Of a DNA stretch of 64,000 nt, positions 1 to 64,000 are shown in pieces (position 1 is the stretch's first letter; every line of letters begins with the position of its first letter). The stretch covers positions 256,001 through 320,000 of the forward strand of contig CAWHXP010000002.1 of NCBI GenBank assembly GCA_963833425.1. The letters are read 5' to 3'. Origin of the DNA: an uncultured Methanosarcinaceae archaeon. GTDB lineage: Archaea > Halobacteriota > Methanosarcinia > Methanosarcinales > Methanosarcinaceae. The notes beneath the pieces are model-generated. The model searched no databases, was not told the origin of the DNA, and was given only the letters and a program-made list of their open reading frames with translations. The translations under genes and the position numbers were made by a program.

Positions 1-49
1 TTGAAGTACAAATTCAAAAAATATTATCGATGAAGGGAGATCTTAATAC

Positions 50-280
50 ATGTGCGAAGAACATTCCATGATTGAAAGGTCCAATAATGCAGACTGTGAT
101 GACTCAGACTTGGGAGCTCCTGACTGAAGAACAAAAAAAGAAAGTTTCAGTAATGAGAATGGAAATGATAATACAATGGATGGAAGTAAAAATCCATGAT
201 ATGGAAAAGATGATAGATTAAAGAAAACTGCTATAGCTGATATTCAAAAGGTCAAGGAAATGATTCAACAAGGCAAATAA
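50..280 (+). pseudogene. Frameshifted small Met-rich helical hypothetical protein
   Basis: SD-like GAAGGGAG precedes ATG at 50. Pieces MCEEHSM / MQTVMTQTWELLTEEQKKKVSVMRMEMIIQWMEVKIHDMEKMID / KTAIADIQKVKEMIQQGK* lie in different frames. Confidence 0.45.
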
Positions 281-487
281 GTTAGACAGAAAAACGATAA
301 TGGAATTTAGTCACTGTAGAAGGTATCTGAAATAGCAGATTTTCGTAACTATTCAAGTAGCCATTCAAATGTTACAATTTTTTTTCTAGGAAATATCGCG
401 TATGATTGGACTCATTTATTAAAGGCTAACGAATTTTATGCAAAACTTTGTATTTCAAAAAGTTAGATTTAAGGAGTTGATGGCTCT

Positions 488-640
488 ATGGCAAAACAAC
501 TTCAAAAGATACTCGCTGTTTTGTTGATAGTGGTTATAGCAACGCTGACAGCTGCGGCAGCAGTGACAGCAGCAGTAGCTAGCAAGATAAAAGAATACTA
601 TGCTAGTCGTAAAAATAAAGACAAGAATAAAAGGGTGTAA
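488..640 (+). CDS. 50-aa small protein with signal-peptide-like N-terminus and basic tail
   Basis: AAGGAG upstream. Translates MAKQLQKILAVLLIVVIATLTAAAAVTAAVASKIKEYYASRKNKDKNKRV*. Followed by a hairpin and T-run. Absent from the supplied ORF track. Confidence 0.55.
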   Translation: MAKQLQKILAVLLIVVIATLTAAAAVTAAVASKIKEYYASRKNKDKNKRV

Positions 641-1231
641 ATTTTCATCCCCTTCCCTGTTTTTAATTTTGAAGTTTAAGCACTTGAAATCAAAAATCAA
701 GTGCTAAAGGTATTTTTGTTTTAAGTTATTTTTATACAATTCATGGTTCATGTATCTTTCAAGTATAAAAACTTAGATTCTTAGCTCGATTGCATGAGTC
801 TTTTCGATTATAAATGCTAAATACATAGTTTTTATAGCAAAAACTATGCATGAACGAAACTCTAAAACAGATATTTTGTCAGGGCTTTTGTTGTAACTTC
901 TTTAGCATCTACAACGGTTAGATCCATAGTAATGGTAAAAGTAGCGCCAGTAACGGTGTTATGGTAGATGGTGGTACAAGTCCTGGCACCGACTTTAATA
1001 TTCTATCGCACTATTTCAAATACATTATCCAATTTCTGACAAACCAACCAAACTTCATAGAGAAATTAATTCATTTATACTTAACTGGCATCAATATGTA
1101 TTAAATACATTTCTATATTTTAGAATTCTTTTTAGGTACTCACTGAGCATGAAATTCATCTCTGATTCAATTTATTCATATTTCTAGTTTTAAGTACTAT
1201 AAAATTAGTTTTCTATTATTTTTTTATTTAT

Positions 1232-2363
1232 GAGAATTTCGATAACCTCCATGCTCTTGAGCATGGTTGGCTTTAAATTTGTCAATATTTATGTATATTC
1301 ATGAAAACTCTTACTGATTTTGCTCTTAAAGAAGAGTATAAACGTCTTGAATCTGTTGGAGATAAGCTGGCTGAAATTGATTCCTTAATTGATTGGAAAA
1401 ACTTTTCGTATTATTCTTTAGTCTATGTATATTAACAAAACCGTTTCAGGAGGGAGACCTGAAACTGATGTCATTGTGATGTTCAAAATGCTTGTTTTAC
1501 AACAATGGCACAGGCTCTCTGATTTTGAACTTGAGAAACATTGTATAGATCGAATTTTTTTAGGAAATTCCTTGGATTTCTGGAATACATACCTGACAGT
1601 ACTACTGTATAGCTATTTAGGGAGAGAATTATCGAAAATTTCAAAGAAAATATGGGGAAAGTTGCAAAGCCAACTTGATACTCTGGGTTTACAGATAAAG
1701 AGGGAATGATTCAGGATGCTACTTTTATCCATTCAGATCCAGGACATGCGAAAGCAGAGAGATGAGGCAAAAACAAGAAGAAGCAGAGACGGAACATGGA
1801 CAAAAAAGGGAGGTAAGTCTCATTTTGGATATAAGCTTCATAATATAATAGACAGAGATTATGAGCTAATCAGAAGATTCAAAACAACAACTGCGTCAGT
1901 ACATGATTCGTATGTAGATGTGACAGAGGAAAATGAAGTGGTTTATAGGGACAGAGGATACTTTGAGCAAAAACGAAAGGGTATAATGCAACAATGAAAA
2001 GAGCAGTCAAAGGACATACGCTGGGAATAAAGGATATATTCAGAAATAAAAAAATTAGCTCAAAAAGAGTCCCAGTAGAAGGAGTTTATTCAGTAACGAA
2101 AGAAATTTTCAAAGCAGGAAGAGTTTTTGTTACTACTGTTAAAAGAGTAAATCTAAAAATGTTGTGTACGGCTTTTTGTTATAATTTCCATCAATTGAGG
2201 ACACTGAAAATAAAAAAAGTATATTTAAAATAGCGGAAGCTATCTTTAAAATCAAAGAATTGAGGATAAGTAAAGCCAAAAAGAGGAATTAAATAGAGAA
2301 ATTGAGGGGAAGATATGGGAAATTCCTGCTAAGAAATAAAATCCGAAGTTTATCGAAATCCTC
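1232..2363 (+). mobile_element. IS5-family insertion sequence with inactivated transposase
   Basis: Terminal inverted repeats GAGAATTTCGATAACCTC (1232) and GAAGTTTATCGAAATCCTC (ends 2363). TTAT duplicated at 1228-1231 and 2364-2367. Transposase fragments inside. Confidence 0.9.
1301..2233 (+). pseudogene. IS5-family DDE transposase with multiple frameshifts
   Basis: MKTLTDFALKEEYKRL from 1301. Motifs GGRP..D...MFKMLVLQQW, SHFGYKLH, VYRDRGY and RVPVEGVY are split over 4 ORFs. Confidence 0.9.
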
Positions 2364-3047
2364 TTATGATTGTAGTTTAGTTTAATTAGTTCCAAGTGTC
2401 CCAAATGTTTCAATTGTTCCACGAACTCCCTATGCTCTATGAGTCTTATAAGCTTCATAATAAATAGATCAACAAGCTTTTCTTAATTCAGACTGAAATT
2501 AGGGAATCCAGAGATTTTAGTACAAAAAACGATGTATTTTCTAATTTTTCAGTCGAACTATATATTGTGATATAAAGCAAAAACTCTGCTATATTTATTT
2601 CGTGAAGAATAAAAATAAATGAAAATTAAGTAACTATTCGATCCACACATCGAATCTATTTTTTCTAGGTGAATTAATTTTATTGTGACAAGCTTCTGAA
2701 CTTAGGGTTAATTTCAATTGCTTTATCAGTTCCCCAATTCTCTTTCACAAATTTAAAAACTTGATCGAAAATACTTTCTAATTTATTGAAGCAATTAATA
2801 TAAAAAATGTTTTTTGTAGATTGTTCTTTTTATTGCCTACGAAAGAGTTCTCAACCTTTAATTATTTCACAATATTGTTTTGTCGGCTCTTCCACTCCAG
2901 ATCCTTTCGAAAAGAAGGCTTCTCTGCAAAGGAGTATATGTATGAAAGTGGATGCCAACAGAATATTTTTATTTCCGAAAAACTACTTTTGTTTACCGAA
3001 TTCTAAGTCGGGTATCAATTTTAGATGTAAGTTCGGAGAAGCGAATT

Positions 3048-3305
3048 GTGAGTTGTAAATCTATTACTTTTTGTAACGTTTCACCTGATACTTTTAAGCG
3101 CATGAAGAAAAAGCTTCAGGATGCAGACGTCCAAATACCCCCTGGAAATAAAGGAAAGCTTTCTTGGACTGGAATTGTGGCAGATTTTGAATGGGATGGG
3201 AAGTGCAATCTTACAATCAAAATCATGCAAAAGCCCCTTTTCATCAGTTGTGATATCGCAGCCTATAAAATAAAAAAATTCGTGATACTATGCCATGGTT
3301 CATAA
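3048..3305 (+). CDS. Small Cys-containing hypothetical protein (paralog 1 of tandem pair)
   Basis: Within ORF 2952..3305; likely GTG start at 3048 after GGAG. Shares NVxPxxFxxxKKKL and GIVAxFxWDG with the next ORF. Confidence 0.65.
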   Translation: MSCKSITFCNVSPDTFKRMKKKLQDADVQIPPGNKGKLSWTGIVADFEWDGKCNLTIKIMQKPLFISCDIAAYKIKKFVILCHGS

Positions 3306-3609
3306 GGAAAATATTGGGACTAAGAGCATGAATAGTCGAAAACTGGATACTGAAGGTTGTCAGGGCATTAAGCTTATAAATGTGACTCCTGAGGTGTTTT
3401 CCTGTATAAAGAAGAAACTTATGAGCTACGGGACTGTAGTTTTATTTGGCAATTCCGTAGTGTTTAAAGGAGATGGAATAGTTGCTAACTTTAGCTGGGA
3501 TGGGGAGGCAAATCTGATAATCGAGATCATAGAACGTTCTCTTAATACTTACTGTGGGCAGGTAAGTAGAAAACTGAGGTCTTTGGTGCGTGAATGCCAG
3601 GGGATGTGA
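3295..3609 (+). CDS. Small Cys-containing hypothetical protein (paralog 2 of tandem pair)
   Basis: Aligns end to end with the upstream ORF, including the terminal CxG. Confidence 0.65.
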   Translation: MVHKENIGTKSMNSRKLDTEGCQGIKLINVTPEVFSCIKKKLMSYGTVVLFGNSVVFKGDGIVANFSWDGEANLIIEIIERSLNTYCGQVSRKLRSLVRECQGM

Positions 3610-3709
3610 AAGAAAACCAGACTCTGAAATCACTAACATAAAAATTTGATGACACACTATTATAAAATTTAAGCGCGCTTTTCTACTAATTTAAGCTATT
3701 GAAAGTATT

Positions 3710-5881
3710 TCATTTTTTTTCTCTTTTTATCAAACAGTTGTAGGTATTTCCCACAAGATCAAATCTTCCTGCTTTTTTCAGAGCTTCATACACAAGTTCA
3801 TAATTCCCCGGACTCCTGTAGTGCATAAGAGCCCGTTGCATTGCTTTTTCTTTTTTGTTTCTTGCAACGTACATTTTTTTGCCTGTGAATGGGTCAAGCC
3901 CCGTATAATACATGCAGGTAGCTACGGTCATAGGTGTTGGAGTAAAATCCTGTACATTTTTTGTATAGCCCCCATAGTCCCGCACATATTCTGCCATTTT
4001 GATCATATCTTCAAGGGTGCAGCTAGGATGTCCTGACATCAGATAATTTACGATATACTGTTCTTTGCTATATTTTCTGTTGAGAGCAGCAAATTTATCG
4101 ACAAATTTTTCGTATTTTTCTCTAGCTGGTTTGTTCATAGCATTAGTGACCTTTTTTGAGAAATGTTCCGGTGCGATCCGAAGTTGCCCGCTTATATGGT
4201 GAGCGCAGAGTTCTTCTAGATATTCTTCATCTTCAAGAGCCAAGTCGTAGCGTACTCCGTAGCCTGTAAAGACATTCTTGACTCCTGGAAGTTCGCGTAT
4301 GTGGCGCAGGAGTTTTAGTAACTTTTTGTGGCTAGTATCCAGAGAAGGGCATACTTCGGGGTAAAGACAAGTTTTGTCAAGGCAAGCTCCTTTTTTCATC
4401 CAAACTTTGCACTCCATGCCATACATATTAGCACTTGGACCTCCGACTCCGGTTATAATTCCTTTGAAGTATGGTTTTTCTGTAAGTTTTTTCGCTTCAT
4501 GAAGGATGGACTCGGTGCTGCGGCTTGCAATCATGCGTCCCTGGTGTTGAGTAATGGCGCAAAATGCACAACCTCCAAAGCAGCCCCTGTGCGTTGTCAG
4601 GGATAATTTTATCATTTCAAGGGCGGGGATAGGCTCAGTGTAGAATGGATGAGTTTCGCCAGTAAATGGTAGCTCATATACATGGTCCATTTCAGTGTCT
4701 TTCAGAGGTCTCATAGGCCTATTCTGAATGATAATAGTTTTTGGGTGAGGTTGGATAACACCTTTTCCAATAAAAGGATTCAGTTCCAGAAATTGCATGC
4801 GAAAAGCCTTTGCAAAGGCTACTTTATCTTGAGAAACTTCTGAAAAGGAGGGTATTTCTATATAATCTTTGCAAAATTCGGTTGCTTTCTCATATGCTTC
4901 TCCATCATTTTCTTCAAATGCTATATATTTTTTTTTCGCCTTGTTACCTCTTTCTTTAAGCTCTTTCCAGGCTTTAACTTCCATCTTCCAAACAGTGCCT
5001 GGAATGTTTCTGATCTCCTTGATATCTTCCCCTGCCTGTAACCGTCTTGCAAGCTCTACAATCTGCAGCTCTCCCATACCATAAACAACTAAATCTGCAG
5101 GTGCATCAGCTAGAATGGATTGTCTGACTTTATTCGAGAGGTAATCGTAATGTGCAAAACGTCGCAGGGAAGCCTCAATACCTCCCATTATAATCGGTAC
5201 CTTAGGAAAGGCTTCTTTTATCCTGTTAGAGTAAATAATCACTGCACGATTTGGGCGGAGTCCTGTTTTGCCTCCAGGGGAATAAACGTCCTTATTCCGC
5301 GGTTTTAGACCTGGGGTTAGATTGCTGATCATGGAATCTGTGTTTCCAGCGCTTATGGAAAAGAAAAGCTTTGGCATTCCAAGTTTCTTGAAATCCTCTG
5401 AGTTATCCCATCTTGGCTGGGCAATGATTCCAACTCGGAAACCAGCGTCTTCAAGAACCCTTCCAATAATTGCGGTTCCAAAACTAGAATGGTCAACATA
5501 GGCATCTCCAGTAACGAGGATAATGTCAAGTTCTTTCCAGCCACAGGCTTTTACTTCTTCAGAGCTCATTGGAAGAAATTTTGCTGTAGGTGTACGTGAA
5601 GAAAAATATTTTTCGGACTCGTTTTCTTTTTTTTCCTTTTTTCGAGTTTTATTTTCGGATCCTTTATCAGATTTTTTTTCTATTTTTTCTGGAAATTTGA
5701 TTTTTAGCATTTTTGATTTTATTTTTGGATTCGATCCTGATTTCAAGTCTTCTATTATTTCTACTTCCATAGGGACAAATAATCCTATTTTGCTACAAAA
5801 TCTGATGTTATTCGACTTTTCCACGACATATTTTTTATTTTCTTTCGAAAGTGTATATTTGTCGGCATAATCTGTTTCCAA
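3710..5881 (-). CDS. YgiQ/UPF0313-family radical SAM protein
   Basis: FLPMS...GW.ELDIILVTGDAYVDH.SFG N-terminal block; RGCFGGCAFC (CxxxCxxC); VQDFTPTP. The true start may lie downstream of 5881. Confidence 0.9.
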   Translation of the reverse strand: METDYADKYTLSKENKKYVVEKSNNIRFCSKIGLFVPMEVEIIEDLKSGSNPKIKSKMLKIKFPEKIEKKSDKGSENKTRKKEKKENESEKYFSSRTPTAKFLPMSSEEVKACGWKELDIILVTGDAYVDHSSFGTAIIGRVLEDAGFRVGIIAQPRWDNSEDFKKLGMPKLFFSISAGNTDSMISNLTPGLKPRNKDVYSPGGKTGLRPNRAVIIYSNRIKEAFPKVPIIMGGIEASLRRFAHYDYLSNKVRQSILADAPADLVVYGMGELQIVELARRLQAGEDIKEIRNIPGTVWKMEVKAWKELKERGNKAKKKYIAFEENDGEAYEKATEFCKDYIEIPSFSEVSQDKVAFAKAFRMQFLELNPFIGKGVIQPHPKTIIIQNRPMRPLKDTEMDHVYELPFTGETHPFYTEPIPALEMIKLSLTTHRGCFGGCAFCAITQHQGRMIASRSTESILHEAKKLTEKPYFKGIITGVGGPSANMYGMECKVWMKKGACLDKTCLYPEVCPSLDTSHKKLLKLLRHIRELPGVKNVFTGYGVRYDLALEDEEYLEELCAHHISGQLRIAPEHFSKKVTNAMNKPAREKYEKFVDKFAALNRKYSKEQYIVNYLMSGHPSCTLEDMIKMAEYVRDYGGYTKNVQDFTPTPMTVATCMYYTGLDPFTGKKMYVARNKKEKAMQRALMHYRSPGNYELVYEALKKAGRFDLVGNTYNCLIKREKK

Positions 5882-6074
5882 GCCCCTTATTTCCTTTGAT
5901 TCTCAGGTACACAGATGCCAGAGTTATTTTGTCACTTAAGTTTTTTTAGTGTCATGGCAATTTAATTGCATAACCTAATAATTAGATAGCTCCTTTCATC
6001 ATACCAAAGTTCAAGATTTTATTTAGGTAATTAATGATTAAATTGTTTGGACACTAGGTCTCTCTGAATCTTCT

Positions 6075-6716
6075 TTATGCTTTCATCATCATTTTTAGCA
6101 TGGTGTATGAGGCCATAATCTGGTTGTTTCCGTCTTTGTCCGTAGGAGCTCCATGTCCGGAATATAGGTTCTTCACATCTAGTTTTATTAGTTTTTCAAC
6201 TGATCCAAGCATCTTGTCAGGTTCTGAACCTTCAAAGTCCATCCTTCCGAACCCCCCACTCGTAAATACAGTGTCCCCAGAAAAGAGACTTTTTGAAACT
6301 GGTTCGTAGAGGCAGATGCTCCCCTTTGAATGACCAGGTGTATGAATCACTTCTAGGTATTCCCCATTTCCTATTTCAATTTTGTCTCCTTCTTTATACG
6401 TAATTGTGGGTTTGACAGCAGGTGCACGGTCTCCGAAAAGTATAGATACACTCAAATATTCGTCGTTTACGCCTTCCAGGTCGTCTCTGTGAACTCCGAC
6501 TTTCGCCCCGCTTTTTTCTACAATTGCTGCTGCTGCTGCTGTATGGTCATAATGGCAATGAGTCAGGATAATGAGTTCCAAATTTTTAAGCTGGATATAT
6601 TTTTCCAGTTGTTTAATGATAAGGTCACTATTCATGCCTGCGTCGATCAGAACTTTTCTATTTACTAGGTAAACACTGGAATCGTAGGCTGTGGGGCAAA
6701 TGTACAGAACTTCTAT
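6075..6716 (-). CDS. MBL-fold metallo-hydrolase (glyoxalase II-like)
   Basis: THCHYDH, HTPGHS, FSGD and GHG motifs. The frame extends 27 codons above the track start (VYLV..KVLIDAG) to an ATA codon behind AAGGAGG. Confidence 0.85.
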   Translation of the reverse strand: MEVLYICPTAYDSSVYLVNRKVLIDAGMNSDLIIKQLEKYIQLKNLELIILTHCHYDHTAAAAAIVEKSGAKVGVHRDDLEGVNDEYLSVSILFGDRAPAVKPTITYKEGDKIEIGNGEYLEVIHTPGHSKGSICLYEPVSKSLFSGDTVFTSGGFGRMDFEGSEPDKMLGSVEKLIKLDVKNLYSGHGAPTDKDGNNQIMASYTMLKMMMKA

Positions 6717-7774
6717 TTTTTTTCCTCCTTTATTGTTATTTTACTGTATCCTTTTTCATATCTTTACTCTTTTTTCCTACATTTTTTTTGTATCATTCCC
6801 CATAAGTTTTTTACTTTTAATGCGTAAGTCTAAATTTCTACAATAAAACCCTGTTCGCATTTTCAGTCTCTAATTTTGTGATCTCTATAGTTCTCATATC
6901 CTTAATTTGCGCTACTATATGAATCGAATCAATTGTAAATACATGTTGTTTCTGTTTTTGCGTGAAGAAAAATAGAAAATGCTGATTTCAAGAAGCAGTT
7001 TTCAAGTGGCAATTCTGCTGCAAGAAGCTGACGATGTCTAAAAAATATACAAGATTTGTCGGAAAACTGTGATGTCTTATATCCACTATTACTTGAATTG
7101 TCTCAATAGAGCAGACTGTGGCAACGATAAATAACTGTATCCATATGATCTAAAAAGTTTCAGAACTTACGCTTCATCCAACTTAATGTGTATCCTTAAT
7201 GGGATTTCCAATGTATTTTTGAATGTCTGTCACTTTTGTGAACTAATTTGTTTGCCTCCAAAGCTCATCATTTTTTTGCATTCCTGGAAGTTTAGGCCTG
7301 CATCTCCGATGCTTACTTTATTTCCTGAGTTAGCTTCAATTTGGGCAAGAATCGGATTCATTTCTTCATATAGCCTTTAATGTCTATATAACGAATTAGG
7401 TTAAATGTGAAATAAATTGGTTCCTAATCTTTCACAAGTCAAAGGTTCATGCTGTTGTCCGTCAGGAAAATTTCTGAATTGATCTTTTCTACAATTTCCA
7501 TTTTCCTGGCTCAAAAATAGTCTCTTCTCGATTGCGGTTGAATTTAAGAAAATCAAGGTGACAGCGAGAAGCACTATACTTGACAAAGCATGGATCTGTC
7601 TTTATTCCATCTCATTTTATTTTACTTTTTACACAATTTTGAAATACAAACCTGAAAAAGAATAGGTACAGTCATATATCCAATTTTTTTGTCTTTCTGA
7701 CTGTTCCTTGAACTATGCTTCGATCTTAACTATGAGCTAAACGTTTTCTAGCTTTTTAGTCAATTTTGGAAATT

Positions 7775-9316
7775 TTAGCTCTTTTCTTTATTTTTGTAGA
7801 GCAAATTCATTGCATTCACGAGGGCTTCTACAGAAGCCATAACTATATCTGGATTTGCAGATCTAGCAGTTACAATTCTGCCTTTTTCGTTTTCAAGACC
7901 TATATATACGTCTGCAAGGGCATCTGCTCCTCCAGTGATGGCATCGATTCTGAACTCCTGAAGTTTGAAGTGGTTATTCTCTCCCAGGATATCTCTTACC
8001 GCATTGAGGGCGGCATCTACAGGGCCAACCCCTACTCTTGCAGCAATGACTTCTTTGCCTTCGATGTCTGCTTTGACAACAGCAGTGGGCGTAAGGATAT
8101 TTCCGGTCATCACGGATACTTCTTTAAGCTTGATAAGTTCTTCTTCGGAGCTTGCTTTCCCGAGTACTGCAGAAGCAACAGCATAAAGGTCAACATCTGT
8201 GATCTGTTTGCCCTTATTTGCAATCTCCTTGATCCTGTACACTATTTCATCGAGTTGCTTATCATTGGTTATTATTCCTGCAGATTCAAGGGACTGTTTA
8301 ACTGCATGTTTGCCTGTATGTTTTCCAAGAACAATACGTCTTCTGTGACCTACCATTTCCGGAGTCATTATTCCAGGCTCGAAAGTATCGGATTTCTCAA
8401 GCACTCCCTGGCTGTGGATCCCAGACTCGTGGGAAAAAGCATTTTGGCCTACTACAGGAGTGTTTGGAGGAAGCCTGATTCCAGTATAGTTTTCAATCAT
8501 TTTTGAAGTTTCCACAAGGTATTCGGTCTTAATGTTTGTTTTTATCCCATAAATTGCCTTAAGACTCATAACTGTCTGTGGAAGGTCGGCATTTCCGGCT
8601 CTCTCTCCTATGCCATTTATAGTGACCTGGACCTGAGATGCTCCGGCTTCGACAGCCATGAGGCTGTTTGCTACCGCAAGTCCAAAATCGTTATGGCAAT
8701 GCACATCTATAGGAATTGTTATTTCAGTTGCAATGTCTTTTATCTGCCTGTACATTGCCGACGGGACCATAATGCCAACAGTATCTGGCACGTTGATTAT
8801 ATCGCATCCTGCTTCTTGGACCGCCTTGAAGACATCTATGAGATACTCTGGATCAGTCCTAGTTGCGTCCATTGCAGAAAACATGCACTCCAGACCATGG
8901 TCTTTGATATACTGGACAGCTTCCACAGCCAGTTGGATAACTTCTTCCTGGCTTTTTTTGATAGTGTATGTCCTTTGAACGTCTGACGTGGGGACGAAAG
9001 TATGCACAAGGCCAACATCGCTTTCGAAACATGCATTTATATCTTTCTTCAACACACGAGCAAGTCCACAAATTACAGCACCCAGCCCGGCATTAGAGAT
9101 CGATTTTATAGATTCCTTGTCGCTTTCTGAAGAGACTGGGAATCCCGCTTCTATTATGTCTACCCCGAGTTTGTCAAGTTGTTGGGCAATTTCCAGCTTC
9201 TGAGCAGAATTCAGGGATACTCCAGGAGTTTGTTCTCCGTCGCGCAGTGTAGTGTCAAAAATAGTTACCGTTTTATTCTGTAGGGATTCGATGTAAAAAT
9301 CGATCCCTTCTTTCAG
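7775..9316 (-). CDS. leuA: 2-isopropylmalate synthase (LeuA/CimA family)
   Basis: IFDTTLRDGEQTPG lies upstream of the track start in the same open frame; HCHNDFGLA, GIGERAGNA, HESGIH and the C-terminal regulatory domain (GVGPVDA) are present. Start codon uncertain. Confidence 0.85.
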   Translation of the reverse strand: MKEGIDFYIESLQNKTVTIFDTTLRDGEQTPGVSLNSAQKLEIAQQLDKLGVDIIEAGFPVSSESDKESIKSISNAGLGAVICGLARVLKKDINACFESDVGLVHTFVPTSDVQRTYTIKKSQEEVIQLAVEAVQYIKDHGLECMFSAMDATRTDPEYLIDVFKAVQEAGCDIINVPDTVGIMVPSAMYRQIKDIATEITIPIDVHCHNDFGLAVANSLMAVEAGASQVQVTINGIGERAGNADLPQTVMSLKAIYGIKTNIKTEYLVETSKMIENYTGIRLPPNTPVVGQNAFSHESGIHSQGVLEKSDTFEPGIMTPEMVGHRRRIVLGKHTGKHAVKQSLESAGIITNDKQLDEIVYRIKEIANKGKQITDVDLYAVASAVLGKASSEEELIKLKEVSVMTGNILTPTAVVKADIEGKEVIAARVGVGPVDAALNAVRDILGENNHFKLQEFRIDAITGGADALADVYIGLENEKGRIVTARSANPDIVMASVEALVNAMNLLYKNKEKS

Positions 9317-10504
9317 TTCTTACATTCATGGTAATCACTACATGGATGCACATTCCTGGTATATAAATATCATGTGTGTTTGCGAATTTTTTGACAATTC
9401 CGTTTTTCGCTCTTTACTTCAGTGGTTGAAACCCAAACTTGGCAGAACATACTATTTATAACGCATAAATGGGCTTTAAGGTTCAGTTTCCTCACATATT
9501 TCAAAGTTTCATATTGCACAAAGTTTCTTATTGCATTTTTTGATTTTTGACATTTTCCATTTTTCTGAAAGATTATGTGTCAACAAAACGCATTTTTAGC
9601 AAGAAAACATTGTACTAATCATGGTATATGTCAAGTTCAGGGATAGGAAAAATTTAATGATATTTTGATTCCACATATTGTTTTATTTAAGTCCTTCTGC
9701 AGTATTTTTGATTATTTCCTTTGATTCTTGATTTATGTCGGGTTGACATCGATTGTTAATCATTCGAAGACTTGTGAAAAAAACGATTCTTTAGTTTACA
9801 CTGGAAATCGATCATATTGATCTCTATTTAGGCAAATTTAAAGTTTTATCTATAAGATTAATAAGTAACGGATTCAGAGCTTATTGATATAATCAATAAT
9901 TAAATCGCTAGTACATTAGTTCTATTTGAAGAATGTTGGCTGTGTTAGCTCCTAAAGTTCTCCTAAAGAGCCTAAACGGTTATATTTAACGCTTTTATGG
10001 CTCACGCGCTCAATATGCACAATTAAACACAATATGGGTTGTGGCTAAACTGATTTTTTAGACAATTGAATGTTTGTTGCGATTGGTTTTTCTGCTTATC
10101 TGTGTAAGTCACAAATATTTAAGTTCCAGTTAGGGTTATTCAGTTAAGTCGTTGATAAAAATGGCATTAAATATAACTTGAGATTAATGCAATTGAATCG
10201 GGAAGTAGGAATAATAAGAATCAATCACCTAAATGTCAATAATTCTCGAGAGATTATAGGATTTTATTTTATCCTAACTGCTTGGTTCTAATTAATTGTA
10301 AATTTGTGGGCATCGGGAATTTGCGAAGAACAAAGCCCTTAAACAATAATTGAAGCAGCCGCCAGTTTTGAATCTAACTCGCATAATAATAATAAAAAGT
10401 ATTCATAAATTTAAACTAATAATGCATACTTTTAATCCATGTATATTCTTCACTGTTGTTTATATTCTACAAGCTTTAAAGCTTGTTGATGTGTCAATTG
10501 ACTA

Positions 10505-10569
10505 GAAAACTATAAATATAGCATCTCTTGTTATGTCATATTTTGATATATCAACTTTCGAGATGTTGA
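10505..10569 (+). promoter_or_regulatory. Archaeal BRE/TATA promoter with putative PadR operator
   Basis: GAAAAC-TATAAATA at 10505-10518. Imperfect inverted repeats ATGTCA-N5-TGATAT (10533-10549) and TCAAC-N9-GTTGA (10551-10569) lie before the padR ATG. Confidence 0.5.
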
Positions 10570-10579
10570 GGCTCGAATT

Positions 10580-11029
10580 ATGCAAAACAAAATGTGTACA
10601 GAGATCAGGCGGGTTTTTCTCAAGTATATAGTTCTGAAGATTATTAAGGAGAAGCCTACCCATGGCTATGATATAATAAAGATCATCAAGCTCCGCTCGA
10701 AAGGGTGCTGGACTCCAAGTACAGGTTCTATCTATCCAATACTGGAAAGCCTAGAGTCAAACGGCTTAATCCAGAGTAAAGAGATAGAGGAGCGCCGCAA
10801 GAAGGTGTACTCAATCACCTATACAGGAATAGTGGCGCTGGATCACATGACACAGAAGAGGTTGGAGCTCCTGGATGAAATGTCTCAGATCATCAATATT
10901 ATGACTGAAGGTAATGACAGTAGCGATGCTGGTGGTAAAGTCGGCAATAACCATAGCTCGGATCAGCAGCCTGAAAAAGCACACAATGGCAATTCTCAGA
11001 CTCTACAAACAGATGATGATAGAAGGTAA
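10580..11029 (+). CDS. PadR-family transcriptional regulator
   Basis: [20 protein letters not shown] and [11 protein letters not shown] winged-helix motifs. Confidence 0.9.
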
Positions 11030-11033
11030 CAGG

Positions 11034-12845
11034 TTGAGCGAAAATAGTGATATAACAGACAAAGTGATCGCTGGAAGATTATGGAAAGGCGTTGGATACA
11101 AGTGGATTGCACTGTTCAATGTGACCTTAGCAACTTTGATGGGGTCTACCGATAACAGCATTGTTCTGATCGCGCTGCCTACGATATTTAAGGGCATACA
11201 GATTAACCCTATGTCTCCTGACGTATTTCAATATCTTCTGTGGATCCTGATGGGCTATGGGCTGGTAACTGCAACGCTGCTCCTCAGTTTCGGGCGACTT
11301 GCGGATATGTATGGTCGGGTGAAACTTTTCAGATTGGGTTTCCTTATATTTGCTATTGGATCAACCCTACTTTACCTTACTCCAAGCACCGGTAACACAG
11401 GTGCACTGGAACTGATTATTTTCCGGTTCATACAGGCCGTGGGTAGTGCGTTCACCATGTCAAACGGTGCAGCTATTATCACAGACGCTTTTCCGGCTAG
11501 TGAGAGGGGAAAGGCCCTAGGCATAAATATGGTTGCTTTTATGTCTGGTCAGTTCATTGGCTTATTGTTGGGTGGAGTGCTAGCAGTATATAACTGGAGA
11601 TATGTGTTTTTAGTCAGCGTCCCATTTGCTATATTTGGGACAATATGGTCTTACTGGAAGTTAAAGGAAGTTTCTTTCCGTGCACCAAAAACAAGCATCG
11701 ATTTCTTGGGCAATTTGGTCTTCATTGGTGGGCTAACATCTCTGCTAGTTGGTGTAACCTATGGCCTGATGCCGTACAAGCATGATGGCATCACCGATGC
11801 TATGGGCTGGGGAAACCCCTGGGTAATTAGGGCAATCATTGTTGGCATACTACTTTTGATTATTTTCCCATTTGTAGAGAGCAAGGTGAAGAATCCTATG
11901 TTCAGATTAGAGTTCTTTAGGATCCGGGCTTTCACCTACGCAAATCTCGCCAGCTTCTCAGCAGCTATTTCGCGGGGAGGCGTCATGTTTATGCTTATTA
12001 TGCTATTGCAAGGTATCTGGCTGCCACTTCATGGTTATCGCTTCGAAGATACACCTTTTTGGGCAGGTATCTACATGCTTCCCATGACTTTTGGATTTGT
12101 CGTTATGGGCCCTATCTCGGGGATGCTTTCGGATAAGTATGGGCCAAGATGGATCGCTACCTGTGGAATGACCCTTGTGACTCTAGTCTTTATTGGGCTT
12201 TCAATGCTTCCCTATAACTTTGATTATTGGGAATTAGGACTCCTAATTTTCCTAATGGGTGCTGGTAATGGCATGTTTAGCTCTCCTAATAGTTCGTCAG
12301 TCATGAACTCAGTGCCACCGCAAGATCGGGGCGTAGCATCTGGTACGATGTTCACACTAACAAGTTCGGCCAATACGGTAAGTATGGCTGTGTTTTTCAC
12401 TATTGTTATCGTAGGCATCAAGGGAGCTTTTCCAGGAGCTATACATGACTATTTCGCTAGCCTTGGATCCTTACAGATTAATCCCATTGTGCAACAACTC
12501 GCAGGCCGGCTAGCTAGCATGTCACCGACCAACGCGTTATTCTCTGCTTTCCTAGGGTACAATCCAATGGGCTCAATCCTGGACTCCATGGATCCTCATA
12601 TCGTCAGCGAGATACCGCAACAGATCGTGACCACCCTAACAAGCAGATACTGGTTCCCACAGACGTTGCAACAGGCTTTTATGCCAGCGCTTCAGCTTGC
12701 GTTCAGAATCGGAGCTGTACTCTCAGGCATAGCTGCGGTATTGTCTGCAATGAGGGGCAAACGATATGTTCACGAAACCCATTTCTCAGCTAACGATGTT
12801 AGCAAAAGTGGTATTGAAGGAAGAGGAAAGAGGGAGCAGACTTGA
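11034..12845 (+). CDS. MFS transporter, DHA2/EmrB-QacA-like efflux type
   Basis: Multiple TM helices; GRLADMYGR motif A; ERGKALG. Likely TTG start at 11034, just after the padR stop (ORF open from 10914). Confidence 0.88.
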
Positions 12846-12985
12846 TAATTGACATTCTAGATAATATCAGTTGAAGAGTACTGATTGGCAGGTTTGTGAA
12901 AAATTAGCTTCAACGCATAAAATAATTTTTTTAAAATATTAATTCTTAAATTTTGGGAACGTGCAACTAAAAAGGAGATTATTAA

Positions 12986-13909
12986 ATGAAAGAGAACCAA
13001 GCTAGTTTTACTGCAATGTCTGTGGCTTACATGCGTGCCTATCATTCCATGTATGAGACTCCTAAAATTTTTGATGACTTTTTGGCCTATGATTTGATAC
13101 CAGAGGAAAAACGAGTACTAATCGAACAACATTTTATTGAACAATATGTTACTTTGGATCAACAATTCAATGATCATGGAAATGCTGTATCGCTCTCCGA
13201 TCGAATTACTACTTCAGAGTCCTTAATGCAAGCAATTAATAATGTTATCAGTCGTGCTCGATACACGGAAGATACCTTGAAGGAAGCTTTCAGGCAAGGA
13301 GTTAAGCAATATGTAATTCTTGGGGCAGGAATGGATACATTTGCATTCAGGCAATCCGAAATGATGGAAGAGTTGGAAGTATTTGAGGTAGATCACCCCG
13401 CCACTCAAGAATTTAAGCTCCATCGCCTTGCCGAGTTGGGATGGAAACATCCAGCAAAATTACACTTCATTCCGATAGATTTCACAAAGGAAAGTTTAGT
13501 TTCAGCACTCACTCGCTCATCATCTTATAACCCAAAAATTAAAAGTTTTTTCAGTTGGTTCGGTGTTACCCCGTACTTGCCACAAAAAGATGTGTTGGCA
13601 ACACTGCGTTTTATCGCTGATGTTGCTCCTGTTGGCAGTACTCTAGTTTTCGATTATATTGATACCGATGCATTTATACCCGAAAAACTGTCTCCACAAA
13701 TGCGAGAGCTAATAGAGTATTTGAATAAAATAGGTGAACCAATGAAAAGTAGGGGCTTCAATCCGTCAAACTTGGTCGAAGACCTCGCAAGTTTAGGATT
13801 CCAGCTATATGAGGATCTGAGCCCGAAAGATATCGAAGGACGTTATTTGCAAGGACGCAAGTATGGACATTATGAGCATGGACATTTTGCATGTGCGCTT
13901 GTCGATTAA
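12986..13909 (+). CDS. Class I SAM-dependent methyltransferase (LCM/YktD-like)
   Basis: QYVILGAGMDTFAFR and VFEVDHPATQEFK motifs. Confidence 0.88.
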   Translation: MKENQASFTAMSVAYMRAYHSMYETPKIFDDFLAYDLIPEEKRVLIEQHFIEQYVTLDQQFNDHGNAVSLSDRITTSESLMQAINNVISRARYTEDTLKEAFRQGVKQYVILGAGMDTFAFRQSEMMEELEVFEVDHPATQEFKLHRLAELGWKHPAKLHFIPIDFTKESLVSALTRSSSYNPKIKSFFSWFGVTPYLPQKDVLATLRFIADVAPVGSTLVFDYIDTDAFIPEKLSPQMRELIEYLNKIGEPMKSRGFNPSNLVEDLASLGFQLYEDLSPKDIEGRYLQGRKYGHYEHGHFACALVD

Positions 13910-14258
13910 TTAAAATCATAATTCATTTACTTGCCTAACGACAGCAAAGTTTGTCATTAATTTGCTACTCAACTTTTAGGTGCAAATTTTCGTGCAAATG
14001 CACTCAAGGGATAGAAACTGTCCCATGGACCGTACAAAATTCACGATATTTGTCCATTAATAGTTGTGAATTTCTGCTGAAAACATCAAATCAGATATCT
14101 GAGTATCGAATTATTAAGTCTAAAATTACTTGACTAATTTTACATTCAGAGCCTCCTCTGAAAGTATGGAAAACGCGGAAGAAGGAAATAAGAGCACAAG
14201 GATTTCTGTGCTTTCCATGGTTATAAATCTTAAATGAAATTAACCATTAAATTCAATG

Positions 14259-15407
14259 TTACATGGCTTTCCTGTAAATCTCAATAATATCTTCTTTTGA
14301 GAAACATCTGGGATTTGTTAGGCGGCAGTGATCCTGCATGGCATTTTCAGCCAGAATTTCAATGTCTTCTTCCCTAGCCCCGAGTTCCTTTAAGCCAATA
14401 GGAATTCCAATCTCAGTTGCAAGCTTTTTGATGGCATCTATGGCTTTATCTGCAGCTTTTTCCAAACTTAAGCCTTCTATATTCTCTCCCATTGACTTTG
14501 CGATATTCGCAAAACGTTCCGGACATACCTGCTTGTTGTAGATCTCCACATAAGGCAGGAGGATTGCATTGCAGATTCCGTGCGGAAGATTATAAAATCC
14601 ACCTAGCTGATGAGCCATTGAATGTACATAGCCAAGGCTTGCATTGTTGAAAGCAATGCCTGCTAGATATTCAGCGTGTGCCATCATGTCCCTTGTTCTT
14701 ACATCCTCTCCATTAGCAACGGCTTTTCGCAAGTATTTTGAGATAAGTTCGATTGCCTTGATGGCAGCTGCATCAGTGGTCGGGGTAGCCATGGTGGAAA
14801 CGTAAGCTTCAACTGCATGAGTAAGGGCATCCATCCCGGTTGCAGCCGTGAGTTCAGGCGGCATACTTACCATCAGCTCGGGATCGTTGACTGCTACGTC
14901 AGGAGTGATGTGGGAGTCAACGATTGCCATCTTGATATATCTCTTTGTGTCCGTAATAATTGTAACCCTTGTCATCTCGCTTCCAGTACCCGCTGTTGTG
15001 TTTACTGCAATAAGCGGTGGAATTCCTTTCGTAACTTTCCCCACTCCTTCGTAATCATTAATTTTCCCTCCATTCTTAACTACAACGCCAACTGCCTTTG
15101 CACAGTCCATTGGACTTCCTCCACCAACTGCGACGATCATATCGCAGAGTTCATTTTTGTAGATTTTTGCTCCTTCCATGATAGAATTGTCAGTGGGATT
15201 CGGTTCTGCTCCAGCAAAGATTGCTGCTTTTAGCCCTGCATTTTCAATGATTTTCTTTATATCTTCAGCAAGCTTTTCTCCATGTCTACTTTTGCCTGAA
15301 ACAATCAAGGCTTTCGTGCCCCCAAGTTCCTTTGCCTGCTTTCCGATTCTTTTTACGCAGCCAGGCCCCATGAGCGCTACCCTTGGGTTCAGATATGTAT
15401 ATATCAT
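14259..15407 (-). CDS. Iron-containing (group III) alcohol dehydrogenase
   Basis: GGGSPMD, TTAGTGSE, GMDALTHAVE, HSMAHQLG and PHG metal ligands; ATG at 15407. Confidence 0.92.
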   Translation of the reverse strand: MIYTYLNPRVALMGPGCVKRIGKQAKELGGTKALIVSGKSRHGEKLAEDIKKIIENAGLKAAIFAGAEPNPTDNSIMEGAKIYKNELCDMIVAVGGGSPMDCAKAVGVVVKNGGKINDYEGVGKVTKGIPPLIAVNTTAGTGSEMTRVTIITDTKRYIKMAIVDSHITPDVAVNDPELMVSMPPELTAATGMDALTHAVEAYVSTMATPTTDAAAIKAIELISKYLRKAVANGEDVRTRDMMAHAEYLAGIAFNNASLGYVHSMAHQLGGFYNLPHGICNAILLPYVEIYNKQVCPERFANIAKSMGENIEGLSLEKAADKAIDAIKKLATEIGIPIGLKELGAREEDIEILAENAMQDHCRLTNPRCFSKEDIIEIYRKAM

Positions 15408-16594
15408 GAGTTTCACTTCCTTTAATCACAATTTCCAAAATTTTCAAATTGTTATCAAAAACACAAACTATCTATTGAAATTATTTTTATCTCTCCGGCT
15501 AATAACTTTTTGCTCCGTAAAAGGGTTTATCTGAGCAGCGAGTATAAAGCAGGGTAAAAGATAGATACTTTTTGTAATTTGTATTATCCTCTTTTTCTAG
15601 AATTATTACTCGTAGAAAATTTATTCTTGTACTACAATTGCGTAAATCCTAAATACAAAATAAATATCAACTTCAGGTACATACATCAACCCCATTATCG
15701 TTATCTAGTGGTCGAACGAAGATAAATAAAGAACATACCTATATGGCTATTACAGGGGCTATAAATAGGTTGTCTGCAATATTAAGTAAAAACTTGTGAC
15801 GAAGTATGTCTAAGTCAAGTGGTTTTCTTGCATTAAATACGATTGAAAAACCTGAATATGGTGGATCACCATCATTACTTTAGCTTTCTACTTTGATTAA
15901 ATATTTTTAATATTTGCCTTTAAGATAGAATTGTCGATCTTTTATTTCTGTTTTAGAATATATTCAAATGATTTAGTCAACTACTTCACACTAAGTTATA
16001 GGGCAGTTGACTGCCATTCATTTCATGTATAATTTTTTTGTGGCAATAATTTATGCATTTTCTAGGGCCGCTTCAATTGCATCTTATGATTAGGACATCC
16101 CTTCAAGATGTAGAGTCTGAGGTCCTCAAAGGTCAATACTTTCAGCGCCACATCATTATTTCGGTATGAAAAAAGCAGACAGATTTGGATTTGAAAATGC
16201 TTTACTAATAGAATTAACTCTACGAGCCAAGTGACCATTAAAAAATAGGATTATACTTACTTATTTTGTGTGCTTACGTATGGTAGTCAAGCATTCTTAG
16301 ATATTTGCTGGTATAATTGTCTGAAGTCTTTTTAAACTTAATAGAAAATTATTGTATTAAGGAAAATAAATACTATTGAATTTATATATTTTAGAGTATA
16401 TTAATGTAGTAAACATATTTGTTCTCATATGGATGCTTATAATGTGTATTTTAGTGTGAATATAATAATTATACTTATTGAAACAAATTTAGGCATGAAT
16501 TTTCAAAAAATTAGATTTCTAGCCGAATAGTGAAAATTGTCTAGTTATCCACAATTTTTTTAAAATTCCTGTGAAAAAATAAGGGGGTAAATAA

Positions 16595-17035
16595 ATGGGA
16601 AAATTAAAATTATACAAAAGAATGGGAGTACTTGCTGTTCTATTTGCCGTTCTTTTTGTGATATTTGTGACATCAGCTGCAGCAGCACAAACATATAATG
16701 TGTTAATAGTAGAAACAGCATCTCCAATGACTTATAGTGCTGTAGGGCAAAATATCACATTCGACTATGCTGTGTTCAACATAGGATCTTCACCGATCCC
16801 AGGATACATTAATGTTACAGGCAACAAAACTGGAATAGTGGTTCTCTCCGACGGTGTTCCAGAACTTGATGCTATTGGTGGAACATATTCTTCACCTTTT
16901 GTTACAGGACAGGCAAACTACACAATAACGCAAGCAGATCTTGATATTGGTTCCATAACCAATTCTGTGAGTATAACAACACCGCAGTCGATATCAGGAA
17001 TTACTAGTGATACTGCAACCGTAAAAGCCTTATAG
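16595..17035 (+). CDS. Secreted or surface protein with one Ig-like (DUF11-like) repeat, probably truncated
   Basis: Signal peptide; YxVxNxG...YTITQADLDxGSITN. A decayed second repeat (TYKITWADLE) follows at about 17220-17270. Confidence 0.6.
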   Translation: MGKLKLYKRMGVLAVLFAVLFVIFVTSAAAAQTYNVLIVETASPMTYSAVGQNITFDYAVFNIGSSPIPGYINVTGNKTGIVVLSDGVPELDAIGGTYSSPFVTGQANYTITQADLDIGSITNSVSITTPQSISGITSDTATVKAL

Positions 17036-17480
17036 AGGCCAGCTTTATAAAACTACATTATCATTTCCATAAGTTTATTTCCGATATAGCAGGATCTCCA
17101 ACTATTATGTAGCTAACTTTGGAAAGATTAGCAGCAAAGGAAATTTTACATTATAGATAATTGAAATGTCAAACCTCTATACCAAATACGTATCTTGATC
17201 AATGTAAAAGAGTTAAAGAAACAGATACGTACAAAATAACATGGGCAGATCTGGAGTCATGTTTTGTGAACCATTTATCAAATGGGAAACTGTTCATTCA
17301 ATAACCAACCAGTAATTTCATGCAATAGTACTGCGACAGTTATCCATGAATAACATAGTGGATAACCCACGCTAATTTTGCGTAAATTTCTACAGTAACG
17401 TATTGCCACAAAACTTTAAATAGAATAATGCAAGAACGAATCGATGATATTTACTGTTCACATATAATGGACGAAGTAGA

Positions 17481-17570
17481 GAAGATCTCGATATATCGTT
17501 GATTTTCAAGAGTCAATTAATATACCACTTATGCGCATATGACAAAATTTAAAGGTTTATCAAAATTCTC
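17481..17570 (+). mobile_element. ~88-bp MITE with IS5-type ends (copy 1)
   Basis: Ends GAAGATCTCGATA and GGTTTATCAAAATTCTC resemble the IS5 TIR at 1232/2363. Internal ATTTTCA and ATGACAAAAT are shared with the other copies. Confidence 0.7.
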
Positions 17571-18551
17571 CTATGTTAATTTGACGATGCCAATTTATTA
17601 GAAATTCACATTAATTTAAAAAGCAGCCTAAGCTTTTTCTTGTAAGAAAATTTTGCTGATTCACTTAATTTTGAACAGTGGAATAGACGCTAGAACCTAA
17701 TCCCAAATTTATTGGAGAATTAGTTACAACGATACCTATTTAGTCATCAAAAAAGTTAATTGTTATCTGTTTTAGCTCAATAAATAATTCTGATGTGTAT
17801 TAACAACACGGCAATTGATGTTTTTTTCCTGGCTGAGAGTTACTATTAATATAATATATACGCGCTTTTAAGACACAATGTCAAAATATAGTGATAAACG
17901 TAAAAAAAAACGTAAAAAAGTAAAGTTGAGAATCACTAGATTTTGAAAATTATCACAATTATTTGAATGTGACCTATTTACTGATGTAGGAAGAATTCAA
18001 ATACAGAATTTATTGAAGACCAAATTCTCCTTCGCAATTTAGATTTCAATCAAAAAATGTAAAATCACTAAATTTTGAACTAAGTCGCTGTTAAATAGTA
18101 TATGAAGTCTTTATAATTAATTTAAATACATTTCTTCATCGATTAAGAAATTTTCTGCCTGCTTGCTATAGATTTATGACACAAAATAATCCCAAATTTT
18201 GAAAATCAACATAGTCAGACACTTTGACCCAACTTGCTATCGGAGAATATCTTATTTAACTATTAGGGGAAATACATCACTATAATCTCTTATCACAAGT
18301 TAAGTTTTCGGCCTCATTATTACAGAATTAAGCACTAGGTAGCGTAAAAAATAGGGCTTATGTAGGAAGTTAACGACAAGTAAGCTTAATATTGAAACTT
18401 GGAGAAATCACTATTATCACGTAAAGGGAACGGCACAGTTAGCTAGTTCAGTTAAGATTCAAGTTGTGATTGTTGAAGTGTGGATAAGAAAACTTATGGA
18501 TGAAACAGATGTTATTAGTTTTGATGATATATAGGGGAGGAACTTAAAAAT

Positions 18552-19103
18552 ATGAATTTAATAACTACGAAAATAAGTGACCTCTTCGTACTTGAACCTA
18601 AAGTTTTTGGGGACCACCGAGGTTACTTTTTTGAAAGTTATAACAAAATAACACTTGATAATCTTTTGGGAAAGAGGTATGATTTCGTTCAGGATAATGA
18701 GTCAAAGTCTTACTATGGAGTGGTACGAGGTCTGCATTATCAATTGGCTCCTTTTAGTCAAACAAAACTTATTAGGGTTTTGCAAGGGAAAGTATATGAC
18801 ATTGCAGTAGATCTTAGGAAAGAATCCCCTACTTTTCTGTATTGGGTTGGAGTTGAGCTTTCTGCTGAAAATAAAAAACAACTTTTGATTCCAAAAGGAT
18901 TTGCTCACGGTTTTTCCGTTCTAAGTGAAAGTGCCATATTTGCATATAAATGTGATGAATATTACCACCCTGAGGTTGAAGCAGGAATTATTTATAATGA
19001 CCCTTCATTGAATATTGACTGGAAAATAAAAGATGAAGATGTGAAAATTTCTCAGAAAGATATGCTGCTCCCAAAATTGGAAAAAGCTAACATGAATTTT
19101 TAA
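18552..19103 (+). CDS. rmlC: dTDP-4-dehydrorhamnose 3,5-epimerase
   Basis: DHRGYFFE, FVQDNES, RGLHYQ and GFAHGF motifs. Confidence 0.95.
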   Translation: MNLITTKISDLFVLEPKVFGDHRGYFFESYNKITLDNLLGKRYDFVQDNESKSYYGVVRGLHYQLAPFSQTKLIRVLQGKVYDIAVDLRKESPTFLYWVGVELSAENKKQLLIPKGFAHGFSVLSESAIFAYKCDEYYHPEVEAGIIYNDPSLNIDWKIKDEDVKISQKDMLLPKLEKANMNF

Positions 19104-19150
19104 AACTTCAATGAACTGTTGTCATTTTATTGCATTTCCAGATTATGCAT

Positions 19151-19237
19151 GAGAATTTGATAAACCTTATATTTTGTCATAGGCCTATAACTGGCATATA
19201 ATTGACTTGTGAAAATCATAGGTTTATCGAAATCCTC
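19151..19237 (-). mobile_element. ~88-bp MITE with IS5-type ends (copy 2, inverted), between rmlC and rmlB
   Basis: GAGAATTTGATAAACC...GGTTTATCGAAATCCTC. The reverse complement aligns with copy 1. Confidence 0.8.
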
Positions 19238-19261
19238 TATAATTTATTAACATATTTAGAG

Positions 19262-20227
19262 GTGGCCAGAACGAAATTGCTAGTAACAGGGGGTTGTGGA
19301 TTCATAGGCAGCAATTTCATCAATTATATGATGAAAAAGTACCCAGATTATCAAATTGTAAATCTTGACAAACTAACTTATGCCGGAAATCCTACAAATC
19401 TAAAGGATATTGAAAATAATCCGAATTATTTTTTTGTACAGGGAGATATCTGTGATTCTCGAATTGTTAATGAAGTAATGGAACAAGTGGATAAAATTGT
19501 CCATTTTGCAGCCGAAAGCCATGTTGACCGCTCAATTGAGGATGGATCGGTTTTTGTCAGAACAAACGTCCTCGGAACTAATACTCTTCTGCAAAGTGCG
19601 CTTGCACATAATATAAACAAATTTATCCATATCTCAACAGACGAAGTCTATGGCAGCATTAAAGAAGGCTTTTTTACCGAAATGGATAAGCTTAATCCTT
19701 CAAGTCCATATTCTTCAAGCAAAGCATGTTCTGATCTTCTTGCTTTGTCCTACTATACAACTTACGGTTTGCCAGTATGTGTGACCCGATGTACAAACAA
19801 CTTCGGGCCTTATCAGCACCCTGAAAAACTAATTCCATTTTTCATCAGCAGATTAATGGAAGGGAAAAAAGTTCCAATTTATGGCACAGGTCTGAACATT
19901 CGGGACTGGATCTATGTTGAAGATCATTGCTTTGCAGTAGATTTCGTCCTCCACAACGGAAGGATTGGAGAAATATATAATATAGATGGTGGAAACGAAC
20001 TTACAAACCTTGAAATCACTCATCACATTCTAAAAATACTTGGCAAAGACGAATCTTCAATTGAATATGTGCAAGATCGAAAAGGTCATGATTTTCGTTA
20101 TTCTCTTGATGGAAGTAAACTGGTAAAAATGGGCTGGAAGCCAACGTATAACTTTGATACCGCCCTTGAACAAACAGTGAGGTGGTATGTTGAAAATAGA
20201 TGGTGGTGGGAACCATTAAAGCGCTAA
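19262..20227 (+). CDS. rmlB: dTDP-glucose 4,6-dehydratase
   Basis: LLVTGGCGFIGSNF, DKLTYAGN, HFAAESHVDRS, STDEVYG and YSSSK. Start is GTG 19262 or ACG 19271. Confidence 0.93.
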   Translation: MARTKLLVTGGCGFIGSNFINYMMKKYPDYQIVNLDKLTYAGNPTNLKDIENNPNYFFVQGDICDSRIVNEVMEQVDKIVHFAAESHVDRSIEDGSVFVRTNVLGTNTLLQSALAHNINKFIHISTDEVYGSIKEGFFTEMDKLNPSSPYSSSKACSDLLALSYYTTYGLPVCVTRCTNNFGPYQHPEKLIPFFISRLMEGKKVPIYGTGLNIRDWIYVEDHCFAVDFVLHNGRIGEIYNIDGGNELTNLEITHHILKILGKDESSIEYVQDRKGHDFRYSLDGSKLVKMGWKPTYNFDTALEQTVRWYVENRWWWEPLKR

Positions 20228-21009
20228 TTATTGGTGCAAGTGGAATGCTCGGATTCGACCTCTGCAAAGTGTTTACTACTTCTGTTAAACTAACACACAA
20301 GGAACTTGACATAATAAATAGAGATCAGGTTTTGGGGTCTATCCAAAGAATAAAACCGAATCTTGTGATAAATGCAGCTGCCTATACTGATGTTGAAGGC
20401 TGTGAGACTAACCAGGAACTGGCACTTCAGGTCAATGCATATGGGCCCGGATATATTGCTGAAGCCTGTAATAAAATAGGTGCAACACTTGTACACTTTA
20501 GTACAGACTATGTGTTTGACGGTTCTGATAATGAGTATATCGAGTCTGCGACTCCCAATCCTATCAATGTATATGGCCGATCAAAATTTTTTGGAGAACT
20601 GAAAATTGCAGAAAAGATGGATAATTACAGAATTGTCAGAATTTCTTGGTTATTTGGTACACACGGGAAAAATTTTGTAGAAACAATGCTTAAGCTATCC
20701 GGTGAGATGGCTGAAGTAAGGGTTGTAAATGATCAATTTGGAAAACCCACCTATACAGTAGACCTTGCACATAAAATTGCGGAAATTATCGAACTCAATC
20801 CCGGGATTTACCACCTAACAAATGAGGGTATATGTTCCTGGTATGAGTTTGCATCTGCCTTTCTAAATAACGTTGTCCCATGTAGAAGTGAAGAATTTCC
20901 AAGAAAAGCAAAACGCCCAAAGTATTCAGTTCTTGTAAATACCAAAACAGGACCTATGAAGCATTGGAAAGAAGCGCTTAAAGATTATCTAAGGGAGAAA
21001 AATCTATGA
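20200..21009 (+). CDS. rmlD: dTDP-4-dehydrorhamnose reductase
   Basis: GASGMLG, NAAAYTDV, STDYVFDG, YGRSK and VVNDQFGKPT motifs. Confidence 0.93.
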   Translation: MVVGTIKALIIGASGMLGFDLCKVFTTSVKLTHKELDIINRDQVLGSIQRIKPNLVINAAAYTDVEGCETNQELALQVNAYGPGYIAEACNKIGATLVHFSTDYVFDGSDNEYIESATPNPINVYGRSKFFGELKIAEKMDNYRIVRISWLFGTHGKNFVETMLKLSGEMAEVRVVNDQFGKPTYTVDLAHKIAEIIELNPGIYHLTNEGICSWYEFASAFLNNVVPCRSEEFPRKAKRPKYSVLVNTKTGPMKHWKEALKDYLREKNL

Positions 21010-21728
21010 AAGGCATAATACTTGCAGGAGGTACAGGTAGCCGGCTCTATCCCTTGACTAAGGTTACAAACAAGCACCTTTTGCCTGTATACGACAATCC
21101 AATGATATTTTATCCTATCCAGACTCTCATCGACGCAGGAATCAAAGAGATATTGATTGTATCTGGCAGAGGTCACGCAGGACACTTTCTCGAGCTTCTT
21201 GGATCAGGTGCAAATTTTGGGGTTAAGTTCACGTATGAAATTCAAGAAGAAGCCGGAGGGATCGCACAGGCTTTAGGCCTAGCAGAAAGTTTTTCGGATG
21301 ATGATGATGTCACCGTAATTCTCGGGGACAACATTTTTCAGGATAACATTAAAAGGGATGTTTTAAACTTCAAGGGCGGTGCCAAGATCTTCTTGAAGGA
21401 AGTTTCAGAAGCCCAAAGATTCGGAGTAGCTGAACTAAAAGGCAACAGGGTTGTAGGAATACAAGAGAAACCTCATAAGCCAAAAAGCAATTTTGCAGTT
21501 ACTGGTCTTTATATTTACAGCAATAAAGTTTTCGACGTGATTAAAAATCTCAAACCTTCTGCGCGATGTGAACTTGAGATTACTGATGTTAATAATTATT
21601 TCACTAATAAAGGAACTCTGGAGTACCGCATTCTTTATGGTTTTTGGAGTGATGCAGGTACATTTGAAAGTTTATTGAGGGCAGGAGTACTAATACAAAA
21701 TTATCGTAAAGACAAAAATACGGAGTAG
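21006..21728 (+). CDS. rmlA: Glucose-1-phosphate thymidylyltransferase (short form)
   Basis: KGIILAGGTGSRLYPLT, ELEITDVN and WSDAGT; ATGA overlap with rmlD. Confidence 0.92.
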   Translation: MKGIILAGGTGSRLYPLTKVTNKHLLPVYDNPMIFYPIQTLIDAGIKEILIVSGRGHAGHFLELLGSGANFGVKFTYEIQEEAGGIAQALGLAESFSDDDDVTVILGDNIFQDNIKRDVLNFKGGAKIFLKEVSEAQRFGVAELKGNRVVGIQEKPHKPKSNFAVTGLYIYSNKVFDVIKNLKPSARCELEITDVNNYFTNKGTLEYRILYGFWSDAGTFESLLRAGVLIQNYRKDKNTE

Positions 21729-21735
21729 AAAAGAT

Positions 21736-22590
21736 GGTTCCGTTGCAAAAAATCCTTTCTACTGATACAATAGAATAAAAAGAAAACCAAAGATGGTAAC
21801 ATGCTATCTAATTCCTTTAAATGGAAGCATTATGAAAGAGAAATTATCTTATTGAATGTAAGATGGTACTTAAAATACCCACTGAGCTATAGAAATTTAA
21901 AGGAAATGATGATAGAAAGAGGAATTCAAGTTGATCACAGTACTATAATGATATGGGTACATCAATATTCTCCTGAAATAGAAAAGAAGATAAGAAAACA
22001 TTTAAGGCCAACAAATGATTCGTGGAGAGTTGATGAAACCTATATCAAAGTAAAAAGTAAATGGAAATATCTTTATCGAGCAGTTGATTCAAATGGAGAT
22101 ACAATTGATTTCATGTTAAGTGCAAAAAGAAACCGAGCAGCTGCGAAGAGATTCTTTAAGAAAGCTTTAAGTTCGTATCATAATCAAATTCCAAAGGTAA
22201 TAACCGTTGATAAGAATCCAGCTTATCCATCTGCTATAGGTAAACTGAAAAATGATAAAATACTACCTAAAAACGTAGACATTCGACAAATCAAGTATCT
22301 GAATAATATCATAGAACAAGATCATAGATCTATAAAGCGAATCGTTAATCCAATGTTAGAATTTCAGTCTTTTCGATCTGCTAATAAAACCTTAAAAGGA
22401 ATTGAATCTATGAGTATGGTCAAAAAAGGACAAGTCAATAATATAAATTACTCTGTTTTTAATGAAGTCAAATACATTAATCAATTGTTTGGTATAGGTT
22501 TATAATGTTAGTACATTTTCTTTGAATATTTCGATTTTTATTCATTACTTATAGATTTACATATTTTTTTTAATTTTTTGCAACGGAACC
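21736..22590 (+). mobile_element. IS6-family insertion sequence, apparently intact
   Basis: Perfect TIR GGTTCCGTTGCAAAAAAT / ATTTTTTGCAACGGAACC; 855 bp; one uninterrupted transposase. Confidence 0.95.
21801..22505 (+). CDS. IS6-family transposase
   Basis: FKWKHY, WRVDETYIKV, YLYRAVDS, VDKN and NNIIEQDHR DDE motifs. Confidence 0.95.
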   Translation: MLSNSFKWKHYEREIILLNVRWYLKYPLSYRNLKEMMIERGIQVDHSTIMIWVHQYSPEIEKKIRKHLRPTNDSWRVDETYIKVKSKWKYLYRAVDSNGDTIDFMLSAKRNRAAAKRFFKKALSSYHNQIPKVITVDKNPAYPSAIGKLKNDKILPKNVDIRQIKYLNNIIEQDHRSIKRIVNPMLEFQSFRSANKTLKGIESMSMVKKGQVNNINYSVFNEVKYINQLFGIGL

Positions 22591-22760
22591 CAAAAAAAGC
22601 ATATTTAACCTTTTTGTAACCTTCAATCCTGTAATAAATCTTTAATTTCTCAAGTTGAACGATGAATTGAAAAACTAGTGCGCCGAAAGTTCTGTAAAAT
22701 AAGAAATATAAAAAAAATATTTAAAAGATAAAGTATTATTCGATTCTAATGGTGAAATAA

Positions 22761-23537
22761 ATGCAAGTTGTGATTCTTTGCGGAGGTAAAGGCACGCGTC
22801 TCAGGGAAGAAACTGAGTACCGCCCTAAGCCAATGGTTAGTATCGGCGACCGGCCGATACTGTGGCATATCATGAAAACGTACGCACATTACGGTCACAA
22901 AGATTTCGTCCTGTGCCTTGGTTATAAGGGTGAAATGATCAAGGAATATTTTCTATATTACGAAGCAATGAACAACGACTTTACCATTAACTTGGGAAAC
23001 CGCAAAAAAATCCAGCTACATAATAATCACGATGAATACGATTGGAATGTAACACTTGTCAACACTGGTGAGGAAACGATGACAGGGGCAAGGGTGAAAA
23101 GGATCGAGCGATATATAGTGGGGGACACATTCATGCTGACTTACGGCGATGGTGTGGCTGATATAAACATCGGAAGTCTAGTTAAATATCACGAATTGCA
23201 TGACAAGATTGGCACTATGACTGGAGTATACCTTTCATCGAGATTTGGTGAGATAAGTACCGAGAACAATTTGGTGACCCTATTCAACGAGAAACCCAAG
23301 AGTATGAATGGATTATTCAATGGCGGATATTTCGTCTACAATACAGAATTCTTTGATTACCTATCAAGTGAACCTGACTGTGTGCTGGAAAAAGATCCAC
23401 TTGAAAGTTTGGTTAAAGATAGTCAGTTAATGGTATATCCTCATAAAGGTTTTTGGCAATGTATGGATACCTACAGGGAGTTCGAGCTATTGAATGCTTT
23501 GTGGAAATCTAATCATGCGCCTTGGAAAGTTTGGTGA
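22761..23537 (+). CDS. rfbF: Glucose-1-phosphate cytidylyltransferase
   Basis: VILCGGKGTRLREET.YRPKPMV, TMTGAR, TYGDGV and GFWQCMDT motifs. Confidence 0.93.
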   Translation: MQVVILCGGKGTRLREETEYRPKPMVSIGDRPILWHIMKTYAHYGHKDFVLCLGYKGEMIKEYFLYYEAMNNDFTINLGNRKKIQLHNNHDEYDWNVTLVNTGEETMTGARVKRIERYIVGDTFMLTYGDGVADINIGSLVKYHELHDKIGTMTGVYLSSRFGEISTENNLVTLFNEKPKSMNGLFNGGYFVYNTEFFDYLSSEPDCVLEKDPLESLVKDSQLMVYPHKGFWQCMDTYREFELLNALWKSNHAPWKVW

Positions 23538-23547
23538 GGCATGAAAT

Positions 23548-24519
23548 ATGGTCGACGAATTCTGGAGAGATAGAAATATATTTGTTACAGGGTGTACCGG
23601 ATTACTAGGCTCGTGTCTCACTAGGTTTCTTATTGAACAAAAGGCTAATGTCGTCGGTCTGATAAGAGACTCTGTCCCGAAGTCCAATTTATATGGTCAG
23701 CAGTTGGACAAAGAGATCAATGTGGTCAGAGGTACTGTAGAGAATTATCTGTTAATGGAGCGTGTACTTAATGAATATGAGATCGATACCGTTTTCCACC
23801 TGGCTGCCCAAACTATAGTGACTATCGCGAATAGGAATCCTCTATCTACATTTGGAACTAATATACAAGGTACATGGAATATTCTCGAGGCTTGTAGGAA
23901 GTCACCAACTGTTACAAGGATTGTAACCGCTTCTAGCGATAAGGCATATGGGGATCAGCTACAGCTACCTTATAACGAACAAACGCCGCTTGAGGGGAGA
24001 CATCCTTACGACGTTTCCAAGAGCTGCTCGGACCTTATATGTAGGGCTTACTACGAGACCTACAGGCTGCCAGTCTGTGTTACGAGATGTGGTAATTTTT
24101 ACGGTGGCGGAGATCTCAATTTTAATAGGATCGTGCCCGGTACTATCCGTTCAATCATAAAAAGTGAAGCTCCAGTCATCAGAGGGACTGGAAAATTCAT
24201 CCGTGATTACTTCTATATCGAAGACGGCGCCACGGCCTACCTGACTCTAGCGGAAAAGATGGAAGATCAGCGGGTCCGAGGTGAAGCATTTAACTTCAGT
24301 AATGAACTTCAAATCTCAGTACTCGATATAGTCAACAAGGTAATCGAGATGATGGACAGTGACTTGGAACCTGTTGTGTTGGGCCAGGCCTCCAACGAGA
24401 TAGAGCACCAGTACCTTTCGGCTGAAAAAGCGAGAAAGTTGCTGGGTTGGAAGCCACATTATACACTCGATGAGGGCCTGACCAGGACAATAGCCTGGTA
24501 CAGAAAGTTTTTCGAGTGA
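23548..24519 (+). CDS. rfbG: CDP-glucose 4,6-dehydratase-like SDR
   Basis: [32 protein letters not shown] and [10 protein letters not shown]; directly follows rfbF. Confidence 0.8.
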
Positions 24520-24522
24520 CAT

Positions 24523-25476
24523 TTGATGGAGTTCGATATGAGTGGTAAGAAGCTAATAAGCATCGTCATACCGGCATACAACGAGGAGGAGGTGCTGGAC
24601 GAGCTAAAGAACAGGATCCAGTCGATGATGGATTGCAATCACAGGTACGACTTCGAGATCATCATCGTCGATAACGGCTCTTTCGACTCGACGTATGACA
24701 AACTGCTCAAAATACACACCGAAGATAGTCGTTTCAAGATCTTGCAGCTGTCACGCAACTTCCGGTGCGACGGTGGAATAACTGCCGGGTTACAGTACGT
24801 TCGGGGCGTCGCAGCGGTCATCATGATGGCCGATTTACAGGATCCACCAGAGCTGATTCCCAAATTCCTCGAAAAATGGGAAGAAGGCTATGACATCGTT
24901 TACACCCTGGTCCTCAAAAGGAATGGAACCGGGATATCGAGGAGATTCTTCTCCCGACTTTTCTACAAGATAATCAGAGTGCTTACTGGCGGAATCATCC
25001 CAGAAAATGCCAGTGATTTCCGGCTTATCGATCGAAGGGTGTACGAAACGGTCAACCAGATGAACGAACGAAATCGGATGCTCAGGGGCATCATTGCGTG
25101 GGTTGGCTTCAGGCAGTACGCGATCGGCTATCAACGACCCCCCCGGTTCGGTGGTGAGTCCAAGGCGGACTTCATGCAGGTTTTAAAGCTGGCGTTAGAT
25201 GGCATTTTCTCGTTCTCCTACATTCCGCTCAAGCTGACCACCTATCTCGGTTTAATCATTTCAGTTCTATCCTTCATCATGATCATTGTTGAGCTAGAGC
25301 TGTTTTTTCAATATGGGAGGGAGGTTCCAGGGTTCACGACACTCGTCATCTTGATACTGTTCCTGTTCGGCATGCTGTTCATGGTCATGGGAATCATTGG
25401 AGAATACATAGCCCGGATTTATGATGAAGTAAAGCAGAGACCGAATTACGTAGTAAAAAAGGAGATCGGATTCTAG
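24523..25476 (+). CDS. GT2 polyprenol-phosphate glycosyltransferase (GtrB/ArnC-like)
   Basis: ISIVIPAYNEE, DNGS.D, LSRNF, ADLQDPPE, SDFRLID, two C-terminal TM helices and GEYIARIY.EVK.RP.Y. Confidence 0.88.
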   Translation: MMEFDMSGKKLISIVIPAYNEEEVLDELKNRIQSMMDCNHRYDFEIIIVDNGSFDSTYDKLLKIHTEDSRFKILQLSRNFRCDGGITAGLQYVRGVAAVIMMADLQDPPELIPKFLEKWEEGYDIVYTLVLKRNGTGISRRFFSRLFYKIIRVLTGGIIPENASDFRLIDRRVYETVNQMNERNRMLRGIIAWVGFRQYAIGYQRPPRFGGESKADFMQVLKLALDGIFSFSYIPLKLTTYLGLIISVLSFIMIIVELELFFQYGREVPGFTTLVILILFLFGMLFMVMGIIGEYIARIYDEVKQRPNYVVKKEIGF

Positions 25477-25503
25477 GGGCCCATAAAAAATCGAGGGTAG
25501 ATA

Positions 25504-26466
25504 ATGGAAACAAGGAAAATCATCATCACTGGCTCCACAGGCTTCGTCGGTTCTAACCTCGCCCGCTACTTTGTCGAGCAAAATAACGAAGTCCACCTGC
25601 TGTTGAGGTCTTCCTCCGATACATGGAGGATTGCCGACATTATGGGCGACATCAGTGCGCATGAAGTCGATTTGACCGCGCCCGTGCAACTGGAACGAGT
25701 CATGACATATGTCAAGCCGGATATCATCCTGCACACCGCCGTCTACGGTGGCCATCCACTCCAGAACGATATCTACAAAGTCTTCGACTCTAATCTCAAT
25801 GGGACTATTAATCTGGTGAAAGCTTGCAAGAGCTTTGATTATGAGCTTTTCATTAACACCGGGTCTTCCTCCGAATACGGAACTAAGAGACAGCCTGTGG
25901 TAGAGACGGAGGTTTGCGAGCCCGGTGAAGACTATGGAGTGTCAAAGATTGCCGCTTCCCTGTACTGTCAAATGGCTGCCCGACGGGATCGGAAACCGAT
26001 CATTACCTTCCGGCTGTTCTCACCCTACGGGAGCTACGATGATGCCACACGCCTAATTCCTTCGGTCATCATCTCCTGCCTCAACGGGCGCTCGCCCAAG
26101 GTATCGTCTCCAATTTTCGTGCGGGATTACATTTACATCCGCGACATCGTCAGCGCATACGAAAAAGCTATCCAGAAGTCCCACCTGCAGAATCCTGGAG
26201 AAATATTCAACGTCGGTTCAGGCAAACAGCAAACAGTCGGAGATGTAGTGCAAAATATAATACAGCTGGTAGATAAAAACATACAGTCCGAATGGGGAAA
26301 TCCAGGCAAGCGGCAGAACGAGCCCCGTGTATGGCAGGCTGACATTAGCAAGGCGGAAAGATCATTGGGCTGGAAGCCCCGGTATTCGATAGATCACGGC
26401 CTGAGCGAAACAGTGGAATGGTTCAGGAAAAACGTCGGACTATACGAAGGTAAGAGGTTCTTATGA
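25504..26466 (+). CDS. NAD-dependent NDP-sugar epimerase/reductase (extended SDR)
   Basis: TGSTGFVG, GSSSEYG, YGVSK, RLFSPYG and RDYIYI motifs. Confidence 0.85.
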   Translation: METRKIIITGSTGFVGSNLARYFVEQNNEVHLLLRSSSDTWRIADIMGDISAHEVDLTAPVQLERVMTYVKPDIILHTAVYGGHPLQNDIYKVFDSNLNGTINLVKACKSFDYELFINTGSSSEYGTKRQPVVETEVCEPGEDYGVSKIAASLYCQMAARRDRKPIITFRLFSPYGSYDDATRLIPSVIISCLNGRSPKVSSPIFVRDYIYIRDIVSAYEKAIQKSHLQNPGEIFNVGSGKQQTVGDVVQNIIQLVDKNIQSEWGNPGKRQNEPRVWQADISKAERSLGWKPRYSIDHGLSETVEWFRKNVGLYEGKRFL

Positions 26467-28211
26467 AACTATCAGACTACGTGATCGACTTTCTCGTCAG
26501 CAAAGGAGTGACCCATGTTTTTGATGTGGCCGGAGGCTCAATAACTCATCTGCTCGATTCCCTCTACGACCGGAAGGATATCCAGACGGTGTGCATGCAC
26601 CACGAGCAGTCTGCATCCTTCGCAGCCGAAGGTTACGCGCGGATTAGCGGGAAGCCAGGCGTGGCTATGGCCACAAGCGGACCCGGGGCCACCAACCTGA
26701 TCACTGGCATAGGCAGTTGCTTCTTCGACTCGGTACCTGCATTATTCATTACCGGGCAAGTGAACACGTACGAGTTCAAGTTTGACAGGCCCGTAAGGCA
26801 AGTTGGTTTCCAGGAGACCGACATTATCAGCATAGTCAAACCTATAGTCAAGGACGCTTTGTTGATGATCGACGAGACTAAAATTAGGTACGAGCTAGAA
26901 CGGCTCTTTGACGTCGCATGCAGCGGGCGTCCCGGTCCGGTTCTGATTGATCTGCCCATGAATATCCAGAGGGCTGATATCAATCCTTCAGAGCAGACAA
27001 CGTATGAAAGGACACGCTTAGAGTCGGACAAGTTCAGCGACGAAGTTATCGATAAAATTTTCACTTTAATTCAACATTCAAAGAGACCTGTAGTACTAAT
27101 AGGGGGTGGGATAAGGCTTTCTGGAGCTACCGAAGAACTATATTGTTTTTCGCAAAAGACTGGCATTCCAGTTGCATCTTCCCTTATGGGACTTGATGCT
27201 TTCCCTCACGATAACGAGCTATACGTCGGCATGATCGGTACCTACGGAAACCGGTATGCTAACCTTACATTGGCGAATTCGGACCTGGTAATTGCCCTGG
27301 GCACACGGCTGGACACCAGGCAAACCGGCACAAATCCCGATTCATTCGCTCGTTATGCCACGATCGTACATGTCGACATCGATCCGTCGGAGCTTAATAG
27401 CAAGATTAAGGCTGACATCGCGATCAATTGCGATGTCTTAAAATTTTTAGTTAAGCTCAACAACTGGCCTCTAATGTGCAAAAATGTTTCGTTGTGGATG
27501 GCCAGTATAAAGCAATATAAGATCCGGTACCCGGACTATGTGAAACCAGATAGCAATAAGATCTCTCCAAACTATTTCATACATGAGCTGTCCGGATATT
27601 TGCCGGAAGACGCTATCCTGTGCGTTGACATCGGCCAGAACCAAATGTGGTCGGCCCAGTCAATTGTTTTGAAGAAGGGACAGCGATTGCTTACCGAGGG
27701 GGGTATGGCTTCCATGGGTTCTGCGCTGCCTATGGCCATCGGGGCTTCGTTCGCTTGTCCTGGCCGGCAGATCGTAATCATCACCGGAGACGGCGGGTTC
27801 CAGCTGAACACGCAGGAGCTGCAGACGGTGTACCATCACGATTTACCCATTAAGATAATTTTGCTGAATAACCAGAGCTATGGCATGATCCGCCAGTTCC
27901 AGGATCAGTATTTCGATGGTAGGTACCAGTCGACTGTCGTCGGGTACAGTTGTCCAGACTTTCAGAAAGTAGTAGCAGCGTACTCCATACCGGTAGCCAG
28001 AGCAGTGGCCGTCAGAAATGTAACGAAAGGGCTGAAATGGCTTTTCGAGGATAAGAAACCTAAATTCTTCGAAGTGCTCATTAGCGACAAGTCGGTTGTC
28101 ACGCCCAAACTGGCTGTTAACAAGCCGATTGAGGAGCAAGACCCTCCCCTGTCCCCTGATGAGCTTAGGTCAAATATGGTCACCAGCATCCAGGATAATG
28201 AAAAAGTTTAG
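26463..28211 (+). CDS. ThDP-dependent acetolactate-synthase-like enzyme (YerE-like by context)
   Basis: HHEQSASFAAEGY, TSGPGATN, RPGPV and the ThDP motif GDGG...NN; ATGA-coupled inside a CDP-sugar operon. Confidence 0.85.
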   Translation: MKLSDYVIDFLVSKGVTHVFDVAGGSITHLLDSLYDRKDIQTVCMHHEQSASFAAEGYARISGKPGVAMATSGPGATNLITGIGSCFFDSVPALFITGQVNTYEFKFDRPVRQVGFQETDIISIVKPIVKDALLMIDETKIRYELERLFDVACSGRPGPVLIDLPMNIQRADINPSEQTTYERTRLESDKFSDEVIDKIFTLIQHSKRPVVLIGGGIRLSGATEELYCFSQKTGIPVASSLMGLDAFPHDNELYVGMIGTYGNRYANLTLANSDLVIALGTRLDTRQTGTNPDSFARYATIVHVDIDPSELNSKIKADIAINCDVLKFLVKLNNWPLMCKNVSLWMASIKQYKIRYPDYVKPDSNKISPNYFIHELSGYLPEDAILCVDIGQNQMWSAQSIVLKKGQRLLTEGGMASMGSALPMAIGASFACPGRQIVIITGDGGFQLNTQELQTVYHHDLPIKIILLNNQSYGMIRQFQDQYFDGRYQSTVVGYSCPDFQKVVAAYSIPVARAVAVRNVTKGLKWLFEDKKPKFFEVLISDKSVVTPKLAVNKPIEEQDPPLSPDELRSNMVTSIQDNEKV

Positions 28212-28220
28212 CAGGCTAAC

Positions 28221-28673
28221 ATGGCATCATTTGATAACACCAAGATCCAATTGGTTACCGGGCCTATCACCAGCTCAGAGGAGGCCAGGCGCATATTTAA
28301 GTTCATCTGTGTCGGTATGATGAACACCGTCATAGGATACGGCGCTTTCTTTATATTGTTGTTTTTTCTAAACTATCTGGTCGCCCTAGTCGTGGCACAC
28401 TTTATCGGCGTCACTAACAGCTATCTATGGAACAAGTATTGGACGTTCCAAGTGAAAAAATTCCGGCTGGCTGAACTTGTCAAGTTCAACGTCGTTTACC
28501 TGCTCGTGCTCGGAGCTAACATGCTAATACTGTATATCGCCGTGGAATTACTGGCCGTCGATCCCAGGCTCGGGCAATTGATCGTGCTACCACTGATAAC
28601 GCTATTGAGCTATTTTGGCCACAAGTACTGGAGCTTCCATGGTGCAAAATCAGTCACTGGCCGTGAGGCATGA
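28221..28673 (+). CDS. GtrA-family lipid-linked sugar flippase
   Basis: Four TM segments; KFICVG..NT, SYLWNKYWTF and SYFGHKYWSF signature. Confidence 0.88.
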   Translation: MASFDNTKIQLVTGPITSSEEARRIFKFICVGMMNTVIGYGAFFILLFFLNYLVALVVAHFIGVTNSYLWNKYWTFQVKKFRLAELVKFNVVYLLVLGANMLILYIAVELLAVDPRLGQLIVLPLITLLSYFGHKYWSFHGAKSVTGREA

Positions 28674-30001
28674 AGGTCAGGACGGTGGATCAAATGGGCG
28701 AAGATGAATTAAGGAATGAGATACTGGAAAAGGTAAAGCAGTACTATCGACAGAAGAAGGAAAGTCGGTTCGTCCCGGGCCAGTCTATGGTCAACTACGC
28801 TGGCAGGGTCTACGATGAAGAGGAAATGACGCTGCTTGTGGACGCTTCGCTGGATTTCTGGCTGACCGCCGGTCGCTACTCAAAGCATTTTGAAACTGAG
28901 TTCGCAGAATTTATGGGTGTGAAGCATTGTTTGCTAACGAACTCCGGATCTTCGGCCAACCTGCTTGCAATATCCGCTTTGACTTCTCCGAAGCTTGGAG
29001 TGAGAAGGCTCAATCCCGAAGACGAAATCATTACAACTGCGTGTGGCTTCCCCACTACGCTCAATCCCATTCTCCAAAACAATCTAATTCCTGTGTTCAT
29101 AGATGTGGAGCTGGGCACGTACAACATCCGGACGGATCTCCTTGAAGATGCAATTACTGATAAAACTAAAGCGATTTTTATTCCCCACACCCTTGGCAAC
29201 CCGGCTGATCTCAGTACCATCACAGAGATAGCACAGGATCACGGCCTCTGGCTCATCGAGGACAACTGTGATGCTCTGGGCTCACAGTATGAAGGGAAAT
29301 ACACTGGCACATTTGGCGATATGTCCACGTTTAGCTTCTACCCAGCTCACCACATGACCATGGGCGAAGGCGGAGCAGTATTGACTAACGATCAAAATCT
29401 AAAGAAAATAATTATGTCCTTCCGGGATTGGGGGAGGGATTGCTGGTGTGACACTGGACAGGACAACAGCTGTCATAAACGTTTCTCTTGGCAGTTGGGG
29501 CAGCTGCCTTATGGCTACGATCACAAATACACCTACTCCCACGTTGGGTATAACCTCAAGGTGACCGACATGCAGGCGGCCGTTGGAGTCGCACAGCTCA
29601 AAAAGCTACCCCAATTCATCGAAAAACGAAAGAGAAACTTCCGGATATTATTCGAAGGCCTTAGAACCTATGAAAAACACTTGATGTTGCCGTCTGCGAC
29701 ACAAAATTCGAATCCTTGCTGGTTTGGGTTCCCGATCCTGATTCGGGAAAATATGCAGTTTACCCGTAAGGATCTGGTGGACTATCTCGAGAGTAATAAA
29801 ATAGCAACTAGAATGTTGTTCGGAGGGAACTTGTTGAAGCAACCGGCTTATGCAGGGATTAAATACCGGATTGTTGGTGGCCTGAACAACACAAATTTGG
29901 TCGTGGATGATCTGTTCTGGATCGGAGTATATCCGGGACTGACCGGAGAAATGATCGATTATATTCTCTCGAAGTTCAGGAGCTTTATGGGAGGATACTA
30001 A
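28670..30001 (+). CDS. rfbH: CDP-4-keto-6-deoxy-D-glucose 3-dehydratase (DdhC/RfbH)
   Basis: NSGSSANL, EDNCDALG, SFYPAHHMTMGEGG (His in place of the PLP Lys), RDWGRDCWC...C and YDHKY motifs. Confidence 0.92.
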   Translation: MKVRTVDQMGEDELRNEILEKVKQYYRQKKESRFVPGQSMVNYAGRVYDEEEMTLLVDASLDFWLTAGRYSKHFETEFAEFMGVKHCLLTNSGSSANLLAISALTSPKLGVRRLNPEDEIITTACGFPTTLNPILQNNLIPVFIDVELGTYNIRTDLLEDAITDKTKAIFIPHTLGNPADLSTITEIAQDHGLWLIEDNCDALGSQYEGKYTGTFGDMSTFSFYPAHHMTMGEGGAVLTNDQNLKKIIMSFRDWGRDCWCDTGQDNSCHKRFSWQLGQLPYGYDHKYTYSHVGYNLKVTDMQAAVGVAQLKKLPQFIEKRKRNFRILFEGLRTYEKHLMLPSATQNSNPCWFGFPILIRENMQFTRKDLVDYLESNKIATRMLFGGNLLKQPAYAGIKYRIVGGLNNTNLVVDDLFWIGVYPGLTGEMIDYILSKFRSFMGGY

Positions 30002-30003
30002 TT

Positions 30004-31653
30004 TCACCCTATTTTTACATATACAAGTTTTACGATGTTTCCGATATTCTGGTTGAAACTGTTGCAATCGAAGCGCTCCTCGAGCATTAGTCTGAAAAGG
30101 TTATCGAGGCTAGAAAGGCTAGCGTAAAATTGGCCGTAATCTATATCATAGCTTCCCTTATCTATAATGACCAAGTACTGTGGGCTTCTTTCGACGTAAT
30201 CCCTATTCTTTAAGGAAAATAATACACCATTGTAGATATATTTCTTTAAAATCTGGTAATTTGAGATGTTCATAGAATGAGGAAGAGGTTCGGAGCCAAA
30301 GCGCGTCTCGTCATTGAACACATGTACCATCATGCCCAGATATTCAAAATAGACGTAATTGCGGTACCTAGCATTCAAGTCACGAGCATCGTCGATGAAT
30401 AAAAATGCGGTATTGTTCTTCATGACGCTGCTAGATTTGAACTGGTCCATCAAAGACAATTGTTTATAGTCATCCTTCTGACACTCCAGATAGTTCGACA
30501 TGCAGGAGCATATGCAAAATACGATGACAATGGACAGTAGAATAATTTTAATTGTCCGATTTAGTTTAAGCAGATCGGTCACTATGTTGAATCCAAAGTA
30601 CAACACGAAGCTAAATCCTAGAGGTAGTAGAAGCTCGTGTCTGCTATCCCAGTTATAATATCCGGGAATTTTCCCGACGGCCAGGTAAGGGAATAATCCT
30701 ATCAGAAACAAAATGATTCCGGTTAGGAAATATTTCGTATCCTTACTGCTTTGATTATGATTGTCCACGCTCCTGATCAGCATATACGTAGGTGGTAACA
30801 ATAAAATTATGAAAAGCCCTAGGATCAATAAGGTTTCCCGCGAAATAATTGATAATTCCACAAGCAGGTTAAATATCGCATAGACGATGTAAAAGGGCAA
30901 CTTGATCAGGTTTAGGACTGTAATGGAGTTGTAATCCCTATACATGCCATGGGGCTGGAAAAAGATGGTCCTTAGTACCCAGAACAACAACGGCATAATA
31001 ATAAAATCGACATACCTGCCAGAGAGCCTGAAAATCGACGTCCAAGATATATGTTTGAGCTCCTTGTATCCAATATACAGTAATACGACCGAGTAGAATA
31101 CCAGGAACGAATTGGTAAAGAACGATAAGAATAGGAATATCAGCGCTGCAATCCTGAGAATAATCTTCCCCTGCGTGAGATACCTTGATGTAAGCCACAG
31201 ACCGAGGAAGTAGAAAAAATAGCATAGTGCGTATTGAGAGACAGAAATCGCAATCCTAAAACCGTTTAAAGGTATTATTGCGAATAGGAGGACCAACATG
31301 AGCCTTGATGTGTGGTCGATATCGTTTATCGATTTCATTGTCTCGTTTAGCAGTAATGCTGATAACAAGAAGGCGAGAAACACCAGTAACCTGAAAATGA
31401 AAACACTGTTGCTCAGCGAAAATATAAGGTTAAAATAGTGCCCTAGAAAGATGTTGCCAAATTGGTAGAAATTATCAAGCATAATGTTTTTGTCCAAGTC
31501 GATGTATAACCAATCGTCAAGGAAAATTCCGTTGTTCAATAGCATTAAAAAATGAGCAAACGTGTAAATAATGGTTATTATGCTAATATCGCTTTTTAGT
31601 AAACTTGTTAACGAAAAGTTAATTTTTTTATTTGCGTTTAATGAAGGGCTCAT
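30004..31653 (-). CDS. Polytopic membrane protein, probable GT-C-fold glycosyltransferase (GtrC-like)
   Basis: Acidic DDW motif just after TM1, about 11-12 TM helices, late SRH..LP motif, soluble C-terminal domain; adjacent to GtrA/GtrB-like genes. Confidence 0.6.
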   Translation of the reverse strand: MSPSLNANKKINFSLTSLLKSDISIITIIYTFAHFLMLLNNGIFLDDWLYIDLDKNIMLDNFYQFGNIFLGHYFNLIFSLSNSVFIFRLLVFLAFLLSALLLNETMKSINDIDHTSRLMLVLLFAIIPLNGFRIAISVSQYALCYFFYFLGLWLTSRYLTQGKIILRIAALIFLFLSFFTNSFLVFYSVVLLYIGYKELKHISWTSIFRLSGRYVDFIIMPLLFWVLRTIFFQPHGMYRDYNSITVLNLIKLPFYIVYAIFNLLVELSIISRETLLILGLFIILLLPPTYMLIRSVDNHNQSSKDTKYFLTGIILFLIGLFPYLAVGKIPGYYNWDSRHELLLPLGFSFVLYFGFNIVTDLLKLNRTIKIILLSIVIVFCICSCMSNYLECQKDDYKQLSLMDQFKSSSVMKNNTAFLFIDDARDLNARYRNYVYFEYLGMMVHVFNDETRFGSEPLPHSMNISNYQILKKYIYNGVLFSLKNRDYVERSPQYLVIIDKGSYDIDYGQFYASLSSLDNLFRLMLEERFDCNSFNQNIGNIVKLVYVKIG

Positions 31654-31697
31654 TACAGTAAATGTAAACTGATTAAGTTATAAAATGGTTTTCGTCA

Positions 31698-32235
31698 ATG
31701 GATACCAAAAAATGGTAAGTCTATACTTTAGATATAATCTTCATAGCATAATAGGTAGAGATTATGAGCTGCTCAGAAGATTCAAAACAACGACTACATT
31801 ACTTCATGATTTGTCAGATAAATTTCTCAAAAAAATGAAGTTTTTTATGTGGATGGATGATACTTTGAAGCAAAGTCAATGATGTAACAACGAAAAAAAA
31901 CAGTAAATAACTTCCTCTGGAAACAAGTGATATATTAAGAAACAAGAAGCTTAGCTTAAAACAGTTCCTAGGAACTAATTTATGCAGTAACTAAAAGATA
32001 TTCAAAACAGGAAAAGTTTTTAATACCTTTATTTAAAGAGCGAATCTAAAGAGTTGTGAAAGCTTTTTGTTATAATCTCCATCAATTAATAACATTTAAA
32101 ATAATAGAAGAATTCTAAGGATAGATGAAACTATCTTTAAAATAAGAGAATGATGTACAAGAAAAGAAAAAAATAGAGTAAACTAAATAAATTCGTAGGA
32201 AAGATTTAAACAGGATTCTCGCGAAGAAAAAATAA
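31698..32235 (+). pseudogene. 3' remnant of the IS5 seen at 1232-2363
   Basis: AGAGATTATGAGCT...AGAAGATTCAAAACAAC and GCTTTTTGTTATAAT.TCCATCAATT match the 1800-2340 region. Confidence 0.8.
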
Positions 32236-32269
32236 TAAGTACATCGGAATCTCTGTAATCTTCTTTTTT

Positions 32270-32560
32270 AATCACACTCTTCCATTACTATTAATACTTG
32301 TTTCTTGTTATCCGGCTTTCATTTATATCGATGAGTATTGAGGCTAGCAGCTCAATACTGATTCATGGTCAGACAACGCCGCTGTCACCTTGCGTCTTCT
32401 TTTTGGTTCCTTGTCAGTCCTTTTCATCATGTTTGTTGTCCTTATTTTTTTCCAGTATTCTCTAGAAATTGCATATGGCTCGTTATATCGTGCCGGAAGC
32501 TTCCAAGAGTAGAGTTGCATTTTGATATCTCATGCCATCTTGTTCCCTATTCGGGTCATA
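32270..32560 (-). pseudogene. IS256-family transposase C-terminal remnant
   Basis: The minus strand reads EYWKKIRTTNMMKRTDKEPKRRRKV, a degenerate form of the IS256 IRTTNxxERxNxExKRR motif. Confidence 0.7.
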
Positions 32561-33419
32561 TAGTCTCTGATGACATCAATGTTTCATTTAACCCCTAAAA
32601 CACTTATTTTTGCTGATTTTTAGCACTTTGATTGTAGCGTATTTCATAAAAGTCATGTATTTCTTTAAATTTAGATAAAATGCTTTTATAATTTTGGCTG
32701 AAACTGGTCAAATGCAGAGATCTTCAGGTAAAAAACTATACATCAATATATATGATAAATTCTATTTTTGTGGTGAAGGCAAAGGGTACAGAATCGCAGA
32801 ATTTACAGAATTTTTAGTATCTATCTTATAAATTTATCAGATGCAGCATTATATGATGGAATATTGCTATCTTAAGAATAACTTAATAGGTTTTAACTTA
32901 ACAATATTAATCAATAATCAAGCGACATTTAATATATTGTGGAATTGCAAACATTCATCATTATTCTTCACGTTCTTTGACCACAATCAATCAACAGCCA
33001 TTCCACTACTCTGCTGCTACTGCTAGTTCCATAATAACATGTATCAATATTGTGTTCAATATCTCCAATTTTTGGCTGGTTATTTGTAATTCCTATATGG
33101 GCGACCTGTTTAAATAGGTAATTTGTCTAAATTCTTCATTAATACAAATTTATCTTTAGGTTAAATAGAATCAATAAGAAATTATTCGATACTCTACTTA
33201 AGACAGTTGTGAAATCAACTATTTCAGGGTTTTTGATTGATGCTCTCGTAATAATTTTCAGCTCGTATTAAATATTTTTTAACTAGATTAACAGTTACAT
33301 ATATTTTAGCTAATTTATTGTAATATGCGGATTTTAAAGAGAAGATTTTCAATTATTAAGTCAGACGGTGGGAGATAAAATCTTGGTTTTTGAGTCAAAA
33401 AAAATAATTGGAGGAAATC

Positions 33420-34508
33420 ATGCGTAAAAAAATACTTTATTTCATGCATGTTGATTGGGATTGGATAAAACAGAGGCCACATTATATTGCCGAATACTTA
33501 TCTAAAAATTACGATGTTCTCATCATCTATCCTTATCACATGAAAAGATCACAATTAACTAAAAATAAGCGGAACAATTTGAAATTAAGACCATTTTTTT
33601 ATGTCCCTTCTATAGGTAAAATTAAGTTCAACTTTTTAGATCGCTTATTTCTGAAGATGTATATTTATTTTACTTTGAAGACATTAAGACCTGATTATCT
33701 CTGGATAACCTTTCCAGATTCATACGAATTGATACCTTGGAATCATAACTCAAAAATAATATATGATTGTATGGATGATGCTGGAGAGTTTGACAATCAA
33801 AAAAAAATAAATTTCAGACGTGTAAATTTAGAGATCAAACTCATCAGAGAAGCTTCAATTGTTTTTGTTTCAAGTGAAAATCTTATGAATACTATTAATA
33901 ACAGGGAATACTGCCTTAATAAAGCAGTACTCATCAGGAATGCTTTTGGTGGTAATAAATTAGATGTTCCTCCTACAAATAAACCAAAAATTAAAAATGA
34001 TACTCAAAAAATTTGCTACATTGGAACTGTAGCCTCATGGTTTGATTTCGATTCATTATCTTTCTGCGTCCAAAATATTGAAAGCATAGAATTTCATATT
34101 ATTGGGCCAATTGATGTGGATATTAATAATTGGGCACATAAAAGGATAATATTTCATGGACCTATGAACCACGATAAATTGTACTCTTTTATAAAAGATT
34201 TTGATTGCATGATCATGCCTTTTAAACTAAATAAATTAGTTATATCAGTTGATCCTGTAAAGTTATATGAGTATGTAAATTATAACAAATCAATTATTTC
34301 AGTTTATTATAAGGAAATAGAGCGGTTTTCAAAATATGTATCATTTTATTCAAACAAAGAAGAATTATTAAATATTGTAAATAACATGATAAATCACGGA
34401 TTCTTTCCAAAATACAACGAAAAAGAACGTGATGAATTACTCCACAATAATTCTTGGGAAATTAGAGTAGATAAAATAAAGAAAGTTTTAGAAGGGATGG
34501 ATGAGTAA
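33420..34508 (+). CDS. Glycosyltransferase (GT-B fold, TuaH-like)
   Basis: W.WIKQRPH, IIYDCMDD, YIGTVASWFD, PVKLYEY and NSWE.R; ATG at 33420 after GGAGG. Confidence 0.8.
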   Translation: MRKKILYFMHVDWDWIKQRPHYIAEYLSKNYDVLIIYPYHMKRSQLTKNKRNNLKLRPFFYVPSIGKIKFNFLDRLFLKMYIYFTLKTLRPDYLWITFPDSYELIPWNHNSKIIYDCMDDAGEFDNQKKINFRRVNLEIKLIREASIVFVSSENLMNTINNREYCLNKAVLIRNAFGGNKLDVPPTNKPKIKNDTQKICYIGTVASWFDFDSLSFCVQNIESIEFHIIGPIDVDINNWAHKRIIFHGPMNHDKLYSFIKDFDCMIMPFKLNKLVISVDPVKLYEYVNYNKSIISVYYKEIERFSKYVSFYSNKEELLNIVNNMINHGFFPKYNEKERDELLHNNSWEIRVDKIKKVLEGMDE

Positions 34509-34968
34509 AGATTCAATATTACAAATTTCTTGTATATCGAATTATTTTGAATGTCAATAAGCGAAGTAATGAAAATATGATCTTGAGGGACTGTATTTAA
34601 TATAAATTTTAAATGTAGAGTAAGCGATTAAAATAACAATGTTTTACTTTGTAAGCTTCGCATTGATTTTAAAAAAATATGTATCTCCTAGGTTGTGATT
34701 CAAAATGTATTCTTATTCGAAGGAATTCAGGAAATGCACATGCTTTAAGATAAAATTATATATTTTTTATCAAAGAAATTTACAAGATTAAAAGAATCTC
34801 TGTTTTCAGTGTCTATCTGCTCGTTCCAGTAACCTCTAAATCTAAAATAAATATATTACTAATAATATATTTTTTGTTTGAGTGATCTTGCGTCATCATA
34901 TTTGTGAAAAATTAATGGGAAACCAAAAGACATACAATACAAATGCATGTAAATGATAAACTAAAAAA

Positions 34969-35116
34969 GGTTCCGTTGCAAAAATAATTTTACTGCCTTT
35001 TTGGCTATAATTATTGTTTTTTGTATCATTATTGATCTATTTAGAGCATATAAATATCCTATTTGTGATGTTTTTCACTGGTTTTGTAAAATAGCCAGAT
35101 TTTTTGCAACGGAACC
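34969..35116. mobile_element. 148-bp IS6-type miniature element
   Basis: Ends GGTTCCGTTGCAAAAA and TTTTTGCAACGGAACC are identical to the IS6 at 21736-22590; no ORF inside. Confidence 0.9.
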
Positions 35117-35446
35117 GTTCTTCATATGCTGAAGTTTACACAAAATATAATCCAGTTTAAGGCATTATTTTGTATTTTTTTCATTTTCTAAGCTTTTTAT
35201 CCACTTTTGAAGCAAATTTGTTACTAATTTGTTTCCTAGATCTGATAACATAAAACTAATGAATTTGGAGTATATTCCTTAGAATTGAGTGATTTAAATA
35301 TTCTTGCTAGTTCATGATTTCCTTTCTCCTTCCTATCAAATGAGCAGGTACATAATCAGGAGATTAACACCAAACTTCTCATTATCTGAAACAGTAACTA
35401 TAAGTTCCTTCATAACAATTAACTTAAATTCAATGAAGTTATATTG
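35117..35446. repeat. Dispersed direct repeat, copy 1 (copy 2 at 44183-44512)
   Basis: Core 35300-35446 versus 44365-44512 differs at about 13 of 148 positions by hand alignment; weaker similarity extends left to the MITE edge. Confidence 0.85.
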
Positions 35447-35473
35447 AAAATTGTGATACGAACGAGTTGCACT

Positions 35474-35911
35474 TCATACTACAGGTACAAAAGCACCGCC
35501 ATAATCACCGTTGTTAGGTCTGCTACGGTTAGCTCTAAAATTTCTAGCATGTGTTGGGCGTCCATGGTTAACGTTGATCGAAACACTCGCTGATGCATTA
35601 CTGTAATTTGTAATATCATTAGGTATAAAATAAGCTTTTAATGTCTGCGTACCTACACTCAGTAACGTTCCTAGGGGCGGAGTATAGACAAAGGTTCCAG
35701 GTATTATGGCTTTAGACACCGTATCTGAAGCAAATGCATTTAGCTGAGTGTTGTTCAACGTTCTTCCATAGATTATGTCAGCAGGACTATTCCAAATAAT
35801 TATTGGGATCGCTCGCGGTGTTGCAACCGCTGCAGCTGAGATACCCGCTAACGTTAAAATTATAGCTGTTGAGACTAAAGCTATCGAATAAAATTTATGT
35901 TCATTGATCAC
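35474..35911 (-). CDS. Secreted protein with one Ig-like surface repeat
   Basis: Signal peptide; IIWNSPADIIYG...TQLNA...PGTFVYTPP.GT.L..GTQTL, the same repeat type as at 43.2-43.9 kb. Confidence 0.65.
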   Translation of the reverse strand: MINEHKFYSIALVSTAIILTLAGISAAAVATPRAIPIIIWNSPADIIYGRTLNNTQLNAFASDTVSKAIIPGTFVYTPPLGTLLSVGTQTLKAYFIPNDITNYSNASASVSINVNHGRPTHARNFRANRSRPNNGDYGGAFVPVV

Positions 35912-36469
35912 TTATTTCAACTCTTTTTTTCCATATTGTTAAAGCGAGAAATAATGAGATAGTTATCTTCAATCGCAAATACTTCTCAATATACTTCTAG
36001 TGTTGTCGCATCTCCAATTTCTGATATCCAATAAGCTATTAAAGTGATTATGATCGAAAAATTGTATATTTTTTTTAGTAATTCTAGATTAAAAAATGTT
36101 AGAATATTACAAAAGCATAGCATAAATCATAGAAAGCAATACTTTGGGAAGTAAACTTATTGCATATTTTATGTAATATGCGTCTTCTATTTATTCAAAT
36201 TTATTGTCCAATTAGATATGGATGGTCTCTCACTGTAGCTATGAATTAAAATGGGTTTAAGTTATAACGTTTCAATAGTACATATATTCCGATAACAATT
36301 AGCACTAAATCAAATCTCCCAAATATTTCAAATTTTTCTCGGAGAGCTCAATTTCGATATAAATATTTTGTTTAAGTGTAGTTTAAGTGAACAATATTCC
36401 TATTTTATTAAAAGAAACTCATTATCTTAAGTAATGTTTTATCAGGTTTTGTTTCATCAGGTTTTTGTG

Positions 36470-36660
36470 GGATCGCTGTTTGATTAGTTGGAGCTTTGGG
36501 TACATATGTGAGAGAACCTATAAACTGGCCGAAAGCCCTATGTTTTGTTCCCGTTCCGTGGCTGTAATATTGTTCGTTGCTGTGTCAATGAAGGAACGGT
36601 GCCTTCAAGGTCATTCGCCACATGTGCCTTTGTTCCACTCTGGGCGAAAAAAGCACGCAT
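36470..36660 (-). pseudogene. YVTN beta-propeller surface protein fragment
   Basis: GTKAHVANDLEGTV / IDTATNNITAT / AFGQFIG pieces with frameshifts. Confidence 0.6.
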
Positions 36661-37337
36661 ATGAATAAAAATATATAATATTGGATAATTTTTTGTATTC
36701 AGAGCAAGGCTTGGGACATACCAGATTGCTTGCAGCGGGGTGTGCCACCTCAAAATTGATGTGAAAAATTCATTATTTAATTAGAATAATCAATGATGAC
36801 CCAATGACACCCTTAAAAGAAAGAAAGTGACGAAATACAGGAAATAATTTCACTTAATTTTTTATAATATTAATAGGATAAAATAATGTAGTCGAAACAA
36901 CTGTTTCTGTCGACAAAAGGAAATTTGGAGAAGTACTTAGGACAAGAAAGTTCCGTAACCAATTGTAGAAGTAAACTTGAAACTGATAGTTTATAACATA
37001 AATAAGGAGTATTAGAACTAATTTGGATAAATCAAAAATTTTTACATAGACTGTTTTCCAAAACAATTTTAATATAAACTTCCTTATCTTTTGTTTAATC
37101 TCTTCTATCGTTAATGTTAGCAAATAAGCAGCCGAAACTTATATACGGAACTAGCGTCGAAGTCGATGCTTGCATCCAATGGGCTGAAGACCTAGTGGTT
37201 TACGCTTTGTCCTATTTAATTGTCAATACACCATTATAGAACTTAAATTGATGCTTAATCTGGAAAAAGATTACTATTTAATGAACTCTTTTCACTTTTG
37301 CCAATATGTTGAAATATAACTAATAAAAATATAACTG

Positions 37338-38834
37338 ATGTTTTGGACCATGTATAACATAACTGCCATCTATTCTAATATCCTTAAAATAGATCCTATC
37401 AAGCGCCAGAGTATAATATCATTGTTCTGGCAGATAGCATTCACAGCTATAGGTTTTCTGAGTACAATGTACTTCGCACGTACCGTAGGTGCTGCAGTTC
37501 TCGGTGCATATTTTCTGTTTTTATCATACAACGGTATTTTTAATTTGGTTACAGACGGGGGATTTGGTGGAGCCGCAACCAAACGTATCAGTGAAGGAAA
37601 AGAACCTGATGAATATTTTAGTGCATCTATTATACTTCGGTTAGCATTCACTATACTCGTAGTACTCATTTTGCTCGTGTTTAAAGATTATTTTGTCGAG
37701 ATTAATTACTCAGGTATATTTGTCTGGCTGCTGCTTTCATTGCTGGTAACTATGATTGCGGGTACTATCGCAAGCGGAGTTGCCGGCATGGGTAAAATTG
37801 GAATACACAACACCTGTATTGGCATAAAAAATATTTCATGTGTCCTATTTCAGATCCCGGCAATATATCTCGGATATGAGACTGCAGGTCTGGCTGGAGG
37901 TATGGTGGCTGGAGCAGTAGTGGCAGCAATAATTGAATTTCGTTTTTTCGATTTGCGTTTCGTAAGTTTCAAATGGGTCCACATAAAAAGTTTATCAGTA
38001 TTTTCATTTTGGTTATTTTTAACTACTAGTGGAATGATGGTGTTTTCGCAGGCTGATACTATTATCATTGGACATTTATTAGACATGGTCAATGTAGGCA
38101 TTTACAGGATTACGCTCCAGTTCACAATGGTCGCTTCATTTAGCACAAATGCAATACGCGACACGCTTTGGCCCCGTATCAGCCGCTGGGGTAAAACTAA
38201 TGAGATTGATATGGTGGAGGCGTCTCTGTCACGTGCTATTAGCTACTCATTGATACTGGCAATTCCTGTGTTTGTGGGTGGTGTTTTATTGGGTGATCGC
38301 CTGCTACTTCAATTCTATGGTGCAGACTTTGCTCGTGGCTACCAAACATTAATAATACTACTTGCTGTACAAGTGGTTAATGTATTCCAGTTTTTATTTA
38401 CCATGTACCTGGATGCGCTAGACCATCCTAAAGAATCCTTTAAAGTAACTGCAATTGGCGTTGTAGCAAATATTGTGTTAAATTTTATACTAATCCCAAT
38501 TATAGGTGTAAGTGGTGCAGCAATCGCAACTCTAGCAACAATGATATTAAATGTTTTACTCGCAAGACGTTCATTATCAAAACTTATGAAAATACGAGTG
38601 GAGCATCACAGCCTGTTGAATATTTCTATGGCTTCGATTGTAATGGGAGCACTGGTAGGTGGGTATCGTTTACTTATACCACTTTCCAATATATGGATTA
38701 CACTGATGGCCGTTATTGTCGGAGGGGTGGCATATAGTGTCCTTGTACTGAAACTTGATAGACAGATTTGTAATGATCTGCGAAAAATTGTGGAAGGGAT
38801 GGGTATTGGAGTGATATGGCCTGGATGGTTGTAA
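37338..38834 (+). CDS. Wzx-type oligosaccharide flippase (MOP superfamily)
   Basis: About 14 TM segments; YFAR.VG...LG.Y, DTIIIG.....VGIY and NFILIP.IG..GAAIAT. Confidence 0.88.
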   Translation: MFWTMYNITAIYSNILKIDPIKRQSIISLFWQIAFTAIGFLSTMYFARTVGAAVLGAYFLFLSYNGIFNLVTDGGFGGAATKRISEGKEPDEYFSASIILRLAFTILVVLILLVFKDYFVEINYSGIFVWLLLSLLVTMIAGTIASGVAGMGKIGIHNTCIGIKNISCVLFQIPAIYLGYETAGLAGGMVAGAVVAAIIEFRFFDLRFVSFKWVHIKSLSVFSFWLFLTTSGMMVFSQADTIIIGHLLDMVNVGIYRITLQFTMVASFSTNAIRDTLWPRISRWGKTNEIDMVEASLSRAISYSLILAIPVFVGGVLLGDRLLLQFYGADFARGYQTLIILLAVQVVNVFQFLFTMYLDALDHPKESFKVTAIGVVANIVLNFILIPIIGVSGAAIATLATMILNVLLARRSLSKLMKIRVEHHSLLNISMASIVMGALVGGYRLLIPLSNIWITLMAVIVGGVAYSVLVLKLDRQICNDLRKIVEGMGIGVIWPGWL

Positions 38835-41390
38835 ATTGGTGTTATTAACTTATCAAATTATTTTGACAATTAGAGAAAATCTAACTTTGATCTTTGAGTA
38901 AAAATAAATTTCTTTGTTTGTATTGTTTGACCCAATGAACACAAGAGAGCATTTTTATATAATTCATATAAGAATATACCGGTCGCACTGAATCTATTCT
39001 TACTCCTAATCCTTTTATGAAAAACTCAATTTTTATGAGATTTTTAAAATAGATGCGAAAATCCACGTTTTTCTGTTGAATGAATTGCGACAAGTACGAT
39101 ATGACCTAGTCCCACTGAAAAATTTAGAAAGGTCTTGAGTTGCTGATTTGAGGCGACATCTAGTGCAAATATGCAACCGACGATAATAAGCATTATACAA
39201 GGAATGACATTTTGTGACATCGGATTAATTCAGCTTACGTAGTCTATGGCACATAATGAGCACCTTTCAGGTAGAAGCAACTGCTTCAGCGTCTTGATCC
39301 TTGATCTGCACTATATCTTACAGAACTTTATTAAATGTAGGTAATTAGACCTCACATATTGATTCACACCTGATGACGCTATGAACTACAGTAATATATA
39401 ACATAATTTTATAATCAATATATGACTCCTGTGCAGAAGAACTATCATATGATTATTTGTGTATAAGGTTTAGCCACTTTAGATAAGCTGAATGATGGAT
39501 CATCCCATACACTGTATAAATATGCTCAAAGCTGCAGAGGTAGGTTTGGATGTTAGAAAAAGAGATCCAAGGGTGGGAAATATATTTACAGAAACTACTG
39601 AACTTGGATCTTTTATCATCCGGTAAAAGATAACATCGATAATGGGGTATGTTCGCCGACAAAAGAGCAGACACTGATTGATTCAGCTAATTATATTATT
39701 ATTGAGTTGGTTAACCAAATTAAGTAGGCAGAGAGTATTTGGAATGAATATGCGAAACGCCTAAAAATCGGTCATAATTTAGGAGTTAGATTACTTCAAA
39801 ATTTTTGGGATATTTCATAATAAGGCATGTATTGAATTTATTGATCAACATACAGGAATATATCATACGAACGGTTGCTGCTGATTATTAAATTAGGCTA
39901 TTCAAAGTTGATTATATTTTGAGATCAATTTTACTCAATATTTCATAACTATCGTCCTCTATCATTTGATTAACGCTTTCAATCTCAGTTCCCAGTTTAA
40001 TGAATGTTTTCGTTTTAGTCCATTGAAATCCTTCCACCCCAATGAAAAGCAGAAGAAAAAAGGTGAGAAATGGTAGTAAGAGTATTCTGGAAATACTAGC
40101 AATCAAATAACATAGGAGAACTTAACCGCAGTTGACAAATTAAATCAGATATGCTTCTGTTTGAAATTTGTTAATATATCTCTACTTTTACCCATATTTT
40201 TCTTTTTATTTTTTGTGCATTTATGGGATGTAATCGATAGAAACTTGAACATTCCTAATCTCTCTGGAATTCCAGAATTCTTAAGAACTTAAGAAATATA
40301 TTTCGGCGCAAAACAAAAAAATTAAGGATTATTGATTTCCATATATGAAAGTATAATCACTATATAATACAGTTCGTATGCTATTTGAAAATCTAGATAT
40401 AACATCTGCAAGTTTGAATTTTTAATAGACAAATACTCAAAATGATTAGAATGGGATTAGTTAATTGAATATTAAAAGAGTTGAAAAATGTCCCGTTTAT
40501 TGGCATTATTCATTATGTTTTCGGAGACCCTTTCTAGTCATGAGTTTATGTTCAACGATTTTGCATGGCTATATTGAAGGACTGCTTTTTACTCTAGCAG
40601 CAATTGTAACAATTACTCAGCGCGAATCACGTGAAAAAGAAATTAAAAACTCCAATTTCTGGAGTTGCAATATTTTTTATTGCGTTGTGCCTATTGATGG
40701 TAGTATTTGTCGTATTACCTTGATCCTTGGCTACACCAATAAATGAAACAACAAATATCAAGATTCTTAACGGTCTACAAAATTTTGTATCAGATATAAC
40801 ATAAATGGATAATGATATGAAATATCTGACTCCTGCGGCAAAGAACTACGATACCGGTCGCTTTCTGAGTATGCAGGTATTTTGTGTACAGATAGTCAAA
40901 AAGCTATAGATGCTATGATTTATATGATGTATAACCTAATTTACAAGATACAAAGGAAGAATATCAGTTAGCGGTGTTAAAAGTTAATGGGGTAGCAGTT
41001 TGTGCTAATTCTGGAGTCAATAACATAATAATTGAAATTTGAAGCCGTAAACTCTGATGTAATCGAAGAAAGATACGAATAAAAGATTGATAAGAAACAT
41101 GCAAAAACCGATCTGCTAACAAAGAAATTAAATAATAAATATATCGTTGGTTAGCTTTTAGTAAACATGCAGGAAAAAATCTAAACAATATTCACTTATT
41201 ATATAAGGCATAGAAGAAGCAAAAAAGAAAATGAACATTTTCATGCTTAATTCACTTGTTAAAAGCAAAAATGGCTCTTTTAATATGTTGTCACCATAAA
41301 AATATTTATTAAGTATTTTTTTCATGTTTGAAATTCTATTGATTATGAAAATACGAGATTCAGGAAAACAATTTTATTTTTGGATCAGCT

Positions 41391-42185
41391 CTATATTTTT
41401 TGTGAGCTAAAAACATAGCTCTCATATATACTATAGGCATACTCATCTGAGTATTTGTTGAAAAATACTTTAGTTGGGAGCCCCAATGACTCTAAATATT
41501 GGAATAAATTGATTCCAAAATCGTTATATACAACAATACCTTCGTTCCTTAATTGATCTCCATGGTACATTGGCGGTACGATAAAAATATCTTCATTTGA
41601 TGACACATCAATTCTTTTAAATGTATTCCTATCAAAATAAAATGGAATAGTAAATATATGATATCCATCTGGCTTTAGAACCCTTTTAATTTCGTTCCAT
41701 GCTAGATCTGGATTTCGAATGTGCTCAAAGACATCTTGCGTAATTATCAGGTCAAAACTATTATCTGGAAAACTCAAACTTTGCAAATCTTCGCATAGAA
41801 CCCCATCTGAATTTTTTGTGCCAGGTACAACATTATCAAAATATTCTGAACAAATATATTTTGGTAAATTTGATAGGACTCCGTTTATAGGACCATAAGC
41901 AGATGCTTCGTAAATAGTAAGATTGCTTAATTTATCTTTATTTTCGTTCAAAGACCCGTTTGAAGATAAAAACGTGTTTATAATTACCTTGGTAACATGT
42001 CTATGCCGTGAAATACTGTGACAAAATAGGCATGTCATACTTCCCCGTATTCCCTCGGGATCGTAACACAAAAATAAAGTAACTCTACCACAAACATTAC
42101 ATTTACCAAAATTGTGATGCAATATATTTTGGAAAAAACTTATCATGATAATAATTAAACTATTGTAATATAAAGGAGTTGCCAC
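41391..42185 (-). CDS. Class I SAM methyltransferase with N-terminal CxxC...CxxC
   Basis: CNVCG...CLFC..ISRHR; EDLQSLSFPDNSFDLIITQDVFEHI; RVLKPDG. Start may be ATG 42146. Confidence 0.8.
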   Translation of the reverse strand: MATPLYYNSLIIIMISFFQNILHHNFGKCNVCGRVTLFLCYDPEGIRGSMTCLFCHSISRHRHVTKVIINTFLSSNGSLNENKDKLSNLTIYEASAYGPINGVLSNLPKYICSEYFDNVVPGTKNSDGVLCEDLQSLSFPDNSFDLIITQDVFEHIRNPDLAWNEIKRVLKPDGYHIFTIPFYFDRNTFKRIDVSSNEDIFIVPPMYHGDQLRNEGIVVYNDFGINLFQYLESLGLPTKVFFNKYSDEYAYSIYESYVFSSQKI

Positions 42186-42224
42186 AAATAATTTAAATAA
42201 ATTCTATGAGTAATTTAGATAATT

Positions 42225-42310
42225 CTGATGAAGTAATAAAAGCCTATGACAAACGAATGAATTAACCCGCAACTCAGAAGCTTGGTACAATCAAAATTTA
42301 TCTAAATGAA
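42225..42310 (+). pseudogene. TPR repeat remnant
   Basis: DEVIKAYDK / ELTRNSEAWYN pieces resemble methanosarcinal TPR repeats. Confidence 0.4.
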
Positions 42311-42789
42311 ATCAATCTGCTTACGATTCTTGGTACAGTACAGTAACTTTATCTAAATAGATTGAATAAATTTAATTTATAGATTGATTAGTTACTTAAT
42401 TTTCATTTATTTTTATTCTTTACGAGGTAAATATATCAGGTTTTTTGCTTCCCATCGCAACATCAATTTTAATTAAAATTATATATTTTCTAAACAATAA
42501 GATAAAAATGTCCTATAATCATGGCTGAAAATGAGAAAATGCACAGGTTATTTTTTTGTGACTAAAACTGTGTATATTATATTTATTGATACAGATTTAT
42601 TTTTTTACTACTGTATACTTGATAATGAGTTCCAGCACCAAGGTATGGGTTTGTTGTGGCTTCAGTAAGCAAATAGACTTTTATCCCAAAAAAACTTGAC
42701 GGTTACATATCAATTCTTACAAGAATAAGCATAATTCCCATTTTGGAAAATTCTACAAGAATATCGATCTACTTTCTGCTTTTCTTCAA

Positions 42790-43890
42790 CAGTGAATGTA
42801 GGATCAATCCTTGGGTAGTACAGTCAGCCTCAATGGACCAAATGTTATGTGGCAAACTATTATGGCAATATTGTATCTGTAATTAATGCAGCAAATAATA
42901 CTGTTATAGCCACGGTGCCTGTAGGACAAACTCCGATAGGAGTCAGTCACACCTGATGTAACAAAGGTATATGTGACTAAGAAGGCAATGACACTGTCTC
43001 TGTAATTAACACAACCACAAACGCTTTTATCTCCCAACGGTACCTGTAGACGTTGCTACTTTTGGAGAGCAGTCACAACAGATGAAACAAAGGTATATGT
43101 GGCAAATGTAGGCAACAAAATGTCTCTGTAATCGACCCAGCCACAAACACTGTTACAGCCACTGTGAATTTGGAGGCAATCCTGTCGCCCTAGGGCAGTT
43201 TATAGCAAAAAATTCCTACAATTACCTAGAGTGACCCTGCTGATATAGCTTATGGAACAGGATTGGACGGCACTCAACTAGGTGCAACTGTTTCAGCACC
43301 TGGAATCTTTGTCTATACTCCATAAGCAGGAACCATAATATGTGTAGATATCAATACATTGACTGCTACTTCCACACCAACTGATTCTACAAACTATACT
43401 ACAGCTTCAGCGACTGCTTCTATAAAAGTAAACAAAGCGACCCCTACAGTTACCTGGGATAATCCTGCTGACATAGTCTAGTACAAAATTGAGCAGAACC
43501 CAGCTAGAAGCAATTGCTTCAGTACCTGAAACCTTTGTTTATACTCCTTCAGCGGGAATCAGATTAGGTGAAGGTACGCAGACATTGAGTGTGTTATTCA
43601 TACCAACTGATTCTATAGCCTATAATAAGGCTTCAGCGGATGTTTTGATCAATGTAAACAATGCGACTCCTACAATTATTTGGAAGAAACCTGCTGACAT
43701 AACACATGGAACAGCATTGACAGCCACTCAACTAGATGCAACTGCTTCAGTAACTGGGACCTTTGTCTATACTCCACCCGTAGGAACTGTATTAAATGCA
43801 GGCACGCAGACATTGAAGTTTCTTTTACACCAACTGACACTGCAAACTATAATACACATCAGCGACTGTTTCAATTAATGTTCTAAAAGC
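42790..43890 (+). pseudogene. Decayed YVTN beta-propeller plus Ig-like repeat surface protein
   Basis: TKVYVT, VSVIN and NTVTATV repeats, then three WxxPADIxYGT...QLxA...GTFVYTP repeats broken by stops and frameshifts. Confidence 0.8.
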
Positions 43891-44182
43891 AAAGAATTCT
43901 ATACACATGGAGTGATAATGTCTAAATCCAACGATTTCCATACTGAAATAGATTATATGAAAATTTTGAAACGGAATATAGTCAAATGTGTTGGAGTTAT
44001 GAAAATTCCGTAAAATCGATATGTAAGGAATTGGCTATATTGAATCTCACGATTATAAGTTAGGTACCACATCTGAAGCAGTGAGCATCCTTCCATAAGA
44101 CAGAATAATAATCCAACGAAAATCCTTTCATCGGGACTTTGGTTCCTGGATCTACCTGTCTAATTATTTCGTATAAAATACT

Positions 44183-44512
44183 GTTCTCAGTATGCTGAAT
44201 TTTATATGAAATGTAAATCCATTTTAAGCCATGATCCATTATTTTTTACTTTCGAACCTTTCTATAACTTTCAAAGCAAGAACTTTGTTATACTCTTTCC
44301 CTGAATCTATTAACCTAAAAACATCGGATTTGATGTATATTCTTTAGAATCTAGTAGTTTAAAGATTCTTGCTAGTTCAGTGATTTTCCTTTTTCCCTCC
44401 TATCAATTGAGCGTGTACATAATCAGGAGATGAACACATAACTTCTCATTATCTAAACAGTAACTATAAGATCCTTCATAACAATTAACTTACATTCAAT
44501 GAAGTTATATTG
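44183..44512. repeat. Dispersed direct repeat, copy 2
   Basis: Aligns with 35117-35446 in the same orientation. Confidence 0.85.
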
Positions 44513-44596
44513 GAAACAAAAAATATAGAAAATATTTATTACTCTACAGATAAAACTACAAAAATAAAACTATATGACAAAAAGGGGATCTAAAGG

Positions 44597-45061
44597 ATGG
44601 GTGTAGAAGCAACTATCAAAGAAATAGCAGGTGAACTTGAGAAAATAGCGACCACTAAGACTGTTGTTGGAGAACCCATTACTGCTGCTGGAAAAACAAT
44701 TATTCCAATTTCAAGAATTACTATGGGTTTCGGGGCCGGAGGTGGAGAGGGTAAGAAGGATAATGAATCCGGGTATGGAGGAGGCGGAGGTGCAGGAGTA
44801 AAGATCGAACCTGTGGCCTTCATCATGATTTCTGAAGAAGAAGCGAGGATATTCCGCATCTCTGAGAAAAATGATGCTGGATCAATCCTTAGTGCCCTCC
44901 CAGATATGTTGCCTGATATCATGGACAAGCTCAAAAGGAAAGATAAGCATAAAAAAGAAGATACTCCGAGAGAAAGGGAGAACATAGAACAAAAAGTCAA
45001 AGAGGAGGAACCGGCAGAACATACGGAAGATCAAGTTAAGAAAGGGAGCTGCTTTCAGTAA
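44597..45061 (+). CDS. YtfJ/GerW-family protein
   Basis: TVVGEPI...TIIPISRITMGFGAGGG...GGGGGAG..IEPVAF signature. Confidence 0.88.
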   Translation: MGVEATIKEIAGELEKIATTKTVVGEPITAAGKTIIPISRITMGFGAGGGEGKKDNESGYGGGGGAGVKIEPVAFIMISEEEARIFRISEKNDAGSILSALPDMLPDIMDKLKRKDKHKKEDTPRERENIEQKVKEEEPAEHTEDQVKKGSCFQ

Positions 45062-45156
45062 ATTTCTTTGAAAATTAAACTCTTTCAAGGAATTTCCAGA
45101 AATGAAAAAAAAACTAAGTTTTTCAAGACATTTAGAACTATCCTTTTCCTTATAAT

Positions 45157-45954
45157 TTGTTCATCATGCTGTTTATCATCTATCCCTTCATTTCGGTTAT
45201 TCTGTTAGTCTTATTTATACTTTTTACAGCAATAGGCCTTACTATCAAGTTCAAAATCATAAGTTTGAAGGAAACTAAAGAACTAAGAAGCATATTTGCT
45301 GTAAAATGGTTGTTTTTTTCTCATACTTTTTTAATTGAAGAGCCTCTGACAAAAAATAAAACGTTTGAGGAACCTAAAAAGTCGGAAGTTGAAAAGGTAG
45401 TAGAAACTCTGCAGGATGAAAAAATCGGAATTAAAAAAAAAACTGAGAATGGAGTAAAAACAAGATCAATTGATGGAATAAGAGGAGAAGAAAAAGTTAA
45501 AAAAGAAAATGTGACAGAGTCTAAAAAGGGGATGACCACCAGAGAAATGTTTAAATGGAGCTTTGAAGCATTTAGTTCTCTAAGAAAACCTTTATTTTGT
45601 CTATTTTCTGATTTGTTGAATGGAATCAAAATTAAAAGCCTGGAATCTTGCATGACTTTTTGCCTTCCAGATCCTTCTGATACTGGTATTCTCTGTGGAT
45701 TCCTACATGCTATCGCAGGATTTGTCTACAGTCGTTGTAGGCATTGTAATTTTTCCATAAAACCTGAATTCATGGATCCAATGTTGAATTTACAGGGAAA
45801 TTTGGAAATACGTATAAAAATACATTCTTTGATTCTTCCATTCATTAAATTTATATTTAACTGGAATACTTTATCTTTCACTTACTCGGTTGTGAAGGAT
45901 ATACTTCAGCGGAAATGGAAGTCTACATGGAAGCCTAAATGGAAGCTTGCCTAA
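45157..45954 (+). CDS. DUF2953 (YtfI-like) membrane-anchored protein
   Basis: N-terminal TM helix; DPSDTGILCG...IKPEF motif; follows the YtfJ-family gene. Confidence 0.7.
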   Translation: MFIMLFIIYPFISVILLVLFILFTAIGLTIKFKIISLKETKELRSIFAVKWLFFSHTFLIEEPLTKNKTFEEPKKSEVEKVVETLQDEKIGIKKKTENGVKTRSIDGIRGEEKVKKENVTESKKGMTTREMFKWSFEAFSSLRKPLFCLFSDLLNGIKIKSLESCMTFCLPDPSDTGILCGFLHAIAGFVYSRCRHCNFSIKPEFMDPMLNLQGNLEIRIKIHSLILPFIKFIFNWNTLSFTYSVVKDILQRKWKSTWKPKWKLA

Positions 45955-46003
45955 AAGTCTAACTCCGAATCTATATGAACAGGTAATGAGGATACAAGTG
46001 AAT

Positions 46004-46969
46004 ATGATTAAAGTAGTGTCTCCCTCTAGACTGCATCTTACCTTAATAGACCTCAATGCAGAGCTCGGCAGAGTTGATGGGGGAGTAGGAATTACCCTGG
46101 AATACCCATCCATGGAACTTTGGGCAGATAAGGCTGATAATATCGAAATTTTAGGAGATTCTCTTCTATATGAAAAAATGAGAAAAGCAGCAGATTCTCT
46201 GTTACCTGCTGGGAAGGGGATTAAGCTCCATATTAACGACAGTATTCCTGATCATGTAGGTCTCGGTTCCGGGACTCAGGCTGCACTTTCAGCAGGAGCT
46301 GCTTTAAATAAAATTTACGGACTTGGTAAAAGTATTCGAGAACTTGCAGTTGCTGTGGGTAGAGGAGGGACTTCTGGGATAGGGGTTGCTGCTTTTGAAT
46401 ATGGTGGTATAATCCTGGATGGAGGCCATAAATTTAAGGATAAGCTTAATTTTTCTCCTTCTGCTGCCTCAAATGTACCTCCTGGCCCTGTACTCTTCAG
46501 GGAAAATTTTCCTGACTGGCCGATTGTCCTTGCAATCCCTAATACTAAAGGAGTCCATGGCGCCGAAGAAGTGGATATTTTCAAAAAATATTGTCCTATT
46601 CCCCTTGCTGAAGTCCAGGAGATTTCCCATGTAATCCTTATTCAGATGCTACCGGCAATAATGGAAGAAGACCTGGAAAGTTTTGGGAGGGCAATCAACC
46701 ACTTCCAAATTGCAGGTTTTAAGAAGCGTGAAGTCGAACTTCAGCAACGACCTGTTCTGGACATCATGGAGTATATGCGAGACAATGGAGCAAGTGGTTC
46801 AGGAATCAGTTCTTTTGGGCCAGTAGTTTACGGGGTAGTTGGAAGCATCGGCGAAGGCAAAAAACTTCAGAAAGAATCTCAGCGAATGCTTAATGAATCT
46901 CTTGGAGGGAAGGTATTGCTCACAAAGGCTAAGAACAGTGGTGCCGATATATTTGGGGGTCCTGATTGA
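46004..46969 (+). CDS. mptG: Beta-ribofuranosylaminobenzene 5'-phosphate (RFAP) synthase, methanopterin pathway
   Basis: PSRLHLTLIDL...RVDGGVG, PDHVGLGSGTQ (GHMP motif), RGGTSGIG and SSFGP. Confidence 0.9.
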   Translation: MIKVVSPSRLHLTLIDLNAELGRVDGGVGITLEYPSMELWADKADNIEILGDSLLYEKMRKAADSLLPAGKGIKLHINDSIPDHVGLGSGTQAALSAGAALNKIYGLGKSIRELAVAVGRGGTSGIGVAAFEYGGIILDGGHKFKDKLNFSPSAASNVPPGPVLFRENFPDWPIVLAIPNTKGVHGAEEVDIFKKYCPIPLAEVQEISHVILIQMLPAIMEEDLESFGRAINHFQIAGFKKREVELQQRPVLDIMEYMRDNGASGSGISSFGPVVYGVVGSIGEGKKLQKESQRMLNESLGGKVLLTKAKNSGADIFGGPD

Positions 46970-47973
46970 AGATCAATACCTGGTTTGGAGTTCTTGAGAT
47001 AAGCAGAACAGGAGAAATTATGGAATCCGAGCTTTTTTCAAAGGATATCCAGGAGCTTGCACTTCACTCCCTTTGCCTCAGAAAAAACATAGTGAATCTT
47101 CTGCCGGAGAAATTTGATATGATAGCTGCGGCTCTCGAGTGCAAGTTTGTAGTTTCCCCTTCAGAGTATTATTCCCTTTTACATGAAGTGACCCTAAAAA
47201 CTGCAAAACTTCAAGTATCAGGAGCTCTTAACCCTGATCAGCGAATTATCCACGCTGTGGAAGCCCTGGATGACATTAATGAAAATATAAACTCCCTATC
47301 TGAAAGACTTTCCGAATGGTATGGGATTTATTTTCCGGAAAGCGGTCTTGGAGGAGAAGCTCTTGCCATTTTTGTTGCATATTATGGTTCACCTAATAAT
47401 TTAGGGTCTGAAAATCCTCTCTATTCTAAAACAATAAATTCAATGGGTGCAAAACTAGAGGCTGCAGACGAAATGCTGCTGAAGGGCTTTGCAGAAAGCG
47501 TTTATAGCCTGTATGAAAGGAAGAGACAGATAGAAGCTTATATAGAAGACAGCATGGGATCGATTTCACCAAATCTAAAACTCATTGCAGGCTCAATTCT
47601 TGGGGCAAGATTAATAAGTATTGCAGGGAGCCTCGAGAAACTTGCTTCTTTTCCTTCAAGTACTATTCAAGTTATAGGGGCTAGCAAGGCTCTCTTCAAG
47701 CACCTTCGAGCTCGAGCTCCGTCTCCTAAGCATGGAATCATCTATAGTCATCATCTACTGAATACTGCTCCCTGGTGGGTAAGGGGAAAAATCGCAAGAG
47801 CGCTTGCAGGGAAGTTATCCCTTGCTTCTAGACTCGACTATTATTCAGGCGAAAAAGACCCCTCCCTTGTAGAAAAACTTGAAATAAAGGTTCGACTGAT
47901 CAAGGCTTCAAATCCCAAACCTCCTCAACGAATGCAAGTAAACGAGACAAAAACCAAAAAAAGGAAGAGGTAA
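46966..47973 (+). CDS. nop5: C/D box RNP protein Nop5
   Basis: ERLSEWYG.YFPE, GARLISIAGSLEKLA.FPSSTIQVIGA.KALF and SPKHGII motifs. Confidence 0.92.
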   Translation: MKINTWFGVLEISRTGEIMESELFSKDIQELALHSLCLRKNIVNLLPEKFDMIAAALECKFVVSPSEYYSLLHEVTLKTAKLQVSGALNPDQRIIHAVEALDDINENINSLSERLSEWYGIYFPESGLGGEALAIFVAYYGSPNNLGSENPLYSKTINSMGAKLEAADEMLLKGFAESVYSLYERKRQIEAYIEDSMGSISPNLKLIAGSILGARLISIAGSLEKLASFPSSTIQVIGASKALFKHLRARAPSPKHGIIYSHHLLNTAPWWVRGKIARALAGKLSLASRLDYYSGEKDPSLVEKLEIKVRLIKASNPKPPQRMQVNETKTKKRKR

Positions 47974-48657
47974 ATGCCTAAAGTCAATAAACTATACGAT
48001 GGAATTTATGAGATAGTGAAAGACAAAAAGCAGCTTGCTACACGGAACATTGACTGTGGTAAAGTAGTCTACGGAGAAAAATTAATTTCCTTAGAAGGTG
48101 TTGAATACCGAATATGGGACCCACACAGGAGCAAGCTGGGAGCCATGATCCTAAAGAAGTTCAACATACCTATTAAAGAAAATTTTAAAATTCTCTATCT
48201 TGGAGCAGCATCAGGCACAACTGTAAGTCACGTATCTGACATCGTTTCAGGTGGTGCAGTCTATGCCGTTGAGTTTGCCCCGCGGAGCATGAGAGATCTC
48301 ATAGGACTTGCATCTAGACGGAAAAATATCTACCCAATCCTAGCTGATGCGAGGAAAACAGATAGTTATGCCCATCTAGTTGAACCTGTGGATCTCATCT
48401 TTCAGGACGTTGCACAACCCAACCAGGTAGAAATAGCTACAAGAAATGCTGCTCGTTTTTTGAAAAGAGCCGGATATGTCCTGCTTTCCATCAAGTCACG
48501 AAGTATCGATACTGTGATGAACCCTAAAAAAATATTTGCAAATGAGCTTCGAAAACTAGAGCAAACACTTGAACCAAAATTCGAAATTCTTTGCGTAAAG
48601 GACCTGATGCCCTATCATGAAGACCACCTCGGAGTTATCGCAAAATTAAAAAATTAA
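47974..48657 (+). CDS. flpA: Fibrillarin-like rRNA/tRNA 2'-O-methyltransferase
   Basis: EYRIWDP.RSKL, LYLGAASGTTVSHVSD and DVAQPNQ motifs. Confidence 0.95.
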   Translation: MPKVNKLYDGIYEIVKDKKQLATRNIDCGKVVYGEKLISLEGVEYRIWDPHRSKLGAMILKKFNIPIKENFKILYLGAASGTTVSHVSDIVSGGAVYAVEFAPRSMRDLIGLASRRKNIYPILADARKTDSYAHLVEPVDLIFQDVAQPNQVEIATRNAARFLKRAGYVLLSIKSRSIDTVMNPKKIFANELRKLEQTLEPKFEILCVKDLMPYHEDHLGVIAKLKN

Positions 48658-48998
48658 ATCGGTATCAAAGTATATTATTTCTAATTTTTAAATAAATTAA
48701 GCGAAGTTATTTCTTATTATCATAATCAATTATTTCATTATCATAAATAATTTCTTTGATATTTATCTAATTTATATAAATGTTTCGTAACTTAAGATAT
48801 TCGGAAATATTGTTTGTTACGGAGAATTTCAAAAAACCTCTAATTTGATCATATGTACATAAATAGACAGCAATTGACTCGTGAAATTCAGAGATTCGTC
48901 TAAATCCTCTTTAACTCGATTTTTGCCGTCTCTTTTAATTCAGGAAAAATTATTGAATAAATTATACTAAAGTAGGATTCTGGACTTTTGTCCCACAC

Positions 48999-50138
48999 TT
49001 ATTCTACAACTTTCAAGTATTTTTTCCGGAATTCGGGGTTCCTCATAAGACAGCACTTTGCATTGTACACAGGATCCTTACGGATTTTCTTCCAAATATC
49101 TTTTATTTTGTCTCTATATACATTCCCATATGGGATAGGAATACAAGCACAGGGTAGAATGTTCCCTTCTGGAGTGATGTGTAACCATTTCCTGCCTGCC
49201 ATACAACCAGTTGCCTTCATGATCTGCGGGATAGCAAAAACTCTTGGACCTTCTTTTTCCCTGACAATCGATACAAAATTGTCAAATTTTCTCATATTTT
49301 TTGGGTTCACGATTTCGGAAGTATTATTCATCCACCTGCCAGTAGGAACTATTTCGTACAAAGAAAGTTCGTGGACTCCAAGCTCTGATGCAAGTGTATA
49401 TATTTGTTCAAGCTCGTTTACGTTGTCATTGGAAAGAACCACATACATATTCACAAGCAAATCTGCCTTAATTCCATTTTTGACTGCCTCAACCGCACTG
49501 TTGAAAACCCCTTTTCTACCCCTGACATAATCATGCTGATCTTCAGACGCGCTGTCAAAACTGACAGTAAGGGAATAAAGGCCTGCTTCTTTCAAGCTTC
49601 TTGCTCTCTCTTCAGTCAGCCCGATTCCAGATGTAAACATTCCGTTGACGGCTTTTTCAGGATCTACATAATTAATCAGGTCTTCTAATCCAGGATACAT
49701 AAGAGGTTCGCCTCCGTCAAAGATTACGACGGTCGTGCCCATCTCGAGAACTTGATCAATTGTGGATTTCACTGCTTCAGGTGTGAGTTTCGCCCGGTTT
49801 TTTGTGTCAGGAAGAGCACAATGGATACAGTTGTTGGGACATTCCTCAGTTATTGAGATGGTTACCTGATCGGGAACCATTTTACCCAGAATGGACAAAA
49901 GCTGGCTTTTAACCAGGCGATCAAAACCTAGACTTGGTATGGAGGGCAGCCAGGTCGAACAAATAAGCCTATCGGAATCTATTTTTGCAGGTTTTTCTCC
50001 TTCAAAAATTGAGAGGTTTTTCCCAAGATTTTTTCGCATAATTATGGACGCTGGCCCGCTGGTTATTAGCCTCATGCGTCCGTCATCTATTTTGACAGAT
50101 ATTCTTAGGAAGGGGCTTTTATAAAAATCATACTCCAT
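48999..50138 (-). CDS. Radical SAM protein with SPASM/Twitch-like C-terminus
   Basis: CPNNCIHC, DGGEP and CMAGR...ITPEGNILPC...C. Confidence 0.88.
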   Translation of the reverse strand: MEYDFYKSPFLRISVKIDDGRMRLITSGPASIIMRKNLGKNLSIFEGEKPAKIDSDRLICSTWLPSIPSLGFDRLVKSQLLSILGKMVPDQVTISITEECPNNCIHCALPDTKNRAKLTPEAVKSTIDQVLEMGTTVVIFDGGEPLMYPGLEDLINYVDPEKAVNGMFTSGIGLTEERARSLKEAGLYSLTVSFDSASEDQHDYVRGRKGVFNSAVEAVKNGIKADLLVNMYVVLSNDNVNELEQIYTLASELGVHELSLYEIVPTGRWMNNTSEIVNPKNMRKFDNFVSIVREKEGPRVFAIPQIMKATGCMAGRKWLHITPEGNILPCACIPIPYGNVYRDKIKDIWKKIRKDPVYNAKCCLMRNPEFRKKYLKVVE

Positions 50139-50221
50139 ATTTTATCCTGCATCGGATGTTTGATGCTGATATTTGTGCAAGCCAGATTCTTTATTTAAAT
50201 TAGTCTTTTAAAATCCAAAGC

Positions 50222-51379
50222 TCATTTGTTCCTGAAAAGTGCTCTGCAATTCAATATTGAAAAGGGTTTTTTCTTCAACATGAATGCAAAGATCTGCATC
50301 GTCTGCTCAACTGAAGTTCCATGAATGAATGAGAGATTTTCATTCTCAAAAACAGTTACTATATCATCAATTTCTCTGTCTGTCATTTTTCGAAGAGTTT
50401 CAAGCCCTATGCGACCAACGTAATGTTCTATCTTAAATTCCTTTTCCCAAGTCTTCCGATACTCTGATAGATAATTTTTTGAGGTGTCCCCTTTTTTTAC
50501 AGCATCTGCAGCCACATCTCCGCATATTTGGCCTGCTCTCATTGCATAGCCTATCCCGGACTGACCGGCTGCCCCACCGACGACCATGATTCCATCGGTA
50601 ATAAACTCATTCGGAAGTGTTACTATAGGGTCTCCGCCGGAAAATTTTCTTACGACTTCAAAATCTAGTAATCCTTTTATTTTCTTGAATTTTTCAATCC
50701 AGGAGTTCAGGTAAGGCATTGCATCCTTTCCGCATCTACGTACATATGCCCCGATTGAAGCATTGTCTCCCCCCCTTGGGGAATAAGTAGTCTTCCATCC
50801 AGGGGCATGATTTCCTACGTAATACTCAAACATTTTTGATTTACCAATGCCTGAAGCCCGAATTTCAAGTTCAATTCCCCAAGCAATATCTTCCGGATGT
50901 TTCATCGTTTTCAGCCCAACAGAGGATGCCATTTTCGAATTAATACCGTCTGAGATAATTACGATTTTTGACTTAAAAATCCCGGTCGAGGTTTTGACAG
51001 AAAATGTTTTCCCGTCTCTGAGAATATTCTGTGCTTCTACCCCTTTTTGAACATCTACGCCGATATTTATTATTTTTTCCGTATAAAATCTGTCGAACTC
51101 TGTTTTATCAATAGCATATCCAGGGGCCTCAACCTCTACTATCCTTCCCGCAGGAGAAATAATTTGCATGCCCTTGAGGTAATGCATTACATAAGACGGA
51201 TCTACTGTCTCTCCACATTTATCAAACATATTCTTAAAAAAAGAATTTGCAGGATGTGGAGGGTTTCCAATATTTTCTTTTTTTTCCAGCAAAAGGACTG
51301 TAGAGCCTTTTTCACTCGCGTTCCTTGCAGCCATCAATCCTGCAGGAGATACTCCAATAACAATAATATCCGCATCCAT
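50222..51379 (-). CDS. Divergent geranylgeranyl-reductase-family flavoprotein
   Basis: IVIGVSPAG...LLEKK FAD-binding start; KTEFD, ISDG..S, VGGAAG and GIGYAM..G...G motifs. Confidence 0.8.
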   Translation of the reverse strand: MDADIIVIGVSPAGLMAARNASEKGSTVLLLEKKENIGNPPHPANSFFKNMFDKCGETVDPSYVMHYLKGMQIISPAGRIVEVEAPGYAIDKTEFDRFYTEKIINIGVDVQKGVEAQNILRDGKTFSVKTSTGIFKSKIVIISDGINSKMASSVGLKTMKHPEDIAWGIELEIRASGIGKSKMFEYYVGNHAPGWKTTYSPRGGDNASIGAYVRRCGKDAMPYLNSWIEKFKKIKGLLDFEVVRKFSGGDPIVTLPNEFITDGIMVVGGAAGQSGIGYAMRAGQICGDVAADAVKKGDTSKNYLSEYRKTWEKEFKIEHYVGRIGLETLRKMTDREIDDIVTVFENENLSFIHGTSVEQTMQIFAFMLKKKPFSILNCRALFRNK

Positions 51380-51395
51380 GTTCCCCTGCCTTTTT

Positions 51396-52337
51396 TCACC
51401 AGAGAATGGAGGTATAAGATCCTACATAAATGCACAGCACCACATCCAGGATCATTGATCCGAACATGATTGCTCTGTAATTTGAGCCTTTAAGGAAGAT
51501 TGCAGCTCCCCTCTCCGGGGTAGGGTGCCTGATAAAGTCAAAACACTGGACAAGCATCCAGAGCCCTGAGGCAGAGGCACCTACAAAATATACGGGCCCA
51601 AGATGGGCAGACCAGCCGATAAGCACTGATGCAATAACACCGACAACCCACCAGATAGTAACAAATCTGGCGGTAAAAGGAATTCCAAATGTCACTGGCA
51701 TTGTAGGGGCACCCTTAAGCCTGTCCCCTTCCAAGTCTCTGGAAACACCTCCAAGAGTAAAAGCCCAGTCTGTAACACACATCATAAGCCCAAAACAAAT
51801 AGCTGGCAAGGGAAGAGTTACCCCGTCGCCGCCTTTCAGTAGCCCTATAGGGTCAAAGGCAACCCAAACACCTATAGGCACAAGCCCATAGGAGATACCC
51901 ACGGGCAAAAAGCTGAGAAAGGTGTGCCTCTTTGCAAAGATCGAATAAATGGTAATAGTTCCGACCGCAATAAAAAGGATAATGAGAGATTCAGGGTTTA
52001 GATAAGTGGCTGATGCGCCTGCTATTACTAACAACAAGAAGGCATAAATAAAAGCCGAATTTTTTGAGATTCTGGAAGAGGGTAGAGGGCGGCCTGGCAG
52101 ATTGATCGTATCTATATCAATATCGCAGCAATCATTAAAGACGTATGAACTGGTAATCGCCGCAAAGCCTCCTATAACGGCAATCAAGAAGGGGATAAGT
52201 TTAGGAAGTCCTCCTGTTGCTATATAAGAGGCCAGAATTGCACTCGAAGATGGAAGGGTAAGATCCATGTAGTAGAGTTCGGGCCTTAAAAGTTTGAGGT
52301 AAGGACTGAGTTCTCCAATTCTTGCTGTAAGAGAAAT
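51396..52337 (-). CDS. UbiA-family prenyltransferase
   Basis: NDCCDIDIDTIN...RPLPS and RDLEGD acidic motifs; multiple TM helices. The frame extends above the track start through YLKLLRP to ATT at 52337 behind GAGGTGA. Confidence 0.88.
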   Translation of the reverse strand: MSLTARIGELSPYLKLLRPELYYMDLTLPSSSAILASYIATGGLPKLIPFLIAVIGGFAAITSSYVFNDCCDIDIDTINLPGRPLPSSRISKNSAFIYAFLLLVIAGASATYLNPESLIILFIAVGTITIYSIFAKRHTFLSFLPVGISYGLVPIGVWVAFDPIGLLKGGDGVTLPLPAICFGLMMCVTDWAFTLGGVSRDLEGDRLKGAPTMPVTFGIPFTARFVTIWWVVGVIASVLIGWSAHLGPVYFVGASASGLWMLVQCFDFIRHPTPERGAAIFLKGSNYRAIMFGSMILDVVLCIYVGSYTSILW

Positions 52338-52608
52338 TATTTCACCTCTATTTTTCGAATAGATACAGAAGTCTTTTTATCTGAATTATTTATACTTCAG
52401 GTTTTTTTTAATTTATAATATTTTTTGCAATAAGTCCTATGAAGGTTCGCATCTCAAAAAGTTTTTCTTTTTATTTTTTTTCAGAGACAGTGTTTTATTT
52501 ATGAGATTTAGTGAAGGAGTTATAAGTAAATCATAAAGGATATATTAGGAAGTCTGAAGAACTGTTAGATGCTCAATGTCGTTACAAAGCTCCTATAGAG
52601 CTCATTTT

Positions 52609-54081
52609 TTATGTTTCTTCCCCAGCCTCCCTGTAGATCAGTTTTGCATTTTTGCTTATTTCTTCAAATAGCGGGTGTTTGAACTCCTTTTCGCAGACAA
52701 AGGTAAACTCTGCTTTCGGGTTTAAGACCATTAGTTTAAGAGTATTTAGAAGAGCTGTGCTGAGGGCTTCATAATCCGGAAATTTAGGAACCTCGGCATT
52801 GAAAGGATATACTTCATCCATTTCAACAGGAAATGCCCCGAACGGTGCTTTGAAATTAAGGATTTGATCGTAACTGTTCTCTCCCTTCACAGGGTCTGTG
52901 CGAATAAGTACCGAGCCTTCAAAGCTAAACCTTCCCAGTCGTTTCCCAAAACGTAGGATTTCTGGCCGAGAGGAAGATTCTGGTCCACAGTAAAAATATG
53001 TTCCTTTTGTGGCTGGATCCAACTGTTCAAGCCAGTGTGAGTGTGTATAAAGTTTTTTCAGTCCTTCAAGAAGCCTTGGATGAGAACGGCATCTTTTCTC
53101 TACAAGTTCGAGCAATTTTCCGTCCTTTATGCACTGTTTAATAAGCCGGATTTCAGCAAAAGTTGCGTAGAGGTTGTGCTTTCCCAAAAGTTCTTCCCTG
53201 TTATCTGCTTTTTTAAGTTCTTGTGCGGTATATTTTGAACAAACCTGACAGGAACAGGGTAAATAATTTAATTTATCCAAATGATAAGTCCCGTTTACAG
53301 TAATATAGCGCCCGTCCTTAGCATAAAGGGCATAAGCTGCCGAATCAAAAAGATCGCAGCCAAGTGCCACTGCAATAGCGAACATCATAGGGTGCCCTGC
53401 TCCGAAAAGATGTATCGGTGAGACTGGAGAAAGCCTTTTTTTGGATGCCGCAACTAAGTCAACGAGATCTGCATAACGGTATGCTTCCAAGAGCGGGACA
53501 ATTGCTCCCAGAGAATATACATCAAATTTGAGATTTTTTAGTTGGGTAGCAGCCTTTTCTCTAAGATCAAGGTAAGTTGAGCCCTGTACTGGCCCCGCAA
53601 GTAGTTGTTCACCCTTAATAAACTTACGGGCAGCTTCCAGACGTTCATATGTGATCGCAAGCTCCTCTTCAGCTCTTTTATAGTGAACATCTGGGGGCGT
53701 TGGAATGTCGAGAGGGACAACAATATCGCTTCCGATCTTTTGCTGAAACCCAAGAATCTCTTCATTTGTTACTTCGACAGAACCATATACTGAAAGCTGA
53801 AAAGAACCCGAGTCAGTCATAACGGGTCCGTCAAAATCTATGAGCTTGTGCAGCCCTTTCTCAAGAGCAATTTTTCGCAGCTCTTCCTTACGGTAGATAA
53901 TATAAGAATTGGTGATCAGGATTTCTGCTCCGAAGGTTCCCATTTCTCTTGGAGAGATAAGCTGGATATTCGGATTGATTACAGGCATTACTGTAGGTGT
54001 CTCAACAATTCCATGGGGAGTCCTTAACTTTCCTATCCTTCCGCCTGCGTCCTTGTCAAAAATTTTGAATATTACTGACAT
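52609..54081 (-). CDS. tgtA: Archaeosine tRNA-guanine(15) transglycosylase
   Basis: GRIG.L.TPHG.VETP..MPV, MTDSGSFQL, HLFGAGHP, DLFDSA and the Zn site CSCQVC...HN; no PUA domain. Confidence 0.93.
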   Translation of the reverse strand: MSVIFKIFDKDAGGRIGKLRTPHGIVETPTVMPVINPNIQLISPREMGTFGAEILITNSYIIYRKEELRKIALEKGLHKLIDFDGPVMTDSGSFQLSVYGSVEVTNEEILGFQQKIGSDIVVPLDIPTPPDVHYKRAEEELAITYERLEAARKFIKGEQLLAGPVQGSTYLDLREKAATQLKNLKFDVYSLGAIVPLLEAYRYADLVDLVAASKKRLSPVSPIHLFGAGHPMMFAIAVALGCDLFDSAAYALYAKDGRYITVNGTYHLDKLNYLPCSCQVCSKYTAQELKKADNREELLGKHNLYATFAEIRLIKQCIKDGKLLELVEKRCRSHPRLLEGLKKLYTHSHWLEQLDPATKGTYFYCGPESSSRPEILRFGKRLGRFSFEGSVLIRTDPVKGENSYDQILNFKAPFGAFPVEMDEVYPFNAEVPKFPDYEALSTALLNTLKLMVLNPKAEFTFVCEKEFKHPLFEEISKNAKLIYREAGEET

Positions 54082-55428
54082 ACCGGCATTATAGACGCTC
54101 ACTAGATATATTTATTTTTGGGATTGGAAATAAACCAGGATAAAGTGGAAGGAGCCTAAAGATACACTTTCTCAGTTTTAAAAAACAGGGAGAAAATGGT
54201 TTTTAAGTCAGAATTCCGGTATCTAACTACTTTTTCTAGATTTTTTTACCTGAATTTTTTTCCTACCTCAGTCTTTTATTGCTCGAGACATTGAAGTAAT
54301 TTTCCAGAAACCATAGGGAGAAGAAATCACTGCTCTTAGATATTCTCATTACAATGATCATATAGGTTACCTATCGAGTATCTCCTATACTATAATTACT
54401 ATGTCATCTAAAACAAGGATATATCTTTATTAGCTGCTATAATTGCAACATCAATATTTACTTCGAAGATTATTCCGAAGAGATAACTAAATTTGAGAAT
54501 TACTTCCAAGGCTTGTTGCAGGTGTAACCATGTCAAGCAAAATAATAGAAATGGATAGAAGTTCCAATGTAAGACTCAAGATTTTGAACTTAATGCGATT
54601 TGAATGGCGCTAGAAACATCGAGCATAGAACACGAGCGATCGGTTTATCTTAGAATCTCATGGTTGTCTGTCAATCATCCATACGGATAGTATGATTTGG
54701 TTAATCAGATATATCTCGGCCTGTTATTTCACCGGCAATATTGAATTTCGTCAAACATATAGGTTGAGTGGAAATTACTTTCCGGGATCTTCAGGTTTCT
54801 TATTCTATCATCCTTCTACTTCCCACTACCTTTTCTTTTTGGCAATAATGGTAGCTTATCCAGATAAATTCTATTCCACTACCCTTTAAATCCTAAGTCA
54901 TTCTTATAGCAATTTTTCCGCTTGGGCTAATTGCTATAATATGGAATATTTTAAACTGTGGTGATTTTCTTGATGTTGCCTCAACAATTGCTTTCGTACT
55001 TGACTCTCATACACTGTTATCGATGGAAAATATATTTTTTCCAAGTATTATTCTCTTCTTCATTCGTATTTTGTATCCTGATGCGGCTCTTTTTTACGGT
55101 TCCTTTTCTAATCTATGCTCATCCTTATAACAATTTCAAAAACGAATTCTTCTCCGGATGGTTCTCATTGAGGAGATATATTATATTGGATTATAAATAT
55201 ATTTAATACGGATATATTCCTCCTTCAGAAGAAAAAATATATATTGAAACGAGTCTATTTTAATAAAAAAGAGATTTATGAAATTCGGAAATCCGGATTC
55301 ATTGCATAATTTTTTTCTTGTTGACTTCAATGCAGAAAGCAAAGCAGACTCAGGCTACTGAAAAAATTATTTATCTATGATTAGGTAAAATATAATCATA
55401 GGGGTCGCATTTTATAGAGGTGTTTTTT

Positions 55429-56175
55429 TTGTCAGATACGGATTATGACAATAATGATGTGAAGATTGTTACCAAACCTTTAAAATCAAAAAATCCGATT
55501 TTAATTGAAGGTTTTCCAGGAATCGGACTCGTGGGGAACATAGCAAGCCAGCATATGATCGAAGAATTGAATATGGAGTACATTGGCTCCATTGACTCCA
55601 GATATTTTCCTTCTATTGCAGTGCTATATGAGGGACTTATAAACATGCCTGTAAGGATTTACGAAAAAGAGGAGCGTAACTTGATTATCGTAATTTCCGA
55701 TATTCCTATCAGTCACACAGTCTCTTACGATGTCAGTAATGCTCTAGTGGACTGGGCTCAGTCTATTAATGTAAAAGAAATAATTTCCATTGCAGGAATT
55801 GCTATTATGGATGGAGGGCACAAAGTCTTTGGAGCAGCTACCATGCCGGAAATGCTGGAAAAAATTAGGAGTAAAGTAGAGATTTTCCAGATGGGAACTA
55901 TCTCCGGAATTTCGGGCAGCGTAATGACTGAATGCCTGCTGCGTGGGATTCCTGCACTTAGCTTACTTGGAGCTACCAGAACTCAGAATCCGGACCCAAG
56001 GGCTGCATCTGCTGTTATTGAAGTTTTAAACGAGCTTTATGAGCTTTCGATAGATACTCAAAGGCTTGTAGAACAGGCTGAACGTATAGAAATAGAACTT
56101 CAGAGGCTTGCTGAGGATGTTCAGACAACTGAGCAGAAAGGGGAAGTAAAAAAGGAATTTCCAATGTACGGGTGA
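55429..56175 (+). CDS. Proteasome assembly chaperone (PAC2) family protein
   Basis: LIEGFPGIGLVGNIA, PVRIY and PDPRAA; TTG start after GAGGTG. Confidence 0.88.
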   Translation: MSDTDYDNNDVKIVTKPLKSKNPILIEGFPGIGLVGNIASQHMIEELNMEYIGSIDSRYFPSIAVLYEGLINMPVRIYEKEERNLIIVISDIPISHTVSYDVSNALVDWAQSINVKEIISIAGIAIMDGGHKVFGAATMPEMLEKIRSKVEIFQMGTISGISGSVMTECLLRGIPALSLLGATRTQNPDPRAASAVIEVLNELYELSIDTQRLVEQAERIEIELQRLAEDVQTTEQKGEVKKEFPMYG

Positions 56176-56179
56176 TCCC

Positions 56180-56569
56180 ATGGAGTACATAGCATTAACA
56201 GGAATTGCTGATTCTGTGATCGATATCCTGAAAAAACATAATCTCAGAACTCTTGAAATTCGAAATCCTCTAAATTTTTTAGGAATAATCGAGCTTAATG
56301 TGGGAGATGATGTTCTTCTGACTTCTACCAGCCTTCAGGACATTAAAGAGGGGACTCCAGGTCTGATAGCAAGGGTTATGCAGAAGCAAATCTCGGTTCA
56401 TTCTATTCTCAGCTCAAACGATATTTATACTGAAGAGCGAGAAGCTATGTCTGTCCGCATCCAACTTGAATATAGATCTATAGCAAGGGTGAAAAGCGTT
56501 GTTTCAAATAAACTGGGAAAACCGATAAGAATGGATGCGAGGGAGATTTCATGCTACGAAGCAAGATAA
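56180..56569 (+). CDS. DUF473-like archaeal protein
   Basis: ALTGI...RTLEIR...N...GD.V.LT..S..D...GT.GLIA pattern. Confidence 0.75.
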   Translation: MEYIALTGIADSVIDILKKHNLRTLEIRNPLNFLGIIELNVGDDVLLTSTSLQDIKEGTPGLIARVMQKQISVHSILSSNDIYTEEREAMSVRIQLEYRSIARVKSVVSNKLGKPIRMDAREISCYEAR

Positions 56570-56751
56570 CAATCTAATTGAATGATGTAATCGCTAAAAA
56601 CGGTTATATGAACTGAATTTTTTCTAGTTATTCACTGCCTAAGCTTCAGGAAATAACTATCAATTTTTCAAGGACAAAAATATAGCTTCCTGTTCTAATT
56701 TCTCTTTGGGAAAAACTTTTAAAAAATTGAACAAGAAATGGATCATTAATA

Positions 56752-56840
56752 GATAATTTTGATAAAACTCTAATTTTCAAAAGTCGTTGATATACATTTT
56801 ATAAAAATATGACAAAATTTACAAGTTTATCGAAATACTC
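56752..56840 (+). mobile_element. ~88-bp MITE with IS5-type ends (copy 3)
   Basis: GATAATTTTGATAAAAC...ATGACAAAATTT...AAGTTTATCGAAATACTC. Confidence 0.75.
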
Positions 56841-57959
56841 AAGATATGCTAATATTTCTCCAAAGTATTTACGTACGTTCTCTCTGCAACTTTTTTTTCT
56901 TACCATAGTTTTTGGTTTTCTACTACCAGGTGCTTCCGTATTCTCTAATATTTCTCCTCTACTTTTACCTTACTATTTACTAATACCCAACTATCATCCT
57001 AACCTAAACTTTCTACCTGGCATTCCGAAGTGAAAAGTATGAACATGTCAAATTTAAATTTTTCCCATATATGCTTTTAGATCCACGTTTGATACCCATA
57101 AAAATTTTCCCGGAATATGCTCAATTTTTTTAGCAGTAAATATTCTCCTGGATAAGTTTGAAATTACGCATTTGAAATAAAAACCAAATACTTCAAACAT
57201 TACGATCTAATTAAAAAAGAATTTTAAATGTATATTGCAGATTTTACAGAAAATTATGCATGTTATATCTAAAATTAATCTACTTATATTTGAAAAAAAA
57301 ATCACAATATTAAGTTCATTAAGATTTCCACAAATAATGCAAACATAATTAATATAAAATTATATTTTGATTTTAAAGCATTTTACGAGGAAATAATTTT
57401 TATTCAGAAATTATTTTTTGTATAATTAATTTAAAATAACGGTGGAGACAATTTTTGATTTTAGATTAAAGTAAACGAATAAAGAGTTGAGTGAGGAATA
57501 TCAGTAGGATGTGTGATTACGCAGAGTGGATGTATAGATCTATTGGGTAATCGTAGAAAATTTTGATAAACTTCCGATTTTCAACAAATTGCTTCCATTC
57601 ACTTTTTCGCTACGGCCTCTTAGCTTAAATCATGTCCATCAGCAGATTAGAGATCCCCAATATTTCAAACTGTACCGTTTATGGGACACAATTGACTTAT
57701 TGTTGATCATAGTTTACAATTGATTACATTTGATCAAAAGCCAACAAAGTCAGAATTTTTAGGTAAAAGAAAGAAATTATTGTATAGTTGATCCTCGAGA
57801 AATAAACCTTTTATGGACTAATCTTAAAAGAATTAACCTTGAAAGAGCTAATCATTTTATGGCTGATCTTGAATAATCTGACTTTGACGTAGCTACCTTG
57901 ATGTAGCTAACCTTTAGGAACTAACGCAGACAACAATGTTTAGAAAGATTAGGACTATA

Positions 57960-58047
57960 GGGGATTCAATAAACCCCTTATTTTCACGATTTATTTATGT
58001 ATCAATTATAAGCATATGAAAAAGTTTAGGAGTTTATCAAAATCACT
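57960..58047 (+). mobile_element. ~88-bp MITE with IS5-type ends (copy 4)
   Basis: GGGGATTCAATAAACC...ATTTTCAC...GAGTTTATCAAAATCAC. Confidence 0.6.
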
Positions 58048-58071
58048 TTATTTTTAAAACAGTATTTAAAA

Positions 58072-59066
58072 GGTTCTGTATAAATGCTCTAAATTGAACT
58101 TTTACACTACATTATTATAATTATTCCGTTAGAGTATTCTCCTTATTTTTCTGCTAAAAACGAAGGAACATTCTATATTGAAGTTTAATAAGTACATTAA
58201 ATTTGTTTATATTAACCTTGAAACTGTTCAGTCTTCGAGACTGAAGCTTTATTCCTGCAAATATTCAAAACACGTTTATGCCCAGCATTAGCTTCTTTTA
58301 CTGGTTTTATTTAAAGAGTATATTCGTACAGACTATCTCTAGATTTTGTAGAACTCATTGACCTTATGAGCGATATAAATGAAAAATTTGCTCTTGATAA
58401 AATTCCACATTTCACTACTCTTCAAAAGTATGTAACTAGGATTCCTTCTTATCTGTTTAACCATCTTCTGTCAAGGATTATAAAGCTGTTTTACTCATAT
58501 GGAGAAAATATCTATGATACAGCGATTGATGCAAGGGATTTACGAGTCCCTATGCAAGTTATTATTCCAGAAGAACGGGAATCTTCGAAGAAGCTTCCTG
58601 AGAACTTCAATATCATTAGACATAAGTAAAAAGGTAATATTGGGATGGAAAATTAGTCAAAAAACAGACAATGAAATCAAACATGCAAATGCTCTGATAA
58701 GACAATCAAATAAGATGAGAAAGTCTGATTGTTATGTAATGGATAGAGACGATTCAGAAAAAAATCCATTCTATAATTAGAAAAGAAATCAAAGCAGATT
58801 CAATTATACCTGTAAGAGAGAGAAAAAGGAAGAAAATAGGAGTAAATATAGAAACCAGCTGCCTCTGTCTTTGACAAAATTAAATCTAATCAAATAAATA
58901 TTGTGGAGACAATGTTTTCTGTAGTTTAATGAAAATTAGGAGAAACACTTAAGGCAAGGAAATTCCGTTATCAAGTAAAAGAGATTAAAATTAAATTAAT
59001 AGCATACAACATAAACAAAAAAATTATAAATATAATTTGCATCAAATTATGGATTTCTAAAGAGCC
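58072..59066 (+). mobile_element. Decayed DDE insertion sequence (IS5/IS4-like), distinct from the IS at 1232
   Basis: Imperfect TIR GGTTCTGTATAAATGC / GGATTTCTAAAGAGCC. Transposase pieces YSCKYSKHVY, IPHFTTLQK, AIDA, YVMD and NIVETMFSV are broken by stops. Confidence 0.8.
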
Positions 59067-59861
59067 ATTTAAAACAATATTTTTAGGATAGCATGCATTG
59101 ACGCATAGTTTCTGTTGAAAAAGAGTTCAAAACGGTGAAAAATGATATTTCGTCGCTTCCGATAGAAGCGTTTCATTAAAAGATAAAAATTCTAATTCAT
59201 TAAGTTAATGACTAAAATAATGCAGAGGTAGGTTTAATATTAACCAATTCTATCGGTACGCTATAAAATTGCTCTTTTTACTGTCTTGGATGGTACTTAT
59301 TTTGCCCATCAACTCGGAAACTTTTGAATTTAATTATCCAAGAGTTTTAGATCACTCCTGATATCATTCCTCTTTCACCGATATATAAATACCAAAATCG
59401 CTCCTCTACATTATAATCTCGCCTATTACGCAGATATAAAAAGCTCTAAATTACTTGGCAGGAAGTGGAAATGGGAAATTGAAATACGTTCCTCTTTTTG
59501 AGATTGCGGATTCAGAAGATGTTGATATTAGATAAGATGGGACATAAATCTGCAGAAAGATCAAGGTGTTTCTCAGGAAGTTGTAGGCAAAACAACCGGA
59601 CATGTTGTCAATGGTCGATTTGTATACATAGGTACTAACTTGAAGTTGGAAATTATCAGTTGATAGATGGGTACCGTAAAGTGATTTACATAGCTATTGC
59701 AGTTATCATCTTCAGCTCTGTAAGCTGGCTACTTAACAGGAAAAAAGATATACAGATATGGAATTCGTTTGCCTATTTGTCAAATATTATTCGTTGAAGA
59801 AACCGACAATTAGGACCTGTAGATTTTTGTCACTCATTTAGCTGTCATTCATCTCAATCCT

Positions 59862-60146
59862 TTAGTTATCATCGAAATCGGCTTTAATTTTGAGTGCATC
59901 TTCACGAGAAAGAGATGTGCATGTTATCGTTGCTTTGAACTTGTTTAATAGCTCTAGTACCTTATCTTCGGCCCATTTCGTGATTAAGATAAATAAAGCA
60001 AAGATTCCTATCAAAATACTCCAAAATGCGCCGCCAATTATGCCTATACCCGCAAGATGTACTGCCCGCTTCACCTGTGTTTTGCCATCGTGCTTGCAAA
60101 TTATCCCAAAAAAGAGTAATATGTTCGTTTTATCAGATTTTATCAA
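59862..60146 (-). pseudogene. DUF1269-like membrane protein remnant with internal deletion
   Basis: GGAFW..LIG is joined directly to LFILI.KW.EDKVLE.L.KF..TI..TSLS.ED. Confidence 0.5.
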
Positions 60147-60804
60147 TGACTCATCTCCAATACCTAAATCTATTTATTTGCAAGTGTCCAAAAGGCTTTC
60201 TTTTTACTTTCCCTATTTTCAGAGTAAAGACTAAAATCAAGCACAATATTTATTTTAGTTAAATTATTATTTCAACAGTTAAATTGCGTAGATATTCGAA
60301 TTGATAAGATTTCAGCCTAAAACTACCAAAATCTATTCATTTTAAGCGACAATGTACAGTTACCTCCATGGTTATTTTAAATTAATTATACAAAAAATAG
60401 TTTCTGAATAAAAGTTATTTCCCCGTAAAATGTTTTGATTCTAAACAATAATTTAATATTAATTATGTTATTACTTTATAGATAGTCACATATTTAATAT
60501 TGAGCATTTTCGGAAAAAGCACTTAAAATTGTGCTTATCAAATTCTCAAATTAAAAAATCTGATAAAAGTTATTACCAAAATTTTATCTTTTAAATAAAA
60601 AATTTTTAAATTCATTGCCATTCCCTTAGGTCAGTGAATAAATCTGCGAAATGATCTTTTAGAAACTCCTTAGTGGCTAAAAGAAGCAGAGAATTTAAAC
60701 CGAGAGATTGCGAATCCATTTTGAATCAAATACTTCCACTCTTAAATTGATTATAAAAGAAAAGGAAGCACTATATCTCATGATACTTTAACGAGGTAAT
60801 GGCG

Positions 60805-60920
60805 GATTACCAGAAACTGGAATAGGGATTATAATTTGTAAAAAAATTGCGTAATATATGGGGGTATATGGATGGAATCTAAACTGGGTAAAGGTTCAAT
60901 TTTTTTATTTCGCTTTATCA
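60805..60920 (+). pseudogene. Histidine kinase HATPase_c C-terminal remnant
   Basis: TGIGIIICKKI / GIWMESKLGKGS.F pieces. Confidence 0.55.
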
Positions 60921-61404
60921 ATCAACCTTATCGAATTTCAAAAACCAATTTTTTACATATAAGAAAAATTTATAAAGTGTAGCTTTTTCTGTAAAATTTC
61001 CTCTAGCCACTTTAATCTTCTTTTTAATCCTTACTCCATATTATTCACACTTGTTTTCTGTGCACAAGATAAGTCCGAATTACATCCTATATTGAAAAAC
61101 AAAATTATATATCGGGCACAAAAATTTGACTTATAATTTACAGCAAATTCACAACACTGCCATTGAATTTTAAAATACTTCTGTATTGAGAAAATATATG
61201 AAACTTTTATGTAAATATGTGGGAAGTGGAAACAAAAAAATTACCAATCCACTTTTCATTTTTCATCTGTCACATATGAATTGGGCCGTTTAGTTTAGAG
61301 CACGATCCTGGTAAATAAACTGTGTTCAATAATTATATATATTGATTTTTAATTCATTATATCAACTTTACTTCTGAACAAGGTACTCCTACATGGAATG
61401 TATC

Positions 61405-61520
61405 AAAAGATGCAATGATGTCGTTTTTCCTTGCTGATGTGTCTTAGTAGATGATGAATTTCGCATTTATTATGGAAGTGCAGATATGTCAGTATCAATG
61501 CCCAGTGCAAAATTGCGAAT
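61405..61520 (+). pseudogene. GH130-like glycosidase C-terminal remnant
   Basis: NDVVFPC*CVLVDDEFRIYYGSAD. Confidence 0.5.
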
Positions 61521-61629
61521 ACCTGAGTAGATACAGGGGTGCTCTGAGAAACAATGTCCTGAAGAATACTGTAGATAGTTTGAAGAAAAAAAAATTTTCT
61601 AGATACAAAAAAAGTGATTTTAAATAAAA

Positions 61630-61717
61630 GAGAATTTCGATAAATCTCTAATTTTCAAAGTAACTTATAAACTATTTATAATCACATGACAAAATTAAGG
61701 AATTTATCTAAATTCTC
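61630..61717 (+). mobile_element. ~88-bp MITE with IS5-type ends (copy 5)
   Basis: GAGAATTTCGATAAATC...ATGACAAAATT...AATTTATCTAAATTCTC. The first 14 nt are identical to the IS5 left end at 1232. Confidence 0.8.
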
Positions 61718-61779
61718 TATAGGCCTAGTTTCTCTAGAGTTGTTGTCTACGTTAGCTTTAAAAGGTTACTCTAATGTTC

Positions 61780-61945
61780 TAAAAACTGCTGCTCTGGTGA
61801 TTTAAAAACTAGCCGAAACTCCTCTTTTAGTTGTATGAAAAATTCTTTGTCCAATTTTTACCTTATAAAGCACTCTCACTTTAGACAGCTGGTCAATTTT
61901 GATAAATTAAGCGCTACTTCAAGGTTAGCCTTAAAAGAGTTTATA
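61780..61945 (-). pseudogene. Pentapeptide-repeat protein C-terminal remnant
   Basis: KANLEVALNLS / IDQLSKVRVLYKVK pieces. Confidence 0.45.
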
Positions 61946-63073
61946 GAATTATATATATTATTTATATATATTATCAATCTTACTTACAGATAATCATACC
62001 TTCAAAGAAACAAATCTGGATCATCAATTAGAATATAAAATTCACTCAGTGAATCTGCCGATGAAAAGTTTATTGGAAGACGAACAGCATGAAAATTGGA
62101 TTCAATTAGCTGAAGGTTGGCAAGTAGACAAAATGGGATAATAGCCATTTGGCAAACCAATAACGATACCGACTATTTAATGAACAGTCTTTCTGTAATA
62201 ATATTAATAGTTCAAGTAGCAGAAATATTGCGTGTGAAAAGCCCAAACTACGAACAAGGCTATTAAGTCAGCTACATAGCTTGCTACCACTTCTCTATCA
62301 ACAATATTTTTTATGATATCAAAGTTGGTTTAGGTCCGAATTTTAGCTATAATAGTGGACATGAATATAGGAAATTAATGCAATTTCAGAGAGTAAAAAT
62401 AAAAATATAGAGTCAAAAATTAATGACATAGATATAATTCGAGGGAAAATTATTGAGAAGTTTATTCGGGTCAGAAAAATGCACAAGTCACAAATTATTT
62501 AAATTTTTTATTCGAACGGCTTTTTTTAGCTCCTAGCACTTCAATTGCTCTCGAATTGATAAAGGTTAACATCTATAGCCTGTAATTAGGATACAAACGT
62601 TGAATGTTTCCCAGTTCCTTTTTGGATATTCCATATAGTCCTTTGATTTACTAGGTACGTGATCACAAAAGTATTAAATATATATCTAATTTCATTCGAC
62701 TGCATAGAGTAAATTTAATGAAGAATATGTGCCTATTTTAGGAACTACAGTTTAATAAAATTAACAGAAATAAATTGGATCTTGAGATCATAGATCAAGA
62801 GTTATTGAAGTACCGAAGTTACGGCATTTATTGCAAGACTCATCAGGAAGGAATGAATTTTCAGCAAATTTCAGTAGAACTATCAAAATGTACCAGAAGG
62901 CTTTAAAGTTCTTCTAAAAATGATATTAATTATAAAATCTCAGGATTCTCTAAAATTAAAAATTGAATCTGAAAACAAAAAATTGGTCAAAAAAGGACCA
63001 ATTTGTATTCTATAAAAAGGTTCTGAAAGGTTGTAAGATCTCCAGAAACCCTCGATTAATATTTATAATTTTT

Positions 63074-64000
63074 TCACATGTCTTCTGGCATTTCGCCACC
63101 GGAGCCTGCGCCTGGGCCTGCACCTGCTGTTCCACTGCTTGATGAGGCGATTACGTCATCGATTCTGAGAATCATGATTGCAGCTTCTGTGGCTGCATTA
63201 ATTGCCTGGGTCTTAATTCGGAGAGGTTCGAGAACATTGTTTTCGAACATGTCCTCAATCTTACCGCTGTAGACGTTAATCCCTGCCCTTTTGTTTCCCT
63301 TCTCGTGCTGGGAGCGCATTTCCACAAGCATATCTATCGGGTCAAGCCCTGCATTTTCTGCAAGTGTCTGAGGAATAATTTCGAGAGACTCAGCAAACTT
63401 CATCACAGCAAGCTGTTCTCTGCCTTTAAGGGTTGCTGAGTATTCCTTGAGTCTGAGGGCTAATTCAATTTCAGGTGAGCCTCCACCCACAACTATCTTC
63501 TGGTCTTCTAGAGCAACACCCACGACTCTGAGAGCGTCTTCGAGAGCTCTCTCAATCCCCTCAACTACATGTTCGGTTCCACCGCGAAGGAGAATTGAGG
63601 TGGTTTTGCTTTCCTTGCAATCTGTGACGAAAGTCATTCTGGAACCTGTAACATCCTTTTCTTCCACAAGGCCGGCATATCCAAGGTCTGATTCTTCAAT
63701 TTCATCCATGCTTGTGATGATCTTTGCACCTGTTGCCCGAGATAGCTTGTCCATATCGCTCTTCTTAACTCTGCGCATAGCGAAAATACCAGCTTTTGTG
63801 AGATAATACTGGGCAAGATCATCAATGCCTTTCTGGCAGAAAACCACTTTTGCACCTGTCCTTATTACCTTTTCCACGATTTCCTTGAGCATGGATTCTT
63901 CTTGATCTAGGAATAACTGCATCTGGTCAGGGGTGGTGATCTTTATTTCGGCTTTTGTTTCAGTCTTCTTGAGTTCAATGGGTACACTCAAGAGTAAAAC
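63074..64000 (-). CDS. ths: Thermosome (group II chaperonin) subunit, 5' end outside the window
   Basis: [42 protein letters not shown] and a Gly-rich tail. Confidence 0.95.

What the first reader, a model, noticed from the sequence alone, without database searches (positions are those of the whole stretch)
48999..52337. UbiA prenyltransferase, divergent prenyl reductase and radical SAM operon: candidate methanophenazine or novel prenyl-ether pathway
Seen: three co-oriented intact genes with gaps of 16 and 83 nt. Established: methanophenazine, the membrane electron carrier of Methanosarcinales, is 2-hydroxyphenazine ether-linked to a C25 isoprenoid whose proximal unit is saturated. UbiA enzymes can form prenyl ethers and GGR-type flavoproteins reduce prenyl double bonds; to my knowledge the pathway is not fully assigned. 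Inference: UbiA attaches the chain, the reductase saturates one bond, and the radical SAM enzyme performs O2-independent head-group chemistry. An unusual membrane lipid modification is the main alternative.
Basis: partly seen in the sequence, partly recalled or inferred. Interest (0 to 1): 0.85.

Follow-up and report, generated by a model that had tools for sequence, protein, structure and literature searches.

The report
Conserved prenyl-ether operon of Methanosarcinales
Methanosarcina and its relatives keep together a three-gene operon (membrane prenyltransferase, unusual flavoprotein, radical SAM enzyme) that is a plausible but unproven candidate for building methanophenazine, their membrane electron carrier.

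Summary
The three minus-strand genes are real: UbiA prenyltransferase (51396-52337), GGR-fold flavoprotein "RED" (50222-51379) and radical SAM enzyme (48999-50138), with gaps of 16 and 83 nt. One caveat: a 1-nt deletion has removed the TTG start that six relatives use for UbiA, leaving an in-frame ATT.

All three genes are adjacent in 73 of 80 related species loci, all Methanosarcinaceae, ANME-2 or ANME-3. The flanking genes are housekeeping only.

- **UbiA:** it keeps every catalytic motif and is closest to the ether-forming DGGGP synthase, but scores far below that family's cut-offs.
- **RED:** it folds like geranylgeranyl reductase (TM 0.86), yet every hallmark position is replaced, so reductase activity is not assured.
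- **Radical SAM enzyme:** it has one auxiliary cluster and an extra N-terminal domain, and most resembles peptide maturases (SkfB, SuiB, CteB) and PqqE.

The methanophenazine reading fits the taxonomy, the chemistry and an unassigned pathway. It remains circumstantial: only 80 of 214 loci were visible, Methanothrix was not assessed, some relatives are labelled Methanocellales, and no GFPP synthase is linked. My confidence is about 0.35, and a lineage-specific ether lipid is the main rival. I rate it a new variant of known enzyme kinds, with interest 0.62.

The parts
51396..52337 (-). UbiA-superfamily intramembrane prenyltransferase, 313 codons counted from ATT 52337 (290 from ATG 52268), with about 8-9 hydrophobic segments
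   Evidence: (PF01040, 145.8 bits)
52334..52337 (-). Start-codon lesion. Relatives read TTG here; the window lacks the G, which leaves an in-frame ATT
   Evidence: (6 of 6 relatives have TTG)
52342..52348 (-). GAGGTGA Shine-Dalgarno-like element upstream of the UbiA start; GGTGA is invariant in 7 of 7 aligned sequences
52386..52394 (-). TATAAATAA, a TATA-box-like element about 50 nt upstream of the start and largely conserved among relatives. Its role as the promoter is inferred, not shown
   Evidence: The sigma-70 scan does not apply to archaea
52278..52289 (-). Family-invariant L-R-P-E (residues 17-20), which lies upstream of ATG 52268
52110..52136 (-). UbiA motif 1, N68-D69-x2-D72-x3-D76 (NDCCDIDID); N68, D69, D72 and D76 are invariant
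   Evidence: The motif definition is from PMC9385802
51930..51947 (-). UbiA motif 2, Y131-x4-K136 (YSIFAK); Y131 and K136 invariant
51723..51737 (-). UbiA second Asp-rich motif, D201-x3-D205 (DLEGD); D201 and D205 invariant
50222..51379 (-). RED: a GGR-fold flavoprotein of a distinct 'WK' subfamily, 385 aa
51338..51355 (-). RED dinucleotide-binding loop GVSPAG, i.e. GxSxxG where canonical GGRs have GxGxxG
   Evidence: (Ser in 76 of 78 subfamily members; Gly in 109 of 111 canonical-like)
51251..51253 (-). RED Pro43, in the column that holds the conserved Cys of GGRs
   Evidence: (Pro in 74 of 78 subfamily members against Cys in 107 of 111 canonical-like)
50777..50797 (-). RED W195-K196-T-T-Y-S-P201, which replaces the YxWxFP motif of GGRs
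   Evidence: PMC9385802 section 15
50555..50578 (-). RED GGAAGQSG, which replaces GDAAxQxxPxxGGGI: the Asp is lost and the loop is 6 residues shorter
   Evidence: (Gly in 72 of 78 subfamily members against Asp in 104 of 111 canonical-like)
48999..50138 (-). Radical SAM enzyme with a partial SPASM / twitch-like C-terminal domain, 379 aa
49869..50138 (-). Radical SAM N-terminal extra domain (residues 1-90): three strands plus helices in the model, with no Pfam match
49818..49841 (-). CPNNCIHC, the CX3CX2C radical SAM cluster motif (C100, C104, C107 invariant)
49050..49205 (-). Auxiliary-cluster cysteines C312-x17-C330-x-C332 and C363. The GX4C element is present; the CX2CX5CX3C block of a full SPASM domain is absent

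Best explanation
This is a self-contained three-gene operon inherited vertically in Methanosarcinales-type archaea. It builds or matures a lineage-specific prenyl-ether compound, and the best candidate product is methanophenazine.

Shown here:
- The UbiA protein is a catalytically competent intramembrane prenyltransferase of the ether-forming (DGGGPS-like) branch, but it is not the housekeeping DGGGP synthase.
- The middle protein has the geranylgeranyl-reductase fold with a rebuilt active site.
- The third protein is a radical SAM enzyme with one auxiliary Fe-S site and an extra N-terminal domain.
- The three genes stay adjacent across genera.

Inferred:
- UbiA transfers geranylfarnesyl diphosphate onto the hydroxyl of 2-hydroxyphenazine or a precursor.
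- Only after that transfer does the flavoprotein saturate the C2=C3 bond of the proximal isoprene unit. An allylic diphosphate is needed for the transfer, so reduction cannot come first.

Speculative: the radical SAM enzyme acts on the head group or its precursor.
For: - **Domains and coordinates:**
- **UbiA motifs:** N68/D69/D72/D76, Y131...K136 and D201-x3-D205 are invariant in 22 family members. Motif definitions come from PMC9385802 passages.
- **UbiA relatives:** the nearest solved structure is the ether-forming MjDGGGPS 6m31 (E 1.6e-12). The best NCBIfam rows are DGGGPS-like but far below cut-off. PMC9385802 reports that UbiA enzymes cluster by acceptor substrate, so a separate subfamily implies a different acceptor.
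- **RED:** the model (pLDDT 94.8) matches TaGGR 3oz2 at TM 0.86, E 2e-30. The subfamily is small: 45 of 1.84 billion cluster representatives at E<=1e-30. It is separated from canonical GGRs by a 100/100-supported branch.
- **Synteny:** all three genes are adjacent in 73 of 80 loci, and 4 of the 7 misses are contig ends. Median gaps are 14 nt and 60 nt, and the second gap is 6.5 nt outside the Methanosarcina-like loci.
- **Taxonomy of named carriers:**. These are lineages for which methanophenazine-dependent complexes are described or predicted (passages of PMC9012536 and PMC3017947).
- **Pathway status:** the papers read treat it as unassigned apart from GFPP synthase MM_0789. Searches found no paper assigning these genes.
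- **Chemistry:** saturating the proximal bond makes a prenyl diphosphate useless as a donor, and GGRs can work on benzyl-ether head groups (PMC9385802 section 15).
- **Precedent:** a membrane-bound prenyltransferase acting on 1,6-dihydroxyphenazine is known (PMC4044012; title and abstract start only).
Against: - No experiment bears on it.
- The profile is incomplete. Only the best 80 of 214 matching species loci were returned. No Methanothrix name appeared, and only about a quarter of hits carry names.
- P0391, P0393 and P0430, labelled 'Methanocellales archaeon', fall inside the WK clade. P0430 lies just outside the window's orthologue group. Methanocellales are, from recall, regarded as cytochrome-free.
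- RED scores below the GGR subfamily cut-off (104.6 against 158.8).
- RED has Pro for the conserved Cys, K/T/S for the Y/W/F triad, Gly for the GD-motif Asp and GxSxxG for GxGxxG. It may not be a reductase, and may not bind FAD in the usual way.
- The radical SAM enzyme has no required role in the simple scheme, and it resembles peptide maturases.
- No polyprenyl synthase, phenazine-type, UbiD/UbiX or methyltransferase gene occurs within 6 kb in the 80 loci. This rests, which scanned 54 of the 68 ORF families of 130 aa or more that were still unscanned.
- Two ANME-2-like loci (L070, L076) have UbiA and RED but no radical SAM gene within 6 kb.
- From recall only: Ogawa et al. 2014 (FEBS J) characterised another M. 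acetivorans GGR paralogue. I remember it as being discussed for methanophenazine, but the paper is not held, so I could not check.
- In this window the UbiA start codon is damaged.
Confidence: 0.35

Rival explanations
1. The operon is a paralogous lipid module that makes or modifies a lineage-specific isoprenoid ether lipid. It would be a specialised copy of the DGGGPS + GGR + radical-SAM (Tes/Grs-type) logic of archaeal membrane-lipid synthesis.
For: - The UbiA's closest relatives by sequence are DGGGP synthases, and N68 and Y131, which position the glycerol backbone in MjDGGGPS, are kept.
- RED's closest fold is the lipid reductase TaGGR.
- Radical SAM enzymes (Tes, GrsA/B, Cds) do modify archaeal lipids (PMC9385802 passages), and GDGT-MAS 7tol is among the hits (E 8.3e-5; Foldseek E 1.7e-11).
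Against: - From recall, no Methanosarcinales-specific lipid is known to lack an enzyme of this kind. Hydroxyarchaeol formation has been ascribed to a phytoene-desaturase homologue (Mori 2015, cited in PMC10821996).
- The radical SAM enzyme is closer to SkfB, BlsE and PqqE than to GDGT-MAS.
- RED lacks the residues that hold the isoprenoid methyl group in GGR.
Confidence: 0.25
2. The operon modifies a tetrapyrrole or another cofactor. A ChlG/ChlP-like pair (prenyl attachment plus tail reduction) would act with a NirJ/AhbD-like radical SAM enzyme on a heme-type cofactor of cytochrome-containing methanogens.
For: - The radical SAM enzyme's best NCBIfam rows are NirJ2 (125.8 bits) and the heme b synthase AhbD (121.7 bits).
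- The UbiA also hits heme o synthase (81.1 bits) and chlorophyll synthases.
- The taxonomic range equals that of cytochrome-containing methanogens.
- Single loci sit next to CobN/Mg-chelatase (L043) or cobamide genes (L071).
Against: - All those scores are far below cut-offs (500 for NirJ2 and AhbD, 210.3 for heme o synthase).
- DGGGPS-like rows score higher for the UbiA.
- The tetrapyrrole neighbours occur in 1 locus each out of 80.
- From recall, no prenylated tetrapyrrole is known from these organisms.
Confidence: 0.08
3. The product is peptide-derived. The radical SAM enzyme, through an N-terminal peptide-recognition-like domain, cross-links a ribosomal peptide encoded elsewhere, as in PQQ or mycofactocin. 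The flavoprotein and UbiA then tailor and prenylate it.
For: - The full-length structural matches are the RiPP maturases SkfB (E 7.3e-18, 377 aligned columns), SuiB and CteB.
- PqqE (115.5 bits) and the mycofactocin maturase (80.3 bits) are among the NCBIfam rows.
- The modelled N-terminal domain is three strands followed by helices. From recall, this is the topology of RiPP recognition elements.
Against: - No Pfam family matches residues 1-95, PqqD included, even at E<=10.
- No small ORF is conserved next to the trio across genera.
- TM-scores to the maturases are only about 0.6, with rmsd 8-13 A.
Confidence: 0.07
4. These are the housekeeping DGGGP synthase and GGR of the organism, with an unrelated radical SAM neighbour.
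For: Some sources name the middle protein 'digeranylgeranylglycerophospholipid reductase' or 'geranylgeranyl/isoprenyl reductase'.
Against: - All equivalog cut-offs are missed by a wide margin.
- The hallmark GGR residues are replaced.
- The RED subfamily is confined to a few lineages, whereas canonical GGRs form the bulk of the 3341 hits.
- From recall, M. acetivorans uses MA0961 and MA1484 for these housekeeping steps (Isobe 2014, cited; the locus tags were not seen in any call).
Confidence: 0.03

Closest known systems
Digeranylgeranylglyceryl phosphate synthase (UbiA superfamily; MjDGGGPS, PDB 6m31)
   Same: Both have the UbiA domain, a multi-pass membrane topology, the N-x3-D-x3-D, Y-x4-K and D-x3-D motifs, and ether-forming (O-prenylating) chemistry. 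It is the best solved relative.
   Different: The match is only E 1.6e-12 / 50.7 bits to 6m31. The three DGGGPS equivalog models score 91, 73 and 35 bits against cut-offs of 296, 353 and 278. The family was seen only in Methanosarcinales-type lineages, always beside RED, so the acceptor is presumably not GGGP.
Geranylgeranyl reductase (TaGGR 3oz2, SaGGR 3atq/4op*)
   Same: The overall two-domain PHBH-type fold including the C-terminal helices is shared: TM 0.86 to 3oz2 and 0.76-0.79 to the SaGGR entries. There is a sequence match across residues 4-353.
   Different: Identity is 22%. RED has Pro for the conserved Cys, WKxTxSP for YxWxFP, GGAAGQSG for GDAAxQxxPxxGGGI, and GxSxxG for GxGxxG. It scores below the TIGR02032 cut-off.
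Chlorophyll synthase ChlG plus geranylgeranyl reductase ChlP (tail attachment followed by tail reduction)
   Same: It is the same two-enzyme logic, a UbiA-family transferase followed by a GGR-family reductase. Chlorophyll synthase is the second solved hit of the UbiA (E 2.5e-5).
   Different: That pair forms an ester on a tetrapyrrole and has no radical SAM partner of this type. The scores are weak.
Membrane-bound phenazine prenyltransferases of Streptomyces (Mpz10, PMC4044012; CnqPT1 from recall)
   Same: They are a precedent for an integral-membrane prenyltransferase that takes a hydroxyphenazine as acceptor (title and abstract start seen).
   Different: They are bacterial, transfer C5/C10 units and belong to secondary metabolism.
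SkfB / SuiB / CteB peptide maturases and PqqE (radical SAM with SPASM or twitch domains)
   Same: All share a CX3CX2C core plus a C-terminal auxiliary-cluster domain. They are the best sequence and fold matches. An extra N-terminal domain sits in the same position as their peptide-binding domains.
   Different: Identity is 12-18%. The N-terminal domain belongs to no recognisable sequence family. No precursor peptide gene lies nearby. The operon partners here are lipid-type enzymes.

Membership tests
UbiA prenyltransferase superfamily | PF01040 domain above the gathering score | tested here: met
   145.8 bits against 34.2
UbiA prenyltransferase superfamily | Asp-rich motifs and the Y...K motif needed for Mg2+/diphosphate binding | tested here: met
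   N68, D69, D72, D76, Y131, K136, D201 and D205 are invariant in 22 sequences. Motifs are as described in PMC9385802
DGGGP synthase (housekeeping archaeal lipid enzyme) | Score above the NCBIfam equivalog cut-offs | tested here: not met
   NF009521: 91.1 against 296. NF009522: 72.8 against 353. NF009512: 35.1 against 278
DGGGP synthase (housekeeping archaeal lipid enzyme) | Activity on GGGP + GGPP, and being the only such enzyme in the genome | not testable with these tools
   Only a 64-kb window and 6-kb flanks were available. No second UbiA or GGR gene lies in the window
Geranylgeranyl reductase family (TIGR02032) | Score above the subfamily cut-off | tested here: not met
   104.6 against 158.8 bits
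Geranylgeranyl reductase family | Two-domain GGR fold | tested here: met
   Foldseek best hit 3oz2, TM 0.86/0.84, E 2.3e-30
Geranylgeranyl reductase family | Conserved Cys next to the flavin (its catalytic role is recalled, not seen in a call) | tested here: not met
   The column is Cys in 107 of 111 canonical-like sequences and Pro in 74 of 78 subfamily members, including the window
Geranylgeranyl reductase family | Y/W/F residues that position the double bond (SaGGR Y215, W217, F219) | tested here: not met
   K196, T198 and S200 occupy those positions. K in 76 of 78, T/S in 70 of 78 and S in 65 of 78, against Y/F in 110 of 111, W in 109 of 111 and F/I/V in 107 of 111. The roles of these residues are from PMC9385802 section 15
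Geranylgeranyl reductase family | Canonical FAD signatures GxGxxG and GD(AA) | tested here: not met
   GxSxxG (Ser in 76 of 78) and GGAAGQ (Gly in 72 of 78). Whether a flavin is still bound was not testable
Radical SAM superfamily | CX3CX2C motif and PF04055 above cut-off | tested here: met
   C100, C104 and C107 are invariant. 83 bits against 29.5
SPASM-domain radical SAM enzymes (two auxiliary clusters) | The seven-Cys pattern CX9-15GX4C ... CX2CX5CX3C ... C (pattern recalled) | tested here: not met
   PF13186 matches only its first 45 of 67 positions (30.8 bits). Only C312, C330, C332 and C363 are conserved, which is enough for one cluster
AhbD / NirJ / PqqE / MftC equivalogs | Score above the equivalog cut-offs | tested here: not met
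   121.7 against 500 (AhbD); 125.8 against 500 (NirJ2); 115.5 against 381 (PqqE); 80.3 against 265 (MftC)
RiPP maturases with a recognition element | A PqqD-like recognition domain and a precursor peptide gene | tested here: inconclusive
   The fold search puts SkfB, SuiB and CteB first. Against that, residues 1-95 match 0 Pfam families at E<=10, and no conserved small ORF lies near the trio
Methanophenazine biosynthesis (a pathway, not yet a defined family) | Present in all producers and absent from non-producers | tested here: inconclusive
   The carriers are Methanosarcinaceae, ANME-2, ANME-3 and Methermicoccus, but three relatives are labelled Methanocellales. Methanothrix was not assessed, and 134 of 214 loci were not returned
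Methanophenazine biosynthesis (a pathway, not yet a defined family) | Genetic or physical link to GFPP synthase or head-group genes | tested here: not met
   None lies within 6 kb in the 80 loci
Methanophenazine biosynthesis (a pathway, not yet a defined family) | Enzyme activity with geranylfarnesyl-PP and 2-hydroxyphenazine; loss of the carrier in mutants | not testable with these tools
   This needs bench work

The most novel reading that the evidence does not exclude
The operon is the missing core of methanophenazine biosynthesis, or of a still unknown prenylated redox cofactor of Methanosarcinales and ANME archaea, and its head group is made in an unprecedented way. A RiPP-maturase-like radical SAM enzyme, using its fused recognition-like domain, would forge the redox-active ring system from a peptide or another non-chorismate precursor. 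A GGR-fold flavoprotein with a re-invented active site would tailor it, and the UbiA enzyme would anchor it to a C25 chain.
Probability: 0.08. Interest if true: 0.95.

Novelty: new variant of a known kind. Interest (0 to 1): 0.62.

Why it matters
Methanophenazine is the membrane electron carrier of the methanogens and methane-oxidising archaea that have an electron transport chain. In the papers I could read, the only assigned biosynthetic gene is the GFPP synthase. Genome studies therefore infer use of the carrier indirectly.

A conserved, lineage-restricted operon with the right chemistry gives a concrete target that can be knocked out in a genetically tractable organism. If confirmed, it would also give marker genes for predicting methanophenazine use in ANME and novel methanogen genomes.

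Independently of the product, the RED subfamily shows a geranylgeranyl-reductase fold in which every hallmark active-site position has been exchanged and then conserved. This points to new flavoenzyme chemistry or a new substrate class.

Tried and rejected
- **Ogawa et al. 2014** (FEBS J, the 'novel GGR' of M. acetivorans) is not held. The six papers that cite it gave no locus tag or clear regiospecificity. A search for 'MA1492' found nothing.
Later literature evidence is search listings only or re-reading of papers already held.
- **The protein-atlas search** on RED and UbiA gave only generic FAD-oxidoreductase and UbiA clusters with phylum-level taxa.
- **Window-wide scans:** Rfam found 0 matches and ARAGORN found 0 tRNAs. 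The sigma-70 promoter scan does not apply to archaea.
- **Pfam on the radical SAM N-terminal 95 residues** found 0 families at E<=10.
- **Search for a conserved precursor-peptide ORF** near the trio: none is shared between genera.
- **Search of flanks for pathway partners:** only housekeeping genes turned up.
- **Mirror-tree correlation** among the three proteins is r 0.95-0.97 over 72 loci, but the neighbouring tgtA gives r 0.93 against RED. This shows vertical descent only, not functional coupling.
- **Complex prediction** for UbiA + FAD + RED was held up by a full queue for 12 hand-ins, then ran once. The verdict was 'no answer', with score 0.00 against a mark of 0.32. It counts neither for nor against binding.
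- **Rejected idea, hydroxyarchaeol formation:** that trait also occurs in Methanococcales (from recall) and has been ascribed to another gene.
- **Rejected idea, RED is the housekeeping GGR:** ruled out.
- **Not checked:** Presence in Methanothrix, Methanoperedens and cultured Methanocella therefore stayed unchecked. So did co-occurrence with GFPP synthase, and the genomic context of the distant RED relatives.

Full report
**Observation.** The window carries three co-oriented minus-strand ORFs at 48999-50138 (379 aa), 50222-51379 (385 aa) and 51396-52268/52337. Pfam and NCBIfam identify a radical SAM/SPASM protein, a flavoprotein whose best family is the geranylgeranyl-reductase subfamily, and a UbiA prenyltransferase. 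None of them reaches the curated cut-off of any NCBIfam model, equivalog or subfamily. Upstream lies tgtA (52609-54102, archaeosine tRNA transglycosylase, 625 bits). Downstream and convergent lie fibrillarin and Nop5. No other UbiA, GGR or isoprenoid gene is in the 64-kb window.

**The UbiA start.** In six of six aligned relatives the gene begins with TTG, directly after a TAA stop and a GGTGA Shine-Dalgarno. The window lacks the G of that TTG. Compared with its three closest relatives (L001-L003; 91.4% DNA identity to L001), this is one of only three window-specific single-base indels in 3.8 kb (besides two longer gaps at the alignment ends), and the only one that touches a gene. The 23 residues between ATT and the first ATG contain the invariant L-R-P-E of the family, so a protein started at ATG 52268 would lack a conserved part. 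There are three possibilities: translation starts at ATT, the gene is impaired in this organism, or the base is an assembly error. A second gene in the window (the leuA/cimA-like gene at 7775-9319) shows a similar lesion at its start. That makes an assembly error worth checking.

**UbiA.** The protein has about 8-9 hydrophobic segments. It keeps every catalytic signature described for the DGGGPS/UbiA superfamily: N68, D69-x2-D72-x3-D76, Y131-x4-K136 and D201-x3-D205. All are invariant in 22 family members from different genera (motifs from PMC9385802, passages). Its nearest solved relative is the ether-forming MjDGGGPS (E 1.6e-12), followed by chlorophyll synthase. Its best NCBIfam rows are DGGGPS-like prenyltransferases, but at 91-108 bits against cut-offs of 269-296. 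It is therefore an active O-prenyltransferase-type enzyme that is not the housekeeping DGGGP synthase. According to the review, UbiA enzymes cluster by acceptor, so a separate subfamily implies a different acceptor.

**The flavoprotein (RED).** A search of 1.84 billion cluster representatives found 3341 relatives, but only 45 at E<=1e-30. A profile of the distant members gave 63 proteins at 390-521 bits, and the next best scored 223. In IQ-TREE trees of 57 sequences, this 'WK' group plus a small sister group forms one clade. The branch separating it from canonical GGRs has length 0.58 and 100/100 support in the careful tree. The AlphaFold model (pLDDT 94.8) superposes on T. acidophilum GGR at TM 0.86, so the fold is GGR.

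The active site is not GGR-like. The comparison used 202 sequences: the window protein, the representatives and the hits, restricted to 300-480 aa. Searches give these counts:

| Position | Canonical-like sequences (n=111) | WK subfamily (n=78) |
|---|---|---|
| Conserved Cys column | Cys in 107 | Pro in 74 |
| Aromatic triad, first position | Y/F in 110 | K in 76 |
| Aromatic triad, second position | W in 109 | T/S in 70 |
| Aromatic triad, third position | F/I/V in 107 | S in 65 |
| Asp of the GD motif | Asp in 104 | Gly in 72 |
| Central Gly of GxGxxG | Gly in 109 | Ser in 76 |

The aromatic positions are those that hold the double bond over the flavin in SaGGR (Y215, W217, F219; PMC9385802 section 15). 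The loop after the GD motif is also six residues shorter. The replacements are themselves conserved, so the protein is under selection for some function. 'Prenyl reductase' is an inference from fold and context, not from catalytic residues.

**The radical SAM enzyme.** C100, C104 and C107 (CX3CX2C) and the GGEP SAM-binding motif are invariant in 46 homologues. In the C-terminal part only C312, C330, C332 and C363 are conserved. That is enough for one auxiliary cluster. The Pfam SPASM match covers only the first 45 of 67 profile positions. By sequence, the best solved relatives are SkfB, BlsE and PqqE. The model (pLDDT 88.8) has an extra N-terminal domain of three strands followed by helices. 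Its best full-length structural matches are the peptide maturases SkfB, SuiB and CteB (E 7e-18 to 3e-16), with TM about 0.6 and large rmsd. From recall, those enzymes carry N-terminal peptide-recognition domains. However, residues 1-95 match no Pfam family even at E<=10. I also found no small ORF conserved across genera near the trio. The domain's role is open.

**Conservation and distribution.** One scan of species-representative genomes used the RED alignment with the pattern D[VI][ILV][VI][IV]GASP[AS]. It found 214 loci encoding a relative, and the best 80 were returned. By record title they are Methanosarcina, Methanolobus, Methanococcoides, Methanomethylovorans, Methanohalophilus, Methanohalobium and unnamed Methanosarcinaceae/-ales MAGs. 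Two are labelled as ANME-3 relatives (L045, L051) and one as an ANME-2 cluster archaeon (L076).
- tblastn finds the UbiA upstream in 77 of 80, the radical SAM gene downstream in 76 of 80, and all three in 73 of 80.
- Four of the seven misses are contig ends (L046, L056, L075, L079).
- L066 has a Bro-N ORF where the UbiA should be.
- L070 and L076 have UbiA and RED but no radical SAM gene within 6 kb.
- Median gaps are 14 nt (UbiA to RED) and 60 nt (RED to radical SAM). The second gap is 6.5 nt in the non-Methanosarcina loci, and some genes overlap.
- Flanking genes are housekeeping: tgtA, DUF7121, a HAD phosphatase, Mtd, PAC2 and DUF473. No polyprenyl synthase, phenazine-type, UbiD/X or quinone-type gene appears (in one search, 54 of the 68 ORF families of 130 aa or more that were still unscanned).
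- Pairwise identities of the three proteins correlate at r 0.95-0.97, but tgtA correlates with RED at 0.93 as well. This shows vertical inheritance and nothing more.
- Beyond the 80 loci, named RED relatives are Methermicoccus shengliensis, a Methermicoccaceae MAG, Methanimicrococcus and three MAG proteins labelled 'Methanocellales archaeon'.
- In the tree, the window's orthologue group holds Methanosarcinaceae, an ANME-2-like sequence and a large unnamed group (P0398 and about 25 similar clusters). One 'Methanocellales' pair lies just outside it. The other lies in a basal WK clade.
- Whether those distant relatives sit beside a UbiA and a radical SAM gene could not be checked.

**Literature.** The papers I could read treat methanophenazine biosynthesis as unassigned apart from the geranylfarnesyl diphosphate synthase MM_0789. 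These were PMC6315138, PMC3017947 and PMC9478090, where I read passages. A bioRxiv preprint (10.1101/2022.07.20.500911) speculates that an unnamed UbiA gene is involved. Searches combining methanophenazine with biosynthesis, prenyltransferase, geranylgeranyl reductase, radical SAM and UbiA found no paper that assigns this trio. The same was true of a search combining Methanosarcina with the three enzyme names. The library lacks most subscription journals. Ogawa et al. 2014, on a second GGR of M. acetivorans, could not be read. From recall, it concerns a different paralogue that may already have been linked to methanophenazine. If so, the role proposed for RED is weakened, though not the role proposed for the UbiA.

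**Mechanism.** The best-supported reading is a dedicated pathway for a lineage-specific prenyl ether, with methanophenazine as the best candidate product.
- From recall, its structure is 2-hydroxyphenazine ether-linked to a C25 chain whose proximal unit is saturated.
- That structure needs exactly an O-prenylating membrane transferase and then a reductase that acts after the transfer. A saturated diphosphate cannot serve as donor.
- GGRs tolerate aromatic ether head groups.
- A membrane-bound prenyltransferase for dihydroxyphenazine exists in Streptomyces (listing only).

I put this reading at about 0.35. The profile is incomplete, RED's catalytic machinery is unlike any proven prenyl reductase, the radical SAM enzyme has no necessary role, and nothing ties the operon to GFPP synthase. 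The rivals are:
- a paralogous lipid module (0.25);
- a tetrapyrrole or other cofactor modification (0.08);
- a peptide-derived prenylated product (0.07);
- housekeeping lipid enzymes (0.03).

The remainder is something not yet imagined.

**Comparison and novelty.** Each protein belongs to a known superfamily (UbiA, PHBH/GGR fold, radical SAM). None is a member of a characterised family: all the family cut-offs and most hallmark features were tested and not met (see the membership table). The combination, its tight conservation and the re-invented RED active site make it a new variant of known kinds. Its value is that it turns a long-standing open question into three knock-outs and one enzyme assay in a tractable organism.

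**Limits.** The complex prediction for UbiA and RED returned no answer and is not evidence either way. As a result, four things stayed unchecked: Methanothrix, Methanoperedens and cultured Methanocella, co-occurrence with GFPP synthase, the model-strain locus tags, and the supplements of the transcriptome papers.

Noticed in passing
window 7775-9325 (-): A leuA/cimA-like gene (HMGL-like, HCS_D2 and LeuA_dimer domains). Its reading frame is open for 514 codons and the HMGL domain begins 18 residues after an in-frame TAA. An ATG sits immediately before that stop, and another ATG lies in a different frame. There is no ATG, GTG or TTG for the first 88 codons. This is a second start-region lesion in the window, either a frameshift or an assembly indel.
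   Followed up: partly
window 18552-30001 (+), with a transposase at 21801-22505: A sugar-nucleotide and glycosylation cluster: dTDP-rhamnose genes, nucleotidyltransferases, epimerases, a GT2, a TPP enzyme, GtrA and a DegT aminotransferase. It is interrupted by an IS240-type DDE transposase. GC rises to 0.47-0.50 at 24-30 kb, against 0.29-0.43 elsewhere in the window, which suggests acquired DNA.
   Followed up: no
window 56600-63070: About 6.5 kb of AT-rich sequence (GC 0.29-0.38) has no stop-to-stop frame longer than 122 codons, no tRNA and no Rfam match. Other ORF-poor stretches lie at 31.7-33.4 kb and 38.8-41.4 kb.
   Followed up: no
window 46966-48657, compared with L004-L080: A synteny break sits right after the radical SAM gene. 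In the window and its three closest relatives (L001-L003) the downstream genes are fibrillarin and Nop5. In the other loci they are DUF7121 (58 loci), a HAD phosphatase (44 loci) and Mtd (50 loci).
   Followed up: partly
L070 3415-5562 and L076 1047-3213: Two ANME-2-like loci keep UbiA and RED, preceded by a small S-layer-domain ORF, but have no radical SAM gene within 6 kb. In L070 a nucleotidyltransferase/HepT toxin-antitoxin pair follows RED.
   Followed up: partly
L066 362-1210: A Bro-N domain ORF, a domain typical of mobile elements and viruses, occupies the place of the UbiA gene upstream of RED. This is the only locus where the UbiA is missing without a contig end.
   Followed up: no
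proteins P0259, P0267, P0268, P0271, P0277, P0296, P0308-P0310 and others: A sister subfamily of RED, 13 cluster representatives, also lacks the GGR Cys and the GD Asp. It carries a conserved G-G-R-x-Q where RED has G-W-K-x-T. Its organisms and function are unknown.
   Followed up: partly
proteins P0398-P0423: A large, well-sampled but unnamed group of RED orthologues, about 26 clusters at 90% identity and about 57% identical to Methanosarcinaceae sequences. It branches just outside Methanosarcinaceae plus ANME-2. It could be Methanothrix, Methanoperedens or ANME-2c, which would matter for the phylogenetic profile.
   Followed up: partly
window 30004-31653 (-), 33408-34508 (+), 35474-35911 (-): ORFs of 549, 366 and 145 aa beside the glycosylation cluster have no Pfam match at E<=1e-5.
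   Followed up: no
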